64,000 nt of DNA, from contig OZ024743.1 of NCBI GenBank assembly GCA_964016885.1, forward strand, positions 72,850,001 through 72,914,000, in the 5' to 3' direction. A program made the translations under genes and the position numbers. Positions 1 to 64,000 of the stretch are shown here, in pieces. Numbering within the stretch: position 1 is the first letter of the stretch; the number at the start of each line of letters is the position of its first letter. This DNA is from Eledone cirrhosa. Taxonomy: Eukaryota. The notes below the pieces were generated by a model, which made no database searches, was not told the DNA's origin, and was given only the letters and a program-made list of their open reading frames with translations.

Positions 1-134
1 GTTCTTTCTATTTAATTGCTAACCTGTAGGTGTTGTTTTCCATACAGTAACGGTTAAACTCACATGTAATAATTCTTTACACACATCTCACTGTGTAACA
101 CACTTCTCTATGTGTAATATATTTGTATATATAA

Positions 135-188
<54 letters not shown>

Positions 189-195
<7 letters not shown>

Positions 196-460
196 TAACA
201 GATTAAAGTTTAAGCAAAGAATCGCTGCTTTCACCCTTAACGGGATCTACTGAAACTAACAAAGTCAATCTGTGAACGCAGATTGACTTTGTTAGTTTCA
301 GAAGATCCCGTTAAGGGTGAAAGCAGCGATTCTTTGCTTAAACTTTAATCTGTTATTTTAATAAATATTTGCTCTACGGTTCTTATATATTTGATATATA
401 TTTATCCTTATCGAGCCCTCTTTGGATTTTAGTCTTCAAATTTATTATTATTACTATGTA
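189..460. repeat. Short family-A element: ~83-bp inverted arms (189-272 / 279-362) plus a unique tail, flanked by (TA)n
   Basis: ttaaaataacagattaaag...caatctg is reverse-complemented right after a 6-nt loop. Related copies at ~19455-19560, 22325-22435, 23030-23235, 58058-58125. Confidence 0.9.
279..352 (+). ncRNA. Type I hammerhead ribozyme, family A (core CAGAAGA, U4A variant)
   Basis: agttt-CAGAAGA-t ccc gttaa ggg t-GAAA-gcag...ttgc-TT-aaact. Stem I (agttt/aaact, extended by cagatt/aatctg) and stems II and III all pair. Confidence 0.65.
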
Positions 461-578
461 TATATATATATATATCTTTAATACGTATTTACTCAGTATT
501 CAGTAAATATATGTATATTCAGTATATAATACTCAGTAAATATATATATATATAGTCCGTTGATAATAAATTGTTGTA

Positions 579-661
<83 letters not shown>

Positions 662-1416
662 ATATCCACGGTTAGTTGTGGGGTCTAGTCTGCATGAAGA
701 ACTCAATGTAATCCATATGTTGAAAATGTTGTAGGTTAAAATAAATCCCGGAAAACAATAAAACATCAAAAGGAAAAGAAAGTCATGATTTAAAACAATG
801 AAATAAAAATCCAAGTTATTAGGAATATACTTCACTGCTTTACGATCGTTTCTAGGTGATAATAATACATCGTACGCATATTTGGTTATCGATCTATGTA
901 AGGTTAGTTACAAAATATCAAATAAGGAATATATTTACCTACGTGTATATCGTCAGCCGTTGTCAAAAGCAATGAACATTTTATTCAAAATCAATAGTAA
1001 ATTGAGTTCTATGACCTTATTTGGAGGTAGCTGAAGAACAAACCAATAAAATGGTGTTTTGCCATATGATGTTAAGATGAAATATAACTCACTTTAGTTA
1101 AGGTCATGACCTTTTGAAAGGAATGGTTGAATGGTGTTAAAAATAGAATTACTACGAAGAACCTATGAAGAAAAGGGATTGCTGAATTGATAGTGGAATG
1201 TAGATGGTGGAGTGAAGTTTAAAAAGGGATGTACAAATTATATGTTGAGTTGTGTTGTATGGAATTTTTAGGTGAATATAAATAAAGAAATATAAAATAT
1301 ACGGAAATAACTAGGATAAATATAGATAGGTAAAGTAATGGTCATAACTAGGAAGGATAGTATATTAAAAGATGAAAATTATAATAGGATAATAAAATAC
1401 AATAATATAATAATAT

Positions 1417-1500
1417 AATTGTTTCTACAGTTGGCACAAGGCCAGCAATCGACCCCGTAATGATGAAAGGCAAAGTTAACCTCGGCGGGATTTGAACTCA
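1417..1500 (-). mobile_element. tRNA-derived SINE, partial
   Basis: Matches the 3' half of the adjacent full SINE. Confidence 0.8.
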
Positions 1501-1513
1501 GTATTAATATAAT

Positions 1514-1701
1514 AATTGTTTCTACTTTAGGCACAAGGCCAGCCATTACCCAGTGCATTACTGCTACTTTATTTTATCGACTCCGTAAGGATGAAAGGCA
1601 AAGTTAACCTCGGCGGGATTTGAACTCAGATCGTAAAGGGACGTAACTATGCTGGAAAGCATGGCGTCCGACCCTCTACTGATACTGCCAATCCACCGCC
1701 C
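1514..1701 (-). mobile_element. tRNA-derived SINE (Meta/MESC-like core), full length
   Basis: Minus strand has A-box TGGCAGTATCAG, B-box GAGTTCAAATCC and core GCCTTTCATCCTTACGGAGTCGATAAAA. Flanked by duplicated ttaatataataat. Confidence 0.9.
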
Positions 1702-3572
1702 TTAATATAATAATATAATAATATAATATAATGTAATATAATATAGTGCAGTATGGTACATTGTATAGAGTATAGTATAGCGTATGATGCATCATAAAAT
1801 ATAAAATAGTAAATATTTTCAAGTGGGTCTATGTATAAGTAATCAATCCCAGATGAATGCATGTTGACATATAGCCAAAACGTATAATTTTCTTAGGTCA
1901 CAAAAGTACAATAGTACATATACTCACATATATAGATAGAAGTATAATTACATAGATACTCCATTAAAAACATACATACGCATTCATAGATATATACATA
2001 TACATATACGTATACATACATACACGCACACATACACACACATACACATATATACACATACATATATATATATATTCTCTTATCATACATACATAGATAC
2101 ATGTATACCCATGCAATTACATATGGTTATGTACCTTAATGTCCTTAGTCAGTAACGCATGAATCTATGGAAGCTAAAAAATTAAAAGGATAAAATATTA
2201 ACAGGACGGCGTATAATTAGGAGAAGGGAATACTAACAAAAGGTACGTCACATAGAGCTATAGTGAGCTGCTATTTAGAATGTTTAATTAGGTTTATAGT
2301 ACTTAAATATTTTTATTATACTGTGATTACAAGCTATAATCAGTTCTTGTCTTTTTTTCAATAAATCGTCCTTAGATTTAGTAATTTCCAAGATCTCACC
2401 GGAACATAATCTACATTCTCTTCTGTTCCCAAGATATGGAGTTCTTTGAAGAATGGTATCCCACGATAGCTTGAATTCTATTTTTTTTTCTTTTTATAGT
2501 TATTTACTGCTTCAGCTAAAGAAGTAGTGTTAGCTAGTTTAGTATTGTTAAAGCTACTGGAGTGTGCATAATATATTTTCTTAAGTGTGTTCGATGTAGA
2601 TCTTATATACGATTTGTTGGAGTCAGTAGTAGACACAGTACATTTATATATTACATTATTAATCAAACAGTTGCCATTTAAGGGGCAAACGCTTCTATTG
2701 TTGCAATTACAACCATACGTAAGATGGTTGTTGGAGGTACCTACATAATCATCATTAATCCTTGAGCTATTGTTATTGTAATTAATGTTAGAGAGAGAAT
2801 GAGTGCTGCTTTGTGGGTGATTTAGTGCTGGGGTTGTATTGTGATTTTGTGTTATGTTGTTTTTTTGTGTTGGGGATTTGGGTGGTTGTGTTTTCCAGGT
2901 TGAAAAATTGTATTATTTATCCTTTTAAAAGGTGCAGTCTTATTTAAATTATGTTGTGGTGGTGTGGTCATATTATTTTAAAGTTTATAAATATTGTAAC
3001 TGCTTATTTTCTGTTGGAGATTGTTTGATGTAGAGTATGAGAATGTAACAGTATATCTGTTAAATATTTGGTGGTATCTGTGGTTTGGTGGAAAATGTTT
3101 ATATAGAATTTCGAAGAATTTTGGAGGGATTTGTCCAATAGTTTGCAGGTTGAAGGGTACGTTGTACCATGTTATGTTTCTTTTGCGGTTTTTAGTTAAG
3201 TTCTTATTTTCACTTATATTAATGTGCTGTGTTCTAGAAGTGTTCCTATGGTTAGTATTTGTATTTGTGAAATTTGGTAAGTTGCAGTGGTTGTATTTGG
3301 TGTTATTATTGGGTAGATTATGAGAGGTTGAATGATTGGTAGTCATATGTGAGTTGTTAACATTAGTCATAGATCGTGTAGTAATAGTTGTTGTGGTTTT
3401 TCGGTTGTTTGGTGTGATAGGAATGACCCCATTAGGCATTTGTTTCGATGGTATTATTTGGTGTTTGTAAGTTTTGATAGGTTTTGTATTATCGTCCATA
3501 GTATATATACACAGCAATTTATTAATATCAACGGATTGCCGTATATATATATGTATATATATGTATATCAAT

Positions 3573-3632
<60 letters not shown>

Positions 3633-3850
3633 TTAATACGTATTTACTGAGTATTCAGTAAATATATATATATTCAGTATATAATACACAGTAAATAAAT
3701 ATATATACATATATATATACATATATACACACCAAGTTATTATTATCAACGGACTATATCTTTTAATACGTATTTACTGAGTATTCAGATTTTAATGCTA
3801 CATAAATTAAGTTAGAATTACATTTTGTAGTCATCTGTTTTTCCTTATAA

Positions 3851-3939
<89 letters not shown>

Positions 3940-3945
<6 letters not shown>

Positions 3946-4556
3946 GAAACAGGAATGTCCATCATCAGTAGTCTCTTGGTTATTATTGGTATTTCTTCGC
4001 ATTAAAGACTAGATACCTAAAATCAGTGCGAGAGGATAACTAAATTAAGTTATCGCGACAGAGGCAAGTAAACAACAAACATGGTAATAATGCAACGTAA
4101 AGAGAGGAAAAGCGAGACAAGTCAATGAATCTTGTGGGCTTAAGTCCGAACGAATCAAATGACGAGAAGAGGCAGACACGTCCGAGCCACGCGAAAAGTG
4201 AGGGAGAAAAGAATTTAACATAGGTCAGACGGGAGGAAGTGAGAGAGGGGGAGTAGCAGAGAGTGAGTGAGTGAAAGTGTTAGGAGGAGGCCAGCCGAGA
4301 GTGTGTGACGAGCAGCGTGGGTGAAAGAAAGCAAGAGGTAAAGGAGAGAGAAGGGGGGGGGGGAGAAAGAGGATAGCAGTAAAGTGACAGAAAAATAAGA
4401 ACCACAGCGAGGAAAAAAGATATATGTGAATGAAAAATGGCGTGCAGCGTTGTTGCGAATCGCTCGCACTGATTTTAGATATCTAGTATTTAATGCGAAG
4501 AAATACCAATGATAATCAGCAGACTACTGATGATGGACATTCCTGTTTCTCGGTCT
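3940..4556. repeat. pLTR-like segment bounded by ~90-bp inverted repeats (3940-4030 / 4466-4556) that contain a broken HHR core
   Basis: Direct reverse-complement match. CTGATGA-t gga cat tcc t is followed by GTTTC. A similar segment lies at 22465-22950. Confidence 0.7.
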
Positions 4557-4611
4557 ATTTTCATTCATATGTTCATATTCGCAACCACGCAGCACACTAG
4601 TTTTCATTCAC

Positions 4612-5369
4612 AAGCTCAAAGTATAAATACGGAACATTATAATATTAATATGTGTAGAAGTAAACACAGCAAACCCATGTCTAAAATTACGAGGGTAGAT
4701 TACACCACAAATGTTATATATAATTCAGGTTGAATGATATATAACATTTGTGGTGTAATCTACCCTCGTAATTTTAGACATGGGTTTGCTGAGTTTACTT
4801 CTACACATATTAATATTATAATGCTCAGTATTTATACTTTGAGCTTGTTAATTGCAGGGTATCTATATTAGTTAACTCTATATTTTATTTGTATTTCGGC
4901 TCCTTATCTGTTGAGCATATAAAAATGAGTGTAAATAGGCTATTATTTCTAGCATAACCAGTCGCACCGCATTTGACTTTCAACGCACGAGGTGTACACT
5001 TTAGTGAGTTTATTGTTATGGGTGTTATGTAACATTTAGTCTCATCTCTTGCTGACGAAATGCCTACAGATTACTTGTTACAAATACGATTCATTCAGGG
5101 CGAAACAGATTAAATCTTTAGTCTGTCCAGGAGATGAAATGGTTATTGATATGGTATGTATGAGAAATTTTGTAAGAAATCTAGTAAAATACCATATGAT
5201 TCAGGTTGAATGATATATAACATTTGTGGTGTAATCTACCCTCGTAATTTTAGACACGGGTTTACTGTGTTTACTTCTACACATATTAATATTATAATGC
5301 TCAGTATTTATACTTTGAGCTTGTTAATTGCAGGGTATCTATATGAGTTAATAACTCTATATTTTATTT
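4612..5369 (+). mobile_element. Retrozyme/pLTR-like element: 476-bp monomer, ~168-bp terminal direct repeat, plus an inverted 5' copy
   Basis: 4723-4890 is repeated at 5199-5369. 4612-4720 is the reverse complement of 4736-4846. One HHR lies inside and the element ends in (TA)n. Confidence 0.8.
5042..5137 (+). ncRNA. Type I hammerhead ribozyme
   Basis: tcatctcttg-CTGACGA-(aat gcct...gggc)-GAAA-cagattaaa tc tttagtctg-TC-caggagatga. 10-bp stem I, 9-bp stem III, predicted GUC cleavage after 5127. Confidence 0.85.
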
Positions 5370-5431
5370 ATATATATATATATACGCATATATATATATA
5401 CAGGCATAAAATAAAGGAGTGTTCTTATGTT

Positions 5432-5900
5432 GCAATAACCACCATCATGTTATATATAATATATTCAATAACCGCCATCATGTTATATATAATATATTCA
5501 ATAACCACCATCATGTTATACATAATATATACAACTACCATCATGTTATATATAATACATTCAATAACCACCATCATGTTATATATAATATATACAACAA
5601 CTACCATAATGTTATATATAATATATACAACTACCATCATGTTATATATAATATATACAACAACTACCATCATGTTATATATAATATATACAACAACTAC
5701 CATCATGTTATATATAATATATACAACAACTACCATCATGTTATATATAATATATACAATAACCACCATCATGTTATATATAATATATAAAACAACTACC
5801 ATCATGTTATATATAATATATACAACAACTACCAACATGTTATATATAATATATACAACAACTACCATCGTGTTATATGTAATATTACAATAACTACCAT
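5432..5900. repeat. Minisatellite, 30/33-bp unit (accatcatgttatatataatatatacaacaact), about 14 copies
   Basis: Period of 33 read directly. It explains the repetitive ORFs at 5210-5893. Confidence 0.95.
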
Positions 5901-5951
5901 CAATTTACATATAATATTGCCCTAAATACGATGTTATAATAACCACTATAG

Positions 5952-6110
5952 ATGACGAGTTGGCAGAGTCGTTAGAGCATCAGATAGAATGATTTGTTGT
6001 ATTCTCTTCGGCTCTCTGCTCTCATACTTCAAATCCCAATATAGGTTAGTTTTTACTTTCATCCAATCGATAAAGGAAGTATCAGTTTCATATTGGGTCG
6101 ATTCTTCCTC
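5952..6110 (+). mobile_element. Old degenerate tRNA-derived SINE
   Basis: gagttggcagagtcgttagagcatcag...ttcaaatccc...ctttcatccaatcgataaag resembles the SINE family. Confidence 0.6.
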
Positions 6111-6256
6111 TATATGTCCTTCTCACCTTCATTCTCTCACACCCTCTCTCATTCTCTGGAAGAAATCTTCTGTATTCAGGCCAGGAGAGTATTTTGCTCG
6201 ACAAGGTTTAATATTGCGAGTTTATTAATACGACGCTGCAGGAGATACGGGATCAT

Positions 6257-7348
6257 GCATAATAACCCTCACGTTATATATAATGTATAATAACCCTCAC
6301 ATTATATATAATGCATAATAACTCTCACATTATATATAATGCATAATAACTCTCACGTTATATATAATGCATAATAACTCTCACATTATATATAATGCAT
6401 AATAACTATCACATTATATATAATGCATAATAACTCTCACGTTATATATAATGCATAATAACTCTCTCATTATATATAATGCATAATAACTCTCTCATTA
6501 TATATAATGCATAATAACTCTCACATTATATATAAGGCATAATAACTCTCACGTTATATATAATGCATAATAACTCTCTCATTATATATAATGCATAATA
6601 ACTCTCACGTTATATATAATGCATAATAACTCTCACATTATATATAATGCATAATAACTCTCTCATTATATATAATGCATAATAACTCTCACATTATATA
6701 TAATGCATAATAACTCCCACGTTATATATAATGCATAATAACTCTCACATTATATATAATGCATAATAACTCTCACGTTATATATAATGCATAATCACTC
6801 TCACATTATATATAATGCATAATAACTCTCACGTTATATATAATGCATAATAACTCTCGCGTTATATATAATGCATAATAACTCTCACGTTATATATAAT
6901 GCATAATAACTCTCACGTTATATATAATGCATAATAACTCTCACATTATATATAATGCATAATAACGCTCACGTTATATATAATGCATAATAACTCTCAC
7001 GTTATATAATAAGCATAATAACTCTCACGTTATATATAATGCATAATAACTCTCACATTATATATAATGCATAATAACGCTCACGTTATATATAATGCAT
7101 AATAACTCTCACGTTATGTATAATGCATAATAACTCTCTCATTATATATAATGCATAATAACTCTCACATTATATATAATGCATAATAACTCCCACGTTA
7201 TATATAATGCATAATAACTCTCACGTTATATATAATGCATAATAACTCTCACGTTATATATAATGCATAATAACTCTCACGTTATATATAATGCATAATA
7301 ACTCTCACGTTATATATAATGCATAATAACTCTCACGTTATATATAAT
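6257..7348. repeat. Minisatellite, 28-bp unit (gcataataactctcacRttatatataat), about 39 copies
   Basis: Period of 28 read directly. Confidence 0.97.
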
Positions 7349-8269
7349 TGTTTCTACTTTAGGCACAAGGCCAGCACCTCACGTTATATATAATGTTACA
7401 ATAACCACCATTATGTTATATATAAAAACCAATACCTTATATAGAAAGTTACAATAACTACCATCACGATATATTCAGTGCATATGACGTAGTGCAAACG
7501 GCTTTGATTAAAGTAAATATAATTATATGAACTTTATAAACAAAAGCAAATTTATAGAAAAGAAGTTTTTCTAACACCAGTAAAACAATCTAGAATTTTA
7601 AGTAGATTTCAATAAATCACCCAACAAATGCCATTAGGATGCTGCTAAAGAAATAATAAAGAATACCACAAGATTTATTCTCCTTCCACCCTCACTCATT
7701 TTTCTCATTCCCTCGCTCTTTCTTTCTCTCTGTATTTCTCATTCTCTCTAATAATCCTAGATAGCTCATGCTGTTTCACTTTCTTTCTCTGAATCTTTCA
7801 CTTTTGTGTATTATCTGCATAGTCTCCCACATATCAGCTAGCTAGAACAACTTTCTCTAACGTCCATTAACTTTTCTTATCCAGTGCATCAATGCAGCAT
7901 GGATTCAGCACTTCCTTAAGTGCAGTCTTTTAAATGCCACGTAAACAGCATTTGAAGTTGAACTTTATCGTCCAAACAAAAGACAGCAATACTGTCTGCT
8001 TTTACCAACGGGTAACATTTTCATTAAATCTTCCTTTCGTTCGTATTATCTGATATTTGTATGTTGATTGTTCTATTTCTTTAACAGTAATGTTGTTTCA
8101 CCGTTATATTTATATTTATTTTCTTGCTAATAATATAGAGAGCATTTTAATTTTCCACATAATGGTGCTCCGTTGGTCTCGACGAGGAGTGTTCCAGCTG
8201 TTCTATCAATACAACAGACAGCTCATGAAAGTAATGTGTAAGTGACTGGGCATACAATGTGTTCTTGAC

Positions 8270-8450
8270 AAAAACACTTCGTTTCATGTTGCTCCAGTAT
8301 ACTCAGCTAAAAATGAGTACCAGCAATAGTTGTGGTTTGAGCCTGCGATTGACTGTCGTCCTGTCCAGGGGGGGGGGGGGGGGTGCACTCTGAGTCGCTT
8401 CACGCCATGAAACCGGGTTAAACACCGGCCTAACGAGTTTTCTGGCTTAA
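8270..8450 (+). mobile_element. Second SINE family fragment
   Basis: ctcagctaaaaatgagtaccagc...gtcgcttcacgccatgaaaccggg resembles a mollusc SINE core and tail. Confidence 0.5.
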
Positions 8451-8671
8451 CAGAGACTTTTAGACGTTAGCATAACACAGACACGTGTAACATTAAGATA
8501 ATCCTCAGGGGTATTCAGTGTGACAGTTTCTTCCAATGCAGCTCCTTTTAATTCTAGGTACAATCCCTACGACAAGTTTCCAAACAATTTCCAGTGACAA
8601 CTTATTGTTGAACCAGAGGCTATGATAGACAACATTCAGCTATGCGACGGTCAGTATTTCTCCTTATTTAT

Positions 8672-8862
8672 AATTGTTTCTACTTTTGGCACAAGGCCAG
8701 CAATTATCCCAGTGTATTATTGATACTTTATTTTATCGACCCCGTAAGGATGAAAGGCAAAGTTAACCTCGGCGGGATTTGAACTTAGACCATAAATTGC
8801 CGTAACTCTTTATTGCCAAGCATGGCGTCCGATCCTCTACCGATACTGCCAATCCACCAACC
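8672..8862 (-). mobile_element. tRNA-derived SINE, full length
   Basis: A/B boxes and core present. ccttattta is duplicated on both sides. Confidence 0.9.
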
Positions 8863-8976
8863 TTATTTAAAATGCTGTTATCAATGATAAGCGGTGGAAG
8901 GCAATCATTTATTTATTTCAAATATAATAGAAGAATATTTGACTCACAAAAAATATCAGGTTATTAATATATTTTT

Positions 8977-9163
8977 GGGGATTGGCAGTATCGGTAGAGG
9001 TTCGAACGCCATGCTTTGCAGCAAACAGTTACGGCCCTTTATGATCTGAGTTCTGATCACACCGAGGTTAACATTGCCTTTCATCCTTATGGGGTCGATA
9101 AAATAAAGTACCAGTAATGCACTGGGATAATTGCTGGCCTTGTGCCAAAACGTGTAAACAATT
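8977..9163 (+). mobile_element. tRNA-derived SINE
   Basis: gattggcagtatcggtagag...gagttc...gcctttcatccttatggggtcgataaaa; inverted relative to 8672-8862. Confidence 0.9.
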
Positions 9164-9270
9164 ATTAGATGCACACGCACATACGCACTAACATGTGTGC
9201 ATCGTACAATTGTGTATTTAATATATTTCTTCTATGTACTATGTTCTTTGGTTTGTTCTTACCATTTATC

Positions 9271-9382
<112 letters not shown>

Positions 9383-9472
9383 CGTTAACTATTTTTCCCA
9401 TCTTGACGACATAGTCGCATATATGTTATGGAATACTGTTAGCTTATCGCTAAAACAATTTCTATACCTTTC

Positions 9473-9558
<86 letters not shown>

Positions 9559-9584
9559 GTATATATATAAATGTAAAAATAGTA

Positions 9585-9692
9585 ATTAACTGCTTCTACT
9601 TTTGACACAAGGCCATCAATTATCCCAGTGCATTAGTGGTACTTTATTTTAGCGACTCAGTAAGGATGAAAGGCGAAGTTAACCTCGGCGGG
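9585..9692 (-). mobile_element. 5'-truncated tRNA-derived SINE
   Basis: Matches the 3' half of the family. Confidence 0.8.
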
Positions 9693-9726
9693 TATAATTA
9701 ATAATTATAATAATAATAATAATTAT

Positions 9727-9765
<39 letters not shown>

Positions 9766-9775
9766 GACAAACTTT

Positions 9776-9970
9776 TATATAGAAATGGCTTCTACAGGAC
9801 TAGAAATGTTTCATTCCAAGAAAATTACCAGGAAAGCTGATGATTTCCTTCGAGTGAAACAGTTCTAGTCCTGTAGATGCCATTTATATATTAAATGTTA
9901 TTGTATATACTCTTCTAATGTATTGAGTGCCTTACTTACTGTGGTTATGCCGGATTTAACCTGGGACTCA
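9776..9970. mobile_element. Family-B HHR element, head-to-head inverted, with tail
   Basis: Plus strand CTGATGA-tttccttcgagt-GAAA-cag ttctagtc ctg-TA at 9837-9875. A degenerate antisense copy lies at 9785-9835. Confidence 0.8.
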
Positions 9971-9983
9971 CATGTCTATCTAT

Positions 9984-10028
<45 letters not shown>

Positions 10029-10241
10029 AGACGTGTGTAACTTCGCGGAGAAGTTTCCGTTAATTTATGTAAGAAAAAACGTTAGTTTTTAGTTAAATTT
10101 TATATTATTGTGTAACTTGACCCCCCGTCTGGACCTTTAGGTGGTGGGTCAACTCATTTTCGCTCCTACAGAGGCGAAATATCCGTTTGAAATATTTTTT
10201 CTCGAATCTTGGAAAAAATATTGTAAAAGTTTGATTACGTT

Positions 10242-12172
10242 ATGAACGCTGCGTCCAACGAAAATGGTGGTGGAGAGGCGGTAAGACTACAAAGCTCGCA
10301 GTCAACATCGTCTTCTTCACTAGATACTATAGAGATGGAAAGACAAAATGAAAATGCAAAAACATATTCATATCAAAACAACACAAATGACACCAAACAG
10401 TTCAATGACAACAAAAATAACAGCAACACCAATAATGATGATAAAAACAACAATGATAACAACAACAAAGAAAAAAATAAAGACAACACCAATAACACCA
10501 GCATCAAAGACAACAACAACACCAAGGAAAATACGAATAATATCAACATCGGTGACAACAAGAATAACAACAACAATAACAACAATTATGACAACAGCAC
10601 CAACACGGATAATTCCACAAAGAAACCAAAAACTCCTTTGCAGAGACAGTTCAAAAACAGGAGGAACTGATATATCTCGACATAACAAATGCTGAACAAC
10701 TTTTAAAGGACGCTAGGAGATATGTCACTTTCCAAAAAAATGGTGCTTTCAGCATCAATTCTCCGGTAGAAATTCGCAAGGAAACTGCTCTCAAAACGAT
10801 AGTTTTTAGGACAGTTTCCAATTCTACCCGAAAACCAGTCCAATTATCACAGAAAGAAATTGAACTGGTTTTCAAAAGTTGAATGAATGATATTGCATTC
10901 ATTCAAAGAAGCAAACTTTTTGGGAGTATTTCGGTACTCATGAAGGATCAATTGACGGCCCCAAATTACTCTGTGTCGCCAATTGTATCCAACCTGTACA
11001 CCTTTTTCCCTACATACATGGGAAAAAGGACACAAAAGATCAAAATCACGAGTGTCACACCAAAGGTGAACATATGGTGGATACTGTGCGGCTTCATCAA
11101 TTTTGATGAAGACAGAATACTGTCAGTAGGAAAGTCCACCAGAGATGTATTCAATGGGACTAGCATTGAAGTTCTGGTGCAAATGAGCCCAGAGCGGATA
11201 GCTATGATCACACAACGTGTACTCCTGGACGGACTCACCTATATAAACTTTTCGGTTGAGCGTAGGCGGCCTTCATGTTACCATTGCTTTAGCAGGGGTC
11301 ACCTGAGGGCTTCCTGTCCTAAATTAATGAATAAAAAAAAGGCTCTTCTGCCGACACCCATCAAAACAACACGACCACCAACACCACCACAACAACAACA
11401 CCAACACACAAAAATAACCACAACAAACACAGTCCCACCCAACCCCACTCCACCTAAAACCACTGCAAAATCACATACAGACACAACTACTCCCCAAGAC
11501 ATACCCCTCCCCAATCACACAGACGATACAACAGATGAGGCTATCTCGCCATCACCCAGTGAAGACGAGGGAGAACCCCATCGCTCGAAAAGAAAGAAAA
11601 GACATCACAAAAGCAAAAAACCAGCAAAAACTACCACAAACATACAACCACTAATACAAACAACAAAAACATCACAAACGAAAACCCCACCTCCTGAAAA
11701 CAAAATACCTACAACAAAACGAAAGCACACACAAGAACTACAGACAAAAACAAACACAACACAAGAAAATTACACTTACACTTACATAAACACTGAAAAC
11801 AAAACACTAATGGAGAAGGGAAAACTTTCGCCCACTATTAAACATAGCAAAAAACTGAACCTAAAACTGATTAGGGTCCCTATACAAACTTATAGGTCCC
11901 TAAAAGAAACATTTGAGAAGGATGTGGGGAATTCCTGCGTGAAACCACTCAACCGAGTCCTTCTCAAATGTCTCCCCACAAGCCAGACACCCCCATCCCA
12001 CCAGACCCCACCACACCAAACATCTCCGTCCCCACCCCGCGGGAAACCACCACCCATCCAGACAACCCCTCCAACAACCCCATGGAAATCGTGCGGCCTG
12101 GTCTCCAGGAGACGAAGGGTGAGTGATCTCTTTTCCTCTTTTAACTTTTCAGCACCAACATGGCGAATATAA
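10242..12172 (+). pseudogene. LINE ORF1 (gag-like): Asn-rich N-terminus, CYHCFSRGHLRASC zinc knuckle, Pro/Thr-rich C-terminus
   Basis: ORFs 10242-10670 and 10883-12172 are joined by an open frame after a frameshift near 10650, with one TGA at about 10880. Confidence 0.8.
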
Positions 12173-15100
12173 GAGTTGGATGTGTGAACGTACGCGGCCT
12201 GGGGATGACCTGGAAAGAGGGCAAACTCTTAAACGACCTCAGGTCGCACAGTATGGATGTGGTAGCCATTTGCGAGTCCAGGATCCACAGCGAGCGACAG
12301 CTGCCCCCCCCCCCCCCCATCTTCGATGACTTTGAGATCTACGCATCTCTCTGTCAACCGGGGCGTGGGGGCGGAGTTCCCGTTTTGCTGCGGAAACACC
12401 TGGGCCTCGTAACACAGACGGTACATCTTGACCCGGAGGGTCGACTGGCGGTCCTAGACGTTGACGGTAGTGAAGGTGGAGCCTTCAGGCTGGTGGCCGC
12501 ATATGCCCCATCCGGGACACCATGGCCAGACTTCTTCAAACGTCTAGAGACTTTTCTGGGAACGTCTCGCTCCCTGCTGTTAGTGGGGGACTGGAATGGA
12601 ATCCTAGTTGCACGTTGGAACTATGTGGGAGCAGTTAATCGACCGATTTGACCTGGCCGATAGATATCGACTAGATTTTCCGACTGCGCCACTGTGGATG
12701 TGGAGTAATCGTAGCGGAACATCTAGATCGTACCTAGATAGGGTTCTAGTTAGAAATAAGGATAGAGACATGTTAAGCTGTCCACAAATATTCATAGTTG
12801 CCTATTCAGATCACAAACTAGTGACCTGCATGGCCAACCTTGATAGAACCCATAGACAAGGACCCGGCTACTGGAAGCTGAACTTGTCGTAACCGACAAG
12901 CAAAGCCTACAGTAGACGGATTAGCACTTTAGTTAAACAGCACTTGACAGGGGCCATTGTCAACAACAGATGGTGGTACTCTCTCAAGAGGGCAGTTAGA
13001 TTAGACTCGATAGTTTTTAGTAAATAATTAGCGTTAGATAGAAATAGAACCGAGAAGGAACTGGTATATTAAGTAGAAGAGGCAATTAGAAGTGGCAACG
13101 TAGCCAGCGTGCTAGCAACGAGAACGGACTTGGACCAGTTCTTCGACGCAAAGCTGGAGGGTTGCGTTGTCAGAAGCAAAATAAGTGCTCTGGGAAACGA
13201 GGGAGCCAAAGCTGTTAGCTGGGCCCGAGTGACGGAGGCAAAAAGTGGCAACAAGTCCACGATTCGGTCTTTGGAGGACCAAAACGGACGCGTGATACGT
13301 GAGCCGAAGCAGATGTGTGCGGCTTTTCAGCGGCACTTTGCTCAACTGTTAGGGAGGGGCGGCGCGCCGGGAGAGGCAATGGATTTCGGTCCATACCTCG
13401 ACGGCCTACCGCGACTCTCGGACAGCGAGGCAAAGTTCTGCGAAAAGCAGATTTCAGCCGCTGAGATAGGGGACGCGCTGAGCCAATGCGGCAAACGCAA
13501 ATCTCCAGGTCTCGACGGTCTACCCTACGAATTTTACGTAGCAATGCCGGACTTATTCTCCGGTCTCCTGGAAGCGGTCTACTGCAACTGGCAACAGAAC
13601 GGAAGAATTCCCAGTTCTGTAACCGGGGGCGTGGTCACACTATATCAGGAAGGACGAGAATAAGGGGGATGTCATAACCACAGAGTTACAGATTTTGGCC
13701 AAGGTGTTTGCAAAGAGGCTGGCGCTTGTTTGTCGAGAACCTGGTGGGAGAAGCGCAGACATGCGCAATCCCGACCAGGTCTATACACGACAACCTCCAC
13801 CTCATGCGATACATCATAGAGAGGGTAGGGTGTAAACCCGGCTTCGGTGGGGCCCTGATCAAGTTGGATAAGTCTAAGGCTCTCAATAGGGTTGACCATC
13901 GTTACCTGGATGCGGTGCTCGAGGCGGCAGGCTTCGGACCCGTGTTCAGGGGCTGGATTGCTGCAATGCACAACAGCAACATCTGCTCAAGGGTCAAGGT
14001 GAACGGCTACCTCTCGGAGCCGTTCCATATTACGCGATCCATTCGACAGGGATGCCCTTTCTCCTCCCTTCTGTACGTACTGACTCTCGAGCCACTACAG
14101 CGGAAGCTGGAGCTATTGCAGGGCATCCCTCTGGAACCGGGACTGCGGAAAGCGACGTCGGCCTACGCCGACGACGTGACAGTAATGGTGTCGTGCGCCT
14201 CGCAAATCGAGGAAGTCGGCACCTTACTGAAGGAATACGAAAGTTTCACAGGAGCGAAGCTGAACCGGGACAAGTCCATCGGTTTGTAACTCAGATCGTG
14301 GAGAGGCAAACCGATGCCTTCCAATGGCCGGAAGGACCGGTAAAGCTGCTCGGAGTCTGGTTTGGTCCGGACCTCCAGGTGGAGAAGAACTGGAACGAAC
14401 TGACGGCCAAGGTGTTTGCACTCACCCAGAAGTGGGCCGAGTGCAAACTATCCTTGAAAGGTCGAGCGGAGGTGGCGAACACTTTTATAGCGTCCGCCAT
14501 CTACTGCCTTGTCCAGCCAAAACGCTCGCCAAAATGGAGCGCGCGCTCTTCCGATTCCTTTGGAAGAGGCGGGCTCCTTTGGTGAGAAGATCCATCTGCT
14601 GCCAACACCCTTCTAACAGAGGGCTGTGGATGCCGTGTTTGACGATGCGCAAACACGCGCTCAGGCTGCGGCATCTCTACGTATTCCTCACCGGACAACT
14701 GGTGTGGGCCCCGTTCGTGAGGCGAACCTTCCCACGACTCGTCTCGCTGACCGAGCTGCAGTCCTGGGTCAAGCAAAGACCGAGGATAATGGGCGACTGG
14801 CACATCGAATGTTCTCAGGCGCTCACAGCCCTCTGGCAGGCGGACTCGGCGATCAGTGGAGACTCCACTTCGTCATTCTATAGAGGGCTGATCCGCAGCA
14901 AGTGCGACGACGCGCTCCGTGAAACTCTAGGCGTAGAGGAAGATGAACTGGCCAGTCTGTTCGGTAGAACCTTCCGCCCGGGACCGATGGACAACTTCCA
15001 AATGTCCCTGGCCTGGCAGTGCTACCGAGGAGCTCTACCAGTTCGAGACAAGCTCTACAGACATGGGCGTCCGGGCAGGGACCCTGCAAAAAAGAACTGT

Positions 15101-15513
15101 CCGAGGTGCGTCCGAGACAAAGAAACCGTCGCGCACGCATTCATACAGTTCCCGGGCGTCACTGACCTGTGGAGCTATGTAGAACGATTATTGTCGCGGG
15201 TGGGACCAATCCGGTTGACCACCGAGTCCATTGTCATGATCAAACCGCCACCCTGCTTCAAAAAGGAAGGAGAGGCGATTTTCCTTTGTGTGATAGCTAT
15301 GGCGAAAGAGGTTGTATGGTGGACAAGGTTGAAAGGGCTGAGGTCAGACACCTTTCTCTCCGGCCAACAACTGATTCTTTTTTTCAAATACCATTTGGAA
15401 GAAGAATCAGGATGGAGAGAGAGGTGCTGTACCCCAGCAAGTTTTATGAAAGGTGGGTGAAAGTGGCGAGAATGGCCCGAGTGAATAGGCCTTCTCTCTA
15501 TAACAGCCTGTAG
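12160..15513 (+). pseudogene. LINE ORF2: AP endonuclease, reverse transcriptase and C-terminal Cys finger, with frameshifts and stops
   Basis: Motifs NVRGL, GDWN, YLDRV, SDH, GYWKLN, KSPGLDG, RQGCP, YADD and CPRC occur across consecutive frames. Confidence 0.93.
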
Positions 15514-15769
15514 GTTTAGGAAAAGGAGGAGGAGAGGAAAGGAGTACAAACTCTTCGTACTCCTGGAGATGAGGGCTGCACATTTTTTGGGGGTATGTTT
15601 TACCCATATGAACTGTCTCCTTCTATTGGGGAAAATCGACTAACTTTTTAAATTGCATTTGTGATAACATTTTACACGTTTTTTATTGTATGTAAACTCC
15701 CCCTTTGTATTTGTCCCCTTCTTTTCTGCCCCTGTGGCTAATAAAGAAACATATCTATCTATATATCTC

Positions 15770-15801
<32 letters not shown>

Positions 15802-15843
15802 CCTATATGTCTGTCTGTCTGTCTGTCTCTTTCTTTCTCTCTT

Positions 15844-15896
<53 letters not shown>

Positions 15897-15915
15897 TCAG
15901 AGAGAATGAGAGAGT

Positions 15916-16000
<85 letters not shown>

Positions 16001-17026
16001 TAGCTGAAACTTACATAATACCTATGCATATATAAATATTCTATTTCCGTCTCTACTGTTTCAATAAGAAACTTTATTCCATTCTCTTATACTCCTCTTA
16101 ACATTTACAAATATATAACATATAAAACCATGCGTCCTGCAGTGTGATGTATCGTTTCCTACCATTGTATAACCTTTATCAGTCAATGGTCACTCATCAT
16201 ATTACTTCGAAATATTTCCACATATACCATATGCTTTACAACATAAATATATTTCTTTTAAACAAAACTCAGATTCTGAGATGTCTCAGCTGAGAAATCT
16301 ATGTTAAAAAAACTTCACAATCAAGTCCTCGTGTGGGTGGTATCTATGACGTGAGTTTTAATACTTTTGGCGCGGAGAGTTTTCCTAGTAAACTGATTTG
16401 TTTATAGGCTTGTGCTGAAAATGTGAAAATGGATATATATAAGAGGTAAGAACGAAAGAGGATGAAAGGTCACCTTGAGAAAAAGAGGCTTCTCTTTAAG
16501 TTTTGTTCAACCAACTCTAAATATATTACAGAAATGAACCAATGTATGCTTCCCTTAACAATTACATACTCAACAACTACATTTACCTCGTGTTTAACAT
16601 GAAACATCCAGTTGGAATTAACAGGTTTACATTTCATATTCCCAATAACGATAAAGCAATCAACTATGAACATCGTTTTTCACAGCTCAAAGACCATGCA
16701 GGTCCCATTTCACGATGCCAATTCTATGTTTTTTTTTCTTTTTCTATTCCCATCACTTCTCTTTCACCCTGATTCATTCCTTTCATAACCCATCGTCTTT
16801 GATATTCTCTTTGTCTTTGAAATGTAGTTATCAAATCAGAAGAGGCCTATAAATACTTTATATCCATCCATACTATACATCATGGAAACATTTAAATTGC
16901 ACACCAATTGTAGAAGAAAGCAACATTCTGTAGATGTGAATTGCAACTAGCTACATCAAAAACATTCCAGTGTAAGTCAAATCACTGGAGAATTATAACT
17001 GCTAATAGCCTTATAATCTTGCTTAC

Positions 17027-17100
17027 CTAGAATATAACTCATATTTATATTCCCAGACTTGATGAAGCACATAAGGTGGCATCATAGTTTTGGATGACAT
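17027..17100 (-). CDS. Candidate first coding exon of a host gene (MSSKTMMPPYVLHQVWEYKYELYS)
   Basis: ATG-initiated open frame ending at a strong AG|GTAAGC donor, in unique non-repeat DNA about 570 bp downstream of an X-box. Confidence 0.3.
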
Positions 17101-17673
17101 ATATCATAAATGTATTTTATCACAAAGACCAGAAAATATAACCCAGTTTTCAAATAACGACGTTGCTTTGCATTGTCGTTCTTATTTCTGCAATCATTTA
17201 AAAGTTCCTCAGTCGAATTTCTTAGAAGATTAAGATCGCGTTTTTATATTACTTCAAAACAATACCAATTAAATATTACTTACAAACATTTGACAATTGC
17301 ACTTTCTGAGATACGCGAGAGATACATGTAAAGATTATTCGAGAATCTTATCCTTGTTACGAGTAAAGAATTAATTTATTTATCCAGTGATTTCATGCAA
17401 CTGTTATGAATATCTCTTCATTCACATTCTATGAAAACATTATTTCTTTAACAATGCTAATATATTTAAGAAAAGCCTGTTTGTCAAATTAATTTCCTCT
17501 ATTTAACTATATGTCTGGAATAGCTTTGATTATTTTCAAATTTAGAAAATTGACTAGATTTGTCTAGAACAGAACATGAGAGCTGTAGCTAAGTCATTCG
17601 CATTCCAGCCCTGTGATTCGGTTTCGACAATATATAGAGACAAATAATAGGTCAGAATGAGCAAGACGGAATG

Positions 17674-17687
17674 GTTACTATAGCAAC
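17674..17687. promoter_or_regulatory. RFX X-box-like motif GTTACTATAGCAAC
   Basis: Fits the GTTRCY-AT-RGYAAC palindromic consensus and lies in unique sequence. Confidence 0.5.
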
Positions 17688-18302
17688 CACGCTCATACGC
17701 ATACATTTTCCAACATATAGACAAGTTAGGGAAGAAAACTCTAAAAACTCCAATCGTTTAGGACTGTTTCAGCTTCGCATCTGTAAAAAGATGCTATTAT
17801 CCCTGAAATATCATGCTAAAATACACTGGGTAAAACATTACGTTGTTACTTTTGTTTCATTTATCATCAGTTACTTCGTATTTTCTGCCGCATTTTACCG
17901 GCTTTTAAAACATTTGTTAGTCATTTACTACTTATCTCTCAATGCTTCATTTTCACCTCACTAATATATATATATATATATATATATATAGTATAAAATA
18001 AAAAAATAAAAAAATCAGTGATGCATCTAGACAGAGTTTATTGCGTGTTACAATTGTTTCGCCGGCAGGTAGCTCGAGACTTGATCACTGTATGGATCTG
18101 GCGGATTCTACGGCTGCAAGTTCCTTCGGACACATACAAATCGTTCGGAGCAAATTTTCTCCGAATGATTTGTATGTGTCCGAAGGAACTTGCAGCCGTA
18201 TTCACACTCTATTCTGTATGAATATTGAGTGCTAATTTTGGCATAACGCCTATGGAAGCACCATAGCTACCATTATACACACGTATATATATAGAGAGAG
18301 AG

Positions 18303-19034
18303 ATGGAAAAAGAATGAAACGAAATTTCATTTCTCACTCTTAGTACGGCTGATACCTAAATATAAGTATGTATACGTACATACATATATGTGTACAGACA
18401 TACAGTAGTATGTATATATATATACATACATGCACACATATATATATATATGTACGTATGGGGTTACCGAACATTTATTACAATGTTCGGTTTGTTTGTA
18501 AACAAACAGCCCAACTTACGCCGTACAGTGCTCGGCAACCATCGTCGCCCTTTTGTTCAACACTGACACAGGAACGATGTACTAGTTTCAAGCTTATTAG
18601 CTACGTCAGCATCGTATACTTTTCTGTCAGATGATTGAACGTTTGAAAGTATACAATTTCGTTATGCATATTAACGGCTGAGCAGCCTAATTTGCATATC
18701 GAGTGAGTTAGTCGGCCGGGCGTACCGAAAACGATAAATGGAAAAGAATGAAACGAAATTTCATTTCTCACTCTTAGTACGGCTGATACCTAAATATAAC
18801 TATGTATACGTACACACATATATTTGTACAGACGTACAATAGTATTTATATATATATATACATACATGCACACATATATATATGTACGTATGGGTTTACC
18901 GAACATTTATTATAATGTTCGGTTTGTTTGTAAACAAACAGCCCGAATTATGCTGTACAGTGCTCGGCAACCATCGTCGCCCTTTTGTTCAACACTGACA
19001 CAGGAACGATGTACTAGTTTCAAGCTTATTAGCT
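18303..19034 (-). mobile_element. Terminally redundant ~435-bp monomer (about 1.7 units) with a minimal HHR
   Basis: 18303-18602 is repeated at 18738-19034. HHR-like motif at 18575-18614. Confidence 0.75.
18575..18614 (-). ncRNA. Minimal hammerhead ribozyme (A9 missing or altered)
   Basis: cgatg-CTGACG-t agct aata agct t-GAAA-ctag-TA-catcg, with palindromic stem III ACTAGT. Confidence 0.65.
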
Positions 19035-19326
19035 TCATTGTTTCATGTATATATATATATTGTAATCAACCTGGGTGCGGTGTGCTGATAACACAATGTA
19101 CCCTTGGAAGGATGGTTACAGCGAGATATATATATATATATATAACGAAGCAAATGTGGTAAGGAACCAGGTGGACCATAACGCACCAAAGTACTCAATA
19201 CTTAGGGTAGTAGAGTGGGTAATAGGAACCAGTAAGACCCCGACGGCTGAGCTCAAGCCGGTTCGACGGCTAATTCTCTATATAAATATATATAAAAAAA
19301 CATCATATCTGCCTTCTTCATCTCAC

Positions 19327-19393
<67 letters not shown>

Positions 19394-19712
19394 CTGTGTG
19401 TGTGTCTGTGTGTGCCTGTGTGTATGTGTCTGTGTGTGTAATTTATTATCAGAGCAGATTAAAGTTTAAACAAAGAATCGCGGCTTTCACCCCATCCCGC
19501 GACCTCCTGGAACTGAGCAAAATCAATCTGTAGACGCAGAAGTAAATATTTCAAAAAACGTTCCAACCGAAGGAAAACATTAAGATGATGCATTGGTTCG
19601 TGAAGACATTCTAGGACGATGGACGAAAAATGTGCAAGGATAATACGTCATTATATGGTGCTAGAACAATTTATTGCAAAGAAAAAACCTTTTGTGCGTT
19701 TGTGGGTGGGTG

Positions 19713-19776
<64 letters not shown>

Positions 19777-20077
19777 GCTTGTATCCTCCCTTGTAACTTG
19801 AACACTATTGGTGTTACAATTAACGAGTGATTAACTTGTTGGAAGTATGGGAGCATCAACGTTGTTCACTTGTTGTGACGTGAATTATAAGGAATATGAT
19901 GAAATACAAAACAAGAATAGATACATAGCTACAAGGAATACTTTAAATTTAATATGTCCATAGTTCTACATCAATAGCATATATCTTCCACTTTTAAAAC
20001 TGATGTTTCTGTTCTAGGATTCAAATCAACATTTTGCTATAATGATGTATGGTCTATAGTGGTTCATGTAATATCAA

Positions 20078-20462
20078 TAATTGTTTCTTACTGTTGGCAC
20101 AAGGCCAGCAATTATTCCAGTGTATTACTGGTACTTTATTTCATCGACCACGAGGCAAAGTTAACCTCGGCAGGATTTGAACTCAGACCATAAAGGGCCG
20201 TAACTCTTTTATGCAAAGCATGGCGTCCGACCCTCTACCTATACTGCGAATCCACCGTCCTATGTAATATCAATAATTGTTTCTATTTTAGGCACAAGGC
20301 CAGCAATTTAACAGTACATTACTGGTACTTTATTTTATCGACCCTATAAGGATGAAAGGCAAAGTTAACCTCGGCGCGATTTGAACTCAGAATGGCAAGG
20401 GCCATAACTATATGCCTCACAGCATGGCGTCCGACCCTCTACCGATACTGCCAATCCACCGA
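20078..20462 (-). mobile_element. Two tandem tRNA-derived SINEs (20078-20260, 20275-20462)
   Basis: Both have A/B boxes and core. atgtaatatcaataat is duplicated around the first. Confidence 0.9.
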
Positions 20463-21341
20463 GCCTGTGGATTATTATTAGCAATAATAATATTAGTAAA
20501 TAATATTAAATAATATATGAAATGGAAGTGTTGTACACACTAGATCACAGCATCGTTAATTTCACTTTGCAATCATCGGATACCGACTTCGATCACACTG
20601 CTTGACATCTCAAGCAGGTGTAATTTACCTCAGTCACGGGTTACGTTATGTTCTATGGGTGTAGCTTGGTAGACGGAAAACTATGTAAAGGCCCACCAGA
20701 TAGGCTTTGCCTGTAAACCAAAGGGTCACATACTGTATAGCGACGAATCTCCCTGAGAATTACATTAGATATACATGTGTCTGTGGAATACTCATCTCCT
20801 AGCAAGTGAATTTCCGTTGATATATAAAAAGGAATCGAATCGTCGAAACAAAACGGAAGACCATTCCGCTTCTCACTATGGAGAGGGTGAATGAAACATT
20901 AATTGCATGAACGACAGTATCAACTATAATATGTTGCCTGATTCAGCATTTGCGGCGGTTCATGGTCCCTTAGAGCGGTCCAGTCGGTTGCCAACAGGTC
21001 CCTCCAGTTTTCCTGTTTGGGGATAATTTCCTCCCCCAACAAACAAGACCATCACAGCGGCTTAGAATTGTTATAGGTTCTCTACTTATTTCACTTATTG
21101 AAAAGGGAAACTAATTCACATTGATTAGATGCTAAATTATTTATGGTCGACCACGGCAGGCAAGGATGTAAAAATCGGTGGAGAGCTCTATGTTAACGAG
21201 GGCGGAACTTAGGAAAAAGGAAAAATACGAATGTTATCGAATATATTATAGTAGTACAATAAGACACACGTATATACACATCACATCTCCACACACTCAT
21301 AAACACACATACACAAATCCCACAGACACATATACAGACAT

Positions 21342-21406
<65 letters not shown>

Positions 21407-21589
21407 CCGTCCGGCTGGCATCCGGCTAGGTAAACCGGCATTTTATCTTTTCAGGAATCCTCCAGTGCAAAGATACCGCACTCACTCTCAAGTTAGCGAG
21501 GGGTTGGGGGCTAACGTGGTCTAATGTTGGGTTTGAAAAGTTAAGAATCGTACTCAGTTTTGCAAGGACCTGTATGGCACACTGATGCT

Positions 21590-21870
21590 GTAATGCAATG
21601 CGGATGCAATCAGCATGTGAACTCACCTGCTCCAATCTGGCTTATTCTGTCTGTGTTGCTCTCCAACCTTCTACACGGGACCTCAGTTGCTAAAGGCGAG
21701 ACTGGCGCTTCTCTTGAGACTGGACTGATCGAATGGCTCTCGCTTCAGTCCTCATCTGCTGAAGGCGACGTTCATGATCATCTTCAGACTCTCTTGCTCT
21801 AGTAACATTTTTTCTTCTGGAAAATCTGATCTTGCGGCCAGGCTGGTAATTTTGGGGTGTTATATCGGCA
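21590..21870 (-). pseudogene. Fragment resembling a Helitron Rep-helicase N-terminus (STPR-like E/R-rich repeats)
   Basis: Manual translation: ESEDDHERRLQQMRTEARAIRSVQSQEKRQSRL*QLRSRVEGWRATQTE*ARLEQVSSHA. Confidence 0.45.
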
Positions 21871-21967
21871 GTAACAATGACGATAAGCCGTCTGTGCTTT
21901 CGTGAAATAAATGGATTTGTTTATATTTTGTTTGTGTGTATGCAAAAATTACTGTACACGAATAACT

Positions 21968-23112
21968 GTATATCTAAAACAGAGAATGTATGGCTGTCTG
22001 TCTGCCTGACACCCTAAAACTGAGAAAAACCCAACGGATTGTTTTCAAACTTTACACATGTAATACTTATCGTCCTGTGAGTGTTTTGAGCAAAGATTAT
22101 TTCCAATTTTCAATCCCCTGCGGACCGCACTAAGCGATTTAGCGATCTCTCTCTACCATCCTTAGTCTTTCTTTTTAGATAGATACATAGATATGACGTT
22201 GCGTCCTTATAATATCTGTCTGTATGTCTGGGTGCCTGCATTACGACATTATGACGCTATATGTGTGTGTGTATATATGTATATATAGTGTGTGGATATA
22301 TATATATAGAGAGAGTGTAATGCTTTTCGAAATATTTACTTCTGCGTTCACAGATTGATTTTCTTAGCTTCAGAAGATCAGGTTAAGGGTGAAATCAGCG
22401 ATTCTTTGCTTAAACTTTAATCTGTTATTTTAATATATATATATATATATATATATGAATAAAGTTGGTCCTTCATCAGTGATCTTCCAACCATCATCGG
22501 TATTTCTTCGCTTTAAAGACCATATACTTCCGGTTGGTGCGAGCAACGGCTAAAGAAAGTCGTTGGGACACGTAAACAAACAAAGATGGTAAAGCAACGA
22601 AAAGTGAAGAAGAACGAGTCAAGTCCCAAATTTCCGTGAATATAAGTTCGGTGAAATCGTGAACGAGAGAGAATATAGACCATCAAACCTGGTTGAAATG
22701 TGAGCAAGGAAGGAATTCCGCACAGGTCAAACGGGAGGAAGACGGAGTCCAGTCGGTGAATACGGTGAAAATAAGTTCAGTGAAATCGTAGACGAGAGAG
22801 AGAAAAAAGGGGAACCGGCCTGGCCAAGCGTGCGAAAGAAAAGAATTACGCAGAGGTCAAACGGGAAGAAGGAGTAGGAGGAGAGGTAGTAACAGAGAGT
22901 GAGTGAGTGAATGGTGAGGAAGAGGCTAACAGAGAGACTGACTGTTAATATATATATATATAATTTTATATTCGTGTAGATATATTTTTGCATACACAAT
23001 AACAAAATACAAACAAACGTATTTATTTCACGAGGCTCGATAAGGATAAATATATATCAAATATATAAGAACCCTAGAGAAATCCCGAGCAACGCCGGGC
23101 CATTCTGCTAGT
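21968..23112 (+). mobile_element. Non-autonomous Helitron-like composite carrying a family-A HHR and a pLTR-like piece
   Basis: The 5' end tatatctaaaac...gtctgtctg...acggattgttttcaaacttt is Helitron-N-like. The 3' end has the hairpin cccgagcaacgccggg followed by CTAG at 23108-23111. Confidence 0.5.
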
Positions 23113-23114
23113 AT

Positions 23115-23517
23115 ATATTAAAATAACAGATTAAGGTTTAAGCAAAGAATCGCTGTTTTCACCCATAACGGAATCTTCTGAAACTAAAACAATTAATCTG
23201 AGAACGCAGAAGTAATTATTTCGAAAAACGTTATCTAAAGCAGACGGCCAGACATACAGAGACATCTTATAAGGGCGCGACGTATCTAAAAAGACAGACT
23301 AAGAAAGAGTGAGGAATATCATATAACCGGAAGTGTTGACATTTGAAATTTTAAAGAAGTGAATATTTAAATAATGTCTTTAATCTTTTTTAAAAAATTC
23401 AGTAGACAAAAATACCCTCACTTTTTTACTTGGAAAAAGTGACATCTATGGTGTAAATTTGGTGCTGTTTGGTCCAGCCGTTTGGCGAAAAGTGTGTTAC
23501 ATACATGCGGCCGTCAG

Positions 23518-23525
<8 letters not shown>
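23115..23525 (-). mobile_element. Helitron-N-like 5' end joined to a family-A HHR (23127-23200)
   Basis: The minus strand starts atataaagctgacggccgcatgtatg...acggctggaccaaac...aaattt. 23115-23315 mirrors 22150-22435. Confidence 0.5.
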
Positions 23526-24451
<926 letters not shown>

Positions 24452-24454
24452 ATA

Positions 24455-24570
24455 AGTTTATCCCGGGTTCAATCGGGGATAACCACAGTAAGCTACTCAA
24501 TACAAAGCAGAGCTTCCGGATGATGTCTCACGAAAGAAACAGTTCTAGTCCCGTCGAAGCTTTTCTATAT
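24455..24570. mobile_element. Family-B HHR element, rearranged and degenerate
   Basis: agcttc-CGGATGA...GAAA-cagttctagtcccg-TC-gaagct joined to an inverted tail. Confidence 0.65.
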
Positions 24571-24572
24571 AT

Positions 24573-24620
<48 letters not shown>

Positions 24621-25671
24621 ATATTAACAAATGGAAACTATATTTATAAAACCATATGTATTGTATTATACATATTTCAAGGGCCACCAAGGCAGATTAT
24701 GGTGCGCTTTCATCAGATAAAATACAATACAGATTAGTTTCATAAATAAATATTGACATACCCTGAAAAAATGCAAACTTTAACGGTTGGAGCTTCCTGG
24801 ATAGTGGAGATATTTGATTTACTGTTATTATTTAGTATGCAAATGAGTATCGGAAAGGTTTAAATAACAGTATATTTAAATTAAACCGTTGGAAGATAGA
24901 AAAAAGAAAGAGAAAAAGAACTGTTTATATATATATTTTGCCAGTGGGAGAGAGTAAACGTGACTATATTTAAGTGAGAGAAAATATCGATAGAATCTTC
25001 AAATCCAAAAAGAATCCACCTTCCAACAAAGTACTAATGGATTTTGAAAATGAGATCATCTCTAATATACAAAGCATTAAATTTAAAAAAAACAACTTCG
25101 TAGGCCAGGATTACCTAAGAAATCTCAAAAATAATATAGAAAGCTTTGAAAAAACGGAAAAAATTCTAGTCAAGTCAGATAAAGCCAACAATCTTTATGG
25201 AATGCAAAAGGATATTCATAACGATCTTATATTGAAGGAACTAAGGAAGAAATACAAAAACAAAAAACCAGTGATGACCTTGAAAAACTACATACGGAAG
25301 CTTCTTACATAATGCAGGAATTAGACATCGAAAATAGGACACAACCCTTCATGCCTAGGAAACCAAAAATTACTATGAAGGACCATAAAAGAAATTTTGA
25401 AATTGAATTACCAGTAGCAAGAATATTTTAGACAGAATCATACCACAAATTAAGGAATTATCTTATTTAAAATTATGGAAAGGGACTAATGAAGTTATCG
25501 ATTGGTTTAAGGACATTAAATATAACTATAATAATAAATTTATTCAATTGGATATTGCTAATTATTACTCCTCCATCACTCCTAATCTACTTAATAAAGC
25601 CCTCACATATGCATTTAAACATACAGATTTAACTAGTAATGAAATGCACATTATCTTAACTGCACGGAAAA

Positions 25672-25826
25672 CATCATGCTTTGGCGCATAGAGTTACGGC
25701 CCTTGCCATTCTGAGTTCAAATCCCGCCGAAGTTAACTTTGCCTTTCATCCTTACGGGGTCGATAAAATAAAGTACCAGTAATACACTGGGTTATTGCTG
25801 GCCTTGTGCCTAACGTAGAAACAATT
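25672..25826 (+). mobile_element. 5'-truncated SINE nested in the Penelope RT
   Basis: B-box and core present; it splits ILTARKT|LIKFNNHLW. Confidence 0.88.
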
Positions 25827-28346
25827 AATTAAATTTAACAACCACCTCTGGACTAGAGCAGACAGAGATAGTAATTTCGATATTACTATGGGGTTATCCG
25901 ATTCGGCACAAATAACGTATCTTGTGGGGCTTTTTATTAATAATACTCTACATAGTAAAATACCGGAGATGACCGGTGGTTTATATCGCGACGATATGCT
26001 ACTACTTATAGAAAATAATAATAACTGTAAAATAAATAGGAAAAGAAAAGAAATTATACAATTTTTTTAATTGCCTTAATCTTAAAGTAGAAGTAGAGAA
26101 TAATTATAAAATAGTTAACTTTCTAGATGTAACTTTAAATCTTAATACTGGTCTTTATTATCCATTCCACAAAATAAATGAGAACCTAAACTATGTTAAC
26201 TTTAATTCCAATCACCCCAGATCCGTTAAAAACAATATAGTAAATTCTGTGCAGCAACGTATTTCTAGAATTTCAGCTAATAAGAATATTTTTGAAGATA
26301 AAGCACAATATTATAACGAAGCGTTAAGTAGTAATAATATTAAATACATTGATAATAATAATGTGCCAACTAACCATAACTATAAAAATTATAATAGAAA
26401 ACGTTACAATAACTCGAAAAACAAAAAAAGAAATAGAACAAGAAATATATTATGGTTCGCTCCCCCTTTCTCATTAAGTATTAACACTCCTATTGTTAAA
26501 TTATTCTTTAAAGCTGTAGATAAATGCTTTCCTAGAACACATAGGTATTACTCAATATTTAATAGACATACTATAACATTATCGTATTCCACCACTAGTA
26601 ATTTAGCGCAGAATATTAATAGAATTAATAATAGAAACTTAAAACCTAACCAGAATACCATTAATAACCCTAGTAACATCCAATATAATAGTACGGCTCC
26701 TAGTAACTTAAATTTAGATAAATGTAACTGTAGATATAAATCTAACTGTCCTCTAAATAATAATTGTTTAGTTAAAAATATAGTATACTATTGTAATGTA
26801 AAAACTAATGTAAATTCCTTTAATTATGTAGGCTCTACCTCCACAGATTTTAAGTCCCGTTTTAATAACCATAAATGCTCTTTTACGAATATTAGTAAAA
26901 AATCATCAACTTCTCTATCTAATTTACTATGGGACCTAAAATCAAAAAACACTAACTATTCTTTACTTTGGAATATTATCTCCAAACTCCTTCATTCAAT
27001 GCTTTATCTGAAAATTGTGCTCTTTGTATAGAGGAAATATTCTTTATGTTAAAAAGTAAGAATTCTGTTAATTTAAGGAATAATTTATTCAGTTCTTGTA
27101 AACATCGGTTAAATTCAACTTTTAAATATATATATAAAATGTAATATATAACTCATATCTTTTACATATCCTCTATTATTATTATACCTATCGATAATCA
27201 TTAGATTCCTTTTATATGACTGCTTGGAACTCCCTTAAAGGAAATAACATTTTTTCTTGAAACATTTTTCTTGATAAACCTACTGAAGGATTTAAGGAAA
27301 ATATTTTGAAAATTCATCTGACGGGTATAGGAAAATTATAATTCATATTTTATATTGTGCATTTTTATATTTCTATATTCTTATATTTTTCAAATGCTTA
27401 ATATATATATATCCAAATGTTTATATATATATGATAAACATAGTGATTTTTTATGTATATGTGGTATAACCTAAAATTTATAATTTAAATATATTTTATA
27501 AATATATTCTTATGAAATATTTTTTTTTGTGCTTTATGCTTTAAATATATTCTTATGACAATTTTAAATGTTATAATTTCTATATGTTGTGACGTTATGG
27601 CAAGTAAATTTATGTTTTAACTGTTATACCTTTATAACAGGTAAATTTATGAATTTATAAATTTATGACTTAGTATAAAATAATATAAGATTCATATTCT
27701 AATTACATTCTTAAGATAGAAAATTTAACTTTTTAACTTCTTAACCTTGTAGCATTTAATCCTTAGAGTCAACTGAGTTATTAATAAATCACTAATAACT
27801 TCCTTTACGCTGTACTGCTATTATAATACAAATAAGGGGTTATTTTTCTGTAAACTCTCGGAATTTCCATGGGTTTAGAATTATTTGGATACTTTTAACC
27901 TACAATTTTTTAATAATTGATAATTAATGATAATATATATTTTATTATAATAATAATATATATGTTTTTATAAAAATAATATATATTTTTTAATGATATA
28001 TATTTTTTAATAATATATAATAGTTTTTATTTTTTAATTTTTTTAATAATCTAACATACACATTTAAACTAATGTTTAAACTATTAAATTATTAATTAAA
28101 CACTTAATCAAATTTATTAATTAAGTGTACCCACTCACTTCTAACTGTGACTGACTGTATCCCTACGGATTTGTTTGATGTCCAGCAACTTTTGCAGCGA
28201 TAGAAGTCTGAAAACTTTTATAACCTCAACTAAAGCTAATAGCAGTCGCCTTGTCTCTGACTGACTGATGTGTCTTCATATGAGGGAATGAATTGTGTGA
28301 GAGAACGTCGTTTTTTTCTGCCTCATATCAAGAATTTGAAGACAAT

Positions 28347-28434
28347 TCATTTTCACCTGATGAGATCAGTGATAATCGATCATGGCTTCACAATCGATCT
28401 ATCTCTATTTGAAACATGTGTCGTGATTAAATGA
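28347..28434 (+). ncRNA. Hammerhead ribozyme in the Penelope 3' pLTR
   Basis: tcattttcac-CTGATGA-(long stem II)-GAAA-catgtg-TC-gtgattaaatga. Confidence 0.7.
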
Positions 28435-28629
28435 TTGGAATTTTACCTTGCCTTCGGATTTTCATTTTGATATATATATTTATATATATATGAAAACTCG
28501 AATGATTTGTCCAAACACAAATGACTGTAATTAAGAAGATAACAATAATATTTGAAGAAATCGAGTTCATTACCACTCTTTTCCATCTCCAACGTGACTT
28601 TACACGATTTTCAAAATATTTTGAAAATA

Positions 28630-29215
28630 CTTAACAATAGCACACAAACACTACAGGGAGCCTCACTCCAGAAAGAATTCTATAGACTTCTGACTGAGGA
28701 ATGCTCTCAGAACTGACCAATGGGAAGTTTGACACTTTTTTGTTATTTTGTTCCTTTAACACCTTGTCCCTTCTACCTCTTTATCAATTTTTTAAGCTAA
28801 CTCCAACAATAATAACACTTAGAATTAGGAATGTTCTAATAACTGACCAATGAGAGGAGAAGAGGCCCTTTGTCACTGAAATTCGTTTGTTTGAATTCAT
28901 ATGATTCCAGTTCCTCAGTGAAATAACAACCCAACCAGGAACTGGGCATATCAGAGTATTGACAAAATTATACACCTCAACAACATATGTACTTGTCTAT
29001 ACCACACTAATTCAAACTGCCTGAAGAGGTCACAGCCAAAGATGGCTGTCACTGAAATATATATAGCAGTAATAAACGAAGCTAAATTTTAAACATTTGA
29101 CTTTTTATTTAACTTTATTTTACATTACTCCGGAGTAACCAATCCAACCTGCGCACTTCGTCGAGTGCTTCAGCCTGCGCATACTGAGGTGTTGGTATAC
29201 AACCAACATATACTC

Positions 29216-29220
<5 letters not shown>
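28630..29220 (+). mobile_element. Solo Penelope pLTR, family C
   Basis: Homologous to 39890-40640 (-) and 42905-43545 (+). Confidence 0.85.
29016..29070 (+). ncRNA. Minimal hammerhead ribozyme, family C
   Basis: actgc-CTGAAGA-ggtcacagcca aaga tggctgtcact-GAAA-tatata-TA-gcagt. Confidence 0.85.
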
Positions 29221-29308
<88 letters not shown>

Positions 29309-29527
29309 TTGTTGCAAAAAAGTGTTGTTTATCTTGGTCGTTACGTTGTAACTTCTTGAGGTTAAGCAGGTCCACCTGTGTATCACGATGATTGCATAAC
29401 TGATAACATCACATATGATTGCGTAGCAATCTGACGAAGTTACGTGACTAACCATGTAACACAAATATATATAATTCAATAAACAATTATGGTGGATTAA
29501 TCCCGTCATAACTAGAATTATGTGATA

Positions 29528-29573
<46 letters not shown>

Positions 29574-29622
29574 TGTGTGTGTGTGTGTGTGTGAGTGTGT
29601 GTGTGTGTGTGTTAGTGTGTGT

Positions 29623-29717
<95 letters not shown>

Positions 29718-30216
29718 AATTTCGTATATCTAAAGCTATATGGTATGTTTAATAAATAAACATTTTCAAAGCCACAGCTACGAATAGATGACTGCCGCTG
29801 AGCACCGCCAAGCGGTGTCCGGCATTGGCAAGGGGGATTGCTGTCTATGTATTTCGAACTTAAATTGTACTTATCAGGACAATGCTTCCATTTCCTACTG
29901 CTGAACTTTGAAACAGGCGAAAATATATAGTTTTTTTTCTTCTCCGTAAATGGGCTGATTAGCCTCATTTTCATACGAAGCTGTATAAATTGACTCAACT
30001 TAAAATATAATTATAATTTAGTTTCGTGTTTGTATACAGCTATCTCGAAAGCTAAATTCTATTATGCATAGATGTTTGTGTGTGTGTGTCTCTATGTGTG
30101 TGTGTGTTTCTGTGTCTGTGTCTGTGTGTGCGAAATTTATTATATTTATTCACCAACTAACCAAATTACTTCTCTAAAAACCTAGCATTTCCAGCCACCT
30201 TTTTCCATATAACACA

Positions 30217-30445
30217 GAAGTAACATTCAAAGACCAACCAGATGTGAGAAAAACCACAAACACTCCATCTCAATTCTACTTTTGAAAAGCAGAAGAAATG
30301 CGAAACCGGTAATGGAACCAAATATATATATATTTAAAAAAAAGGCTACAGTTGCATTTTCGATTTCATCTTTTTTCCTTATAATTTCACTCGTGTAGGA
30401 CACCTCGTTTTTTTTCATTTTGTAAAAGAAAGCTCACTCTCTTAT
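30217..30445 (+). mobile_element. Family-D pLTR fragment with a degenerate U3:A8 HHR
   Basis: Homologous to 32705-32935, 43603-43925, 50470-50825 and 63413-63550. Confidence 0.8.
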
Positions 30446-30451
30446 ATATAT

Positions 30452-30525
<74 letters not shown>

Positions 30526-30643
30526 ATATATAAATATATATGTATGTGTGAGTGTTTGTGTGTATATGTGTGTGTACTTAAAAATAGTTATTCATATTTG
30601 TGCGTGATTTATGTATTTCAAGGTATCCATTTTTGTATTCATG

Positions 30644-30768
<125 letters not shown>

Positions 30769-30947
30769 AGCTGTGTATGTATATGTGTTGGGGACTCAAA
30801 AATACATAAATACTGCAAGACAATTGGGAGTAGAGGACTATCATCTTATCAAACTTTTAGAATTTAATCTTTCACAAGCCATGTCATAATTGACATCATA
30901 TTGACAGATACCATAAATTTGTGAAACGCATTAAATTATATACATAT

Positions 30948-31007
<60 letters not shown>

Positions 31008-31196
31008 TTGTGTGTATGCGTGTGTGTATGCGTGTGTGTATGCGTGTATGTTTGTGCATGTGTGTATGTGTGCGTGAGTGTGTATATATTTTCTAATAAT
31101 TAATTGCGTTTTGTGCTGCCATGTCAACCTCTCTTACTATTCTTATATTCTCTGACTGGCTCGACATATATATGTATATGTATATATATATATACT

Positions 31197-31637
31197 AGAC
31201 CTGAAAAATGCGTAAGCTCAAAAGAGTCACAGAATGTTACAATAAACCTTCAAAAGTGTGGGACTTGAGTTGTTGTTCATGAATATTGTAATCATTATCT
31301 ATCGTACACTCTCTGTCAACCTTTTATAAAAAAGAGACTCATAACGAACTTAAGACGACACGATAATTATTTAAGCTAACGTTCAATATCTCATATTAGA
31401 TGTTTAGTAATGATTAATACGAAATGCACTTAAACCGAATTCTATATTATAAATTCACTTAAATAATTATAGCGTCGTCTTGAGTTCGTTATGAGTTTCT
31501 TTTTTATAAAAGGATGCCACAGAGTGTACGATAGATAATGATTACAATATTTTTGAGCAACAACTCTAGTCCCACACTTTTGAAGGTTTATTATAACATT
31601 CTGTGGCTCTTTTGAGCTTGCGCATTTTTCAGGTCTA
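31197..31637. repeat. Inverted repeat with ~180-bp arms and ~80-bp spacer
   Basis: 31197-31375 is the reverse complement of about 31457-31637. Confidence 0.9.
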
Positions 31638-32061
31638 TTTTAATATTTTTTTAAGGCAACGCTTGTAATAACTCTAGTTAAACATGATATATATTAATAA
31701 TAAATTATCGTTGTAATGTAATTAGATTATATAATTGTTATTTTATAAATGATCTTATAAATATTACTTTAAGATGTATAAAAATATGTTCAGACTTTTA
31801 ATATAAACAACTACAAAAAACAATCAATATTAAATAATATATTTTACATAATAATTGTTATAGTTGAACTAATAAAAATTAAATATTACATACAAATTGT
31901 CTAACATAATAATAATAAAATAATCTAACATAAAACGAACAATAATATGGACAAATATACAAGTAAATATGATACAACCAATATTATAAGCATGTTATAA
32001 CGAACTGAAAAAAAATAGTTAATATAAATTTTTAAAAAGTCATATATAAATTAACAATATC

Positions 32062-32320
32062 ACTTACCAAAACGAGAAAAATATTTTGATGATAGACGAC
32101 GAAATACAGGAGGAAGATTCGAAAGCGAAACGATGAATAAACGTGAAAACAAAATGGCGGATGCTTTTGGGCAACAATTACTCTCGTTGGTTGATTGATT
32201 AGCCAATATGACGATACATTACAAAAGATATTTTACAGCGATCACCAGGGCCAGCGACACCCCTTGAATTATTTATTCACAAGTTACGCATATATGTCAG
32301 ACGCGCAGACTTAAAACATT
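32062..32320 (-). promoter_or_regulatory. Candidate host promoter and non-coding first exon
   Basis: CCGCCATTTTG (YY1-like) at 32150-32160, CCAAT at about 32202, a local CpG cluster, and donor G|GTAAGT at 32067-32062. Confidence 0.4.
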
Positions 32321-32343
32321 CTGTTGTTAGTCACTGCGTATCT

Positions 32344-32423
<80 letters not shown>

Positions 32424-32435
32424 GTTTTAATATAG

Positions 32436-32492
32436 AAGAGCCTCTACAGGACTAGATCTGTTTCATTCGTGAGAAATCATCAGGGAGCTCTT
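32436..32492 (-). ncRNA. Type I hammerhead ribozyme, family B
   Basis: agagctcc-CTGATGA-t ttc tcac gaa t-GAAA-cag atctagtc ctg-TA-gaggctct. Confidence 0.8.
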
Positions 32493-32704
32493 TATTGGAC
32501 ATATTACAAATGTTTCTCGGGCGACCAGCTCGAGGCACAATCGACGTGGTGATCAAACCTGACTCTGAAATCACGCGGTCCTTGGATAAGTCTCCATTAT
32601 ACGAAGCATAATCGAGAAAAACAGGATGGGGAGAATTGTTCTTGTTCAGTGAATATGGCTTGTGTGCTGGGGTCAAAATTCAGATTTTTCTATTGAAATA
32701 AAGT

Positions 32705-32935
32705 AGAAGTAACATTCAAAGACTGACCAGATGTGAGAAAAACCACAAACCCGCCATCTCAATTCTACTTTTGAAAAGCAGAAGAACTGCGAAACCGGTA
32801 AAGGAACAAAATAAATATATATCTAAAAATAAAAAAGCTCCAGATGCATTTTCTATTTCATCTTTTTTTCTTGTACATTCACACGTGTAGGACACCTCGT
32901 TTTTTTTTCATTTTGTAAAAAAACCTCACTTTCTT
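32705..32935 (+). mobile_element. Family-D pLTR fragment with a minimal HHR at about 32763-32806
   Basis: ctt-TTGAAAA-gcag aagaa ctgc-GAAA-ccgg-TA-aag. Confidence 0.8.
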
Positions 32936-32974
32936 ATATATATATATATAAGATATATGCGTATATTAATTCGT

Positions 32975-33467
32975 TAATCTCTGTATTAACTCTACAACTA
33001 TTGAGCTTTGACAGTGGTCTCACTCATGTATACTGTTGAAGATGAAGAGAAAGACTGTAAAAACTAGCTTATATTTATAATTTAAAATTGATACACACTA
33101 CGATACTTTTTGCCTTATGATAGCTGTTTTTCACGCCGTAACATTAGATACATTATATACCACCCACCTAAGTAATGTCAGGGTCTCCTTAAATAGTTTA
33201 TTGATAGCATTGTTGTAATAATTGTTGTTGTTATTGTTCTAATTGAATGCCATAACTACTCCATATTTTCTTTTCTTTTCTTGCCTGTGTATTTTCTTCA
33301 TTCTCGCATGCTCCGAAGATCTGACTGGTTATAATTCTGTATTAGCGATCGAGTGACGCAAAATTAGGCGGATAGCGATCTCTAGACAGACCAGTTCAGT
33401 GAAACAAATGTAAGCTATGTGATTAAAAACTTTTTTGTATAGCAAACCATGTAAACCTTCTTTCCTG

Positions 33468-33470
<3 letters not shown>
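32975..33470 (+). mobile_element. Family-E short element between (TA)n tracts
   Basis: Highly similar to both arms of the 56639-57694 palindrome. Confidence 0.9.
33304..33422 (+). ncRNA. Hammerhead ribozyme, family E (U4C core, large stem II insertion)
   Basis: cgcatgct-CCGAAGA-t ctgactggt...accagttcag t-GAAA-ca aa tg-TA-agctatgtg. Confidence 0.72.
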
Positions 33471-33521
<51 letters not shown>

Positions 33522-33594
33522 GTACCTATATATATATATGCATTCAAAATAAAAGAAGCAGACGCATCAAATCGAACAATCCTAAATACATATA

Positions 33595-33651
<57 letters not shown>

Positions 33652-33666
33652 ATATATATATATATA

Positions 33667-33723
<57 letters not shown>

Positions 33724-33741
33724 TGTGTATATATATATATA

Positions 33742-33787
<46 letters not shown>

Positions 33788-34259
33788 TATATATTGTATT
33801 TTTACAAATATATACACAGCCGAATTCATTCGCCTAATATAGGGGTTCCCTCCCTTGCTAAACCCCACGTGGATTTAGTAACGGGTTCTTCTATATATTC
33901 GAACGAAATGCCTGTTGGGAAAGTGGTTTTCCTCGTTCATCTTTTTGCCAGAAGCCGAATATTTTTTATGTAAGCTGACGGTAACTGATTTAGGAACCGC
34001 AGAAACCAAAAAGCTGGAATTTACCATCATTCTAGCGTGTCCGGGTAAAGATTTTTCATTCATTTATATTATTATTTGTCTGACCCGAATTTTCCTGGTC
34101 GTTTTTTTCGGCTGTGCGAGTGATTCTAAGCATTGTCTCCGTGTGTTGGTATTTAAACGATAGTTATAGCTCTGGTTTATCCAAACTATTGAGCCATTTG
34201 CCACGCATTTCGAAGAATGTGTTTCGTTATTTCGTGGGCAGAAATTCCGATTATCGATA

Positions 34260-34324
<65 letters not shown>

Positions 34325-34330
<6 letters not shown>

Positions 34331-37300
34331 ATGAAATATAAGAATCAAAGAACTGTTCAAAACATTATTGTGCTTACAGCTGTTTCCTCCAAACCGAGGT
34401 TTGGATTCTTCGGAGCAATTTATTAATGCATGGACAGTTATATGACCTCCTTTTCAGCCGAGAGGCATACCGATACATATTCAAACATTGATACATATTC
34501 AAACATTGTGGGTCAACATTCATTACAGAATTTAGAGTGGCAGTACACACTTCGAGATTACATTTATATTAATAGGTACAATCAAAAATCAAAAATACAG
34601 GTTAAAATACAACATGAAGATAAGCGGTTATATAGTGCAAATGTTATATGTGTGGCACGCATGTGCGTCTTGTTTATATAGTGTGGCAGAGAGATATGTG
34701 TGGTAGAGGCACTTAGGTAGGTAAACAAGAGTGTTAGGTTGGTAGATCTGGTGGCAAATTCATTATATGATTGATAGAGTCTGTGTGTGGAGAAATGTTA
34801 TAAGCATTAAAAATAGTGCAAGCATTAAAAGTGTTAAAAGTATTGGAGATGTACAGCGAAGGGATGTCAAGTATTTCATGTACTTCGACATTTTCATGGT
34901 CAGGGGAGTGTATTTTTCGATTATATGCCCCTCACATAATCCACGACAATTCGATATTGAGAGTTTGACAATCCAGTTAGAGATCGTAGTCTGGTGTTCT
35001 TTAGTTCAATACAGGAGGCTGTTACGTTTCGAGAAACGCCATTGAATACCACCCGGAAGTGTGTGTGTGGCTAAGGGGAGTTAATGCATGCGGGGAGGTA
35101 ACTCCGGGGTTTCTATACCTAGCTATTAAAATGTGTCACAGTATACACCCTAATTTCTATGGTGATGCGCATCCCCCAAAAACATTTTTAAAGCATAAAG
35201 TGTATTAACTATAGAGTAGTTTAATTAAGTTATGCTGAAGGTGATCATATTATTATGGTGGATTAATCCATCGTAATGTGCCACAAATGGAAATTATAGA
35301 TGATGAGCGAGGATTCTAAATTAATGATCTCTGTGGTTGTAGTCTACTCATAGGACCAGGCGCGGTGATTGCAGGATTGCTTCAGGACCGAATGATCTCT
35401 GGTAAGTTCTGGGTCATCGCTTGCTACATTGGATGTCGAAAGATAATCATCCCCAGGCCGGCCAGAGGTCAATCCGCGGTACTCGCGACCCCTCTCTGAC
35501 CGTCAGATCATCCATATATGTACAACCCGCACGGCAGTTGCAATGCATTCACTCACTGCGCTCAGCAGCCTGGTCCTACTGCTCAACAGCGTTACTAGAT
35601 TAAATCGTTTATCATTTGTCTAAGGAAGGTGTTTCCTCTGCACAACACTATCCAACCGATCAATTCATGCTCAAATTACCCATAGAGCGGTGTAGTGCCG
35701 TTCAAGTGGGTGGATGTTGTCACACCTGACGTAGAGGTATAAATGGGTATTCTCCCTGCGAAGGGTTCCAGAGGGACGTCGTTGTTTGTGTTATATTAGA
35801 TCAGTTATTGTTGGGTATGTGGTATAAGGTGTGTCTCTGGTGTTTGATGCTAGATGTGGTGTTAGGTTCCAGTCCGACATTGCTATATATTGCTGATGTA
35901 GGTATGTATGTTGACGTGTGTATGTTGTGGGTTCGTCTTAGGGAGAATTGTTTAGACGGGGTCCGTATTTGTTAATAAAGTGAGACTCCTTGCTGATGCG
36001 CTGGGTGTGGAGGACATTATCTTTAAATTTGTAGAGGGGAAAGATTCTGAATTTGGGATGATTTGGGGCGGCACATGTATCAATGTGTTCACTCAGTCGT
36101 ATTTTCCTGTATTCTCGTATTTTAATTTGGGATCTATGGACAGTCATGCGTTGGCGGAGGCTGTTTTTGGTCTGGCCTATGTATTGTTCTCGACAACCTG
36201 AGCAAGTTAATACATATATTGGATTTTCTGATGCGCATGTGAAATTGTGTTTTACTATAAAACGTTGTCCTTCTTTGAAATAGAATTCCGAACCCTCTAT
36301 TAGGTTGATGCATATGCCACAGTTGGGTCTATCGCTTTTTTTATTATGGTTTTCGTTGTTGTGGTTGGCAGTACTTTGGCATGTGTTAGGATGTTTTTCA
36401 TTGATTTAGATTGTCTTTTGCTCTTTATGATATCGTGTGTTCGTAGGATTTGGTTCATTCTATGGTCCTTTTTTAACACAGGGATGTTCTGGAGGATCGT
36501 TTCAAAGGCCTCATTGTTGAGGGTTTTGTGTGTGGAAATGTATGGAAGAGCTTTTAGTTTCGGTTGATTTACTTTAGGGTGTCTAAGGTCCTGGGTACTG
36601 AGTTTTAGGGCACGTTGGATTCTATTGTCAATTAGTGATGTCTATGAGTGTTTCCTTTAGTTCTTGTAGCCATAACAGGTATTTTTATTGGAGACTATAG
36701 TACAGATTCTCTTGGCTAAGTTGTAGGGAATATTAATTTTAACGTGTCTAGGGTGGCAAGAGTTGAAAGGAAGATATTGCTTGGAGTCTGTGGGCTTGTA
36801 GTATATGTCTGTTTCTATTTTTTGTTATGAATCTTAATGAGGATGTCGAGCAAGCGGGGTTTTTGATGGCTGTATTCCATCGTGAAGTTAATATTCGTGT
36901 TGAGCCCATTTACAAGGGTGTGAAAATCTTTAAGTTTCTCGATGTTTTCGTGCCAAAGGATGAAGAAGTCATCTATATATCGCTTCCAGTTCCTTTCTAT
37001 GTGTAAGTGGAGAGTGTTTCCGAATTTGTTTAGTACTTTAGTGTAGAGGGTGATTTCCAGGTATCCCATGACTAGGTTGGCATACGTGGGGGCTGTTTTC
37101 CTTCCCATAGCGGTCCCAGATTTCTGCCTGTAGGGTTTGTTATTGAAAACGAAGTAATTGTTCTCCAAGATAAATTTGAGTCCCTCTATCACGAATTCTT
37201 TTTTGAAGCGTTGTGGGAGTTCATTGTGGTAATTATCCAGCCAGAATTGGATAGCTTCTATTCCTAGGTTGTGGGGAATGTTGGAGTATAGGTTGACTAC

Positions 37301-39880
37301 ATCGAACGTCACTAGTAGGGTTTGTTCAGAAAGGGGCATATTAGGGAGCTGATTCAGCATATCTAGGTCGTCCCTTATATAGCTTTTGATGTGTTTGAGA
37401 AAAGGCTTGAGAAGGGTATCAATGAAGTTGCTAAGGCGGTGGGTTTCGCAAGCGGGGCCTGCTATTATAGCTCTTAATTTGAGATCATTGGGTGAGGGGA
37501 CATTGATGACTATGTATGTGGCTTCCTTGCATGCCTTACTTATTAATTAGCTTTTATGTACTTTAGGGATACCGTAGAAAAGGCTGGATTTACTTGTGAA
37601 GTCTGTGATGAAGCTGAATTCCTTGTTAGTGAGTCCTTCTTTGTATTGGTTGATCAGTGTTTTTAGGTTTCTCATAATTTTCTGTTGATTGTAGTGGTCA
37701 GCCTTTTCGTAGTATGTTTCGTTTTCAAAAGTGGAGAGCGCAAAGTTGATATAGAATTCTGTCTCCATTAGGACTACTGTACTCCCTTTATCAGCCTCTT
37801 TAATTCTAATGGTTCTGTCGGTTTTAATCTATTTAATTCTTCCCATTCTTTCTTGTTGAGGTTTGGCTTGTGTTTTTGTCTGTGCAAGTGTTGGTAAGGG
37901 AAGATTGTGATGTGTTCATAGAATTCGTCCAGGATTTCATTTCTACCTTTCGATGGGATGTAATTGCTTCTATTTATGGCTAATGATTCATACTCATTGT
38001 ACTGGTCGAATAGTTCTTCACTGAGTCGTAACTTTCTACAGAAGTCTGTGATGTCTTCCTTCATTTCATAGTAGTTAAGACGTAGTGGGGTCGGTGTGAA
38101 TTTAAGACCTTTGGAGAGTAAGTTGATAAGGTTGGGTGTTGGTTTTGCACTAGTGAGATTGATAATTTTTATTACTCTCGGTTTCTCCTCCCTGTCTTGT
38201 GTTATTTTGTTTGCCTGTATCTGTGTGCTGTGTCTAAAAAATGGTTGGGGTAGAGGGGTTGTATGCTGATGTTAAATGGTCTCCTGTGTTTGTTATATTC
38301 CTTGTTGTTGTAAAATGTGGTTCGGGTTCGTGGTTGTAGATTGAATGGGGTTTTCCTGTATTGCGAGTATGGATGTGTGTTTCTATGTGCCATGTTGGAT
38401 TGTGGTGTTATAAGTGGCCTACGTTGTTGGTTGTATCGTGTGGTGTGGGTTTGTTGTGTATTGTGGAAGCGAGAGTTGAGAAAATGGAAATTACCTTGCT
38501 GTCCCCTTGAAGCGGGGAAGTCTATCATGGTGGTGGTATCTTTTCCCTATGTTTGACGATGAGGCATCCGCGTAGTAGTTGAGTGATTTGGTATGGTGTC
38601 TCCTTGAAGGGGGAAAGTTGTAAATGTCATTCTGGGGGGTGTTGATTTCTAGGGTTTTTGTTCCTTCTTATGGTAGCGAGGTTGGGAAGTTCATCTTCGG
38701 TGTGGTGTTTCCTTCTTCTTTTGTTATTGGCTGGGGGGTTTGCGAAGTTGTTGTGCGGTTCGGTTATGGGTTTTCCTATTTTTATGAACGGGTTATTGGA
38801 GGTGTAATCCATAGAAAAGTCGATTCATAGTGTAGGAACCAAGCGACACTTTTTTTCCCAGAGTTGAAGGGAGTTCAGTTCTTCTCTGTTGTAGTCCCCT
38901 TTCCTTAATTTAGAGATCTTTTCTACCTTGGGGCCTTCAGTCTTATTGTTGATTTCCAGGAGGATCTCTTCATCGATGGTTTTGATTTTTTCCTCATTTG
39001 TCTGGGCCCTCAATTTAAGAAGTTCAATTTCGGTCTTCATTTTTTCCAATGCCATTCTTTCCCTAAGCTGTCTTTGAGGTTTGGGTTCATTTGGAATGGA
39101 CTATATTTGTATTTTACGGGGGAGAGTTAGAGGGGTTGAGTTAAGCCATTTTTCATATATCTCCGCTTTGTTGTGATTTTGTATCACCTTCCAGAATAAG
39201 AACTTTCTGTCTCTGAAGGATTTGTTCCATTTTGGAATTGTTTGAATTTTCATTTTGTATGAATCAATCTCACATGGCTCTTCGTTGGTTTTTCCTGGGT
39301 TGGTAGTAGTGAACATAGTTTGGATAGTATCGCAAAGGTTTTGAAGTTTATCGCCGATTTCGGAGGGTTTGTATCCGGTGACGGTTTCCACATTTGTGGA
39401 GTCAAGTTTGTCGACCAGCACAGATAAGTTAGTGTTAATTTTCTTTAGTTCCTGTAGAATCTTTTCATTTGTGTTGATAAGAGTTGTATATGTTTTGTTG
39501 CCATTTTATGTATCTCGTGTGAGGATATGATATTTAAAAGAATAGAAGTGTAACACACGAGTTATGATATATTGGTAAAAGTAAAAGAAAATGCTGACAA
39601 ATTGTTCCCAGTGAAAAATAGTTTAATTAGGAATAAGTAAAAATTAGTAATAGTATTGGTTAGTATTCAGTTTTGGTTTTAAGTTTTACCGGGTGCGCAT
39701 TTCTAATGCTTTCAAAAATAATTTTGAGATAGAGCGCCCGTGATTAGTTTTGGAAATTCTACCTGTTTTATGTAAAAAAAAGTGGCTCCAGATGTATGAA
39801 GAAATTATTGTGGTCAAAACAATTTTGATTGATCGGTAGAGATCATGTGAATATTAAAAATTGATTTTGCACCAATAGTA
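34325..39880 (-). mobile_element. Near full-length degenerate Penelope-like element (Neptune-like)
   Basis: The coding region at about 39504-35938 has LSKGLKFTPTP, FYGIPKVHK, FDVVNLYSNIP, GTAMG, RYIDD, a Cys linker and GIY-YIG. There is a 1.6-kb 3' UTR ending in an HHR. Confidence 0.92.
34371..34417 (-). ncRNA. Minimal hammerhead ribozyme (U4C) at the 3' end of the Penelope element
   Basis: tgct-CCGAAGA-a tccaaac ctcg gtttgga g-GAAA-cagctg-TA-agca, with palindromic stem III ACAGCTGT. Confidence 0.8.
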
Positions 39881-40023
39881 TATGTTGGTTGTTTACCGAC
39901 ACCTCAGTATGCAGAATGGAGCACTCGACGAAGTACGCAGGTTGGTTTGGTTACTCCGGAGTAATGTAAAATAAAGTAATTAAGTCAAATATTTAAGATT
40001 TGGCTTCGTTTATTAAAGTTGTT

Positions 40024-40077
40024 CTGCTATATATATTTCCGTGACAGCCATCATTGGCTGTGACCTCTTCAGGCAGT
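40024..40077 (-). ncRNA. Minimal hammerhead ribozyme, family C
   Basis: ctgc-CTGAAGA-ggtcacagcca atga tggctgtcacg-GAAA-tatata-TA-gcag. Confidence 0.85.
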
Positions 40078-41266
40078 TCTAATTGGTGTGGTAGAGACAG
40101 GTACACATGTTGTTAAAGTGTTTTACTCCGTCAATACTCCGATATGTCCAGTTCCTGGTTGGGTTGTTATTTCTCTCAGGAACTGGAATCATATGAATTC
40201 GAACAAACGCATTTCGGCGTCATAGAGCACTCTCTCCTCCCATTGGTCAGTTGGGAGAACATTCCTCAGGCAAAAGTCTATAGAAATTTTTTTCTGAGGC
40301 AAGACATCTGTTGTGGTTGTTTTTGTTAAGTACAGCTGACCTCCTCCCTTGTGTTTATTGGTGTTTGGTGGTCAGCTGGCAGGTCAGCCTTAGTTCTACT
40401 GCTGCTGTCTTTAGAAGAATGAGTGTATGTGGGTGGCACCAATCCCACCACCCGTGGTGGTGGGGGGAAGGTGCCAAACAGATAATGGAATCAGATAAGG
40501 TAAAATGAAGAAATAAAATATTAAAAAATAAGATAAAATAAATTATAAAATAATAAGGTACGATACAATAAAATGAAGAAGTAAAAAAATGAAGAAGTAA
40601 AAAAAAATGAAGAAGTATAAAAAAAAAAATAAATGAATAAAATAAAATAAAATGTGTGTTTGTTATAGCCAATATGAAATATCAAAGAAGAATAAAGTGC
40701 AATATTAAAGTTTGAAAGATTTGGAAAATATTGACTGAAGTATAAAGGCTATGTGTCAGAATCGGGAAATGCAAAGGATTACGATCTTTGCACTATCACG
40801 GGGTGGTGCATTTTAAGAGCAAATGAGGCAAGAGTGGAGTGTAAAACACCATAACCTGAGTGTCAAAATCCGGAAATGCAGAGGACATATGCGTGTATGT
40901 TAACCCACATCGTTGCAAGCCCACACGCACCAACACGGGCCCAGGTGCATCCCATATTCACACATACCCACACACACACAGATTATACAAACACACACAC
41001 CCATAAATATAGATGTACATATATACTCGCACACACACGCACACACATACACACGCAGACACACACACACGCACACACGCACACACATACACACGCACAT
41101 ACACACGCACATATGTAAGTATCAGTGCATGTACAATCTTAAATAACAGGATATTTGTATGGACATATGCATAAGTCTGTGCTGCCATAGGAGTCGATCG
41201 AGGCAGGGGTAGGGTGGTGAAAGTATAGGGGGTAGTTTACCGTGGGCTCGGTCTGGCGGAGTTACT

Positions 41267-41470
41267 GTCCCTATAGCTTGAGGGAAGTTCCCTTCCCATT
41301 GCGTTGTTGTTGCCCATATAGCTAGAGGAAGGTCCTGGCCCTGAGGTGTCTACATGTCGCGAGGAAGTCCCTATAGCTTGAGGGAAGTTCCCATCCCAAA
41401 GTGTTGTTATTGTTCATATAGCTTGAGGAAGGTCCGGGCCTGGGGTGTCTACATGTCCCGGAGAAGTCCA
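41267..41470. repeat. 100-bp tandem duplication at the end of the Penelope ORF
   Basis: gtccctatagcttgagggaagttccc occurs at 41267 and 41367. Confidence 0.9.
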
Positions 41471-43444
41471 TCCTGAGTTTTATCAGGCTGCTTCCACCGC
41501 TGAGTATCTCGAGGGTCTCGCTCAGACATAGTTTGCAGATGCCAGATCCCCCTTTATCAGGTGGTACTTTCCTGATTTTGGAGCAGACCAGAGAGTACGG
41601 GGTCCTGTCCAGCTTGAGCTTCCTGATTATTTCGGAAAGAGCCGTACTTTTCCTTTTGTCCTCCCTGTTAAAGGAATGGCGATGTTTATACCATCGGTCC
41701 TTAAAGTTCGTTGATGTGGCTCCTATGTAAAGGAGTTCAGGGTTGGGGGATTTTACTCTACATCTGTATATTAAGTTCTTCCTTAGGCATTCATTACTAA
41801 GGGGGCATAATGCTGGGTTTCTGCAGTTGCAGGAGGTGGTCGACCTCCGCGTATCTAATGTGGGGTTCCCGTTGTCTGTTTGGGTTACTGGGTCCACCCT
41901 TCTTTCCCTCCACATGGTTATGCCGGGTGCCTATATTGAAAGCTTCCGGTTGTATGTGGTTTTTAAGTCTACCCCGATTAATGCTAGCTATGTGCTGGGC
42001 CACATTTCGCGTGGTAGAATATGAGAGCTTTACAGTGTGTCTGTTGAAGATCTTGCGGTATCTATGGTCATTCGGGAAGCATTTATCTACTGCCCCAAAG
42101 AATGAGCGGGCAATGCTGTTCTTTAGGGCGGCTGAATATGGTGGGTTGTACCACGTGATTTTCTGTCTACTCCTATGTGGGTGGGTTGAGCGTGCGGTGG
42201 GCTGTTGGGGAGTTGTTGGGTTGCTAGTGGTTCCCGCATTGCTGCTTCCCCTTTGGGCTCTATGTGTTCTGCTAACTTCCCGGCCCGTATCTCTGGGGTG
42301 GTTGTTACCCACGCTGGAAGTTCTACGGTGGGATTGTCTTCCATCGGTCCCGCTTCGTGTCTTGCGGTTGGGGGCGTCGGGAACGGGGTGGTTGATATCA
42401 CCCTTGAGGCCGCTACTCGTACCGGGTTTCCTCCCATGGTTATGTGTACGCGTGCCTCTCGCCAATGTGGTGGTGTCGGGTTCATGGTGTTTAGTTGTTT
42501 TTACTCTGCTTGTATTGTTAGTGTTCCCCGCTCCCAGATACCGTGGGTCGGGGTATCCGTTGGGCGGATTAAATGATATATTTTGGCCATGCGCCGCCTT
42601 ATTTAATGCTGCGTTGAAATATTCCGCGTTGCTATCGAAGATCTTCTTATTTGCGGACAGGCTGGAGATCCTGTCCGAGACAGTCTTCACTACGGCCTTA
42701 ATTATTGATCTAGGGTGTTTTGATTTGGCGTTAACATATACCAGTCTCTCGTTGGGCTTGTGATAGGGGTAGTATTGCTCGGTGTTCAGGTTTAGGGTGG
42801 TGTCTAGGAAGTTAACTACCTTTCTATTTGGGTCTAGTTCGATATTGAGCCCATGGTTCTTAAAGAATTGCCGAATACGCCTCTCAATTCTCTCCACCAT
42901 TTTTTCTCCATCATTTTTTTTTACTACTTCATTTTTTTACTTCTTCATTTTATTGTATCGTACCTAATTATTTTATTATTTATTTTATATTATATTTTTA
43001 TATTTTATTTCTTCATTTTACCTTATCTGATTCCATTGTCTGTTTGGCACCCCCCACCACGTGAAAGCGTGGGGGAATTGGTGCCAACCCACACACACTC
43101 ATTCTTCTAAAGACAGCAGCAGTAGAACTAAAGCTGACCTGCCAGCTGACCCCCTAACACCAATAAACACAAGGGAAGATGTCAGCTGTACTTAACAAAA
43201 ACAACCACAACAGATTGTCTTGCCTCAGAAAAAAGGATCTATAGACTTTTGACTGAGGAATGTTCTCACAACTGACCAATGGGAGGAGAGAGTGACCTAT
43301 GATGCAGAAATTCGTTTGTTCGAATTCATATGATTCCAGTTCCTCAGAGAAATAACAACCCAACCAGGAGCTGGACATATCGGAGTATTGACAGAATAAA
43401 ACACTTTAACAACATGTGTACCTGTCTCTACCACACCAGTTCCA

Positions 43445-43499
43445 ACTGCCTGAAGAGGTCACAGCCAATGATGGCTGTCACCGAAATATATATAGCAGT
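43445..43499 (+). ncRNA. Minimal hammerhead ribozyme, family C
   Basis: actgc-CTGAAGA-ggtcacagcca atga tggctgtcacc-GAAA-tatata-TA-gcagt. Confidence 0.87.
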
Positions 43500-43565
43500 A
43501 CATCTTAAATAAACGAAACCAAATCTTAAATATTTGACTTACTTTATTTTATATATATATATATA

Positions 43566-44031
<466 letters not shown>

Positions 44032-44085
44032 GTGGGAAAGTGAAAAATCGGAGAATAGACCGTTAAAACATGTTTATTTAAAATA

Positions 44086-44120
44086 TCACCTACGTACATT
44101 TCGCCCAGTTGGGCTTCTCA
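44086..44120 (-). ncRNA. Truncated hammerhead (stem II, GAAA, stem III, GUA)
   Basis: gccca ac tgggc-GAAA-tgtacg-TA-ggtga; the 5' core is lost at the (TA)n junction. Confidence 0.5.
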
Positions 44121-44804
44121 TATATATATATAATCAAGGTTTAGCAAATAAGAAAAAGTGTTAAAATAAATTTTAAAAAGTTCACTGCACCTGCTGTAAT
44201 TACCCTTAGCTGCTGTAATTACTCTTAAAATAAATGGATAATCCATGCGGAAATCCATTGAGAAGAAGACTTTCGTCGGAGGGTCCTTCTCGCTCGTAGA
44301 ATATAAATTTCCCGAGTTCAAATCACGAACTGGCGCCATACAAAACTGTTCCCGAGATGAGAGTGTATGATGAAGAAAGAATGTTGTCCAGTGCCGTGTG
44401 TAAAGATAGAAGGCAGGGGCGGAAAGGCCAATGTACTGCCACTAGAAATAGCAGCAGTTAAAACGACCAAAATGTTATCTCGACTAGGGGAGATTAATAA
44501 TAATAAAGTATGTTTCCCTACATGCAAAATGCATATAGGGACACATGTATTATCCAACCGTATGCCAATATATATATATATTGTGCGATCTTATAACAAT
44601 TTACATTAATCTTTGAGTTCTTTATTTTGGTCCCTTTTCTTATACAAAGATTCAACTTAATCCAGTTGGGAATATTCCTCTCATAACAGACGTAAACGAT
44701 ATTTTTCTTTATATCAAATGATAAGAGGACAGAGTTCCATTCAAAGAGAAAAATATTCGATATTATAAAATTTCTATTTGACATAGATTTATTTCATTAA
44801 TTAC

Positions 44805-45395
44805 TTGGACGCCATGCTTTCTAGCATAGTTACGTCCCTTTAAAATCTGAGTTCAAATCCCGTCGAGGTTAACTTTGTCTTTCATCCTTACGGGATCGAT
44901 AAAATAAAGTACCAGTAATGTACTGAGTAATTGCTGGCCATGTGCCAAAAGTAGAAACAATTATTTATGTGGATTGGCAGCATCGATAGAGCGTCGGACA
45001 CCATGCTTTGCAGCATAGAGTTACGGCTCCTTGCGGTCTGTGTTCAACTCCCGCGGCGGTTAACTTTCTTCCTTAGGGGTCGATAAAATAAAACACCAGT
45101 AACGTACTGGGGTCGATTTAATCGACTTTCTCCCCCCTCCCCCAATACTGGCCTTGTGCCTATACTAGAAATCATTATTTACGTGGATTGGCAGCATCGA
45201 TAGAGCGTCGGACATTATGTTTTATGGCATATAGTTACGCCCCTTTACGTTCTGAGTTCAAATCTTGCCGAAGGCGGCTTTGCCTTTCATACTTACAGAG
45301 GCGATAACATAAAACACCAGCAACGCACAGTGGTCAATTTAATCGACTTCCCCTCTCCCCCAAAATTACTGGCCTTGTGCCAGAATCAGAAACCA
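44805..45395 (+). mobile_element. Three head-to-tail tRNA-derived SINEs
   Basis: Copies at about 44805-44963, 44968-45177 and 45183-45395, each with B-box and core. Confidence 0.9.
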
Positions 45396-45834
45396 TATAA
45401 TTACTTGACATATGAAGTATGAAACCTATGCTATATTGAGAGTATGTGCTTATATAACAGAATAAAGTATGTCATGTTACTAGATTAAATGGATCTCCGT
45501 CGGATGAGTGTTCATGTTGTATGATAAATGGCATGTCTTAGTAGTGCAATTCACGAATATATGACTGAATATTTCACTGTAAAGTGTACGAGTAGCACAT
45601 TTGTTAGCATTCGGAAATCTTTGTATATATTTGTCTGTATGTTTTTGTATGTTTCATCTCAGCAACTGTATTGCTGTCTTGCACCATGATATTATTTGAA
45701 TATTTTAATTCCCATATTGATTTCTAATCTTGCATGTGAAGTAACAAGTTTATATTTATATATACACACACAAGCATAGACACTCAAACAAAAACGCGCA
45801 CGCACACATAAGCACAAACATACAGTTATATGTA

Positions 45835-45885
<51 letters not shown>

Positions 45886-45966
45886 GTAGGTCCCGGGTTG
45901 AATCGGGGATAACCACAGTAAGTAAGGTACTCAATACATGGCAGAGTAAAATTTTTTTATTTTATA

Positions 45967-46025
45967 GAAGGAGCTTCTACAGGACTAGTACTGTTTCATT
46001 CAGATGAAATCTTCAGGAAGCCTTC
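45967..46025 (-). ncRNA. Intact type I hammerhead ribozyme, family B, in a ~140-bp element (45888-46030) between (TA)n tracts
   Basis: gaaggcttc-CTGAAGA-t ttc atct gaa t-GAAA-cag tactagtc ctg-TA-gaagctccttc. Confidence 0.88.
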
Positions 46026-46030
46026 AGGTG

Positions 46031-46107
<77 letters not shown>

Positions 46108-46228
46108 ATATATACATATGCACATGAATAATCATATAACGTAACACCCAGCGTTAATCTCTTGCATGATATTATATTTATATCAATACAGACTGCTCTG
46201 GTATCCATTATTTATATATGCAATGTCC

Positions 46229-46270
<42 letters not shown>

Positions 46271-46293
46271 CATATATATATACACATATACAC

Positions 46294-46355
<62 letters not shown>

Positions 46356-46550
46356 TTATTTAGGTTTGTTGTTCCACCACTGGATAGAACTGGTCATTCC
46401 GTAAGGTCAACCTCGATGTAATATTATGGAGAGCACTCGACGTAATGCAACTCAACCGTCTTCGTTTGTGCTGTTGGTGGTGCGAGTACGGAGTTAATTA
46501 TTATAAAATAACAGGAGGCTGGACTGGTGTAATTCCTTAAAAGATGTATT

Positions 46551-46608
46551 ATACTATAATGATTTCAGTGACCGGGTTCAGTATGAAGCCGGTGACATCA
46601 TCAGGTAT
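46551..46608 (-). ncRNA. Minimal hammerhead ribozyme in a pLTR-like segment (46360-46850)
   Basis: atac-CTGATGA-tgtcaccgg cttcatactgaa cccggtcact-GAAA-tcatta-TA-gtat. Confidence 0.7.
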
Positions 46609-46854
46609 TCGAAGTATAACAAGGGAATATAATAGACAAAATACATGGGGCTGAAAAGCAGAGTCATGAGGGCGGCCGAACATTTAGCAGCTTCTATATT
46701 GAAATTTGATAAATTTGATATGTTTCAGCCAGTATTGGCCCAGGCCATGTCTAACTTAATAGCACCACCTGGCGAAGTCTTACAAATCAGGGTTTGGGCA
46801 TCATGGCCCATTCGAGCAGAGAGTTATTTTTTACGGAGGCATATCCGGGTGTAG

Positions 46855-47435
46855 GAGGCTTATCTGGGACTTCTTGAACTTGATGGGGACTGTTTCAGTT
46901 TTGATGTGTTTTTGGTGTAATGTTAAAGAGAGCAGGGCCAATTGAGGTGAAATAATTGTGCTGTATTTTTGTTATGAGATACGAGTGAGATTGTTGTCGT
47001 GGGCGGATAGCATGTGGCCCAAGCCTTGGGTGTACATTAAAGGTGATGCCAACATCATTTGGGCAAAGCTGATGGAATATTTTTCCACATCATGCAGATA
47101 ATGTAGCCCTCACGGTGACGTTGGAGAGAATAAAATTTGAGCTGTTCTAATCGACTACAATAGTCAAGGCCTGTCATGCCATCTATCTTTTTTGTAATCG
47201 ATCTTTGGGTTGCTTCACCTTTCCAGATACATTGTTTCGTGTGGGGAGACCACAGTGGACAACAGTATTCAAGGTGGAGTCGGGCAAAGTGGAGAAGAGA
47301 AGGATAACAGTGTGGATATCTCTCGACTGGAAGGTTCTGAGAATCTAGGAACACGTCCACAATTACTCCCAGGTCTCTGATGTTATTGGATGCCACTAAA
47401 GTTTCACCCGAAGGAAGAGAGTATGGTAGTTTCAG

Positions 47436-47440
<5 letters not shown>
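46855..47440 (-). mobile_element. CR1-clade LINE ORF2 3' fragment
   Basis: IRDLGVIVD, LEYCCPLWSPH, QRSITKKI, RLEQLKFYSLQRHRE. Confidence 0.85.
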
Positions 47441-47503
<63 letters not shown>

Positions 47504-48486
47504 TACCTGTGCGTGTGTGTGTTTAGATTGTATAAGAGTACGAATGTACACACTTGTAACATTACTTCCTCTAGCATTATACATATGAGAAATCAAAGAT
47601 GCTGTTGAATATATTCAACAGTTTAGCAGCATTTCTTATACGACATTTATGTAAATATCTTACACAATCATTCAGAAATCCATATTTTAACGTTAAAAAT
47701 AATACGGTTTTGTTTTTGATGTCAGACTAACCGATTTATAGTGTTTTGTTTTTATTTTATATACAAGATATTTTCATCTGAATAGAAATGATATGTCGAA
47801 TGAAATCAACTCCATTGGACGGATATTACTTTTTCATTGAAATACATATCGCAATAAATTATAACAGTATGTTCATTCTGTATATATGCGTGTGCTCACG
47901 AGTTTGTGTTCGTTCATCCGGCTTTCTTTGCATGTAATTTGTGATTAAGCATGCGTACTTTCAAATATGTATGTCTTTTTTTTAGAAAATAAGTACAATT
48001 CCGTTTCATATAATCATATTTTGATTTTGTTTCCAGTATTTTCTTTCGGGTTGTTTTTCTTTTCGCTGTGGATTGGGCTGGGCTACATTATATAAATTCT
48101 TCGCGTTATATATATTTTTACATATTAGGAATAGTTGAAACTTTACACGACTCCCGAAGACAAAATGGACAAACACACAGAAGAAAGATGGCACATCATA
48201 TATATTATATCAGATTGTATGAACATAAAGATTTGAGTCACTTATAAACCTAAAAACCAAGAAGAAATATTTGTTATATAATCGCATTTTTCTATTCTGT
48301 TTACTCAGAGAAAAATCAATTAATCTGTTTTTAATATGAATGCACACGTCTACATTTTCTTCAATTAAAAGGAGCCTGATAGGTAAAACTAGGTAAAACG
48401 TCAACTGAAGTCTCATATATATATATATATATACGCATATACACACACTCAAACAAACAGATATGTATATACATACATACACACAA

Positions 48487-48561
<75 letters not shown>

Positions 48562-48765
48562 AATGAAAGTACAGCATATTCGAAGTTCGAGCCGCAGCTA
48601 AGCCAACGAATGCCTTCAGCAGTGCAGCCAAGCTCTCGACAAAGTATAGACCTCAGAGTAATAACATACAGATTAAAGGGCTTTGCAAATTGAAGATAGC
48701 GACCGCTAGTTCAGCTGGTGATCTGTAGCAACGAAAGAACTGACTAGTGAGAAAAAAATACATAG

Positions 48766-48876
<111 letters not shown>

Positions 48877-48894
48877 ATAAAAGAGAAAACACAC

Positions 48895-49700
48895 AGGTTA
48901 GCAATAAAAAATGGATTTTATCCAGGTATTTAAGACCGTTTCATTGGTAAGTGCAACTTTATATTGCTATACTGCAAATAGCAGCCACTCAATAATAATT
49001 GTTGTACACGTCCAAATTTTCAAAATAGTGAATAAGTTACTCTTAAAAAGTTCTTAATATCTAGAAAAACATTTTTAGGGAATTGTATTTACTACTATAG
49101 AGAGAGAGGAAGAGGAATAATAAAGTGGATTGACAAACGGAGTAGGATAGAGAGAGTGGGTAGTTTTGATTCGTAGACTTCATGTCATCAATTTACAGTG
49201 TAGGGAGTTAAATAGAATTAAATTGTAAATAGTGGGATGGAGAGAGAGAGAGATAGAGAGAGATAAATATATATATAAAAAATAAAAATAAAAATAAAGA
49301 AGGGGGTAGGAAGAGAAAGAGGAAAAGAAAAGATAGCAAAAAAGGGAGAAAAAAAAGGAAGAATACGAAAAGAAATAGAAAAGGAATGAAGGAGGAGGGA
49401 GGTTTATAGGTATTGGTTTTTGTGGGTAATTAGAGGGGTTAGATACAATAAGAGGGTAGAAAGTCTAAGTATATGCAGTTTGTCAGGTGGTAGTAAGCGG
49501 TTAAGTGTTCGATTTGCACTTGTAGTACGAAAACTTTTCTTTGAGTCTATGGTTACAACCTTTATACTCCAAGATTGAACGTGATTCTTACAAACTTGTG
49601 GAGTTACCCCTAACCGTATATTGAAACCGTCCATGTAACTAGCTTTCTTAACGACGAACTGGATTACAATAAGCAATTTTCTGCTTTCCTGCTTCCCTAA
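48895..49700 (-). mobile_element. Possible Penelope C-terminal and 3' UTR remnant
   Basis: Manual translation gives AENCLL...GCNHRLKEKF, followed by a pyrimidine-rich UTR and GAAACGGTC near 48935. Confidence 0.35.
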
Positions 49701-49701
49701 C

Positions 49702-49916
<215 letters not shown>

Positions 49917-50027
49917 TAGCGAGGTTTTTTATATGAAATCGTGTGTCGAAACAGATATTGTTATACAGTGAGTGTGTTCTGTTATTAATTCTGGCAATAT
50001 TACGCAAATATGACCCTCCCCAAGTAT

Positions 50028-50070
<43 letters not shown>

Positions 50071-50399
50071 TATGCACATATCTGTATATATAACATATCT
50101 GGATCATCACTTCGAAATTATAGAATATATAAGTAAGGTTTCTGTAAATACAAAATCAATAAAATCCTTTTGTGGTGTATACAAGTTAGGTTTCTGGAAG
50201 TTCGAACAGAGGACTTACTTTCTCAACAGGCTTTCGTTCTAACCTAAATCCCGGTGTGATAGCACATGTTACTCCAAAGGGAGGTAACCCCGGTTTATGG
50301 CGGTCAAATTCAAATTATGAGCAATGGAAAAAATTCCTTACACAAACTGAATTAAGCACTCAACCAGACCATTATTAAAAAAACTTAAGTAATTAACCA

Positions 50400-50469
<70 letters not shown>

Positions 50470-50473
<4 letters not shown>

Positions 50474-50818
50474 AAAACGAGATGAAATCGAAAATGCAAC
50501 TGGAGTCTTATTTTTTAAAAAAATATATATATATATTTGGTTCCTTTACCGGTTTCGCAGTTCTTCTGCTTTTCAAAAGGTGAGTTGAGATGGAGAGTCT
50601 GTGGTTTTTCTCACATCTGGGAAAAACCACAGACCCTCCATCTAAACTCACCTTTTGAAAAGCAGAAGAACTGCGAACCCCGTAAAGGAACCAAATAAAT
50701 ATATATATATTTTTTTTAAATAAGACTCCAGTTGCATTTTTGATTTCATCTCTTTTTCTTTATACTTTCACTCGTGTAGGACCCCTCGGTTATTTTTCAA
50801 TTTGTAAAAAAACCTCAC

Positions 50819-50825
<7 letters not shown>
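50470..50825. repeat. Family-D hairpin (~140-bp arms plus tail) with an HHR on each strand
   Basis: Arms 50470-50610 / 50620-50762. Confidence 0.9.
50543..50580 (-). ncRNA. Minimal hammerhead ribozyme, family D (U3:A8 covariant core)
   Basis: cctt-TTGAAAA-gcag aagaa ctgc-GAAA-ccgg-TA-aagg, with palindromic stem III ACCGGT. Confidence 0.75.
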
Positions 50826-50861
<36 letters not shown>

Positions 50862-50902
50862 CATATATATACATATATATATATATATAAGTATATATAT
50901 AT

Positions 50903-51080
50903 ATTATTAGAAATGTAAGCTATCGCCGTATTTGATTAAAGATATTAAAGAAATCATTTAGCCTGATAGTGGGGCTAAGAACCCTCGGAGAAATGGAAAA
51001 AGATGAGTATTGACGTACATGGGACTCCCAAATAATTTCTTTAGTCAAAATACGGCGATAGCTTACATTTCTAATAATTT
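50903..51080. repeat. Short inverted repeat (~42-bp arms, ~90-bp spacer) between (TA)n tracts
   Basis: attattagaaatgtaagctatcgccgtattt / aaatacggcgatagcttacatttctaataat. Confidence 0.85.
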
Positions 51081-51662
51081 CAAACCCACTCGGTGTTTCG
51101 AAAATATTCTTACTTAATATATATATATATGAAAATAGAGAAATTAATGTGATTAAGAAGCCAACAGTATGTCATAATATATAAGTGACTATAACGTCAA
51201 GATGGAAAATATTTAACGTAAGATATGGGAAAATAAATCAAACTCAATTCAAAAAAAGTTAAGACAGAAATTTTATCCACAGATTTTGTGAAATCCAGAG
51301 AAAAAACCAATAGAGTCTTAACTCAGAATAAAATTAAGGCTAAATACTTATCCGTCAATTTGGAAAAAACTACAAATGCTCTATATAGTCTCAAAAAGAC
51401 TATTTCACGAAACTTTTCAGTGGGGATAGTCAGGGTTGGAACCGTTCATCAGTAGGGCTGAAACACGATAACCAAAATTCACTGCTCAAATATGCCAGAA
51501 AGGGAAATTAAAAGCAGGCTAGTACACCACTCACTGTTTGGTTGGTTTTCGCTTCTGTATCTTTTATATCTCTACAGTTAATCCATTCGGTCCTCTATGT
51601 TTATTATTGACTGACCAACGGTCAGAAATATAGATATAATATAGATATAAACACATATATAT

Positions 51663-51711
51663 AGTCTAACAAAGTATTTCGTTGCACATCTGCAACATCA
51701 TCAGTGGTACT
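51663..51711 (-). ncRNA. Degenerate hammerhead ribozyme
   Basis: CTGATGA-t gttgca gatg tgcaac-GAAA is intact; stems I and III are imperfect. Confidence 0.5.
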
Positions 51712-52373
51712 TTTATGTTCCTATTGTATGTCTACGCCATTTTATTTATCTGTTTATTTATTTATTTATTTTCGTCTTCTCTGCGCATGCGTTTGCGTGT
51801 GTGAGCACCCGCCGTTTCGACAGCTAGATCTAAACTAACCCAGTAGTGTTAGGACGGTAATAATCTAGCTGAACTTATCAAGGGGTACAGTCTACATGTG
51901 GGCATGTAATGAAAACATAGCAGTACTATCATATCAAACAATTCTAAAAAATGTTTTTCTTTTCTGTCACGGGGAGTCGTCAAAGATTTTGTATACATAG
52001 TTAAATTTATACATAGCGGCGGGTGGGGATGGGGTGTCTGAACTGCCTGTAGAACAAAGGGGAGGGAGTAAGATTCCATTCTGACCTGTGGATGCCAGAC
52101 CGGTCATGCGTTAAGAGAGAATTCTTTACAACTATCTCTAAAGGGGGTAAGAACCTATGATAAACATAGTCTGTCCGCCCGTGTGTATTCCTGTGTGCGT
52201 ATCTTTTTTTTGTCAATTTATGATTGCTCGTTCAAATATTCGTTGTTATTTCTGAGACACCCGGGGACCCCATTTGCTCACCATACAGAGAGATGGGGTG
52301 GGCGAGAGAGATGGAGGCGATGACAGTGGGAGTTTGGCTGTTCTTTTATGTTTACTTAGGTTATTATTTTCTA

Positions 52374-53970
52374 TTACAAGGAATCTTGTAGAGTGAATAG
52401 AGCAATTTTTGCTACATTCACCCACCCTTCAGTAAATTTACTGGGGTCTCTCTTCAGTCTCTCTCTCGCCACTCTGATTCTCCTTCTAAAGTGGTACCTA
52501 AAGAAGGGAATGAGTTGTTGTCCGAAGAGAAAGACATCTGTTCTCAGTCCTCTCAATCTCGTCCACCGTATAACCTCTTTAACCATAGCCACTATACAGA
52601 GGAAAACCACCTCGCTTTTGTTTTTGAAAGAGGTTGGCGGTTTGATCCTTACTATGTACTCGGCAGTCAACTGGATTTGTCCCATACGCGATAGCAGTTG
52701 TTCTGCGTAGTTCCACAGATCGGTTACGCCCGAGCAGTGTACAATTGCGTGCAAGATGGTTTTAATGTCCTGCTCGCGTCTTGGACTCGTCCTCTTGAAA
52801 GGATCCTGCCGGGGCGTCCGTGCCTGTAGATCTTGTCTCGAACTGGTAGAGCTCCACAGTAGCACTGCCAGGACAGAGACCTCTGGAAGATGTCCATAGA
52901 TCCTACAGACTGGTGAGCTCGTCGTCTTCGACGCCCAGAGTCTCTCCGAGCACGTCGTCGCACTTGTGACGTGCTAACCCTCTATAGAATGTCGAAGTGG
53001 AGTCTCCACTGATTGCTGTGCCCGCTTGACAGAGGGTTGTGAGCGCCTGAGATAGATAGATAGATAGATAGATATCTTTATGTATTTGCCACAGGCGCGT
53101 ACAAAAATGGTACATTACAAGACGTGACGGCTGGGGTTTTACATAAAATCATATAACTTTAACATTAACCTCGTCCACCATATTACCTCTTTCGCCATAG
53201 CCACCAGACAGAGGAAAACCGCCTCTCCTTAATTCTTAAATGAAGGCGGCGGAGTGATCCTCACGATGGACTCGGCTGACAACTGGATGCGTCCTACACG
53301 TGACACAATTCCACAGGTCGGTCAACACTGGGCACTGAACAATTACGTGCAGAACGTTTCGATGTCCTACTCGCATCTTAGACAGGTCCTTTTTGCAGGA
53401 TCTCTGCCAGGGCGTCCGTGTCTGTAGCTTTTGTCTCGAACTGGTAGAGCTCCTCGGTAGCACTGCCAGGCCGGAGACCTCTGGAGGTTATGCATAGGCC
53501 CGGACGGAAAGTCCTCCCGAACAGACTGGTCAGTTCGTCCTCCTCGATGCCTACAGTTTCCCAGAGAACATCGTTGCACTTATCCTCCACTAATCCCCTA
53601 TAGAATGTCGAAGTGGAGTCTCCACTGATTGCCGTTTCCGCTTGGTAGCGGGCTGTGAGCGCCTGAAGGCACTTGATGTGCCAGACAACCATTTTCGGTC
53701 TTCGCTTGACCCAGGACTGCAGCTCTGTTAGTGAGACGAGTTGTGGAAGAGCTTGTTTCACAAAAGACAACCACACCGGTTCACCGGTCAGGAATACCTG
53801 GAGATGGCGTAGCCTCAGCGCGTGTTTGCGCATCACCAGCCACGGCATGCCCAGCCCCCCGTTAGAAGGGTGTTGACAGCAGATGGATCTCCTCACCATT
53901 GGAACCTGTTTCTTTCAGAAGAACTTGAAGATAGATAGATAGATATGTTTCTTTATTAGCCACAGGGGCT
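52374..53970 (-). mobile_element. Stack of three 5'-truncated copies of the Tx1-like LINE, joined by (TATC)n
   Basis: 53945-53969 is the extreme 3' end (ccctgtggctaataaagaaaca). 53075-53928 and 52374-53049 encode the ORF2 C-terminus homologous to 14550-15510. Confidence 0.9.
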
Positions 53971-53985
53971 ATAGATAGATAGATA

Positions 53986-54016
<31 letters not shown>

Positions 54017-54046
54017 AGATAGAAAGACAGATATATAGACAGACAT

Positions 54047-54095
<49 letters not shown>

Positions 54096-54825
54096 AGGAA
54101 ACTTTTAACTAGAGACTGCATTTCACGTTTTAGAATTCCCTGTGTGCAAAACAGTAACATAAATGCTGAATTGGGGTGAAATAGATATTAACATCATGTT
54201 AATATTAAGAGACCTTATGCCTAGGTAATTTTTGTTGAGGAAACGTAAGGGAGTCTCCAGTAATATGTTCTCTCTCAAAGTTATTTCTAGTCATTTATCT
54301 TATGTAGTGAAGTTGTATGATTTTAATAACTCTACAATAATTGTGTTGACGTGTAATGTTTTCTCTTGAGTAAAATATAAACATACTTTTCAAGTAAAAG
54401 TTAATGATCGTAAATATAGTTATTCTTCATATGTATGTGTGTATTTGCCTGTGTATTTGTGTGTATGTATTTGTGTGTGTGTGTGCGTATGTGTGTGTGT
54501 TGTGTGTATGTGTGTGTGTGTGTCTGTGTGTGTGTGCGTGTTCGTGTTTCGATTCTTAATCTCATATTTATTTGATAATATTATTTAGTAAATATCTACG
54601 TTATATATTTATTTAGTACGTTATATATAACACACACACACACAGCGACTGACAAAACACACGCCTGCTTTCCTCCCATAACATAAATATTTGTCCGTTT
54701 CTTTCAAATCATATTCTTGTCTAACTTCCTACATGTTCTATATCCCATTCCTTCGTCAAATGAAGAACAAACATCCGAAACGTTAAGACTCTTATCCAAA
54801 TGTATCGAGCTTTAAACTAATATAA

Positions 54826-54932
54826 TGCGGTGGATTGGCAGTATCGGTAGAGAGTCAGTATCGGTAGAGAGTCAGAAGCCATGCTTTGCAGCATAGAGTT
54901 ATGGCCCTTTATAATCTGAGTTCAAATCCCGA
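54826..54932 (+). mobile_element. SINE 5' half with an internal 16-bp duplication
   Basis: gcggtggattggcagtatcggtagagagt-cagtatcggtagagagt...gagttcaaatccc. Confidence 0.8.
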
Positions 54933-55004
54933 TATTTCAGACACACATAGACACACACAATCACACGAACAAGAATTCAAATATCTGTATATATGTATAT
55001 ATAT

Positions 55005-55357
55005 TGGGGTTTCTGGTAGATTTCTCCCGAATGAAACAGTTCTAGTCCTGTAGAAGCCATTTCTATATCAAATATTTATACTCTTCTTTGTATTGAGTAC
55101 CTTATTTATTCTAGTTATACCCGATTGAACCCGGGATAAACTTAGCTTATATATAAATATATATAGTATTAATATAGATGAGGGTCTACATGACTAGAAC
55201 TGTTTCCCTCTTTAGAAATCATCAGGAATCCTGATGATTTCTAAAGAATGAAACAGTTCTAGTCCTGTAGAATATCATATATATTAATACTGTTATACTC
55301 TGCTATGTATTGAGTACCTTACTTACTGTGGTTACCTCCGATTCAACCCGGAATAAC

Positions 55358-55360
<3 letters not shown>
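55005..55360. mobile_element. Family-B cluster: one degenerate copy (55005-55145) and a head-to-head hairpin (55165-55293) with tail
   Basis: CTGATGA-tttctaaagaat-GAAA-cag ttctagtc ctg-TA at 55231-55269 is mirrored at 55187-55225. Confidence 0.85.
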
Positions 55361-55419
<59 letters not shown>

Positions 55420-56019
55420 TCCACTTATATATATATATATATTTCATTAATTAATTAATTTAATTAGACTGGTTGGTTAATTATTTATGTTTGTTTAATA
55501 ACGTCTAGTCGAGAGCTTTTCATTCGGAATGTGGAACGGAATTGATTTCCATTGTTCACACTTTGAATTTGCCCGCCAAAAACCGATGGATTCTTCCCTT
55601 GTTGGAAATAAGACTGAGGACTGCCAACGGTAGCAGTTCGGCGTTGCATTCCACATCGGCTTGAGGCATAGAACGAAATTCCTGTTGGTGACGTGAATCG
55701 ACCTTTCGATCATGGAATACCACACGCTTACATATTACGTAAGTTGGATGGATGGTATCGATTTCATAGAAACCTATCGGGCGTATTGCAAAATATCGTT
55801 CGATTTGTCCAGGTCAGTTGTCTAACCTGATTAATGTTTTCGTTATCTTTGGTATTGTGTGGCTAGGTTTACTTACCGCAATTTTCAATTTGTCAAGCTG
55901 TCTAAACGTATGTTATTACTCTAAGGACTACTTCCTTATTGAGTGCTTTCCTGCTCATTCTTAATTGTAGGCCGTTAGCTTGGCCACAGCCAAACCATTG
56001 ATGTTGATAAGGTTCCACT

Positions 56020-56074
<55 letters not shown>

Positions 56075-56078
<4 letters not shown>

Positions 56079-56249
56079 GAAATTGATTGGCATATGTATA
56101 TATAAAATAAACACATGAAACAATCACAGAGGATAATTTGTAAAGTGTGTAAGCACACACAGCTTACACACTTTACAAATTATCCCCTGTCATTGTTTCA
56201 TGTGTTTATTATATATATATATATATATATGCCAGTCAATTTCTAGTTG
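56075..56249. repeat. Hairpin with ~80-bp arms next to (TA)n
   Basis: aactagaaattga...gtgtgtaagc / gcttacacac...tcaatttctagtt. Confidence 0.9.
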
Positions 56250-56345
56250 ATATAAAATACGCGGATCTATTCATTGGAATCTTTGAGTTTATTCTACGGT
56301 GGATATGGCGCATGTCTCGGACATGACTCCCTTAATTTAATTTTG

Positions 56346-56470
<125 letters not shown>

Positions 56471-56638
56471 GGATTAACAAATAATAGTTAAATGCAGTCC
56501 ACTTAGGTGAAGTCCAGTTATGGTATTCCAGGTAGTGGATGATATTAACGCTTGGCTTGGTTTGACTCAACAAGGCGTTTTTATAGTGATGCTGCGGGTA
56601 TGCCGTAATTCCTATGTTGTAAACACTTGGAGTAATAA

Positions 56639-57694
56639 TAAATCAGGAAAGAAGGTTTACATGGTTTGCTATACAAAAAAGTTTTTAATCACATAGCTTA
56701 CATTTGTTTCACTGAACTGGTATGTCTAGAGATCGCTATTCGCTTAATTTTGCGTTACTCGATCGCCAATACAGAATTATAACCAGTCAGATCTTCGGAG
56801 CATGCGAGAATGAAGAAAATACACAGGCAAGAAAAGAAAAGAAAATACAGGCTACTATATGAAGTAGTAATGGCATTCAATTAGAACAATAACAACAATT
56901 ACAACAATGCTATCAATAAATTATTTAAGGAGACCCTGACATTACTTAGGTGGGGGGTATATAATGTATCTAAAGTTACGGCGTGTAAAACTAGCTGTCA
57001 TAAGGCAAAATGAAGCGTTGGCATGTACAAAGTATCGTAGTGTATATCAATTTTAAATTATAAAGATAAGCTAGTTTTTACAGTCTTTCTCTTCATCTTC
57101 AACAGTATACATGAGTGGGACCACTGTCAAAGTTAAATAGTTGTTGAGTTAATACAGAAGCTTTGACAGTGGTCAAATAGTTGTTGAGTTAATACAGAAG
57201 CTTTGACAGTGGTCCCACTCATGTATACTGTTGAAGATGAAGAGAAAGACTGTAAAAACTAGCTTATCTTTATAATTTAAAATTGATATACTCTACGATA
57301 CTTTGTACATGCCAACGTTTCATTTTGCCTTATGACAGCTAGTTTTACACGCCGTAACATTAGATACATTATATACCCCCCACCTAAGTAATGTCAGGGT
57401 CTCCTTAAATAATTTATTGATAGCATTGTTGTAATTGTTGTTATTGTTCTAATTGAATGCCATTACTACTTCATATAGTAGCCTGTATTTTTTTGTATTT
57501 TCTTGCCTGTGTATTTTCTTCATTCTCGCATGCTCCGAAGACCTGACTGGTTATAATTCTGTATTGGCGATCGAGTAACGCAAAATTAAGCGAATAGCGA
57601 TCTCTAGACATACCAGTTCAGTGAAACAAATGTAAGCTATGTGATTAAAAACTTTTTTGTATAGCAAACCATGTAAACCTTCTTTCCTGATTTA
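56639..57694. repeat. Family-E palindrome with ~490-bp arms, HHRs at 56689-56807 (-) and 57526-57644 (+), and a 40-bp tandem duplication at the centre
   Basis: The arms are near-perfect reverse complements. 57135-57174 is repeated at 57175-57214. Confidence 0.95.
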
Positions 57695-57705
57695 TATATA
57701 TATAT

Positions 57706-57799
<94 letters not shown>

Positions 57800-57830
57800 T
57801 ATATACATATATATTGAATAAAAATAAGCA

Positions 57831-58015
57831 GGATTTACGAATATTTCTATCCATACAGTAACAAAATACATTCTTCTATATTAATTTCATAAACTCTGAA
57901 TTGTCTTTACCTATCTTACTGTTGACTCTAAAATCATATTTGAGCTTTGAATTATTATTTGCCTATATATGGTTGTGTTATCAACTCATCTAAACTATCT
58001 TATATCTATTTATCT
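57831..58015. repeat. Dispersed ~180-bp repeat, also at 63131-63310
   Basis: gatttacgaat...aactcatctaaactatcttatat is shared; both copies are TA-flanked. Confidence 0.85.
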
Positions 58016-58016
58016 G

Positions 58017-58060
<44 letters not shown>

Positions 58061-58168
58061 ATATATATTTATCGTTATCGAGCCCTCTTTGGATTTTAGT
58101 CTTCAAATTTATTATTATTATTATTACTATATATATATATATATAAATATATATATACATATATATAT

Positions 58169-58252
<84 letters not shown>

Positions 58253-58409
58253 CAGAAGTATCCGGCGTTGTCCGGGTGTAAGTCGATATTTGCTCTGTTG
58301 TTAAAATGTGTGAAAGTTACTTCCCACGCATCACAGTGGCGAAAACCTTCTAACCAGAAGGAAAAAACAGAGGTTAGTAGACGCAGGTGTGTAATTGAGC
58401 ATAAATAAT

Positions 58410-58593
58410 TGTTTCTACTTTAGGCACAAGGCCAGCAATTACCAGTGCATTACTGGTACTTTATTTCATCGACCCCGTAAGGATGAAGGGCAAAGTCAAC
58501 CTCGGCGGGATTTGAACTCAGATCGTAAAGGAACGTAACTATGCTGGAAAGCATGGCGTCCGACCCTCTACCGATACTGCCAATCCACCGCCC
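58410..58593 (-). mobile_element. Young full-length tRNA-derived SINE with a 15-bp TSD
   Basis: ttgagcataaataat at 58395-58409 and 58594-58608. Confidence 0.95.
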
Positions 58594-59934
58594 TTGAGCA
58601 TAAATAATGGCTCAATTGTAGGTTCACAGTGTATCGTTGAAATTGTTCTTTGCACGACTGACGGAAGTCAAATTCACTTGAAATTGAATTTTCAGTTGAT
58701 TTTTAAAGCAGGGTGAAAAAGTCGATTCTTTCACAGTTTCTTTTTTTTTAATAAAATTTCGCGCTCACATGTGCAGAAGAAGAAATAAAAGGGAATTTAT
58801 CTGAACTGCGGCATAATGGCGAGTCTTTTGCGAGAGTTTTCAAGAAAATCGGAGGTTCCTGTAAAAAGTTTTCCTATGTGCAACTTTGACTTGTTTTTTG
58901 CGCAAAGTCGAACCCTCGCTTCAGTTTTATTGATTTTTTACCTGAATGCGTGACCTCTGAAGTAGATTTGAGTAGCTAAAAACCTGTCCTGGTAAATTTG
59001 CTATAGGTGAAAAAAAGTTGATCAAAATTGTGTCTAGGGTTATTGCCCTTTGCAAAAGCCTCAACGTGTCTTCAAGTATGGTTTGTTAATTTGTTGTGGA
59101 ACTAAATCGACTTTCGTCAAATCGGACCGAGGAAACAATGTTTCCATTTGTCTTTCTAACTTGCGTACCCGGTTACACTCGGGATTATAAGGCGCTGGAT
59201 TTAAACGGGTCTGCGCTAAATTCCAGCAGGATGCTTTAACCGAAATAAATTAAGAACAAACGTTTCTTTTTGTGCGCCAATCTGTGATATTGGTATTTTG
59301 AAAAAAATAGTCCACAAACATCCATGGAGCATGTTTAACGCATGTATCAGGTTATGAGAACAAGTTTATCGATTCTCCATTCATAAGATACCAAAAATTG
59401 CACGCAAATAAACCGGGATTTTAAGGCACTGCCCAATTCATAACTGAAAGGTAAGAATCAAGTGGAATAATGTTTTTCGCCATTGTCAAATGTACAACCG
59501 TACAAAAGTAAAGGATATAGCCATTGAAATCTAGGTAGACCAAAGAATTTGGTGGGGTTGTATATCAGAGGATTGTTTTCCTTGTGATTCGCGTCTAGCC
59601 TACAAAGTGAAGTTAGATGATTGTAGTCGGTGTTGTATCAATAAAAAATAAAAGTATACGGAAGACTGAACACTTATGAATTAAGTGAAAATCACGTTGA
59701 TATTCCTATCGGAACAAGATGTGCCGAAAAACCTGACGGACTGTTGTGTCAATATTGAAATCGTAGAAATTGCGAATCCCGACTTCTAAGATGTAATGGA
59801 TAGGCCTAGGAGGTGAAGAGGAAGAATTGGTACAATTGTTTTGCTGAACATGTTAACCATTAATTTAAATAGACTTACGCAGCATCATCGTGCGGTTTTG
59901 TTCTTTATGGCCTAGAATGAGGACCGGTTAAACG

Positions 59935-61650
59935 CGACAGAAAAATAAGCCATGCTGATGATGTTTAGAGGCGTGGCAGGGAATAGATGCGGCGTTGTGA
60001 GGACAGTGGAAGGCACGCTGATCGCTTGAGAAGACGCGATGCTACACAGGATGCTTCTCGGCCATAATTGACAGAAAGGCATGTCAGGAGAAATGAAAGA
60101 GTTGCTATTCCTCCTTTGCTTAGCATTCATAAACATGTAATTAGAAAGATTTACCATGGACTATCGTGCACGTTGGTATTGTGTTTAGCCTGCGAAAGTT
60201 GGTGGTCAAATGGGGCAACAATAAGCCATGCTGATGACCTTTAAGAGGGTGGCAAGGAATTGATGCGGAATCCTGAGGCATGACGATGCAGTGGGACGGC
60301 GGCCAGCAGGCAAGGAAGAGGGCAGCGGTTGACGGTGGCAAGGATGCCGCATGGTGGACCATGGCAGTCTTGAAGGAGCTCTGCGGGCAGGTAAAAGAAA
60401 GGGCCGAGGAGGGGATGGAGGCAGACAGAGCATTGATGCGGCATGGTGATGCATGACGATGCAGTGGGACGACAGCGTGCAGGGATCAGAGAGGGCAGGG
60501 GTTTACGGTGGCAGAGATGCGATTTGGTCCTTCAGGACTGCCATGCCTAGGCAGTGGAAACGGTCGGGAAGTAGATGGCGGCTGACCGGGCAGGGATGCA
60601 ACATGATGAGGCATGACGAAAGGGCAGGGTGCATGACGGCTGACAGGGCGTGGATGCGGCATTCCAATTGAGTTGCACCTCGGGAATGTAGAGAGCACTG
60701 AGGGGCACGATGATCGTTTGAGAAAACCGGGTGCAAGGCAGGATGTTTGTCGGCCATACATGATTGGCAGGCTTTGGAGGAGAAACGGATGAATTTTTGA
60801 TTAATTTTGTTAAATATGGTCAAAATGAATGTAAAAAGGCTTACACAGGATCGTCTCCATGTTTGGTGCTGTCTTTGGTCTGAGATAATGGGCGGTTATG
60901 TGCGGCGCAGGAATAAACCATGCTGATGACATTTGAGAAAGTTCCTGACAGGGAAGGAATGCCGCATACTGAGCCATGGCAGTCGTGAGGGACCAAGGCG
61001 TGCGGGAAAGGGAGAAGGCAGGGGTTGACGGTGGCAGGGATGCAGCTTGGTTAGGCATGGCAGTCTTGAAGGAGCACGGTAGGCAAGAAAAATAAAAGGC
61101 TGAGGAGGGGATGGCGGCTGATACATCACGGATGCAGCATGGTGAGGCATAACGATGCAGTGGTTCGACGGCGTGAAGGGAAGGGAGATGGACGGGATTG
61201 ACGGTTGCAGGGATTCCGCATGGTGAGCCATGGCACTCGTGAAGGACCAAGGCGTGCGGGTAAGGGAGAGGGCAGGGGAGGACATGGTGGCTGACAGAGA
61301 ATAGATGGGGCAGGGTGAGGCATGACGATGCAGTGGGACGGCGGCGGGCAGGGAAGGGTGAGTGCAGGGGTTGACGGTGGCAGGGATGCGGCTTGGTCAG
61401 GCATAGAAGTCTTGAGCTCTCCGGAGTGTAGGCAATGGAAATGGGCAGGGGTGGACCGTGGCAGGGATTCGGCATGTTGAGCCGTGGTAGTCCTTAGGGA
61501 CCACGGAGGGTAGGCAATGGAAAGGGCCGGGGAATGAATTGCGGCTGACAAGGCAGAGATGCGCATGGTGATGCACAACGACGCAGTGGGTCGACGGCGT
61601 GCAGGGAAGGGAGAGGGCAGGGGTTGACGGATGCCTCATTATGCTACGGT
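59935..61650. repeat. GC-rich degenerate tandem array of alternating ~70-bp subunits
   Basis: Recurrent catgacgatgcagtgggacgg, catggcagtc.tgaagga and gggttgacggtggcagggatgc motifs. Confidence 0.85.
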
Positions 61651-62150
61651 AGTGGGACCACGGGAATGAAGAGTGCGCATGGAGGCTCGATTTTCGATTG
61701 AGAAGACTGGGCGCAATACAGGATGATGCGCGGCGGTATAGTCTTGATAGTCCTTATATAAGAAATGGAAGAATCGGCATAAAAGGTTTGCTGAGCGTTA
61801 ATTTAAAGAGACTTACGGTGGATAATCCTGATAGATTGAACGTTTTTTGCATGACGGGAGTCGCGACAAATGGAAGCAAGAAGAATGGCGTTTTTCGGTT
61901 GCCGGATTTTTCCCGGATTGATCCCCGCCTCAAAATACATACCTACGTCAAATTTCATTTGAATCGGACAAATTTCGAAAATATCGATTTTTGCTTCTGG
62001 TGATCCAATTTTTCGAAACTTTAATATAGCCCACGTTCATCCATTTATTTCAAGACTTGAAACCGTACAGTAAGGGTAATTACAGCAGGTACAGTTAACA
62101 TTTTAAAATTTATTTTAAAACTTTTTCTTATTTGGTAAACCTTAATTACA

Positions 62151-62263
<113 letters not shown>

Positions 62264-62656
62264 CGTAAAATAAAAAAATTATAAAATTAACTTACTTACT
62301 AAAAAATCACTTCCAACTAATTAGTTTCTGGAATGGAGTAAATATATTTTCCGAAGAAACATATCGAAAATCATTCCGTCATCAGGAAAGTCTTTTTCCG
62401 TGTAAGTCTCCAGGCATAGCGAGGACTCTGGAAACTTATTAAAAAAATAATTCAGTGGAATGGAAATAGCGAAGCGTGGACTGGATTCCATTGAGAAAAT
62501 CACTGCTTCTACGTCTGTGGCAAATTCAAAAAGAATCAATCACGTGACATCGAGGTCAATCAGTGGAAAGCGAGTGGTTAATAAGACAGCGGCCAGCCTA
62601 CTACCATAGTAGCAGTCATGGCCAAATATTGCTCGACAAATGAATTGGAGATAATT

Positions 62657-62955
62657 ATAAGGAATTTATATCTAGTAACATTTATATACACACAGATGCA
62701 TATCAATGCTAGCAAATATATAGGTTTTGTCTTATTAACATTGTGGTTCAATACATGGGGTTGCAGAACAATAATATGAGAGACGTAAAATAAGAAAATT
62801 ATAAAATTTTATAATTTTCTTGTTTTACGTCTCTCATATTATTGTTCTGCAACCCCATGCATTGAACCACAATGTTAATAAGACAAAACCTATATATTTG
62901 CTAGCATTGATATGCATCTGTGTGTATATAAATGTTACTAGATATAAATTCCTTA
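62657..62955. repeat. Hairpin with ~148-bp arms
   Basis: ataaggaatttatatctag...gaaaattataaa is mirrored at 62808-62955. Confidence 0.92.
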
Positions 62956-63060
62956 TATATATATATATATATACAAATTTTAGTACAGCATTAACGAAGC
63001 TTTAGGTTGCGGCCAAGCTAACGAATGCAAATTCAGTAATTAGCTTTAGCACTCGATAGG

Positions 63061-63125
<65 letters not shown>

Positions 63126-63333
63126 ATATTGATTTACGAATGTTTCTATCAATACAGTAAGAAAATACATTCTTCTATATAAATTTCATAAACTCTGAAC
63201 TGTCTTTACCTATCTTACTGTGGACTATAAAATCACATTTGAGCTTTGAATTATTCTTCGCCTAAATATGGTTGTTATCAACTCATCTAAACTATCTTAT
63301 ATGTATTTATCTATCTATCTATCTATCTATCTA

Positions 63334-63412
<79 letters not shown>

Positions 63413-63416
<4 letters not shown>

Positions 63417-64000
63417 AAAAAGAGATGAAATCGAAATGCAACTGGAGTCTTTTTATTTTGTTTCGCAGTTCTTCTGCTTTTCAAAAGGTGAGTTGAGATG
63501 GAGGGTCTGTGGGTTTTTTCACATCTGGTTGGTCTCTGAATGTTACTTGTTTTATATGGAAAAAGTGGCTCGAAATGCCAGGTTTTTCGAGAAGAAATTT
63601 GATTGGTTTGTCAATAATTATAATAAATTTCGCACAAGTTCGCGTTACAATAGTTCTTCAAATAAGAGGGGGGGTTGTCACAGGTTGGTTTTTTCATATA
63701 TGAGTGTTTGAATTTCTTTTTACTTGAAAAAAGGGGGCTCACGAAGGCTTTTTTGGGGTTGGTTCAAAATAAGGGCACAAAAATTTAATGAAAACTTGTT
63801 CACGTGACAGCCATAATTTCATTTATAACCAACCAAAAAAAAGCCTTCGTGAGCCCCCTTTTTTTAAGTAAAAAGAAGTTCAAACACTCATATGTGAAAA
63901 AACAACCTGTGATAACCCCCCCCCCCTTCTTATCTGAAGAACTATTGTAACGCGAACTTGCGCGAAATTTATTATAATTATTGACAAACCAATCAAATTA
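63413..64000. repeat. Family-D pLTR piece (-) running into a hairpin with ~180-bp arms (63597-63775 / 63826-63998)
   Basis: Direct reverse-complement match; the right arm reaches the window end. Confidence 0.88.

Follow-up and report, generated by a model that had tools for sequence, protein, structure and literature searches.

What is a 476-nt unit that is repeated only in part, carries one hammerhead ribozyme motif and encodes no protein, and how was it copied? The locus that raises this question lies in a stretch of 64,000 nt from the genome of Eledone cirrhosa (assembly GCA_964016885.1, contig OZ024743.1, positions 72,850,001 to 72,914,000 of the forward strand), hereafter called the window, to which all coordinates without a locus number refer. 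We propose, with slightly better than even confidence, that the element is a dispersed repeat without an open reading frame (ORF), for whose copying the enzyme of a Penelope-like element (PLE) acted in trans on a unit RNA that had been cut by the ribozyme and was probably circular.

Layout of the copy in the window

The copy consists of the parts listed below. Unit positions are numbered from c1 = 5128, the first base past the ribozyme cut; positions c243-c246 are uncertain by about 4 nt.

4606..4727, minus strand: inverted, 5'-truncated partner copy, unit positions c80-c201
4718..4894, plus strand: upstream partial "tail" copy, c67-c243/246
4823..4844, plus strand: hairpin GCTC...GAGC (predicted fold), just past the upstream copy of fixed end 1 (4816)
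4898..4916, plus strand: hairpin GGCTCC...GTTGAGC (predicted fold), just past the upstream fixed end 2 (about 4894)
4913..4952, plus strand: most conserved motif of the superfamily, in sequence like a branch point and 3' splice site, with AG at 4951-4952
5042..5137, plus strand: type I hammerhead motif, cut predicted after C5127
5153..5159, plus strand: sequence like a 5' splice site, G/GTATGT, 26 nt past the cut site
5128..5369, plus strand: terminal tail (c1-c242); fixed end 1 falls at about 5292, and the copy stops at fixed end 2 (5369-5373)
5370..5402, no strand: (TA)n target, joined to the 3' end of the element

The period of the element is 476 nt and its GC content is 33%. The direct repeat (4718-4894 and 5194-5373) runs ungapped for 156 nt at a spacing of 476 with 4 mismatches, followed by a 3-nt indel and 22 further nt at a spacing of 479. 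The restart after 476 bp and the partial tandem given in a preliminary description of the sequence were thus reproduced, whereas the repeated part measures about 177-180 nt rather than about 168, and the unit count is about 1.38 rather than 1.35. Also as described, the repeat junction (4718) is away from the predicted ribozyme cut, and the 5' end is inverted, the piece at 4606-4727 aligning to 4731-4852 at 96%. The outer end of this inverted piece lies at neither of the two fixed sites and not in (TA)n, suggesting that it was probably trimmed. Its join with the upstream tail falls on a natural short hairpin (4718-4740), and a fold-back could be the origin of this particular partner.

No credible ORF was found, in agreement with the preliminary description: the frames within the element are shorter than 80 aa from stop to stop, with one exception of 227 aa. 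This frame was rejected as a gene of the element since it continues into a downstream 33-bp tandem repeat; it is spurious and results from related tandem repeats of 33 bp and 28 bp that are located just downstream (5433-5917 and 6255-7348). A MITE-like element with 94-nt terminal inverted repeats, 94% complementary, adjoins the left end (3939-4556).

The hammerhead motif comprises a stem I of 10 bp (5042-5051/5128-5137), the core CUGACGA (5052-5058), a stem II of 4 bp (5062-5065/5098-5101), GAAA from 5102 and a stem III of 9 bp. For the predicted fold we obtained z = -2.97, with 1 of 200 shuffles equally stable. The motif is single, as had been stated, but the qualification "strong" is not supported: three additional bases separate A9 from stem II, and the element in the window gave no match to the Rfam hammerhead models, neither at the gathering score nor at E <= 10. 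Sub-threshold matches to Rfam miRNA models arise from the inverted repeat and are meaningless. Across the family, the core CUGANGA is present in 95 of 101 motif-selected copies and stems I and III are 70-100% paired by position, where the selection by motif inflates the figures for stem III. In a shuffle test that is inflated by the kinship of the copies, stem I position 3 was found to covary (paired in 94/101; 2 of 2000 shuffles as high), while 107 of 2000 shuffles were as high at position 2. Motif, fold and conservation thus place a type I hammerhead within a non-coding unit in the range of roughly 150-1000 nt. As for activity in related elements, the available text of Li et al. 2026 (bioRxiv 10.64898/2026.07.22.740005) lists 8 of 9 predicted retrozymes without in vitro cleavage. 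With its single ribozyme, the window copy cannot self-release a unit-length RNA and is probably unable to give rise to new copies.

Repeats with ribozymes abound in this genome. At least 22 different clusters of type I hammerhead-like motifs were found in 1.04 Mb of sampled loci, one of them with two motifs 469 nt apart (L081:73 and 542). Hammerhead-like motifs of other families are present in the window at 24716 (minus strand), 29021 (plus), 43450 (plus) and 51452 (minus).

The dispersed family and its insertion pattern

A DNA search of the species' own genome (about 3.0 Gb) returned 1622 candidates; 40 were scored, giving 146 matching pieces, mostly of 89-96% identity. Exact genome matches numbered 127 for a ribozyme 22-mer and 457 for a tail 20-mer, as compared to 0 for the reversed controls. 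These counts dispose of a single-copy local duplication, which had been named as a result that would speak against a retrozyme-like circle. A fair estimate of the family size is several hundred loci, with subfamilies up to 15-25% apart. The sequence was also recovered from three runs of unrecorded kind from one sample, whose contigs represented only the family's variants and do not bear on expression; the runs listed as containing the sequence include no RNA run, a result that counts neither for nor against a circle.

Loci were sampled in list order so that their architecture would not bias the choice: 30 loci and 51 regions from the first 100 of the 127 ribozyme matches, and 30 loci and 40 regions from the first 100 of the 457 tail matches. 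A profile search identified 339 segments, or 282 without duplicates, of which 14 sister-family or spurious segments were dropped. The final set contains 268 segments in 163 loci, with 209 segments from the pattern sets.

Many copies, including L002, L009, L013, L018, L093 and L105, carry a nested copy, of at most about 190 nt, of an abundant unrelated repeat at c171 (4822 and 5298 in the window). It occupies an AT-rich spot in constant orientation and variable length with a 14-nt target duplication, and c171 is an insertion hot spot. The break at c171 was therefore rejected as an internal deletion point of a longer element, and the nested repeat was masked before the profile was built. About 16.5 kb past the end of the window, a further copy of the focal family with an inverted partner (L025) has two ribozyme motifs on opposite strands.

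The insertions have two fixed 3' ends. End 1, at about c165, is used by 101 of the 209 segments and end 2, at about c245, by another 87 (188/209 together), and (TA)3 follows within 22 nt in 150 of 184 such cases. The 5' ends are variable, with partial tandems across the copies. A head-to-head inverted partner is present at 64 of 128 loci. These partners mostly started from the same two sites, and their 5' ends are not mirror images of the main copies, which argues against simple fold-back for most of them. Partial tandems, inverted 5' copies and an optional tail are described as the PLE signature in the available sections of PMC8557442; the tail corresponds to the sequence that separates two internal RT start sites, and both DNA strands are extended in vitro (PMC11167929). 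The earlier proposal of mobilisation by a PLE is thus well supported by the two fixed 3' ends, the inverted partners and the (TA)n target, and the focal family is very probably a non-autonomous PLE-type element. However, the circular permutations with variable start points that were expected of a circle were not observed, since only the 5' ends vary, and the 1.35-mer with one hammerhead, which had been read as the signature of a circle, is an ordinary PLE partial tandem.

Could the element be no more than truncated pLTRs left behind by a PLE with an ORF, or a local duplication that arose once? In favour of this, a PLE protein match is found somewhere in the flanks of 41 of the 163 loci. At 14 loci such a match is nearby and on the same strand, but these matches belong to different PLE families and differ in their start points. 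The four loci that were read by eye (L078, L079, L099 and L158) are separate insertions, the other ten being judged from the table only. Furthermore, the sequence upstream of the ribozyme continues into the element's own tail and not into the end of an ORF, no RT plus GIY-YIG ORF between pLTRs was found at the inspected copies, and the copies number in the hundreds. Debris or local duplication is thus of almost negligible probability. Attachment to a PLE ORF with fixed ends, which was also expected to speak against a circle, was seen in no copy inspected.

The template of reverse transcription

The ribozyme cut site is passed with high precision. A total of 162 of 167 passages are without net indel and 0 have an insertion. 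The site is passed by 51 of 69 segments, corresponding to about three quarters of the cDNAs, and by 52 of the 87 segments that end at site 2. With 2 exceptions, the segments end before the hairpin that follows fixed end 2. In the anole PLE PAc, RNA located 3' of the start sites is required (PMC11167929). If the hairpin past end 2 is also needed, as we infer, the RT would have started mid-unit and crossed the junction. These observations suggest that the template was a unit-length RNA read across its junction, which we hold to be probable.

More than one unit is contained in 39 of the 209 segments, the longest of 1.9 units. Two cut sites are crossed by 5 segments, to which a sixth locus (L231) can be added, and an exact 15-mer pattern identified 3 loci with two ribozyme motifs at unit spacing. 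No locus with three motifs at unit spacing was found with exact 15-mers, a search that diverged arrays may escape, as they may the other exact-match searches. Nor were multimeric tandem arrays found in the family. Linear descent can only shorten a tandem, and the tandem must thus be regenerated, by a circle, by a precise jump or from longer masters. Of these, the circle is favoured because the junction is exact. A covalent circle is the best single mechanism and, judged from the genomic copies, somewhat more probable than improbable as the template. The preliminary description had opposed a retrozyme circle to a partial tandem pLTR, but these are not alternatives: in the relevant part of Cervera and de la Pena 2014 (PMC4209133), circular PLE templates were proposed as the cause of tandems longer than one unit.

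The copies within a locus resemble each other. The upstream and downstream copies in one locus differ by 5.0%, as compared to 9.4% between loci, and no single position-specific variant occurs in over 3 of the 44 loci. For the main and the inverted copy of a locus, the difference is 4.8%, against 12.8%. Rare variants are shared between main and inverted copies in 15 of 184 cases versus 4 of 450 in the controls (p 7e-6), and the signal for upstream and downstream tails is weak (5/160, p 0.06). Neighbouring copies could also have been homogenised by gene conversion.

The 5' ends were counted in 195 segments, from which loci ranked by score, loci taken with a 34-mer and pieces lying behind the nested repeat were excluded; nine boundaries were corrected by hand. 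Eighteen 5' ends are located at c0-c20, as compared to 4.7-6.8 expected under three baselines (p 2e-6 to 3e-4), where the truncation rates depend on base composition. At c0-c2, 4 ends were observed and 0.6-0.9 expected (p about 0.01), an indirect hint of self-cleavage. Thirteen of the 18 piled-up ends lie at c9-c19 and not at c1; stalling at stem I or a start of transcription would account for these as well. Of 12 long segments on their second pass, 5 continue through the site, 4 end at c3-c14 and 3 at c33-c37. At L006, L142 and L222, 10-15-nt reiterations of c5-c22 occur right at the 5' junctions and look like telomerase-type slippage.

In the mechanism that we propose, rare loci with two ribozymes would be transcribed and cut to the 476-nt unit, which would then be ligated to a circle or left linear. 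A PLE RT-endonuclease, for which the Hydra clade offers the best candidate, would bind the GCTC...GAGC hairpins and nick the (TA)n target, as suggested by the in vitro system (PMC11167929) and by the shared hairpins. The cDNA would begin at one of the two internal sites just 5' of the hairpins. Copying would proceed back across the cut site, without a scar in about three of four cases and over up to 1.9 units, and would stop at variable points with an excess just past the cut site, as seen in the copies. Both target strands would often be extended, which would account for the head-to-head inverted partners of the same subfamily seen among the copies. The copy in the window, with 1.38 units and an inverted piece, would be such a product.

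A circle would not be needed if the RT, after an internal start on a ribozyme-cut linear unit, reached the 5' end at c1 and then jumped precisely to a 3' end, either of that unit or of a second one. The excess of 5' ends at and just past the cut site fits such a jump, the reiterations at the three loci named above, near c5-c12, are like RT slippage at a template boundary, and the homogenised copies fit equally well. However, end-to-end jumps by the RTs of other retroelements are usually imprecise, whereas nearly all passages are exact here, none has added bases and about three quarters of the cDNAs pass the site, so that we regard jumping as rather unlikely. Alternatively, the template may be an uncut linear multimer, derived from two-ribozyme masters or unseen arrays, with a largely passive ribozyme and a pile-up caused by stalling at a helix. 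This is the scenario of Frangieh et al. 2024, in which unprocessed RNA is the main substrate (PMC11167929), and it is consistent with the six two-ribozyme segments or loci and with the location of most piled-up ends at c9-c19. Against it stands the fact that linear descent only shortens the tandem, while the longest locus has 1.9 units and arrays were not found; if the hairpin past end 2 is needed, the window copy would require a parent of more than 2.2 units. Also, subfamilies lie 15-25% apart and in each of them the upstream copies match the downstream ones, and the core and stems of the ribozyme are conserved. Taken together, we find an uncut multimer quite unlikely.

The four long copies that begin at c3-c14 of the upstream unit (L005, L006, L007 and L105) raise the question of whether the template was instead a SINE-like linear 1.4-1.5-mer, started from an internal promoter near c1-c14 and primed at the terminal tail or the (UA)n flank. 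For Penelope and Chlamys, the accessible part of PMC8557442 describes a start site together with an internal promoter that overlies a 5'-UTR intron. However, separately descending tails should diverge, and the small difference between the upstream and downstream tails of a locus largely refutes this model. Some copies also reach beyond the proposed start, and the conserved hairpin past end 2 is missing from the terminal tails. A SINE-like origin is thus very unlikely, and the unit-length, probably circular RNA is retained below as the preferred template.

Hairpins, candidate partner and known relatives

Within 3-7 nt past each fixed end, a GCTC...GAGC hairpin is predicted; the one at 4898..4916 has no counterpart in the terminal tail of the window copy. 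The hairpin past fixed end 1 is conserved in sister families, and the block c150-c305 is common to diverged neighbouring families. A degenerate motif derived from this block had 3502 genome matches (control 0). Among 30 loci from this list, 12 contain a direct repeat with a period of 488-592 nt, and their downstream copies mostly end about 58 or 137 nt before the motif end, like the focal family. A few of the motif loci, L253 among them, are probably unrelated. Consensus folding of the sister block (RNAalifold) recovered only a 4-bp hairpin and no compensatory change, and the hairpins are thus without covariation support. They may serve as RT-start recognition elements.

The sister loci form 24 sequence clusters, of which 16 have a hammerhead core downstream. 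A donor-like G/GT motif, selected after inspection of the data, is located within 70 nt after GAAAC in 11 of these 16 related clusters, as compared to a mean of 2.3 and a maximum of 8 clusters in 2000 shuffles. In the focal family, the GT and AG of the putative intron are 97-100% conserved, versus about 92% on average. The splice-like pair would define a 275-nt intron, c27-c301, that encloses both fixed ends and resembles the 5'-UTR introns retained in Penelope and Chlamys. No spliced copies (c26/c302) were present in the sampled loci, where sampling required tail or stem III motifs. At L228:2087-2368, a copy starts at the putative acceptor (c298-299) directly after a copy that ends at fixed end 1, an arrangement like a template jump.

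Among about seven ORF-bearing PLE families compared, the L377 family stands out. Its unit of 3259 nt (L377:1728-4987) has a 713-aa frame with the motifs RWR (41), DKT (119), CxCX5C (568), YIG (602), CxxC (666) and CxH (694). The frame matches the Hydra-clade motif set, including a C-terminal GIY-YIG, and the family shares the (TA)n target, according to the sections of PMC8557442 that treat this clade. Two TA-joined ends account for about 30 and 18 of 58 ribozyme-anchored copies, and 20 copies read on to the ATG. Each end is followed by GCTC...GAGC, and the second hairpin is nearly identical to that of the focal unit. A 56-nt alignment connects L377 to focal site 2; shuffles reached the score of the focal copy in 7 of 200 cases and that of two sister families in 0 of 200, and z is at least 2 in 8 of 22 sister families and below 2 in 14. 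The sister-block profile scored 9.1 bits on L377, against at most 4.5 in 20 shuffles and at most 0.3 on other PLE tails, a match that was found after viewing about seven PLE tails. Apart from the short motif in the hairpin region, no homology was found between the focal element and the L377 unit, and the latter has no splice-like donor/acceptor pair. On balance, a Hydra-clade PLE is a reasonably likely candidate for the mobilising partner. If so, animal retrozymes would be tied to one named PLE clade by a shared cis-element and not by co-occurrence. The L377 family (L374-L383) had 3126 first-look candidates; the Hydra clade has been described from few families.

The other families were rejected as partners. 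No terminal sequence is shared with the Neptune-like family of the window, a second Neptune-like family (L324), the L158 family, which we take to be Nematis-like, or the L334 type. The nearness of L334 and L079 to PLE ORFs reflects chance nesting in (TA)n. An active 830-aa Hydra-type family (L322) shares only the words GCTCC and GTTGAGC, and its alignments are not above chance. It is very young, with about 120 identical RT matches, and its 830-aa frame is intact; the units, arranged in tandem and about 6.1 kb long, have two TA-joined ends (L322:241-8784 and L323), and loop II of its hammerhead holds a donor/acceptor pair resembling a 60-nt intron. In the Neptune-like L324 and L099, the hammerhead is minimal, U replaces C at position 3 and stem III is palindromic; the RT frame is preceded by a further frame. 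Pfam and PDB sequence searches gave no useful match for the Hydra-type proteins.

How does the family relate to known elements? That retrozymes are non-autonomous PLEs and that PLE templates are circular are ideas already published, and the category is not new. According to the text available to us, animal retrozymes yield circles and PLEs are their likely mobilisers (Cervera and de la Pena 2020, PMC7229834), animal retrozymes are non-autonomous PLE derivatives (Li, Clavereau and Pollet 2026, bioRxiv 10.64898/2026.07.22.740005), and non-autonomous PLEs with pLTRs have been described (PMC8557442, section 10). The focal family resembles the metazoan non-LTR retrozymes, as portrayed in the parts of PMC7229834 and Li et al. 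2026 considered here: the units measure a few hundred nt, are non-coding and lie head to tail, the GC content is low, every unit has one type I hammerhead, and a circle and an RT borrowed from a PLE are proposed. It differs in its dispersed copies of at most 1.9 units, as compared to arrays from dimers to multimers, and in its 476-nt unit, long stem III and splice-site-like pair. The full PLE insertion signature seen here is undescribed in those parts of the two papers. Two ribozymes per locus, by which the consulted text of Li et al. 2026 defines retrozymes, are found at a few family loci but not in the window copy, and the family has no arrays; it is thus not a plain non-LTR retrozyme. Rather, it is a real, multi-copy, ORF-less PLE-type element that appears to work like one.

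With the EN+ PLEs, represented by the Hydra clade (PMC8557442, in part) and the anole Poseidon PAc (PMC11167929), the family shares truncated 5' ends, the partial tandem with an inverted copy beside it, the extension of both strands, and an optional tail bounded by two RT start sites 3' of the ribozyme; with the Hydra clade it also shares the (TA)n target. Unlike these PLEs, it has no ORF, and its tail is about 78 nt against their 30-40. The non-autonomous Chlamys PLEs, such as MRC1, are also ORF-less, pLTR-forming and head-to-tail, but they occur in green algae, generally lack hammerheads and share 3' ends with autonomous families (PMC8557442, as far as its text was available), whereas only the hairpin motif is shared here. 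In Penelope of Drosophila virilis, a ribozyme lies beside a retained 5'-UTR intron in the pLTR (PMC4209133 and PMC8557442, relevant passages), like the putative intron of the focal element. The Penelope intron precedes the ORF and its end abuts helix I, whereas the putative intron begins 26 nt past the cut and is not followed by an ORF. Literature searches, covering mostly open text without Repbase and supplements, gave no account of ribozyme monomers that occur dispersed and for which PLE start sites are mapped or splice-like motifs or a partner of Hydra type are noted, and the word ribozyme is absent from the portion seen of a recent Octopus vulgaris repeat annotation.

A circular template was proposed in 2014 as the way in which PLEs regenerate partial tandems (PMC4209133), and the copies of this family give indirect genomic support to that idea. 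In the only in vitro PLE system, from the anole, the ribozyme was dispensable and no reads stopped at the cut site (PMC11167929). For a test of template and ribozyme, the unit of 476 nt without an ORF is a small, direct substrate: its two start sites are mapped, it has a candidate recognition hairpin, its stop rate at the cut site can be measured, and a candidate intact Hydra-type protein is present in the same genome. In a wider and doubtful reading, a dozen or more ORF-less ribozyme circles of 480-590 nt and thousands of copies would parasitise a Hydra-clade PLE by mimicry of its RT-start hairpins and keep a working spliceosomal intron that spans these start sites. Splicing would then decide whether the RNA is a circle competent for transposition or a ribozyme exon of 200 nt, the insertions, with an acceptor upstream, a donor downstream and an inverted flank, would be ready-made cassettes for back-splicing or exon trapping, and their footprints would document, for the first time in a genome, that a PLE carries out rolling-circle reverse transcription.

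The window also contains remnants of other retroelements. Broken PLE ORFs are located at 2978-3643 (minus strand), 26036-27031 (plus), 35938-38271 (minus) and 41322-42936 (minus); one of the four is Neptune-like (RT and GIY-YIG by Pfam) and the others resemble Hydra-type proteins. LINE fragments, presumably L1/Tx1-like, with endonuclease and RT frames are found at 10883-15460 (plus) and 52374-53914 (minus).

Follow-up and report, generated by a model that had tools for sequence, protein, structure and literature searches.

Family B, a repeat carrying a hammerhead ribozyme motif in Eledone cirrhosa, forms the pseudo-LTR end, made up of a type I hammerhead and a tail, of several Hydra-clade Penelope-like element (PLE) retrotransposon families. 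The window analysed here is a stretch of 64,000 nucleotides of contig OZ024743.1 (assembly GCA_964016885.1, positions 72,850,001–72,914,000), and the copies in it are promoterless stubs, probably left where the reverse transcriptase (RT) of the element copied the front end of an uncut transcript into a TA repeat. Earlier publications already describe hammerheads at PLE ends, a palindromic loop III and the U·U pair. The new observation is that the 5′ boundary of the copies lies at the first base of stem I, behind a TATAAATA box, and not at the cut site. An earlier note on the window had presented family B as a hammerhead unit of about 140–200 bp; it is not an independent element but the end of a Penelope-like element.

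The five loci that had been grouped as one family do belong together, as all of them match the copy at 45886–46032 (blastn E 3e-32 to 3e-7). Between them they contain eight copies of the hammerhead and a single tail-only arm; copies outnumber loci because three of the loci are head-to-head pairs (Table 1). The unit measures about 137 nt with a tail and about 63–70 nt without one, and the 200-bp forms are inverted pairs. All the claimed stem II loop variants (ATCT, TCAC, TAAA and TCCC) were recovered, together with a CTTC loop and a 3-nt loop. The core, described as largely kept, is damaged in three of the eight copies (9831, 24514 and 55019), and the supposedly shared U·U mismatch occurs in six, with U-A at 24514 and U·G at 55225. 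Rfam gave no match at the gathering score.

Table 1. Family B features in the window (unit numbering: +1 is the first base of stem I, 46021 in the 45888 copy).
Feature	Position	Strand	Remarks
Tailed stub (+1 to +137)	45885..46021	-	Belongs to the young subfamily with loop ATCT, from a Hydra-clade PLE; has neither TATA box nor ORF
Type I hammerhead (predicted)	45973..46021	-	Predicted from sequence and computed energies
Stem I	46021-46017 with 45977-45973	-	GCTTC/GAAGC
Hammerhead core CTGAAGA	46016-46010	-	
U10.1 and U11.1	46009 and 45998	-	U·U pair, base of stem II
Stem II TTC/GAA	46008-46006 with 46001-45999	-	Loop II ATCT
GAAA core segment	45997-45994	-	
Loop III, 8 nt	45990-45983	-	Closed by stem III ACAG/CTGT
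Predicted cut	Between 45978 and 45977	-	After triplet GTA, that is, after +44
Tail hairpin 1, ACTC...GAGT (predicted fold)	45928..45948	-	Unit +74 to +94
Second small tail hairpin (predicted), CCCG/CGGG	45892..45907	-	TCCG/CGGA in other subfamilies
11-nt junction insert	46022..46032	.	Duplicates part of stem I and core
(TA)n target tract at 3′ end of 45888 copy	45841..45884	.	Second tract at about 46033-46073
Tail-less arm, damaged core	9773..9834	-	Head-to-head with 9832..9972
Tailed arm, loop CTTC, core intact	9832..9972	+	Stem I 5′ strand lost in join
Tail-only arm (about +76 to +137)	24453..24512	-	
Tail-less arm, loop TCAC, damaged core	24509..24575	+	
Tail-less stub, loop TCAC, core intact, stem I mismatch	32416..32489	-	
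Tailed stub, loop TCCC, damaged core	55009..55142	+	
Tail-less arm, loop TAAA, damaged stems	55157..55231	-	+1 to +1 join with 55227..55360
Tailed arm, loop TAAA, core intact	55227..55360	+	

Among the window copies, only the 45888 copy (core at 46016) keeps the core and all three stems. Read from +1, it runs GCTTC, CTGAAGA, T-TTC-ATCT-GAA-T, GAAA, CAG-TACTAGTC-CTG, TA and GAAGC, and thus presents the CUGANGA, GAAA and UH segments and three helices, with stem I open, of a type I hammerhead. The GUA cut triplet anticipated by the earlier note is present on the minus strand as GTA, and cleavage is predicted directly behind it. The insert at the 5′ join is likely to be a templated insert of the repair type, judging from its sequence, and similar junction inserts are present in other genomic copies.

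Copies elsewhere in the genome reveal the parent element, whose full layout is hammerhead, tail, RT/GIY-YIG frame, 3′ UTR and hammerhead. Among 20 regions fetched around RT matches, three (L156, L160 and L162) carry the unit directly 5′ of an ORF and the whole or partial unit again about 4 kb further on; in L160 and L162, the units at the two ends are about 4.0 and 4.25 kb apart. In a fourth region, L145, the unit is present 5′ of the ORF only. Some copies share upstream sequence, and this leads into a microsatellite-rich UTR and from there into a frame coding for RT and endonuclease. Copies of a second subfamily, with loops TAAT and TAAA, run into a frame of their own, which is 71–84% identical (L243, L261 and L354). 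As the unit is continuous with Hydra-type coding frames, family B is assigned to the pseudo-LTR end of several Hydra-clade families. The sequence upstream of another copy (L037) was rejected as part of family B, since it belongs to a different element in the opposite orientation.

The unit in L156 is followed by an 823-codon open frame with its first ATG at +184. This frame contains RWR (IRWRS, with R replacing the K of RWK), DKT (SDKTKN, replacing DKG), YRDD, CNCPDKTTC (CxCX5C), VY..YIG, CDLC (CxxC) and CMH (CxH). The parts of Craig et al. 2021 (PMC8557442) consulted list RW[K/R], DKT, CxCX5C, CxxC, CxH and a single RT plus GIY-YIG frame as Hydra features, and the L156 protein resembles by eye the Hydra alignment in the portion of its supplement seen. 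Reading by eye, no CxxC was found 5′ of YIG in the L156 frame, the Hydra criterion being the absence of CCHH. Placement in the Hydra clade is based on these motifs and the by-eye comparison. Family B also inserts into (TA)n, carries a canonical hammerhead in its pseudo-LTR, is arranged in tandem or inverted fashion and has a one-sided tail.

A Pfam-A search of the L156 parent frame gave no relevant match. A homologue in the window matches GIY-YIG at E 4.7e-4, which does not reach the curated cut-off, and PF01541 is present in the top homologue from the database. Of 7,991 scored candidates, 1,420 are relatives of the family B protein at E <= 0.001, and the best relatives among the matches listed share 37–51% identity. 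Identity with Hydra-1_Obim was rejected, as its ribozyme differs, and the family B ribozyme is unlike all 25 Hydra hammerheads in the table of PMC8557442, Hydra-1_Obim included. Family B counts as a new family within a known type of element.

Several other elements lie in the same window. A different Hydra-like element occupies 39964–43554 (frames 41325–42936, minus strand, 38–49% identical to the family B protein) and has a hammerhead on each side, at 40072 (-) and 43450 (+), both facing outwards, with a third copy of this hammerhead at 29021. Broken Hydra-like RT/endonuclease frames are present at 24974–27031 (+) and about 2290–3643 (-), with 33–48% identity to the family B protein, and a broken PLE of another type, with Pfam matches to RT and GIY-YIG, lies at 35941–38271 (-). 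A broken LINE with AP endonuclease and RT matches spans 10883–15460 (+) and has a second partial copy, about 75% identical, at 52374–53931. Hammerhead-like motifs of other families occur at 46604 (-), 51452 (-), 51704 (-), 34413 (-), 63661 (-), 63934 (+), 24716 (-) and 62385 (-); that at 51704 has the classic bulge and G-C. A repeat near 299, 22371 and about 23180 has CAGAAGA in place of CTGAAGA, followed by T, a short stem, T and GAAA, and is possibly a variant or rearranged hammerhead. Outside the window, L095:23-165 is a distant relative of the unit with TTGAGTAC kept and a similar last hairpin, and the GTATTGAG-AC motif also occurs at the 3′ end of the coral Hydra-2_Amil in the part of the PMC8557442 supplement consulted.

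Family B is abundant in its 3.0-Gb, (TA)n-rich host genome. An exact core pattern that excludes stem I identified at least 22,197 cores, and an exact tail pattern had 17,407 matches. A 29-mer typical of the young subfamily with the ATCT loop matched 1,756 tails, a few of them in copies of other subfamilies, and reversed-pattern controls for the core, tail and 29-mer counts gave zero genome matches. The best blast matches to the 45888 copy are 97–100% identical, and its subfamily is therefore young.

The 5′ ends of young tailed copies were mapped in 72 tail-anchored copies from 70 loci, the first listed of the 1,756 29-mer matches, with four others left out. Twenty-one end at −2 to +1, eight at +2 to +8, 11 at +9 to +38, none at +39 to +51 and seven at +52 to +76; the remaining 25 are long copies that extend upstream. 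In a family-wide set of 65 copies, 17 end at −3 to +3, seven at +4 to +8 and six at +40 to +48, while 20 were scored at −4 or further out; 14 of these continue a long way upstream, and about three extend beyond +1 only by chance. Neither set has a clear 5′-end peak at the predicted cut. Across the genome, 1,809 exact matches to +1..+24 of the young subfamily compare with 598 spanning −12..+12, and about two-thirds of young copies stop at +1. A head-to-head partner is present in 25 of the 45 truncated copies of the family-wide set, and exact +1/+1 joins number about 512 genome-wide, an estimate from 1,024 matches in which most joins appear once per strand. A further 59 joins link +1 to the cut-site side, and these could derive from cut RNA; like the six family-wide ends at +40 to +48, they weigh against the reading of the copies as products of uncut transcripts.

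The script found a TATAAATA box in 88 distinct upstream sequences, and in 85 of these it lies 30–34 nt 5′ of +1. The spacers between this box and +1 are unlike among at least five subfamilies, and one subfamily (L337) keeps the TATA box while lacking AG before stem I. Contigs of runs X1–X3, all from one sample, cover the unit heavily and contain opposite-strand joints at the +1 boundary, although contigs cannot show RNA starts. A check for a cap-derived G found G at 11 and T at 11 of 24 junctions, a count confounded by the partner arms. Among open-licence papers and bioRxiv, nothing relevant was found on a TATA start or strong-stop product of a PLE, and cephalopod hammerheads surfaced only through the parts of PMC8557442 consulted.

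At the other end, 40 of 73 core-anchored copies stop 5′ of the tail (mode +65) and 33 are tailed, mostly ending at +131 to +137; (TA)n adjoins both groups. Each class of 3′ end sits a few bases 5′ of a predicted hairpin, which begins at +74 in one case and at about +145 in the other. The latter, hairpin 2 (GCAC...GTGC), is present only where an ORF start follows; the tailed stubs end before it, and it is also missing from the 3′ end of a lone element. In L020:1362-1639, a copy continues about 30 nt beyond the usual tailed end through hairpin 2, followed by eight A's and a restart at +1, as if synthesis had jumped to a short RNA with a poly(A) tail. Pairing of the two tail hairpins in a kissing loop was considered and rejected, as variants such as ATTGAA disrupt the pairing while the partner is unchanged.

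The U·U pair pointed out by the earlier note is already in print, and no other state is as common among Hydra-clade elements: it occurs in 14 of 25 hammerheads in the ribozyme table of PMC8557442 (26 rows, one element being entered twice). In the sections of PMC3088659 consulted, U10.1·U11.1 is the best-tolerated mismatch at that pair. Within the window, the unrelated hammerhead at 46604 (-) likewise has T...T at the 10.1/11.1 positions, and the family at 29021, 40072 and 43450 has G-C, G·G and G·U there and no U·U.

Computed energies favour the dimerisation through palindromic loop III that had been suggested, with a strand-swapped stem III at −15.2 against −1.4 kcal/mol for the hairpin in the 45888 copy. 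The predicted energy of the active dimer of this copy is −25.0 kcal/mol, compared with −18.8 kcal/mol for two monomers in their minimum free energy (MFE) folds. The active dimer fell below two monomer MFE folds in eight of 16 rows scored, the 45888 copy included (four of 20 rows were skipped); it was not favoured in the other eight, mostly rows with a damaged stem I. A point against the active fold is that in the MFE folds of both monomer and dimer of the 45888 copy, UUC is paired with the core GAA, a shifted stem II register in which G12 is engaged, and the active folds lie 3–4 kcal/mol above them.

The variation in family B had been ascribed to structural selection, a reading that is supported in part. 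Differences between subfamilies fall in loop II, N7 and one compensatory change of stem I (GCTTC/GAAGC versus GATTC/GAATC). Private substitutions were counted in 135 young copies, which were found with UTR, RT or tail queries by a finder needing an 11-nt seed and 86% identity. They affect 14 of 1,485 core sites (0.94%) and five of 540 loop II sites (0.93%), the even distribution that the earlier note had itself set against its reading; counts elsewhere were 17/1,080 in loop III, 7/810 in stem II and 7/810 in stem III. Individual copies decay neutrally, and only source lineages look constrained: as the subfamily core is kept despite even private substitution, constraint acts on the source elements. 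A6 is kept in 97 of 100 copies among the matches listed for one subfamily, and a spread core-mutant lineage was rejected, with A6G in two and A6C in one. Covariation over 20 aligned rows, many of them chosen by the exact core pattern, is weak; the observed number of covarying pairs was reached by 187 of 500 shuffles and the covariation cell number by eight of 500. Both-sided change affects the outer pair of the second tail hairpin in four of 20 rows, and compensatory change was found in stem I, but none in stems II and III among these rows.

It is proposed that the TATA box ending the 3′ UTR of one copy would direct transcription from about +1, a start read from DNA ends. RT would begin internally, just 5′ of either small hairpin, primed by (TA)n nicked on each strand, and would run off the RNA 5′ end at +1 to leave stubs of 65 or 137 nt. 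Two cDNAs, often one per nicked strand, may then be joined head to head by short homology, with short inserts. A cDNA passing +44 must come from uncut or religated RNA. The ribozyme would likely cut only as a dimer, once a second hammerhead about 4 kb downstream had been transcribed, and would stay uncut until then; the dimer-action model in the parts of PMC4209133 consulted agrees with such delayed cutting. Internal RT starts and use of uncut RNA are shown in vitro for another PLE in the available portion of PMC11167929. As the stubs lack a promoter and read-through of a head-to-head pair would give one long hairpin, the window copies are unlikely to do anything themselves and are probably inert.

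A wider proposal can be put forward only tentatively, as it is somewhat doubtful: that Hydra PLEs start exactly at the first base of the hammerhead from an external TATA box, that thousands of strong-stop-like cDNAs map this RNA 5′ end, and that tailed long copies come from a dimer-closed circle, LTR-like strand transfer or tandem read-through. One of these three routes is needed for the tailed long copies, because the 3′ end of a lone element lacks hairpin 2. If the circle route were true, it would supply the missing job of the PLE hammerhead. The Drosophila Penelope promoter, internal and TATA-less in the sections of PMC2377424 consulted, weighs against a TATA-driven start, both here and in the main reading.

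The +1 boundary might have another origin in the same parent. It could be a 3′ splice site, as CAG occupies −2..+1 before stem I in most subfamilies, with a T-rich tract ahead in two, and the part of PMC4209133 consulted places the end of a Drosophila Penelope intron at helix I. It could also reflect pausing and short-homology joining at the near-palindromic 5′ strand of stem I, where AGCT and GATTC/GAATC offer ready homology for head-to-head joins. However, the junctions examined have no common exon or leader, and the subfamily without AG keeps its TATA box. Stubs that have no partner (L227, L335 and the 45888 copy) also end at +1, and if RT were blocked by structure, it should meet the 3′ strand of stem I (+50) before the 5′ strand, yet ends do not peak at that point. 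A boundary set by splicing or joining is thus considered unlikely. It is more doubtful again that family B is an independent non-autonomous retrozyme or SINE of about 137 nt, transcribed, self-cutting and self-spreading. Two-thirds of young copies are of stub length with fixed ends, and animal retrozymes have been proposed to derive from pLTRs (bioRxiv 10.64898/2026.07.22.740005), but stubs lack both the TATA box and hairpin 2 and begin at stem I instead of the cut site. Furthermore, loop and tail variants are common to stubs and ORF-linked copies, and copies are dispersed or inverted rather than tandem, with one adjacent direct pair separated by (TA)n (L031).

Least plausible is a hammerhead that does not cut and is a mere passenger, its core kept by common descent or protein binding. 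The 3-bp stem II with its U·U pair, the competing register and the missing compensation in stems II and III all fit this reading, as do core mutants of the one PLE tested, whose in vitro insertion was not reduced in the portion of PMC11167929 consulted. Against it stand a core that is constant across many loop II variants, including the retained A6, the compensatory change in stem I and the cleavage of U·U hammerheads recorded in the parts of PMC7229834 and PMC3088659 seen. The reading of the window copies as stubs of uncut PLE transcripts remains the most likely one. Short tandems are rare; L217 has three copies spaced by about 1.06 kb, and in L362–L364 three matches to the core follow one another at about 221 bp. 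All of these keep the upstream promoter-side sequence and are candidate retrozyme-like derivatives.

In Drosophila HeT-A, a promoter at the 3′ end drives the next copy, and in LTR elements strong-stop DNA is a short cDNA that reaches the RNA 5′ end; both serve as analogies, the latter for the family B stubs. The closest described relatives are the Hydra-clade elements of Craig et al. 2021, which in the sections of PMC8557442 consulted share (TA)n insertion, an inverted 5′-truncated partner, a one-sided tail and a canonical hammerhead, and four of the 25 tabulated hammerheads have the same stem III, ACAG/CTGT. Family B differs in its loop III (8 nt versus 1–3), its tail (about 70 nt versus 30–40) and its unit length, about 4 kb versus up to about 3 kb because of the microsatellite-rich 3′ UTR. 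The upstream TATA box and 5′-end peak are features of family B that are absent from the Hydra description consulted. Cervera and de la Pena 2014, in the parts of PMC4209133 available, describe type I motifs in the flanking repeats of PLEs, mostly as single truncated copies or opposite-strand pairs with a palindromic helix III, as in family B, and propose dimer action and circle formation. Their minimal motifs have G10.1-C11.1, a bulged base and a long helix II, whereas in family B helix II is only 3 bp long and includes U·U, and helix III measures 4 bp.

Poseidon_Ac of Anolis, in the text of Frangieh et al. 2024 (PMC11167929) consulted, has two internal RT starts that define its tail, AT-rich targets nicked on both strands and uncut RNA as its main template, to which family B is likened; it belongs to another clade, however, and its starts lie inside the ORF, whereas the 3′ ends of family B lie in the 5′ UTR before the ATG. 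The U·U pair at the base of stem II is shared with the U10.1-U11.1 hammerheads of Perreault et al. 2011 and with the axolotl retrozyme HHR_Amex2, which cuts weakly alone and better as a dimer (PMC3088659 and PMC7229834, both as far as consulted). The retrozymes of PMC7229834 are tandem non-coding repeats that give circles. In contrast, family B is not organised as head-to-tail non-coding tandems of the non-LTR retrozyme kind, short tandems being rare; its copies are dispersed, single or inverted head to head, and run into a coding element. Like family B, Drosophila virilis Penelope has a promoter in its terminal repeat, but that promoter is internal and TATA-less in the parts of PMC2377424 seen, whereas the candidate TATA box of family B would not be part of the transcript, and stubs no longer have it. 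The role of PLE hammerheads is called unclear in the sections of PMC8557442 consulted. What family B adds to these systems is its anatomy, seen in a family that is young, very abundant and represented by complete copies. The constant 5′ boundary that follows the conserved TATA box, together with the two fixed 3′ ends, yields precise predictions for the Hydra PLE transcript start, for copying of uncut RNA and for the way in which full-length copies regain a promoter, and the family offers a direct test of the role of the PLE hammerhead.

Follow-up and report, generated by a model that had tools for sequence, protein, structure and literature searches.

Does the 38-base segment at 50543-50580 of this 64,000-nucleotide stretch of the Eledone cirrhosa genome (the window) encode a hammerhead ribozyme, what carries it, and is its core a compensated one? 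A sequence-only reading had proposed a minimal hammerhead in which the tertiary pair C3-G8 is replaced by U3-A8. From sequence comparison we hold with good confidence that the motif is a minimal type I hammerhead in the terminal repeat (pLTR) of a Neptune-type Penelope-like element (PLE), with U3-A8 in place of C3-G8, and that it likely cuts element RNA only as a dimer.

Written as RNA from the reverse complement of the window, the segment is CCUU UUGAAAA GCAG AAGAA CUGC GAA ACCGGU A AAGG. Its parts are as follows, with what places them in brackets.

50543..50580, minus strand: minimal type I hammerhead motif, 38 bases (sequence and descriptor match)
50577..50580, minus strand: 5' strand of helix I, CCUU, with its partner AAGG at 50543-50546 (descriptor and fold)
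50570..50576, minus strand: core box U3 U4 G5 A6 A7 A8 A9, U3-A8 replacing C3-G8 (descriptor; cross-family covariation)
50557..50569, minus strand: helix II GCAG/CUGC with loop AAGAA, first pair G10.1-C11.1 (descriptor and fold)
50547..50556, minus strand: G12 A13 A14, palindromic helix III ACCGGU, and A17 (descriptor and fold)

Both type I core boxes (C3/U3-UGA-N-G8/A8-A and GAAA...UH) are present as UUGAAAA, GAAA, and U16.1 A17. In the repeat family to which the motif belongs, family D, all core residues besides the 3:8 pair are standard and G10.1-C11.1 is retained. Going by hammerhead numbering, the predicted cut presumably lies between 50547 and 50546. A relaxed motif search, as the sequence-only reading had called for, used a descriptor allowing either core and gave two matches in the window, against zero across 60 dinucleotide shuffles made in 500-base blocks; with the sequence itself it confirms a 38-nt minimal hammerhead with a U3/A8 core at this position. 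The expectation that standard searches would miss it held for Rfam, as no hammerhead family appeared among the 150 of 201 window matches listed or when 50520-50604 was searched alone. The Rfam models are probably not designed around minimal motifs with U3-A8, which may explain the absent match. The motif is short and A-rich, and without an Rfam match one might suspect an A/U-rich repeat stretch that merely resembles a hammerhead by chance. The empty shuffles, the presence of the motif in both pLTRs of the element, the canonical C3-G8 hammerheads at the homologous place in relatives, and the covariation of the stems all argue against this. The last two largely refute it, and we regard chance likeness as extremely improbable.

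All five family D copies that had been named in the window carry UUGAAAA, as claimed. One coordinate, 30292, was off by 10 nt and falls inside helix II; the core there is 30282-30288. Only two of the five have an intact motif. The GCAG/CUGC stem II and palindromic ACCGGU ascribed to the best copies are indeed present in the intact copy with its core at 50570-50576. The copies and their surroundings, called from the sequence, are:

core 50570-50576, minus strand: intact motif, 4-bp helix I
32728..32966, plus strand: second-subfamily copy with an intact motif and a 3-bp helix I, core 32771-32777 (sequence and descriptor)
30127..30475, plus strand: older copy with one mismatch in helix I and one in helix II, core 30282-30288
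63347..63636, minus strand: copy with an internal deletion after GAAAC, core 63478-63484
50612..50825, plus strand: forward copy of the 3' end of the element, truncated on its 5' side, with a damaged hammerhead (core 50655-50661) and the tail at 50762-50825
50471..~50620, minus strand: inverted pLTR arm holding the motif, without the 64-nt tail
50404..50470, unstranded: (TA)n target, left flank
50825..50904, unstranded: (TA)n target, right flank
43599..44005, unstranded: inverted pair of family D ends, truncated downstream of the motif and without a hammerhead

The damaged hammerhead at 50655-50661 has lost A15.1 and the palindrome. Between the two inverted ends of the last entry lies an unrelated, near-perfect hairpin of 115 nt (43679-43793).

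We found the family D motif to lie in the pLTR of a PLE. Searching the 3.0-Gb genome with the forward copy gave 30 loci with a common 3' end and a variable upstream reach, 29 of them followed by (TA)n. At least 12 of the 30 have an inverted upstream arm, a lower bound obtained with a strict pattern. The arm begins at a fixed internal point without the last bases, and the arms lie 74 to 736 nt upstream, mostly without the tail, which is 64 nt long in the window. Seven long copies, when extended, reach up into a GIY-YIG endonuclease, and two of them (L031 and L035) also have a reverse transcriptase frame. L035 is a full-length, frameshifted copy: a motif at 2793 and the tail come first, then a start codon some 25 nt past the tail, and after it the coding frames and a second motif at 7829. 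These motifs, 5,036 nt apart in the same orientation and one per pLTR, flank the reverse transcriptase and GIY-YIG frames. The L035 frames match RVT_1 with an E-value of 5e-05, under the curated Pfam cut-off; the pieces of family D miss cut-offs that the sister family N2 passes. A linker of the CX2-5CxxC type (CGRSNCAAC) precedes the endonuclease, which reads LVYAIKCKGCNEDYIGQT and has the motif Y.I.C..C...YIGQT. The exact 30-nt core of family D occurs 11,539 times in the genome (5,818 + 5,721) and not once in the control.

Family D thus has the marks of an EN+ PLE, with a reverse transcriptase followed by a C-terminal GIY-YIG domain, 5' truncation, an inverted 5' arm, and a tail at one end. 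Neptune and Nematis PLEs are marked by the CX2-5CxxC linker, a (TA)n bias, an inverted 5'-truncated arm, and a one-end tail (Craig et al. 2021; PMC8557442, in excerpt). Like them, family D combines these with a C-terminal GIY-YIG domain and a hammerhead near the 3' end; its 64-nt tail compares with 30-40 bp in those elements. We class the element as probably Neptune-type, an assignment made from these motifs. The sequence-only reading of a minimal type I hammerhead is upheld by this PLE context and by covariation across families; it had overlooked that the copies are PLE ends and that the motif sits in an inverted arm.

Because the inverted pairs at 50467-50764 and 43550-44005 resemble terminal inverted repeats, we also weighed a stand-alone short element, either a fold-back DNA element or a retrozyme, with the pair at 50.5 kb as its working unit. 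A fold-back transposon was rejected since the family has one fixed 3' end and variable 5' ends that reach coding frames for a reverse transcriptase and an endonuclease; the variable spacing of the mostly tailless arms also speaks against it. We likewise rejected a non-LTR retrozyme, which would consist of head-to-tail non-coding monomers with one hammerhead each. Head-to-tail arrays of 150-400-nt monomers were not found in the loci examined, and the copies consist of truncated ends of PLEs and of inverted pairs. With the full-length L035 contradicting it as well, a stand-alone unit has almost no credence with us.

How might a PLE motif of this size act? A single copy did not form a stable helix III in folding predictions, having a loop of only 2 nt, as expected for the minimal type that acts as a dimer. 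When two copies were modeled together, the pairing probabilities were 0.92-1.0 for helix III, 0.84-0.85 for helix II, and 0.60-0.65 for the swapped helix I. The hammerhead register of the dimer comes to -18.9 kcal/mol; the minimum, -20.3 kcal/mol, belongs to a fold with a longer helix I in which U3 is paired to A17. By this model the U3-A17 register is likely an inactive one peculiar to the U3-A8 core. A dimer has been put forward for minimal PLE hammerheads generally (PMC4209133, in excerpt; reviewed in PMC6765202, likewise), and their activity is given as low (same excerpt of PMC4209133). For a PLE of the anole, excerpts of PMC11167929 report that hammerhead cleavage required protein and that insertion in vitro was not impaired by hammerhead mutants.

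We propose that a transcript of the full element would contain same-orientation motifs in both pLTRs, the arrangement observed in L035. The two are predicted to pair through the ACCGGU palindrome, forming a shared 6-bp helix III with the strands of helix I swapped. Cleavage would then follow A17 and might be slow or helped by the element's protein, as in other PLE hammerheads. With U3-A8 in the core, residue 8 would still be held in position by a tertiary pair, as covariation and the literature lead us to expect.

To support compensation, the sequence-only reading had pointed out that positions 3 and 8 change together in all copies. They do: U3 and A8 are present in 81 of 81 aligned copies (the 58 best-scoring loci plus the window). 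Such uniformity reflects inheritance from one founder and not covariation. As U3 and A8 are common by descent, compensation cannot be read from five members of a single family. Conservation within the family was also rejected as support for the motif, which is kept no better than its flanks (mean majority of 0.971 in the motif, 0.956 upstream, and 0.976 directly downstream, in the family D alignment of best-scoring loci only). The E. cirrhosa genome gave no match to a C3-G8 twin of family D. Looser C3-G8 patterns matched 6 times in the genome versus 144 in the control, and another 112 times versus 14. Most of those 112 belong to one repeat, CUGAUGA ... GAAACCGGUC, with about 100 matches (L239-L253, L258) and a helix II that pairs poorly; no PLE frame was found beside it in 20 loci.

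Compensation is instead supported by covariation across families. Another PLE, at 35938-39505 of the window (minus strand), encodes a protein with 397 of 748 residues identical to that of family D and led us to family N2 (also L099, L104, L105), found by the position of its motif behind the frame. N2 has a near-intact 784-aa frame with reverse transcriptase and GIY-YIG domains, above the Pfam cut-offs for RVT_1 and GIY-YIG. A 455-aa frame upstream, in a different reading frame, overlaps it at a run of U. Behind the 784-aa frame, at the homologous place, the motif reads UUUU UUGAAAA GCAUU UAGA AAUGC GCA ACCGGU A AAAA. Its helices have changed yet are still paired, and C13 replaces the invariant A13. 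As in L035, both pLTRs have a motif (L105, 1578 and 6002).

The other families were found with core-box patterns, which matched the genome 637 times (control, 4), 27 times (control, 0; this pattern also fixed the two outer helix II pairs), and 3,418 times (control, 39). N3, N4, N5, and N7 were recognized among the matches listed, the first 100 places for the large sets. N3 and N5 follow Neptune-type frames and share their orientation; for N4 and N7 the only tie to a frame is a single inverted neighbor each. All five further families in the genome keep UUGANAA and ACCGGU, with helix II reading GCAUU/AAUGC, GGCUGU/ACAGCU, GGC/GCU, GCAU/AUGC, or GAUG/CAUC. Sister families include ones with a U10.1-U11.1 mismatch, and helix I is short or broken at the third and fourth pair in N4, N5, and N7.

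We also scanned metagenome contigs and obtained 76 related loci. A five-core descriptor found C3-G8 on the coding strand of 10 of them and U3-A8 in L192, L206, and L238, with two further doubtful matches. Motifs lacking a sound first helix II pair were added by eye and with a core-plus-palindrome pattern. Relatives with the same GAAACCGGU have C3-G8 (L172, L177/178, L179/187, L180, L189/195). U3 stands with G8 once among these loci, in L238, outside the set compared here. That set comprises 18 representatives, the six genome families and 12 metagenome loci picked by hand from the 76, for which a palindromic helix III was required and helices I and II were not. Over the 18, the 3:8 pair is U-A in 8 and C-G in 10, and position 7 varies freely. 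Positions 2-4 of helix II are paired in 48 of 54 cells (shuffle mean, 20.8) and positions 1-3 of helix I in 45 of 54 (shuffle mean, 26.5), values that none of 20,000 shuffles reached in either case. The six genome families alone gave 17 of 18 for helix II (reached by 127 of 20,000 shuffles) and 13 of 18 for helix I (236 of 20,000). As the partner shuffles ignore relatedness and the representatives were hand-chosen, these shuffle counts are not probabilities.

A midpoint-rooted FastTree tree was built from 37 query-anchored proteins, with L168 and L196 left out. In it the eight sequences of this genome form one clade (support, 1.0) beside lineages that mostly have C3-G8, and L192, with U3-A8, is nested among the latter. 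By this topology U3-A8 likely had separate origins, one at the root of the radiation in this genome and another in a different lineage. On the protein tree, PLEs have exchanged C-G and U-A at 3:8 on more than one occasion, comparative support for selection on the tertiary pair in minimal motifs.

The same comparison bears on whether the motif still cuts. It could descend from a true hammerhead that no longer cleaves here, kept as a folded signal (for protein binding, packaging, or positioning the start of reverse transcription) or carried along with the pLTR. C13 is fixed in N2, which is young and near-intact, and helix I is weak in N4, N5, and N7, an indication that a fully sound ribozyme is not required for some families to move. 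The competing U3-A17 pairing in the predicted dimer, the dispensability of cleavage for insertion in vitro in the anole PLE (PMC11167929, in excerpt), and the weak activity of minimal PLE hammerheads (PMC4209133, in excerpt) point the same way. Family D, however, retains every other core residue and G10.1-C11.1, and the 3:8 pair has survived independent swaps in lineages with protein identities to N2 of 33-73%. A pair kept through independent swaps is the pattern expected from selection on a catalytic fold, and we judge loss of cleavage in family D unlikely. Family D with A13 and N2 with C13 offer a natural pair for asking if PLEs need cleavage.

A more elaborate scheme, which we hold to be very doubtful, would have the Neptune-type radiation (six or more families, with copies in the tens of thousands) fix U3-A8 together with A17 as a switch. 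U3 would pair with A8 (on) or A17 (off), G|GUAA would lie across the cut, and cleavage and splicing of the 5' leader would exclude each other, so dividing template RNA from messenger RNA, with C13 tolerated.

The variant itself is not new, and the known picture is unchanged: the U3-A8 variant, the pLTR location, and the dimer model are already published. Dimer-cleaving variants of PLE hammerheads were reportedly also described by Lunse, Weinberg, and Breaker in 2016. What is added is a set of minimal hammerheads with U3-A8 that is both young and very large. Cervera and de la Pena (2014; PMC4209133, in excerpt) gave about 1,300 PLE-type matches with U3-A8 in Schistosoma mansoni, from a descriptor for that core. 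Like family D, the Cercyon hammerheads in that excerpt are of type I, lie in the pLTR, and have a 4-bp helix I, G10.1-C11.1, and a palindromic helix III region; most copies are truncated, and opposite-strand pairs occur (100-700 bp apart in Cercyon). They differ in having a helix II of 7-8 bp and one extra base after A9, whereas family D has 4 bp and none. The host also differs, being Neptune-type and not Cercyon, with 11,539 near-identical copies in place of heterogeneous families. PLE hammerheads of Drosophila, rotifers, shrimps, and a mosquito in the same excerpt share with family D a short, dimer-favoring helix III palindrome; family D is set apart by U3-A8. Natural U3-A8 hammerheads were described by Perreault et al. 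(2011; PMC3088659, in excerpt), who cite earlier in vitro activity. Theirs show the same 3:8 covariation and the U10.1-U11.1 mismatch of our sister families and, unlike family D, are not presented as PLE motifs in the excerpt. Among the papers listed, titles and the starts of abstracts revealed none on family D; the supplements of PMC4209133 or Lunse et al. 2016 may list such families or C13.

The copy at 50543-50580 itself is likely a silent by-product of insertion, as modeled here. Its partner, with the core at 50655-50661, is damaged and on the opposite strand, and no same-strand partner lies nearby on either strand. A transcript over 50467-50764 is predicted to form a single hairpin (-205.6 kcal/mol) in which 35 of the 38 motif bases are paired. 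Judging by its architecture, the copy is the inverted 5' arm left when a short truncated copy inserted into (TA)n, with its motif buried in a predicted 150-bp hairpin. The likely silence of this copy follows from that burial and from the lack of a same-strand partner nearby.

A splice-donor-like G|GUAAAG lies within helix III, across the predicted cut (L035, 2817-2915; window, ~50681-50779, plus strand), and family D has a pyrimidine tract and UAG 98 nt beyond it. Among the joints listed, in contigs of four runs of unknown kind, none fits the suspected intron; 11 further joints lie outside that list. The leader intron of Penelope overlaps its hammerhead (PMC4209133, in excerpt).

The window has other PLE-like families as well. 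Four canonical C3-G8 type I hammerheads, each using a (TA)n palindrome for helix III, are found at 29021 and 43450 (plus strand) and at 40072 and 24716 (minus strand); three are CUGAAGA with a long helix II, and the fourth, CUGAUGA, has a helix I of 12 bp. Frames of still more PLE-like elements survive as remnants at 2478-3643 (minus), 26036-27031 (plus), and 41322-42936 (minus), with a weak GIY-YIG match at 41325-41930. What we take to be a broken non-LTR retrotransposon lies at 10883-15460 (plus); its frames are of zinc knuckle, endonuclease-like, and reverse-transcriptase-like types, and part of a second copy is found at 52374-53931 (minus). A short interspersed repeat of about 200 bases is present in many copies (1448-1744, 8666-9170, 20066-20506, 25671-25835, 44807-45407, and 58400-58595).
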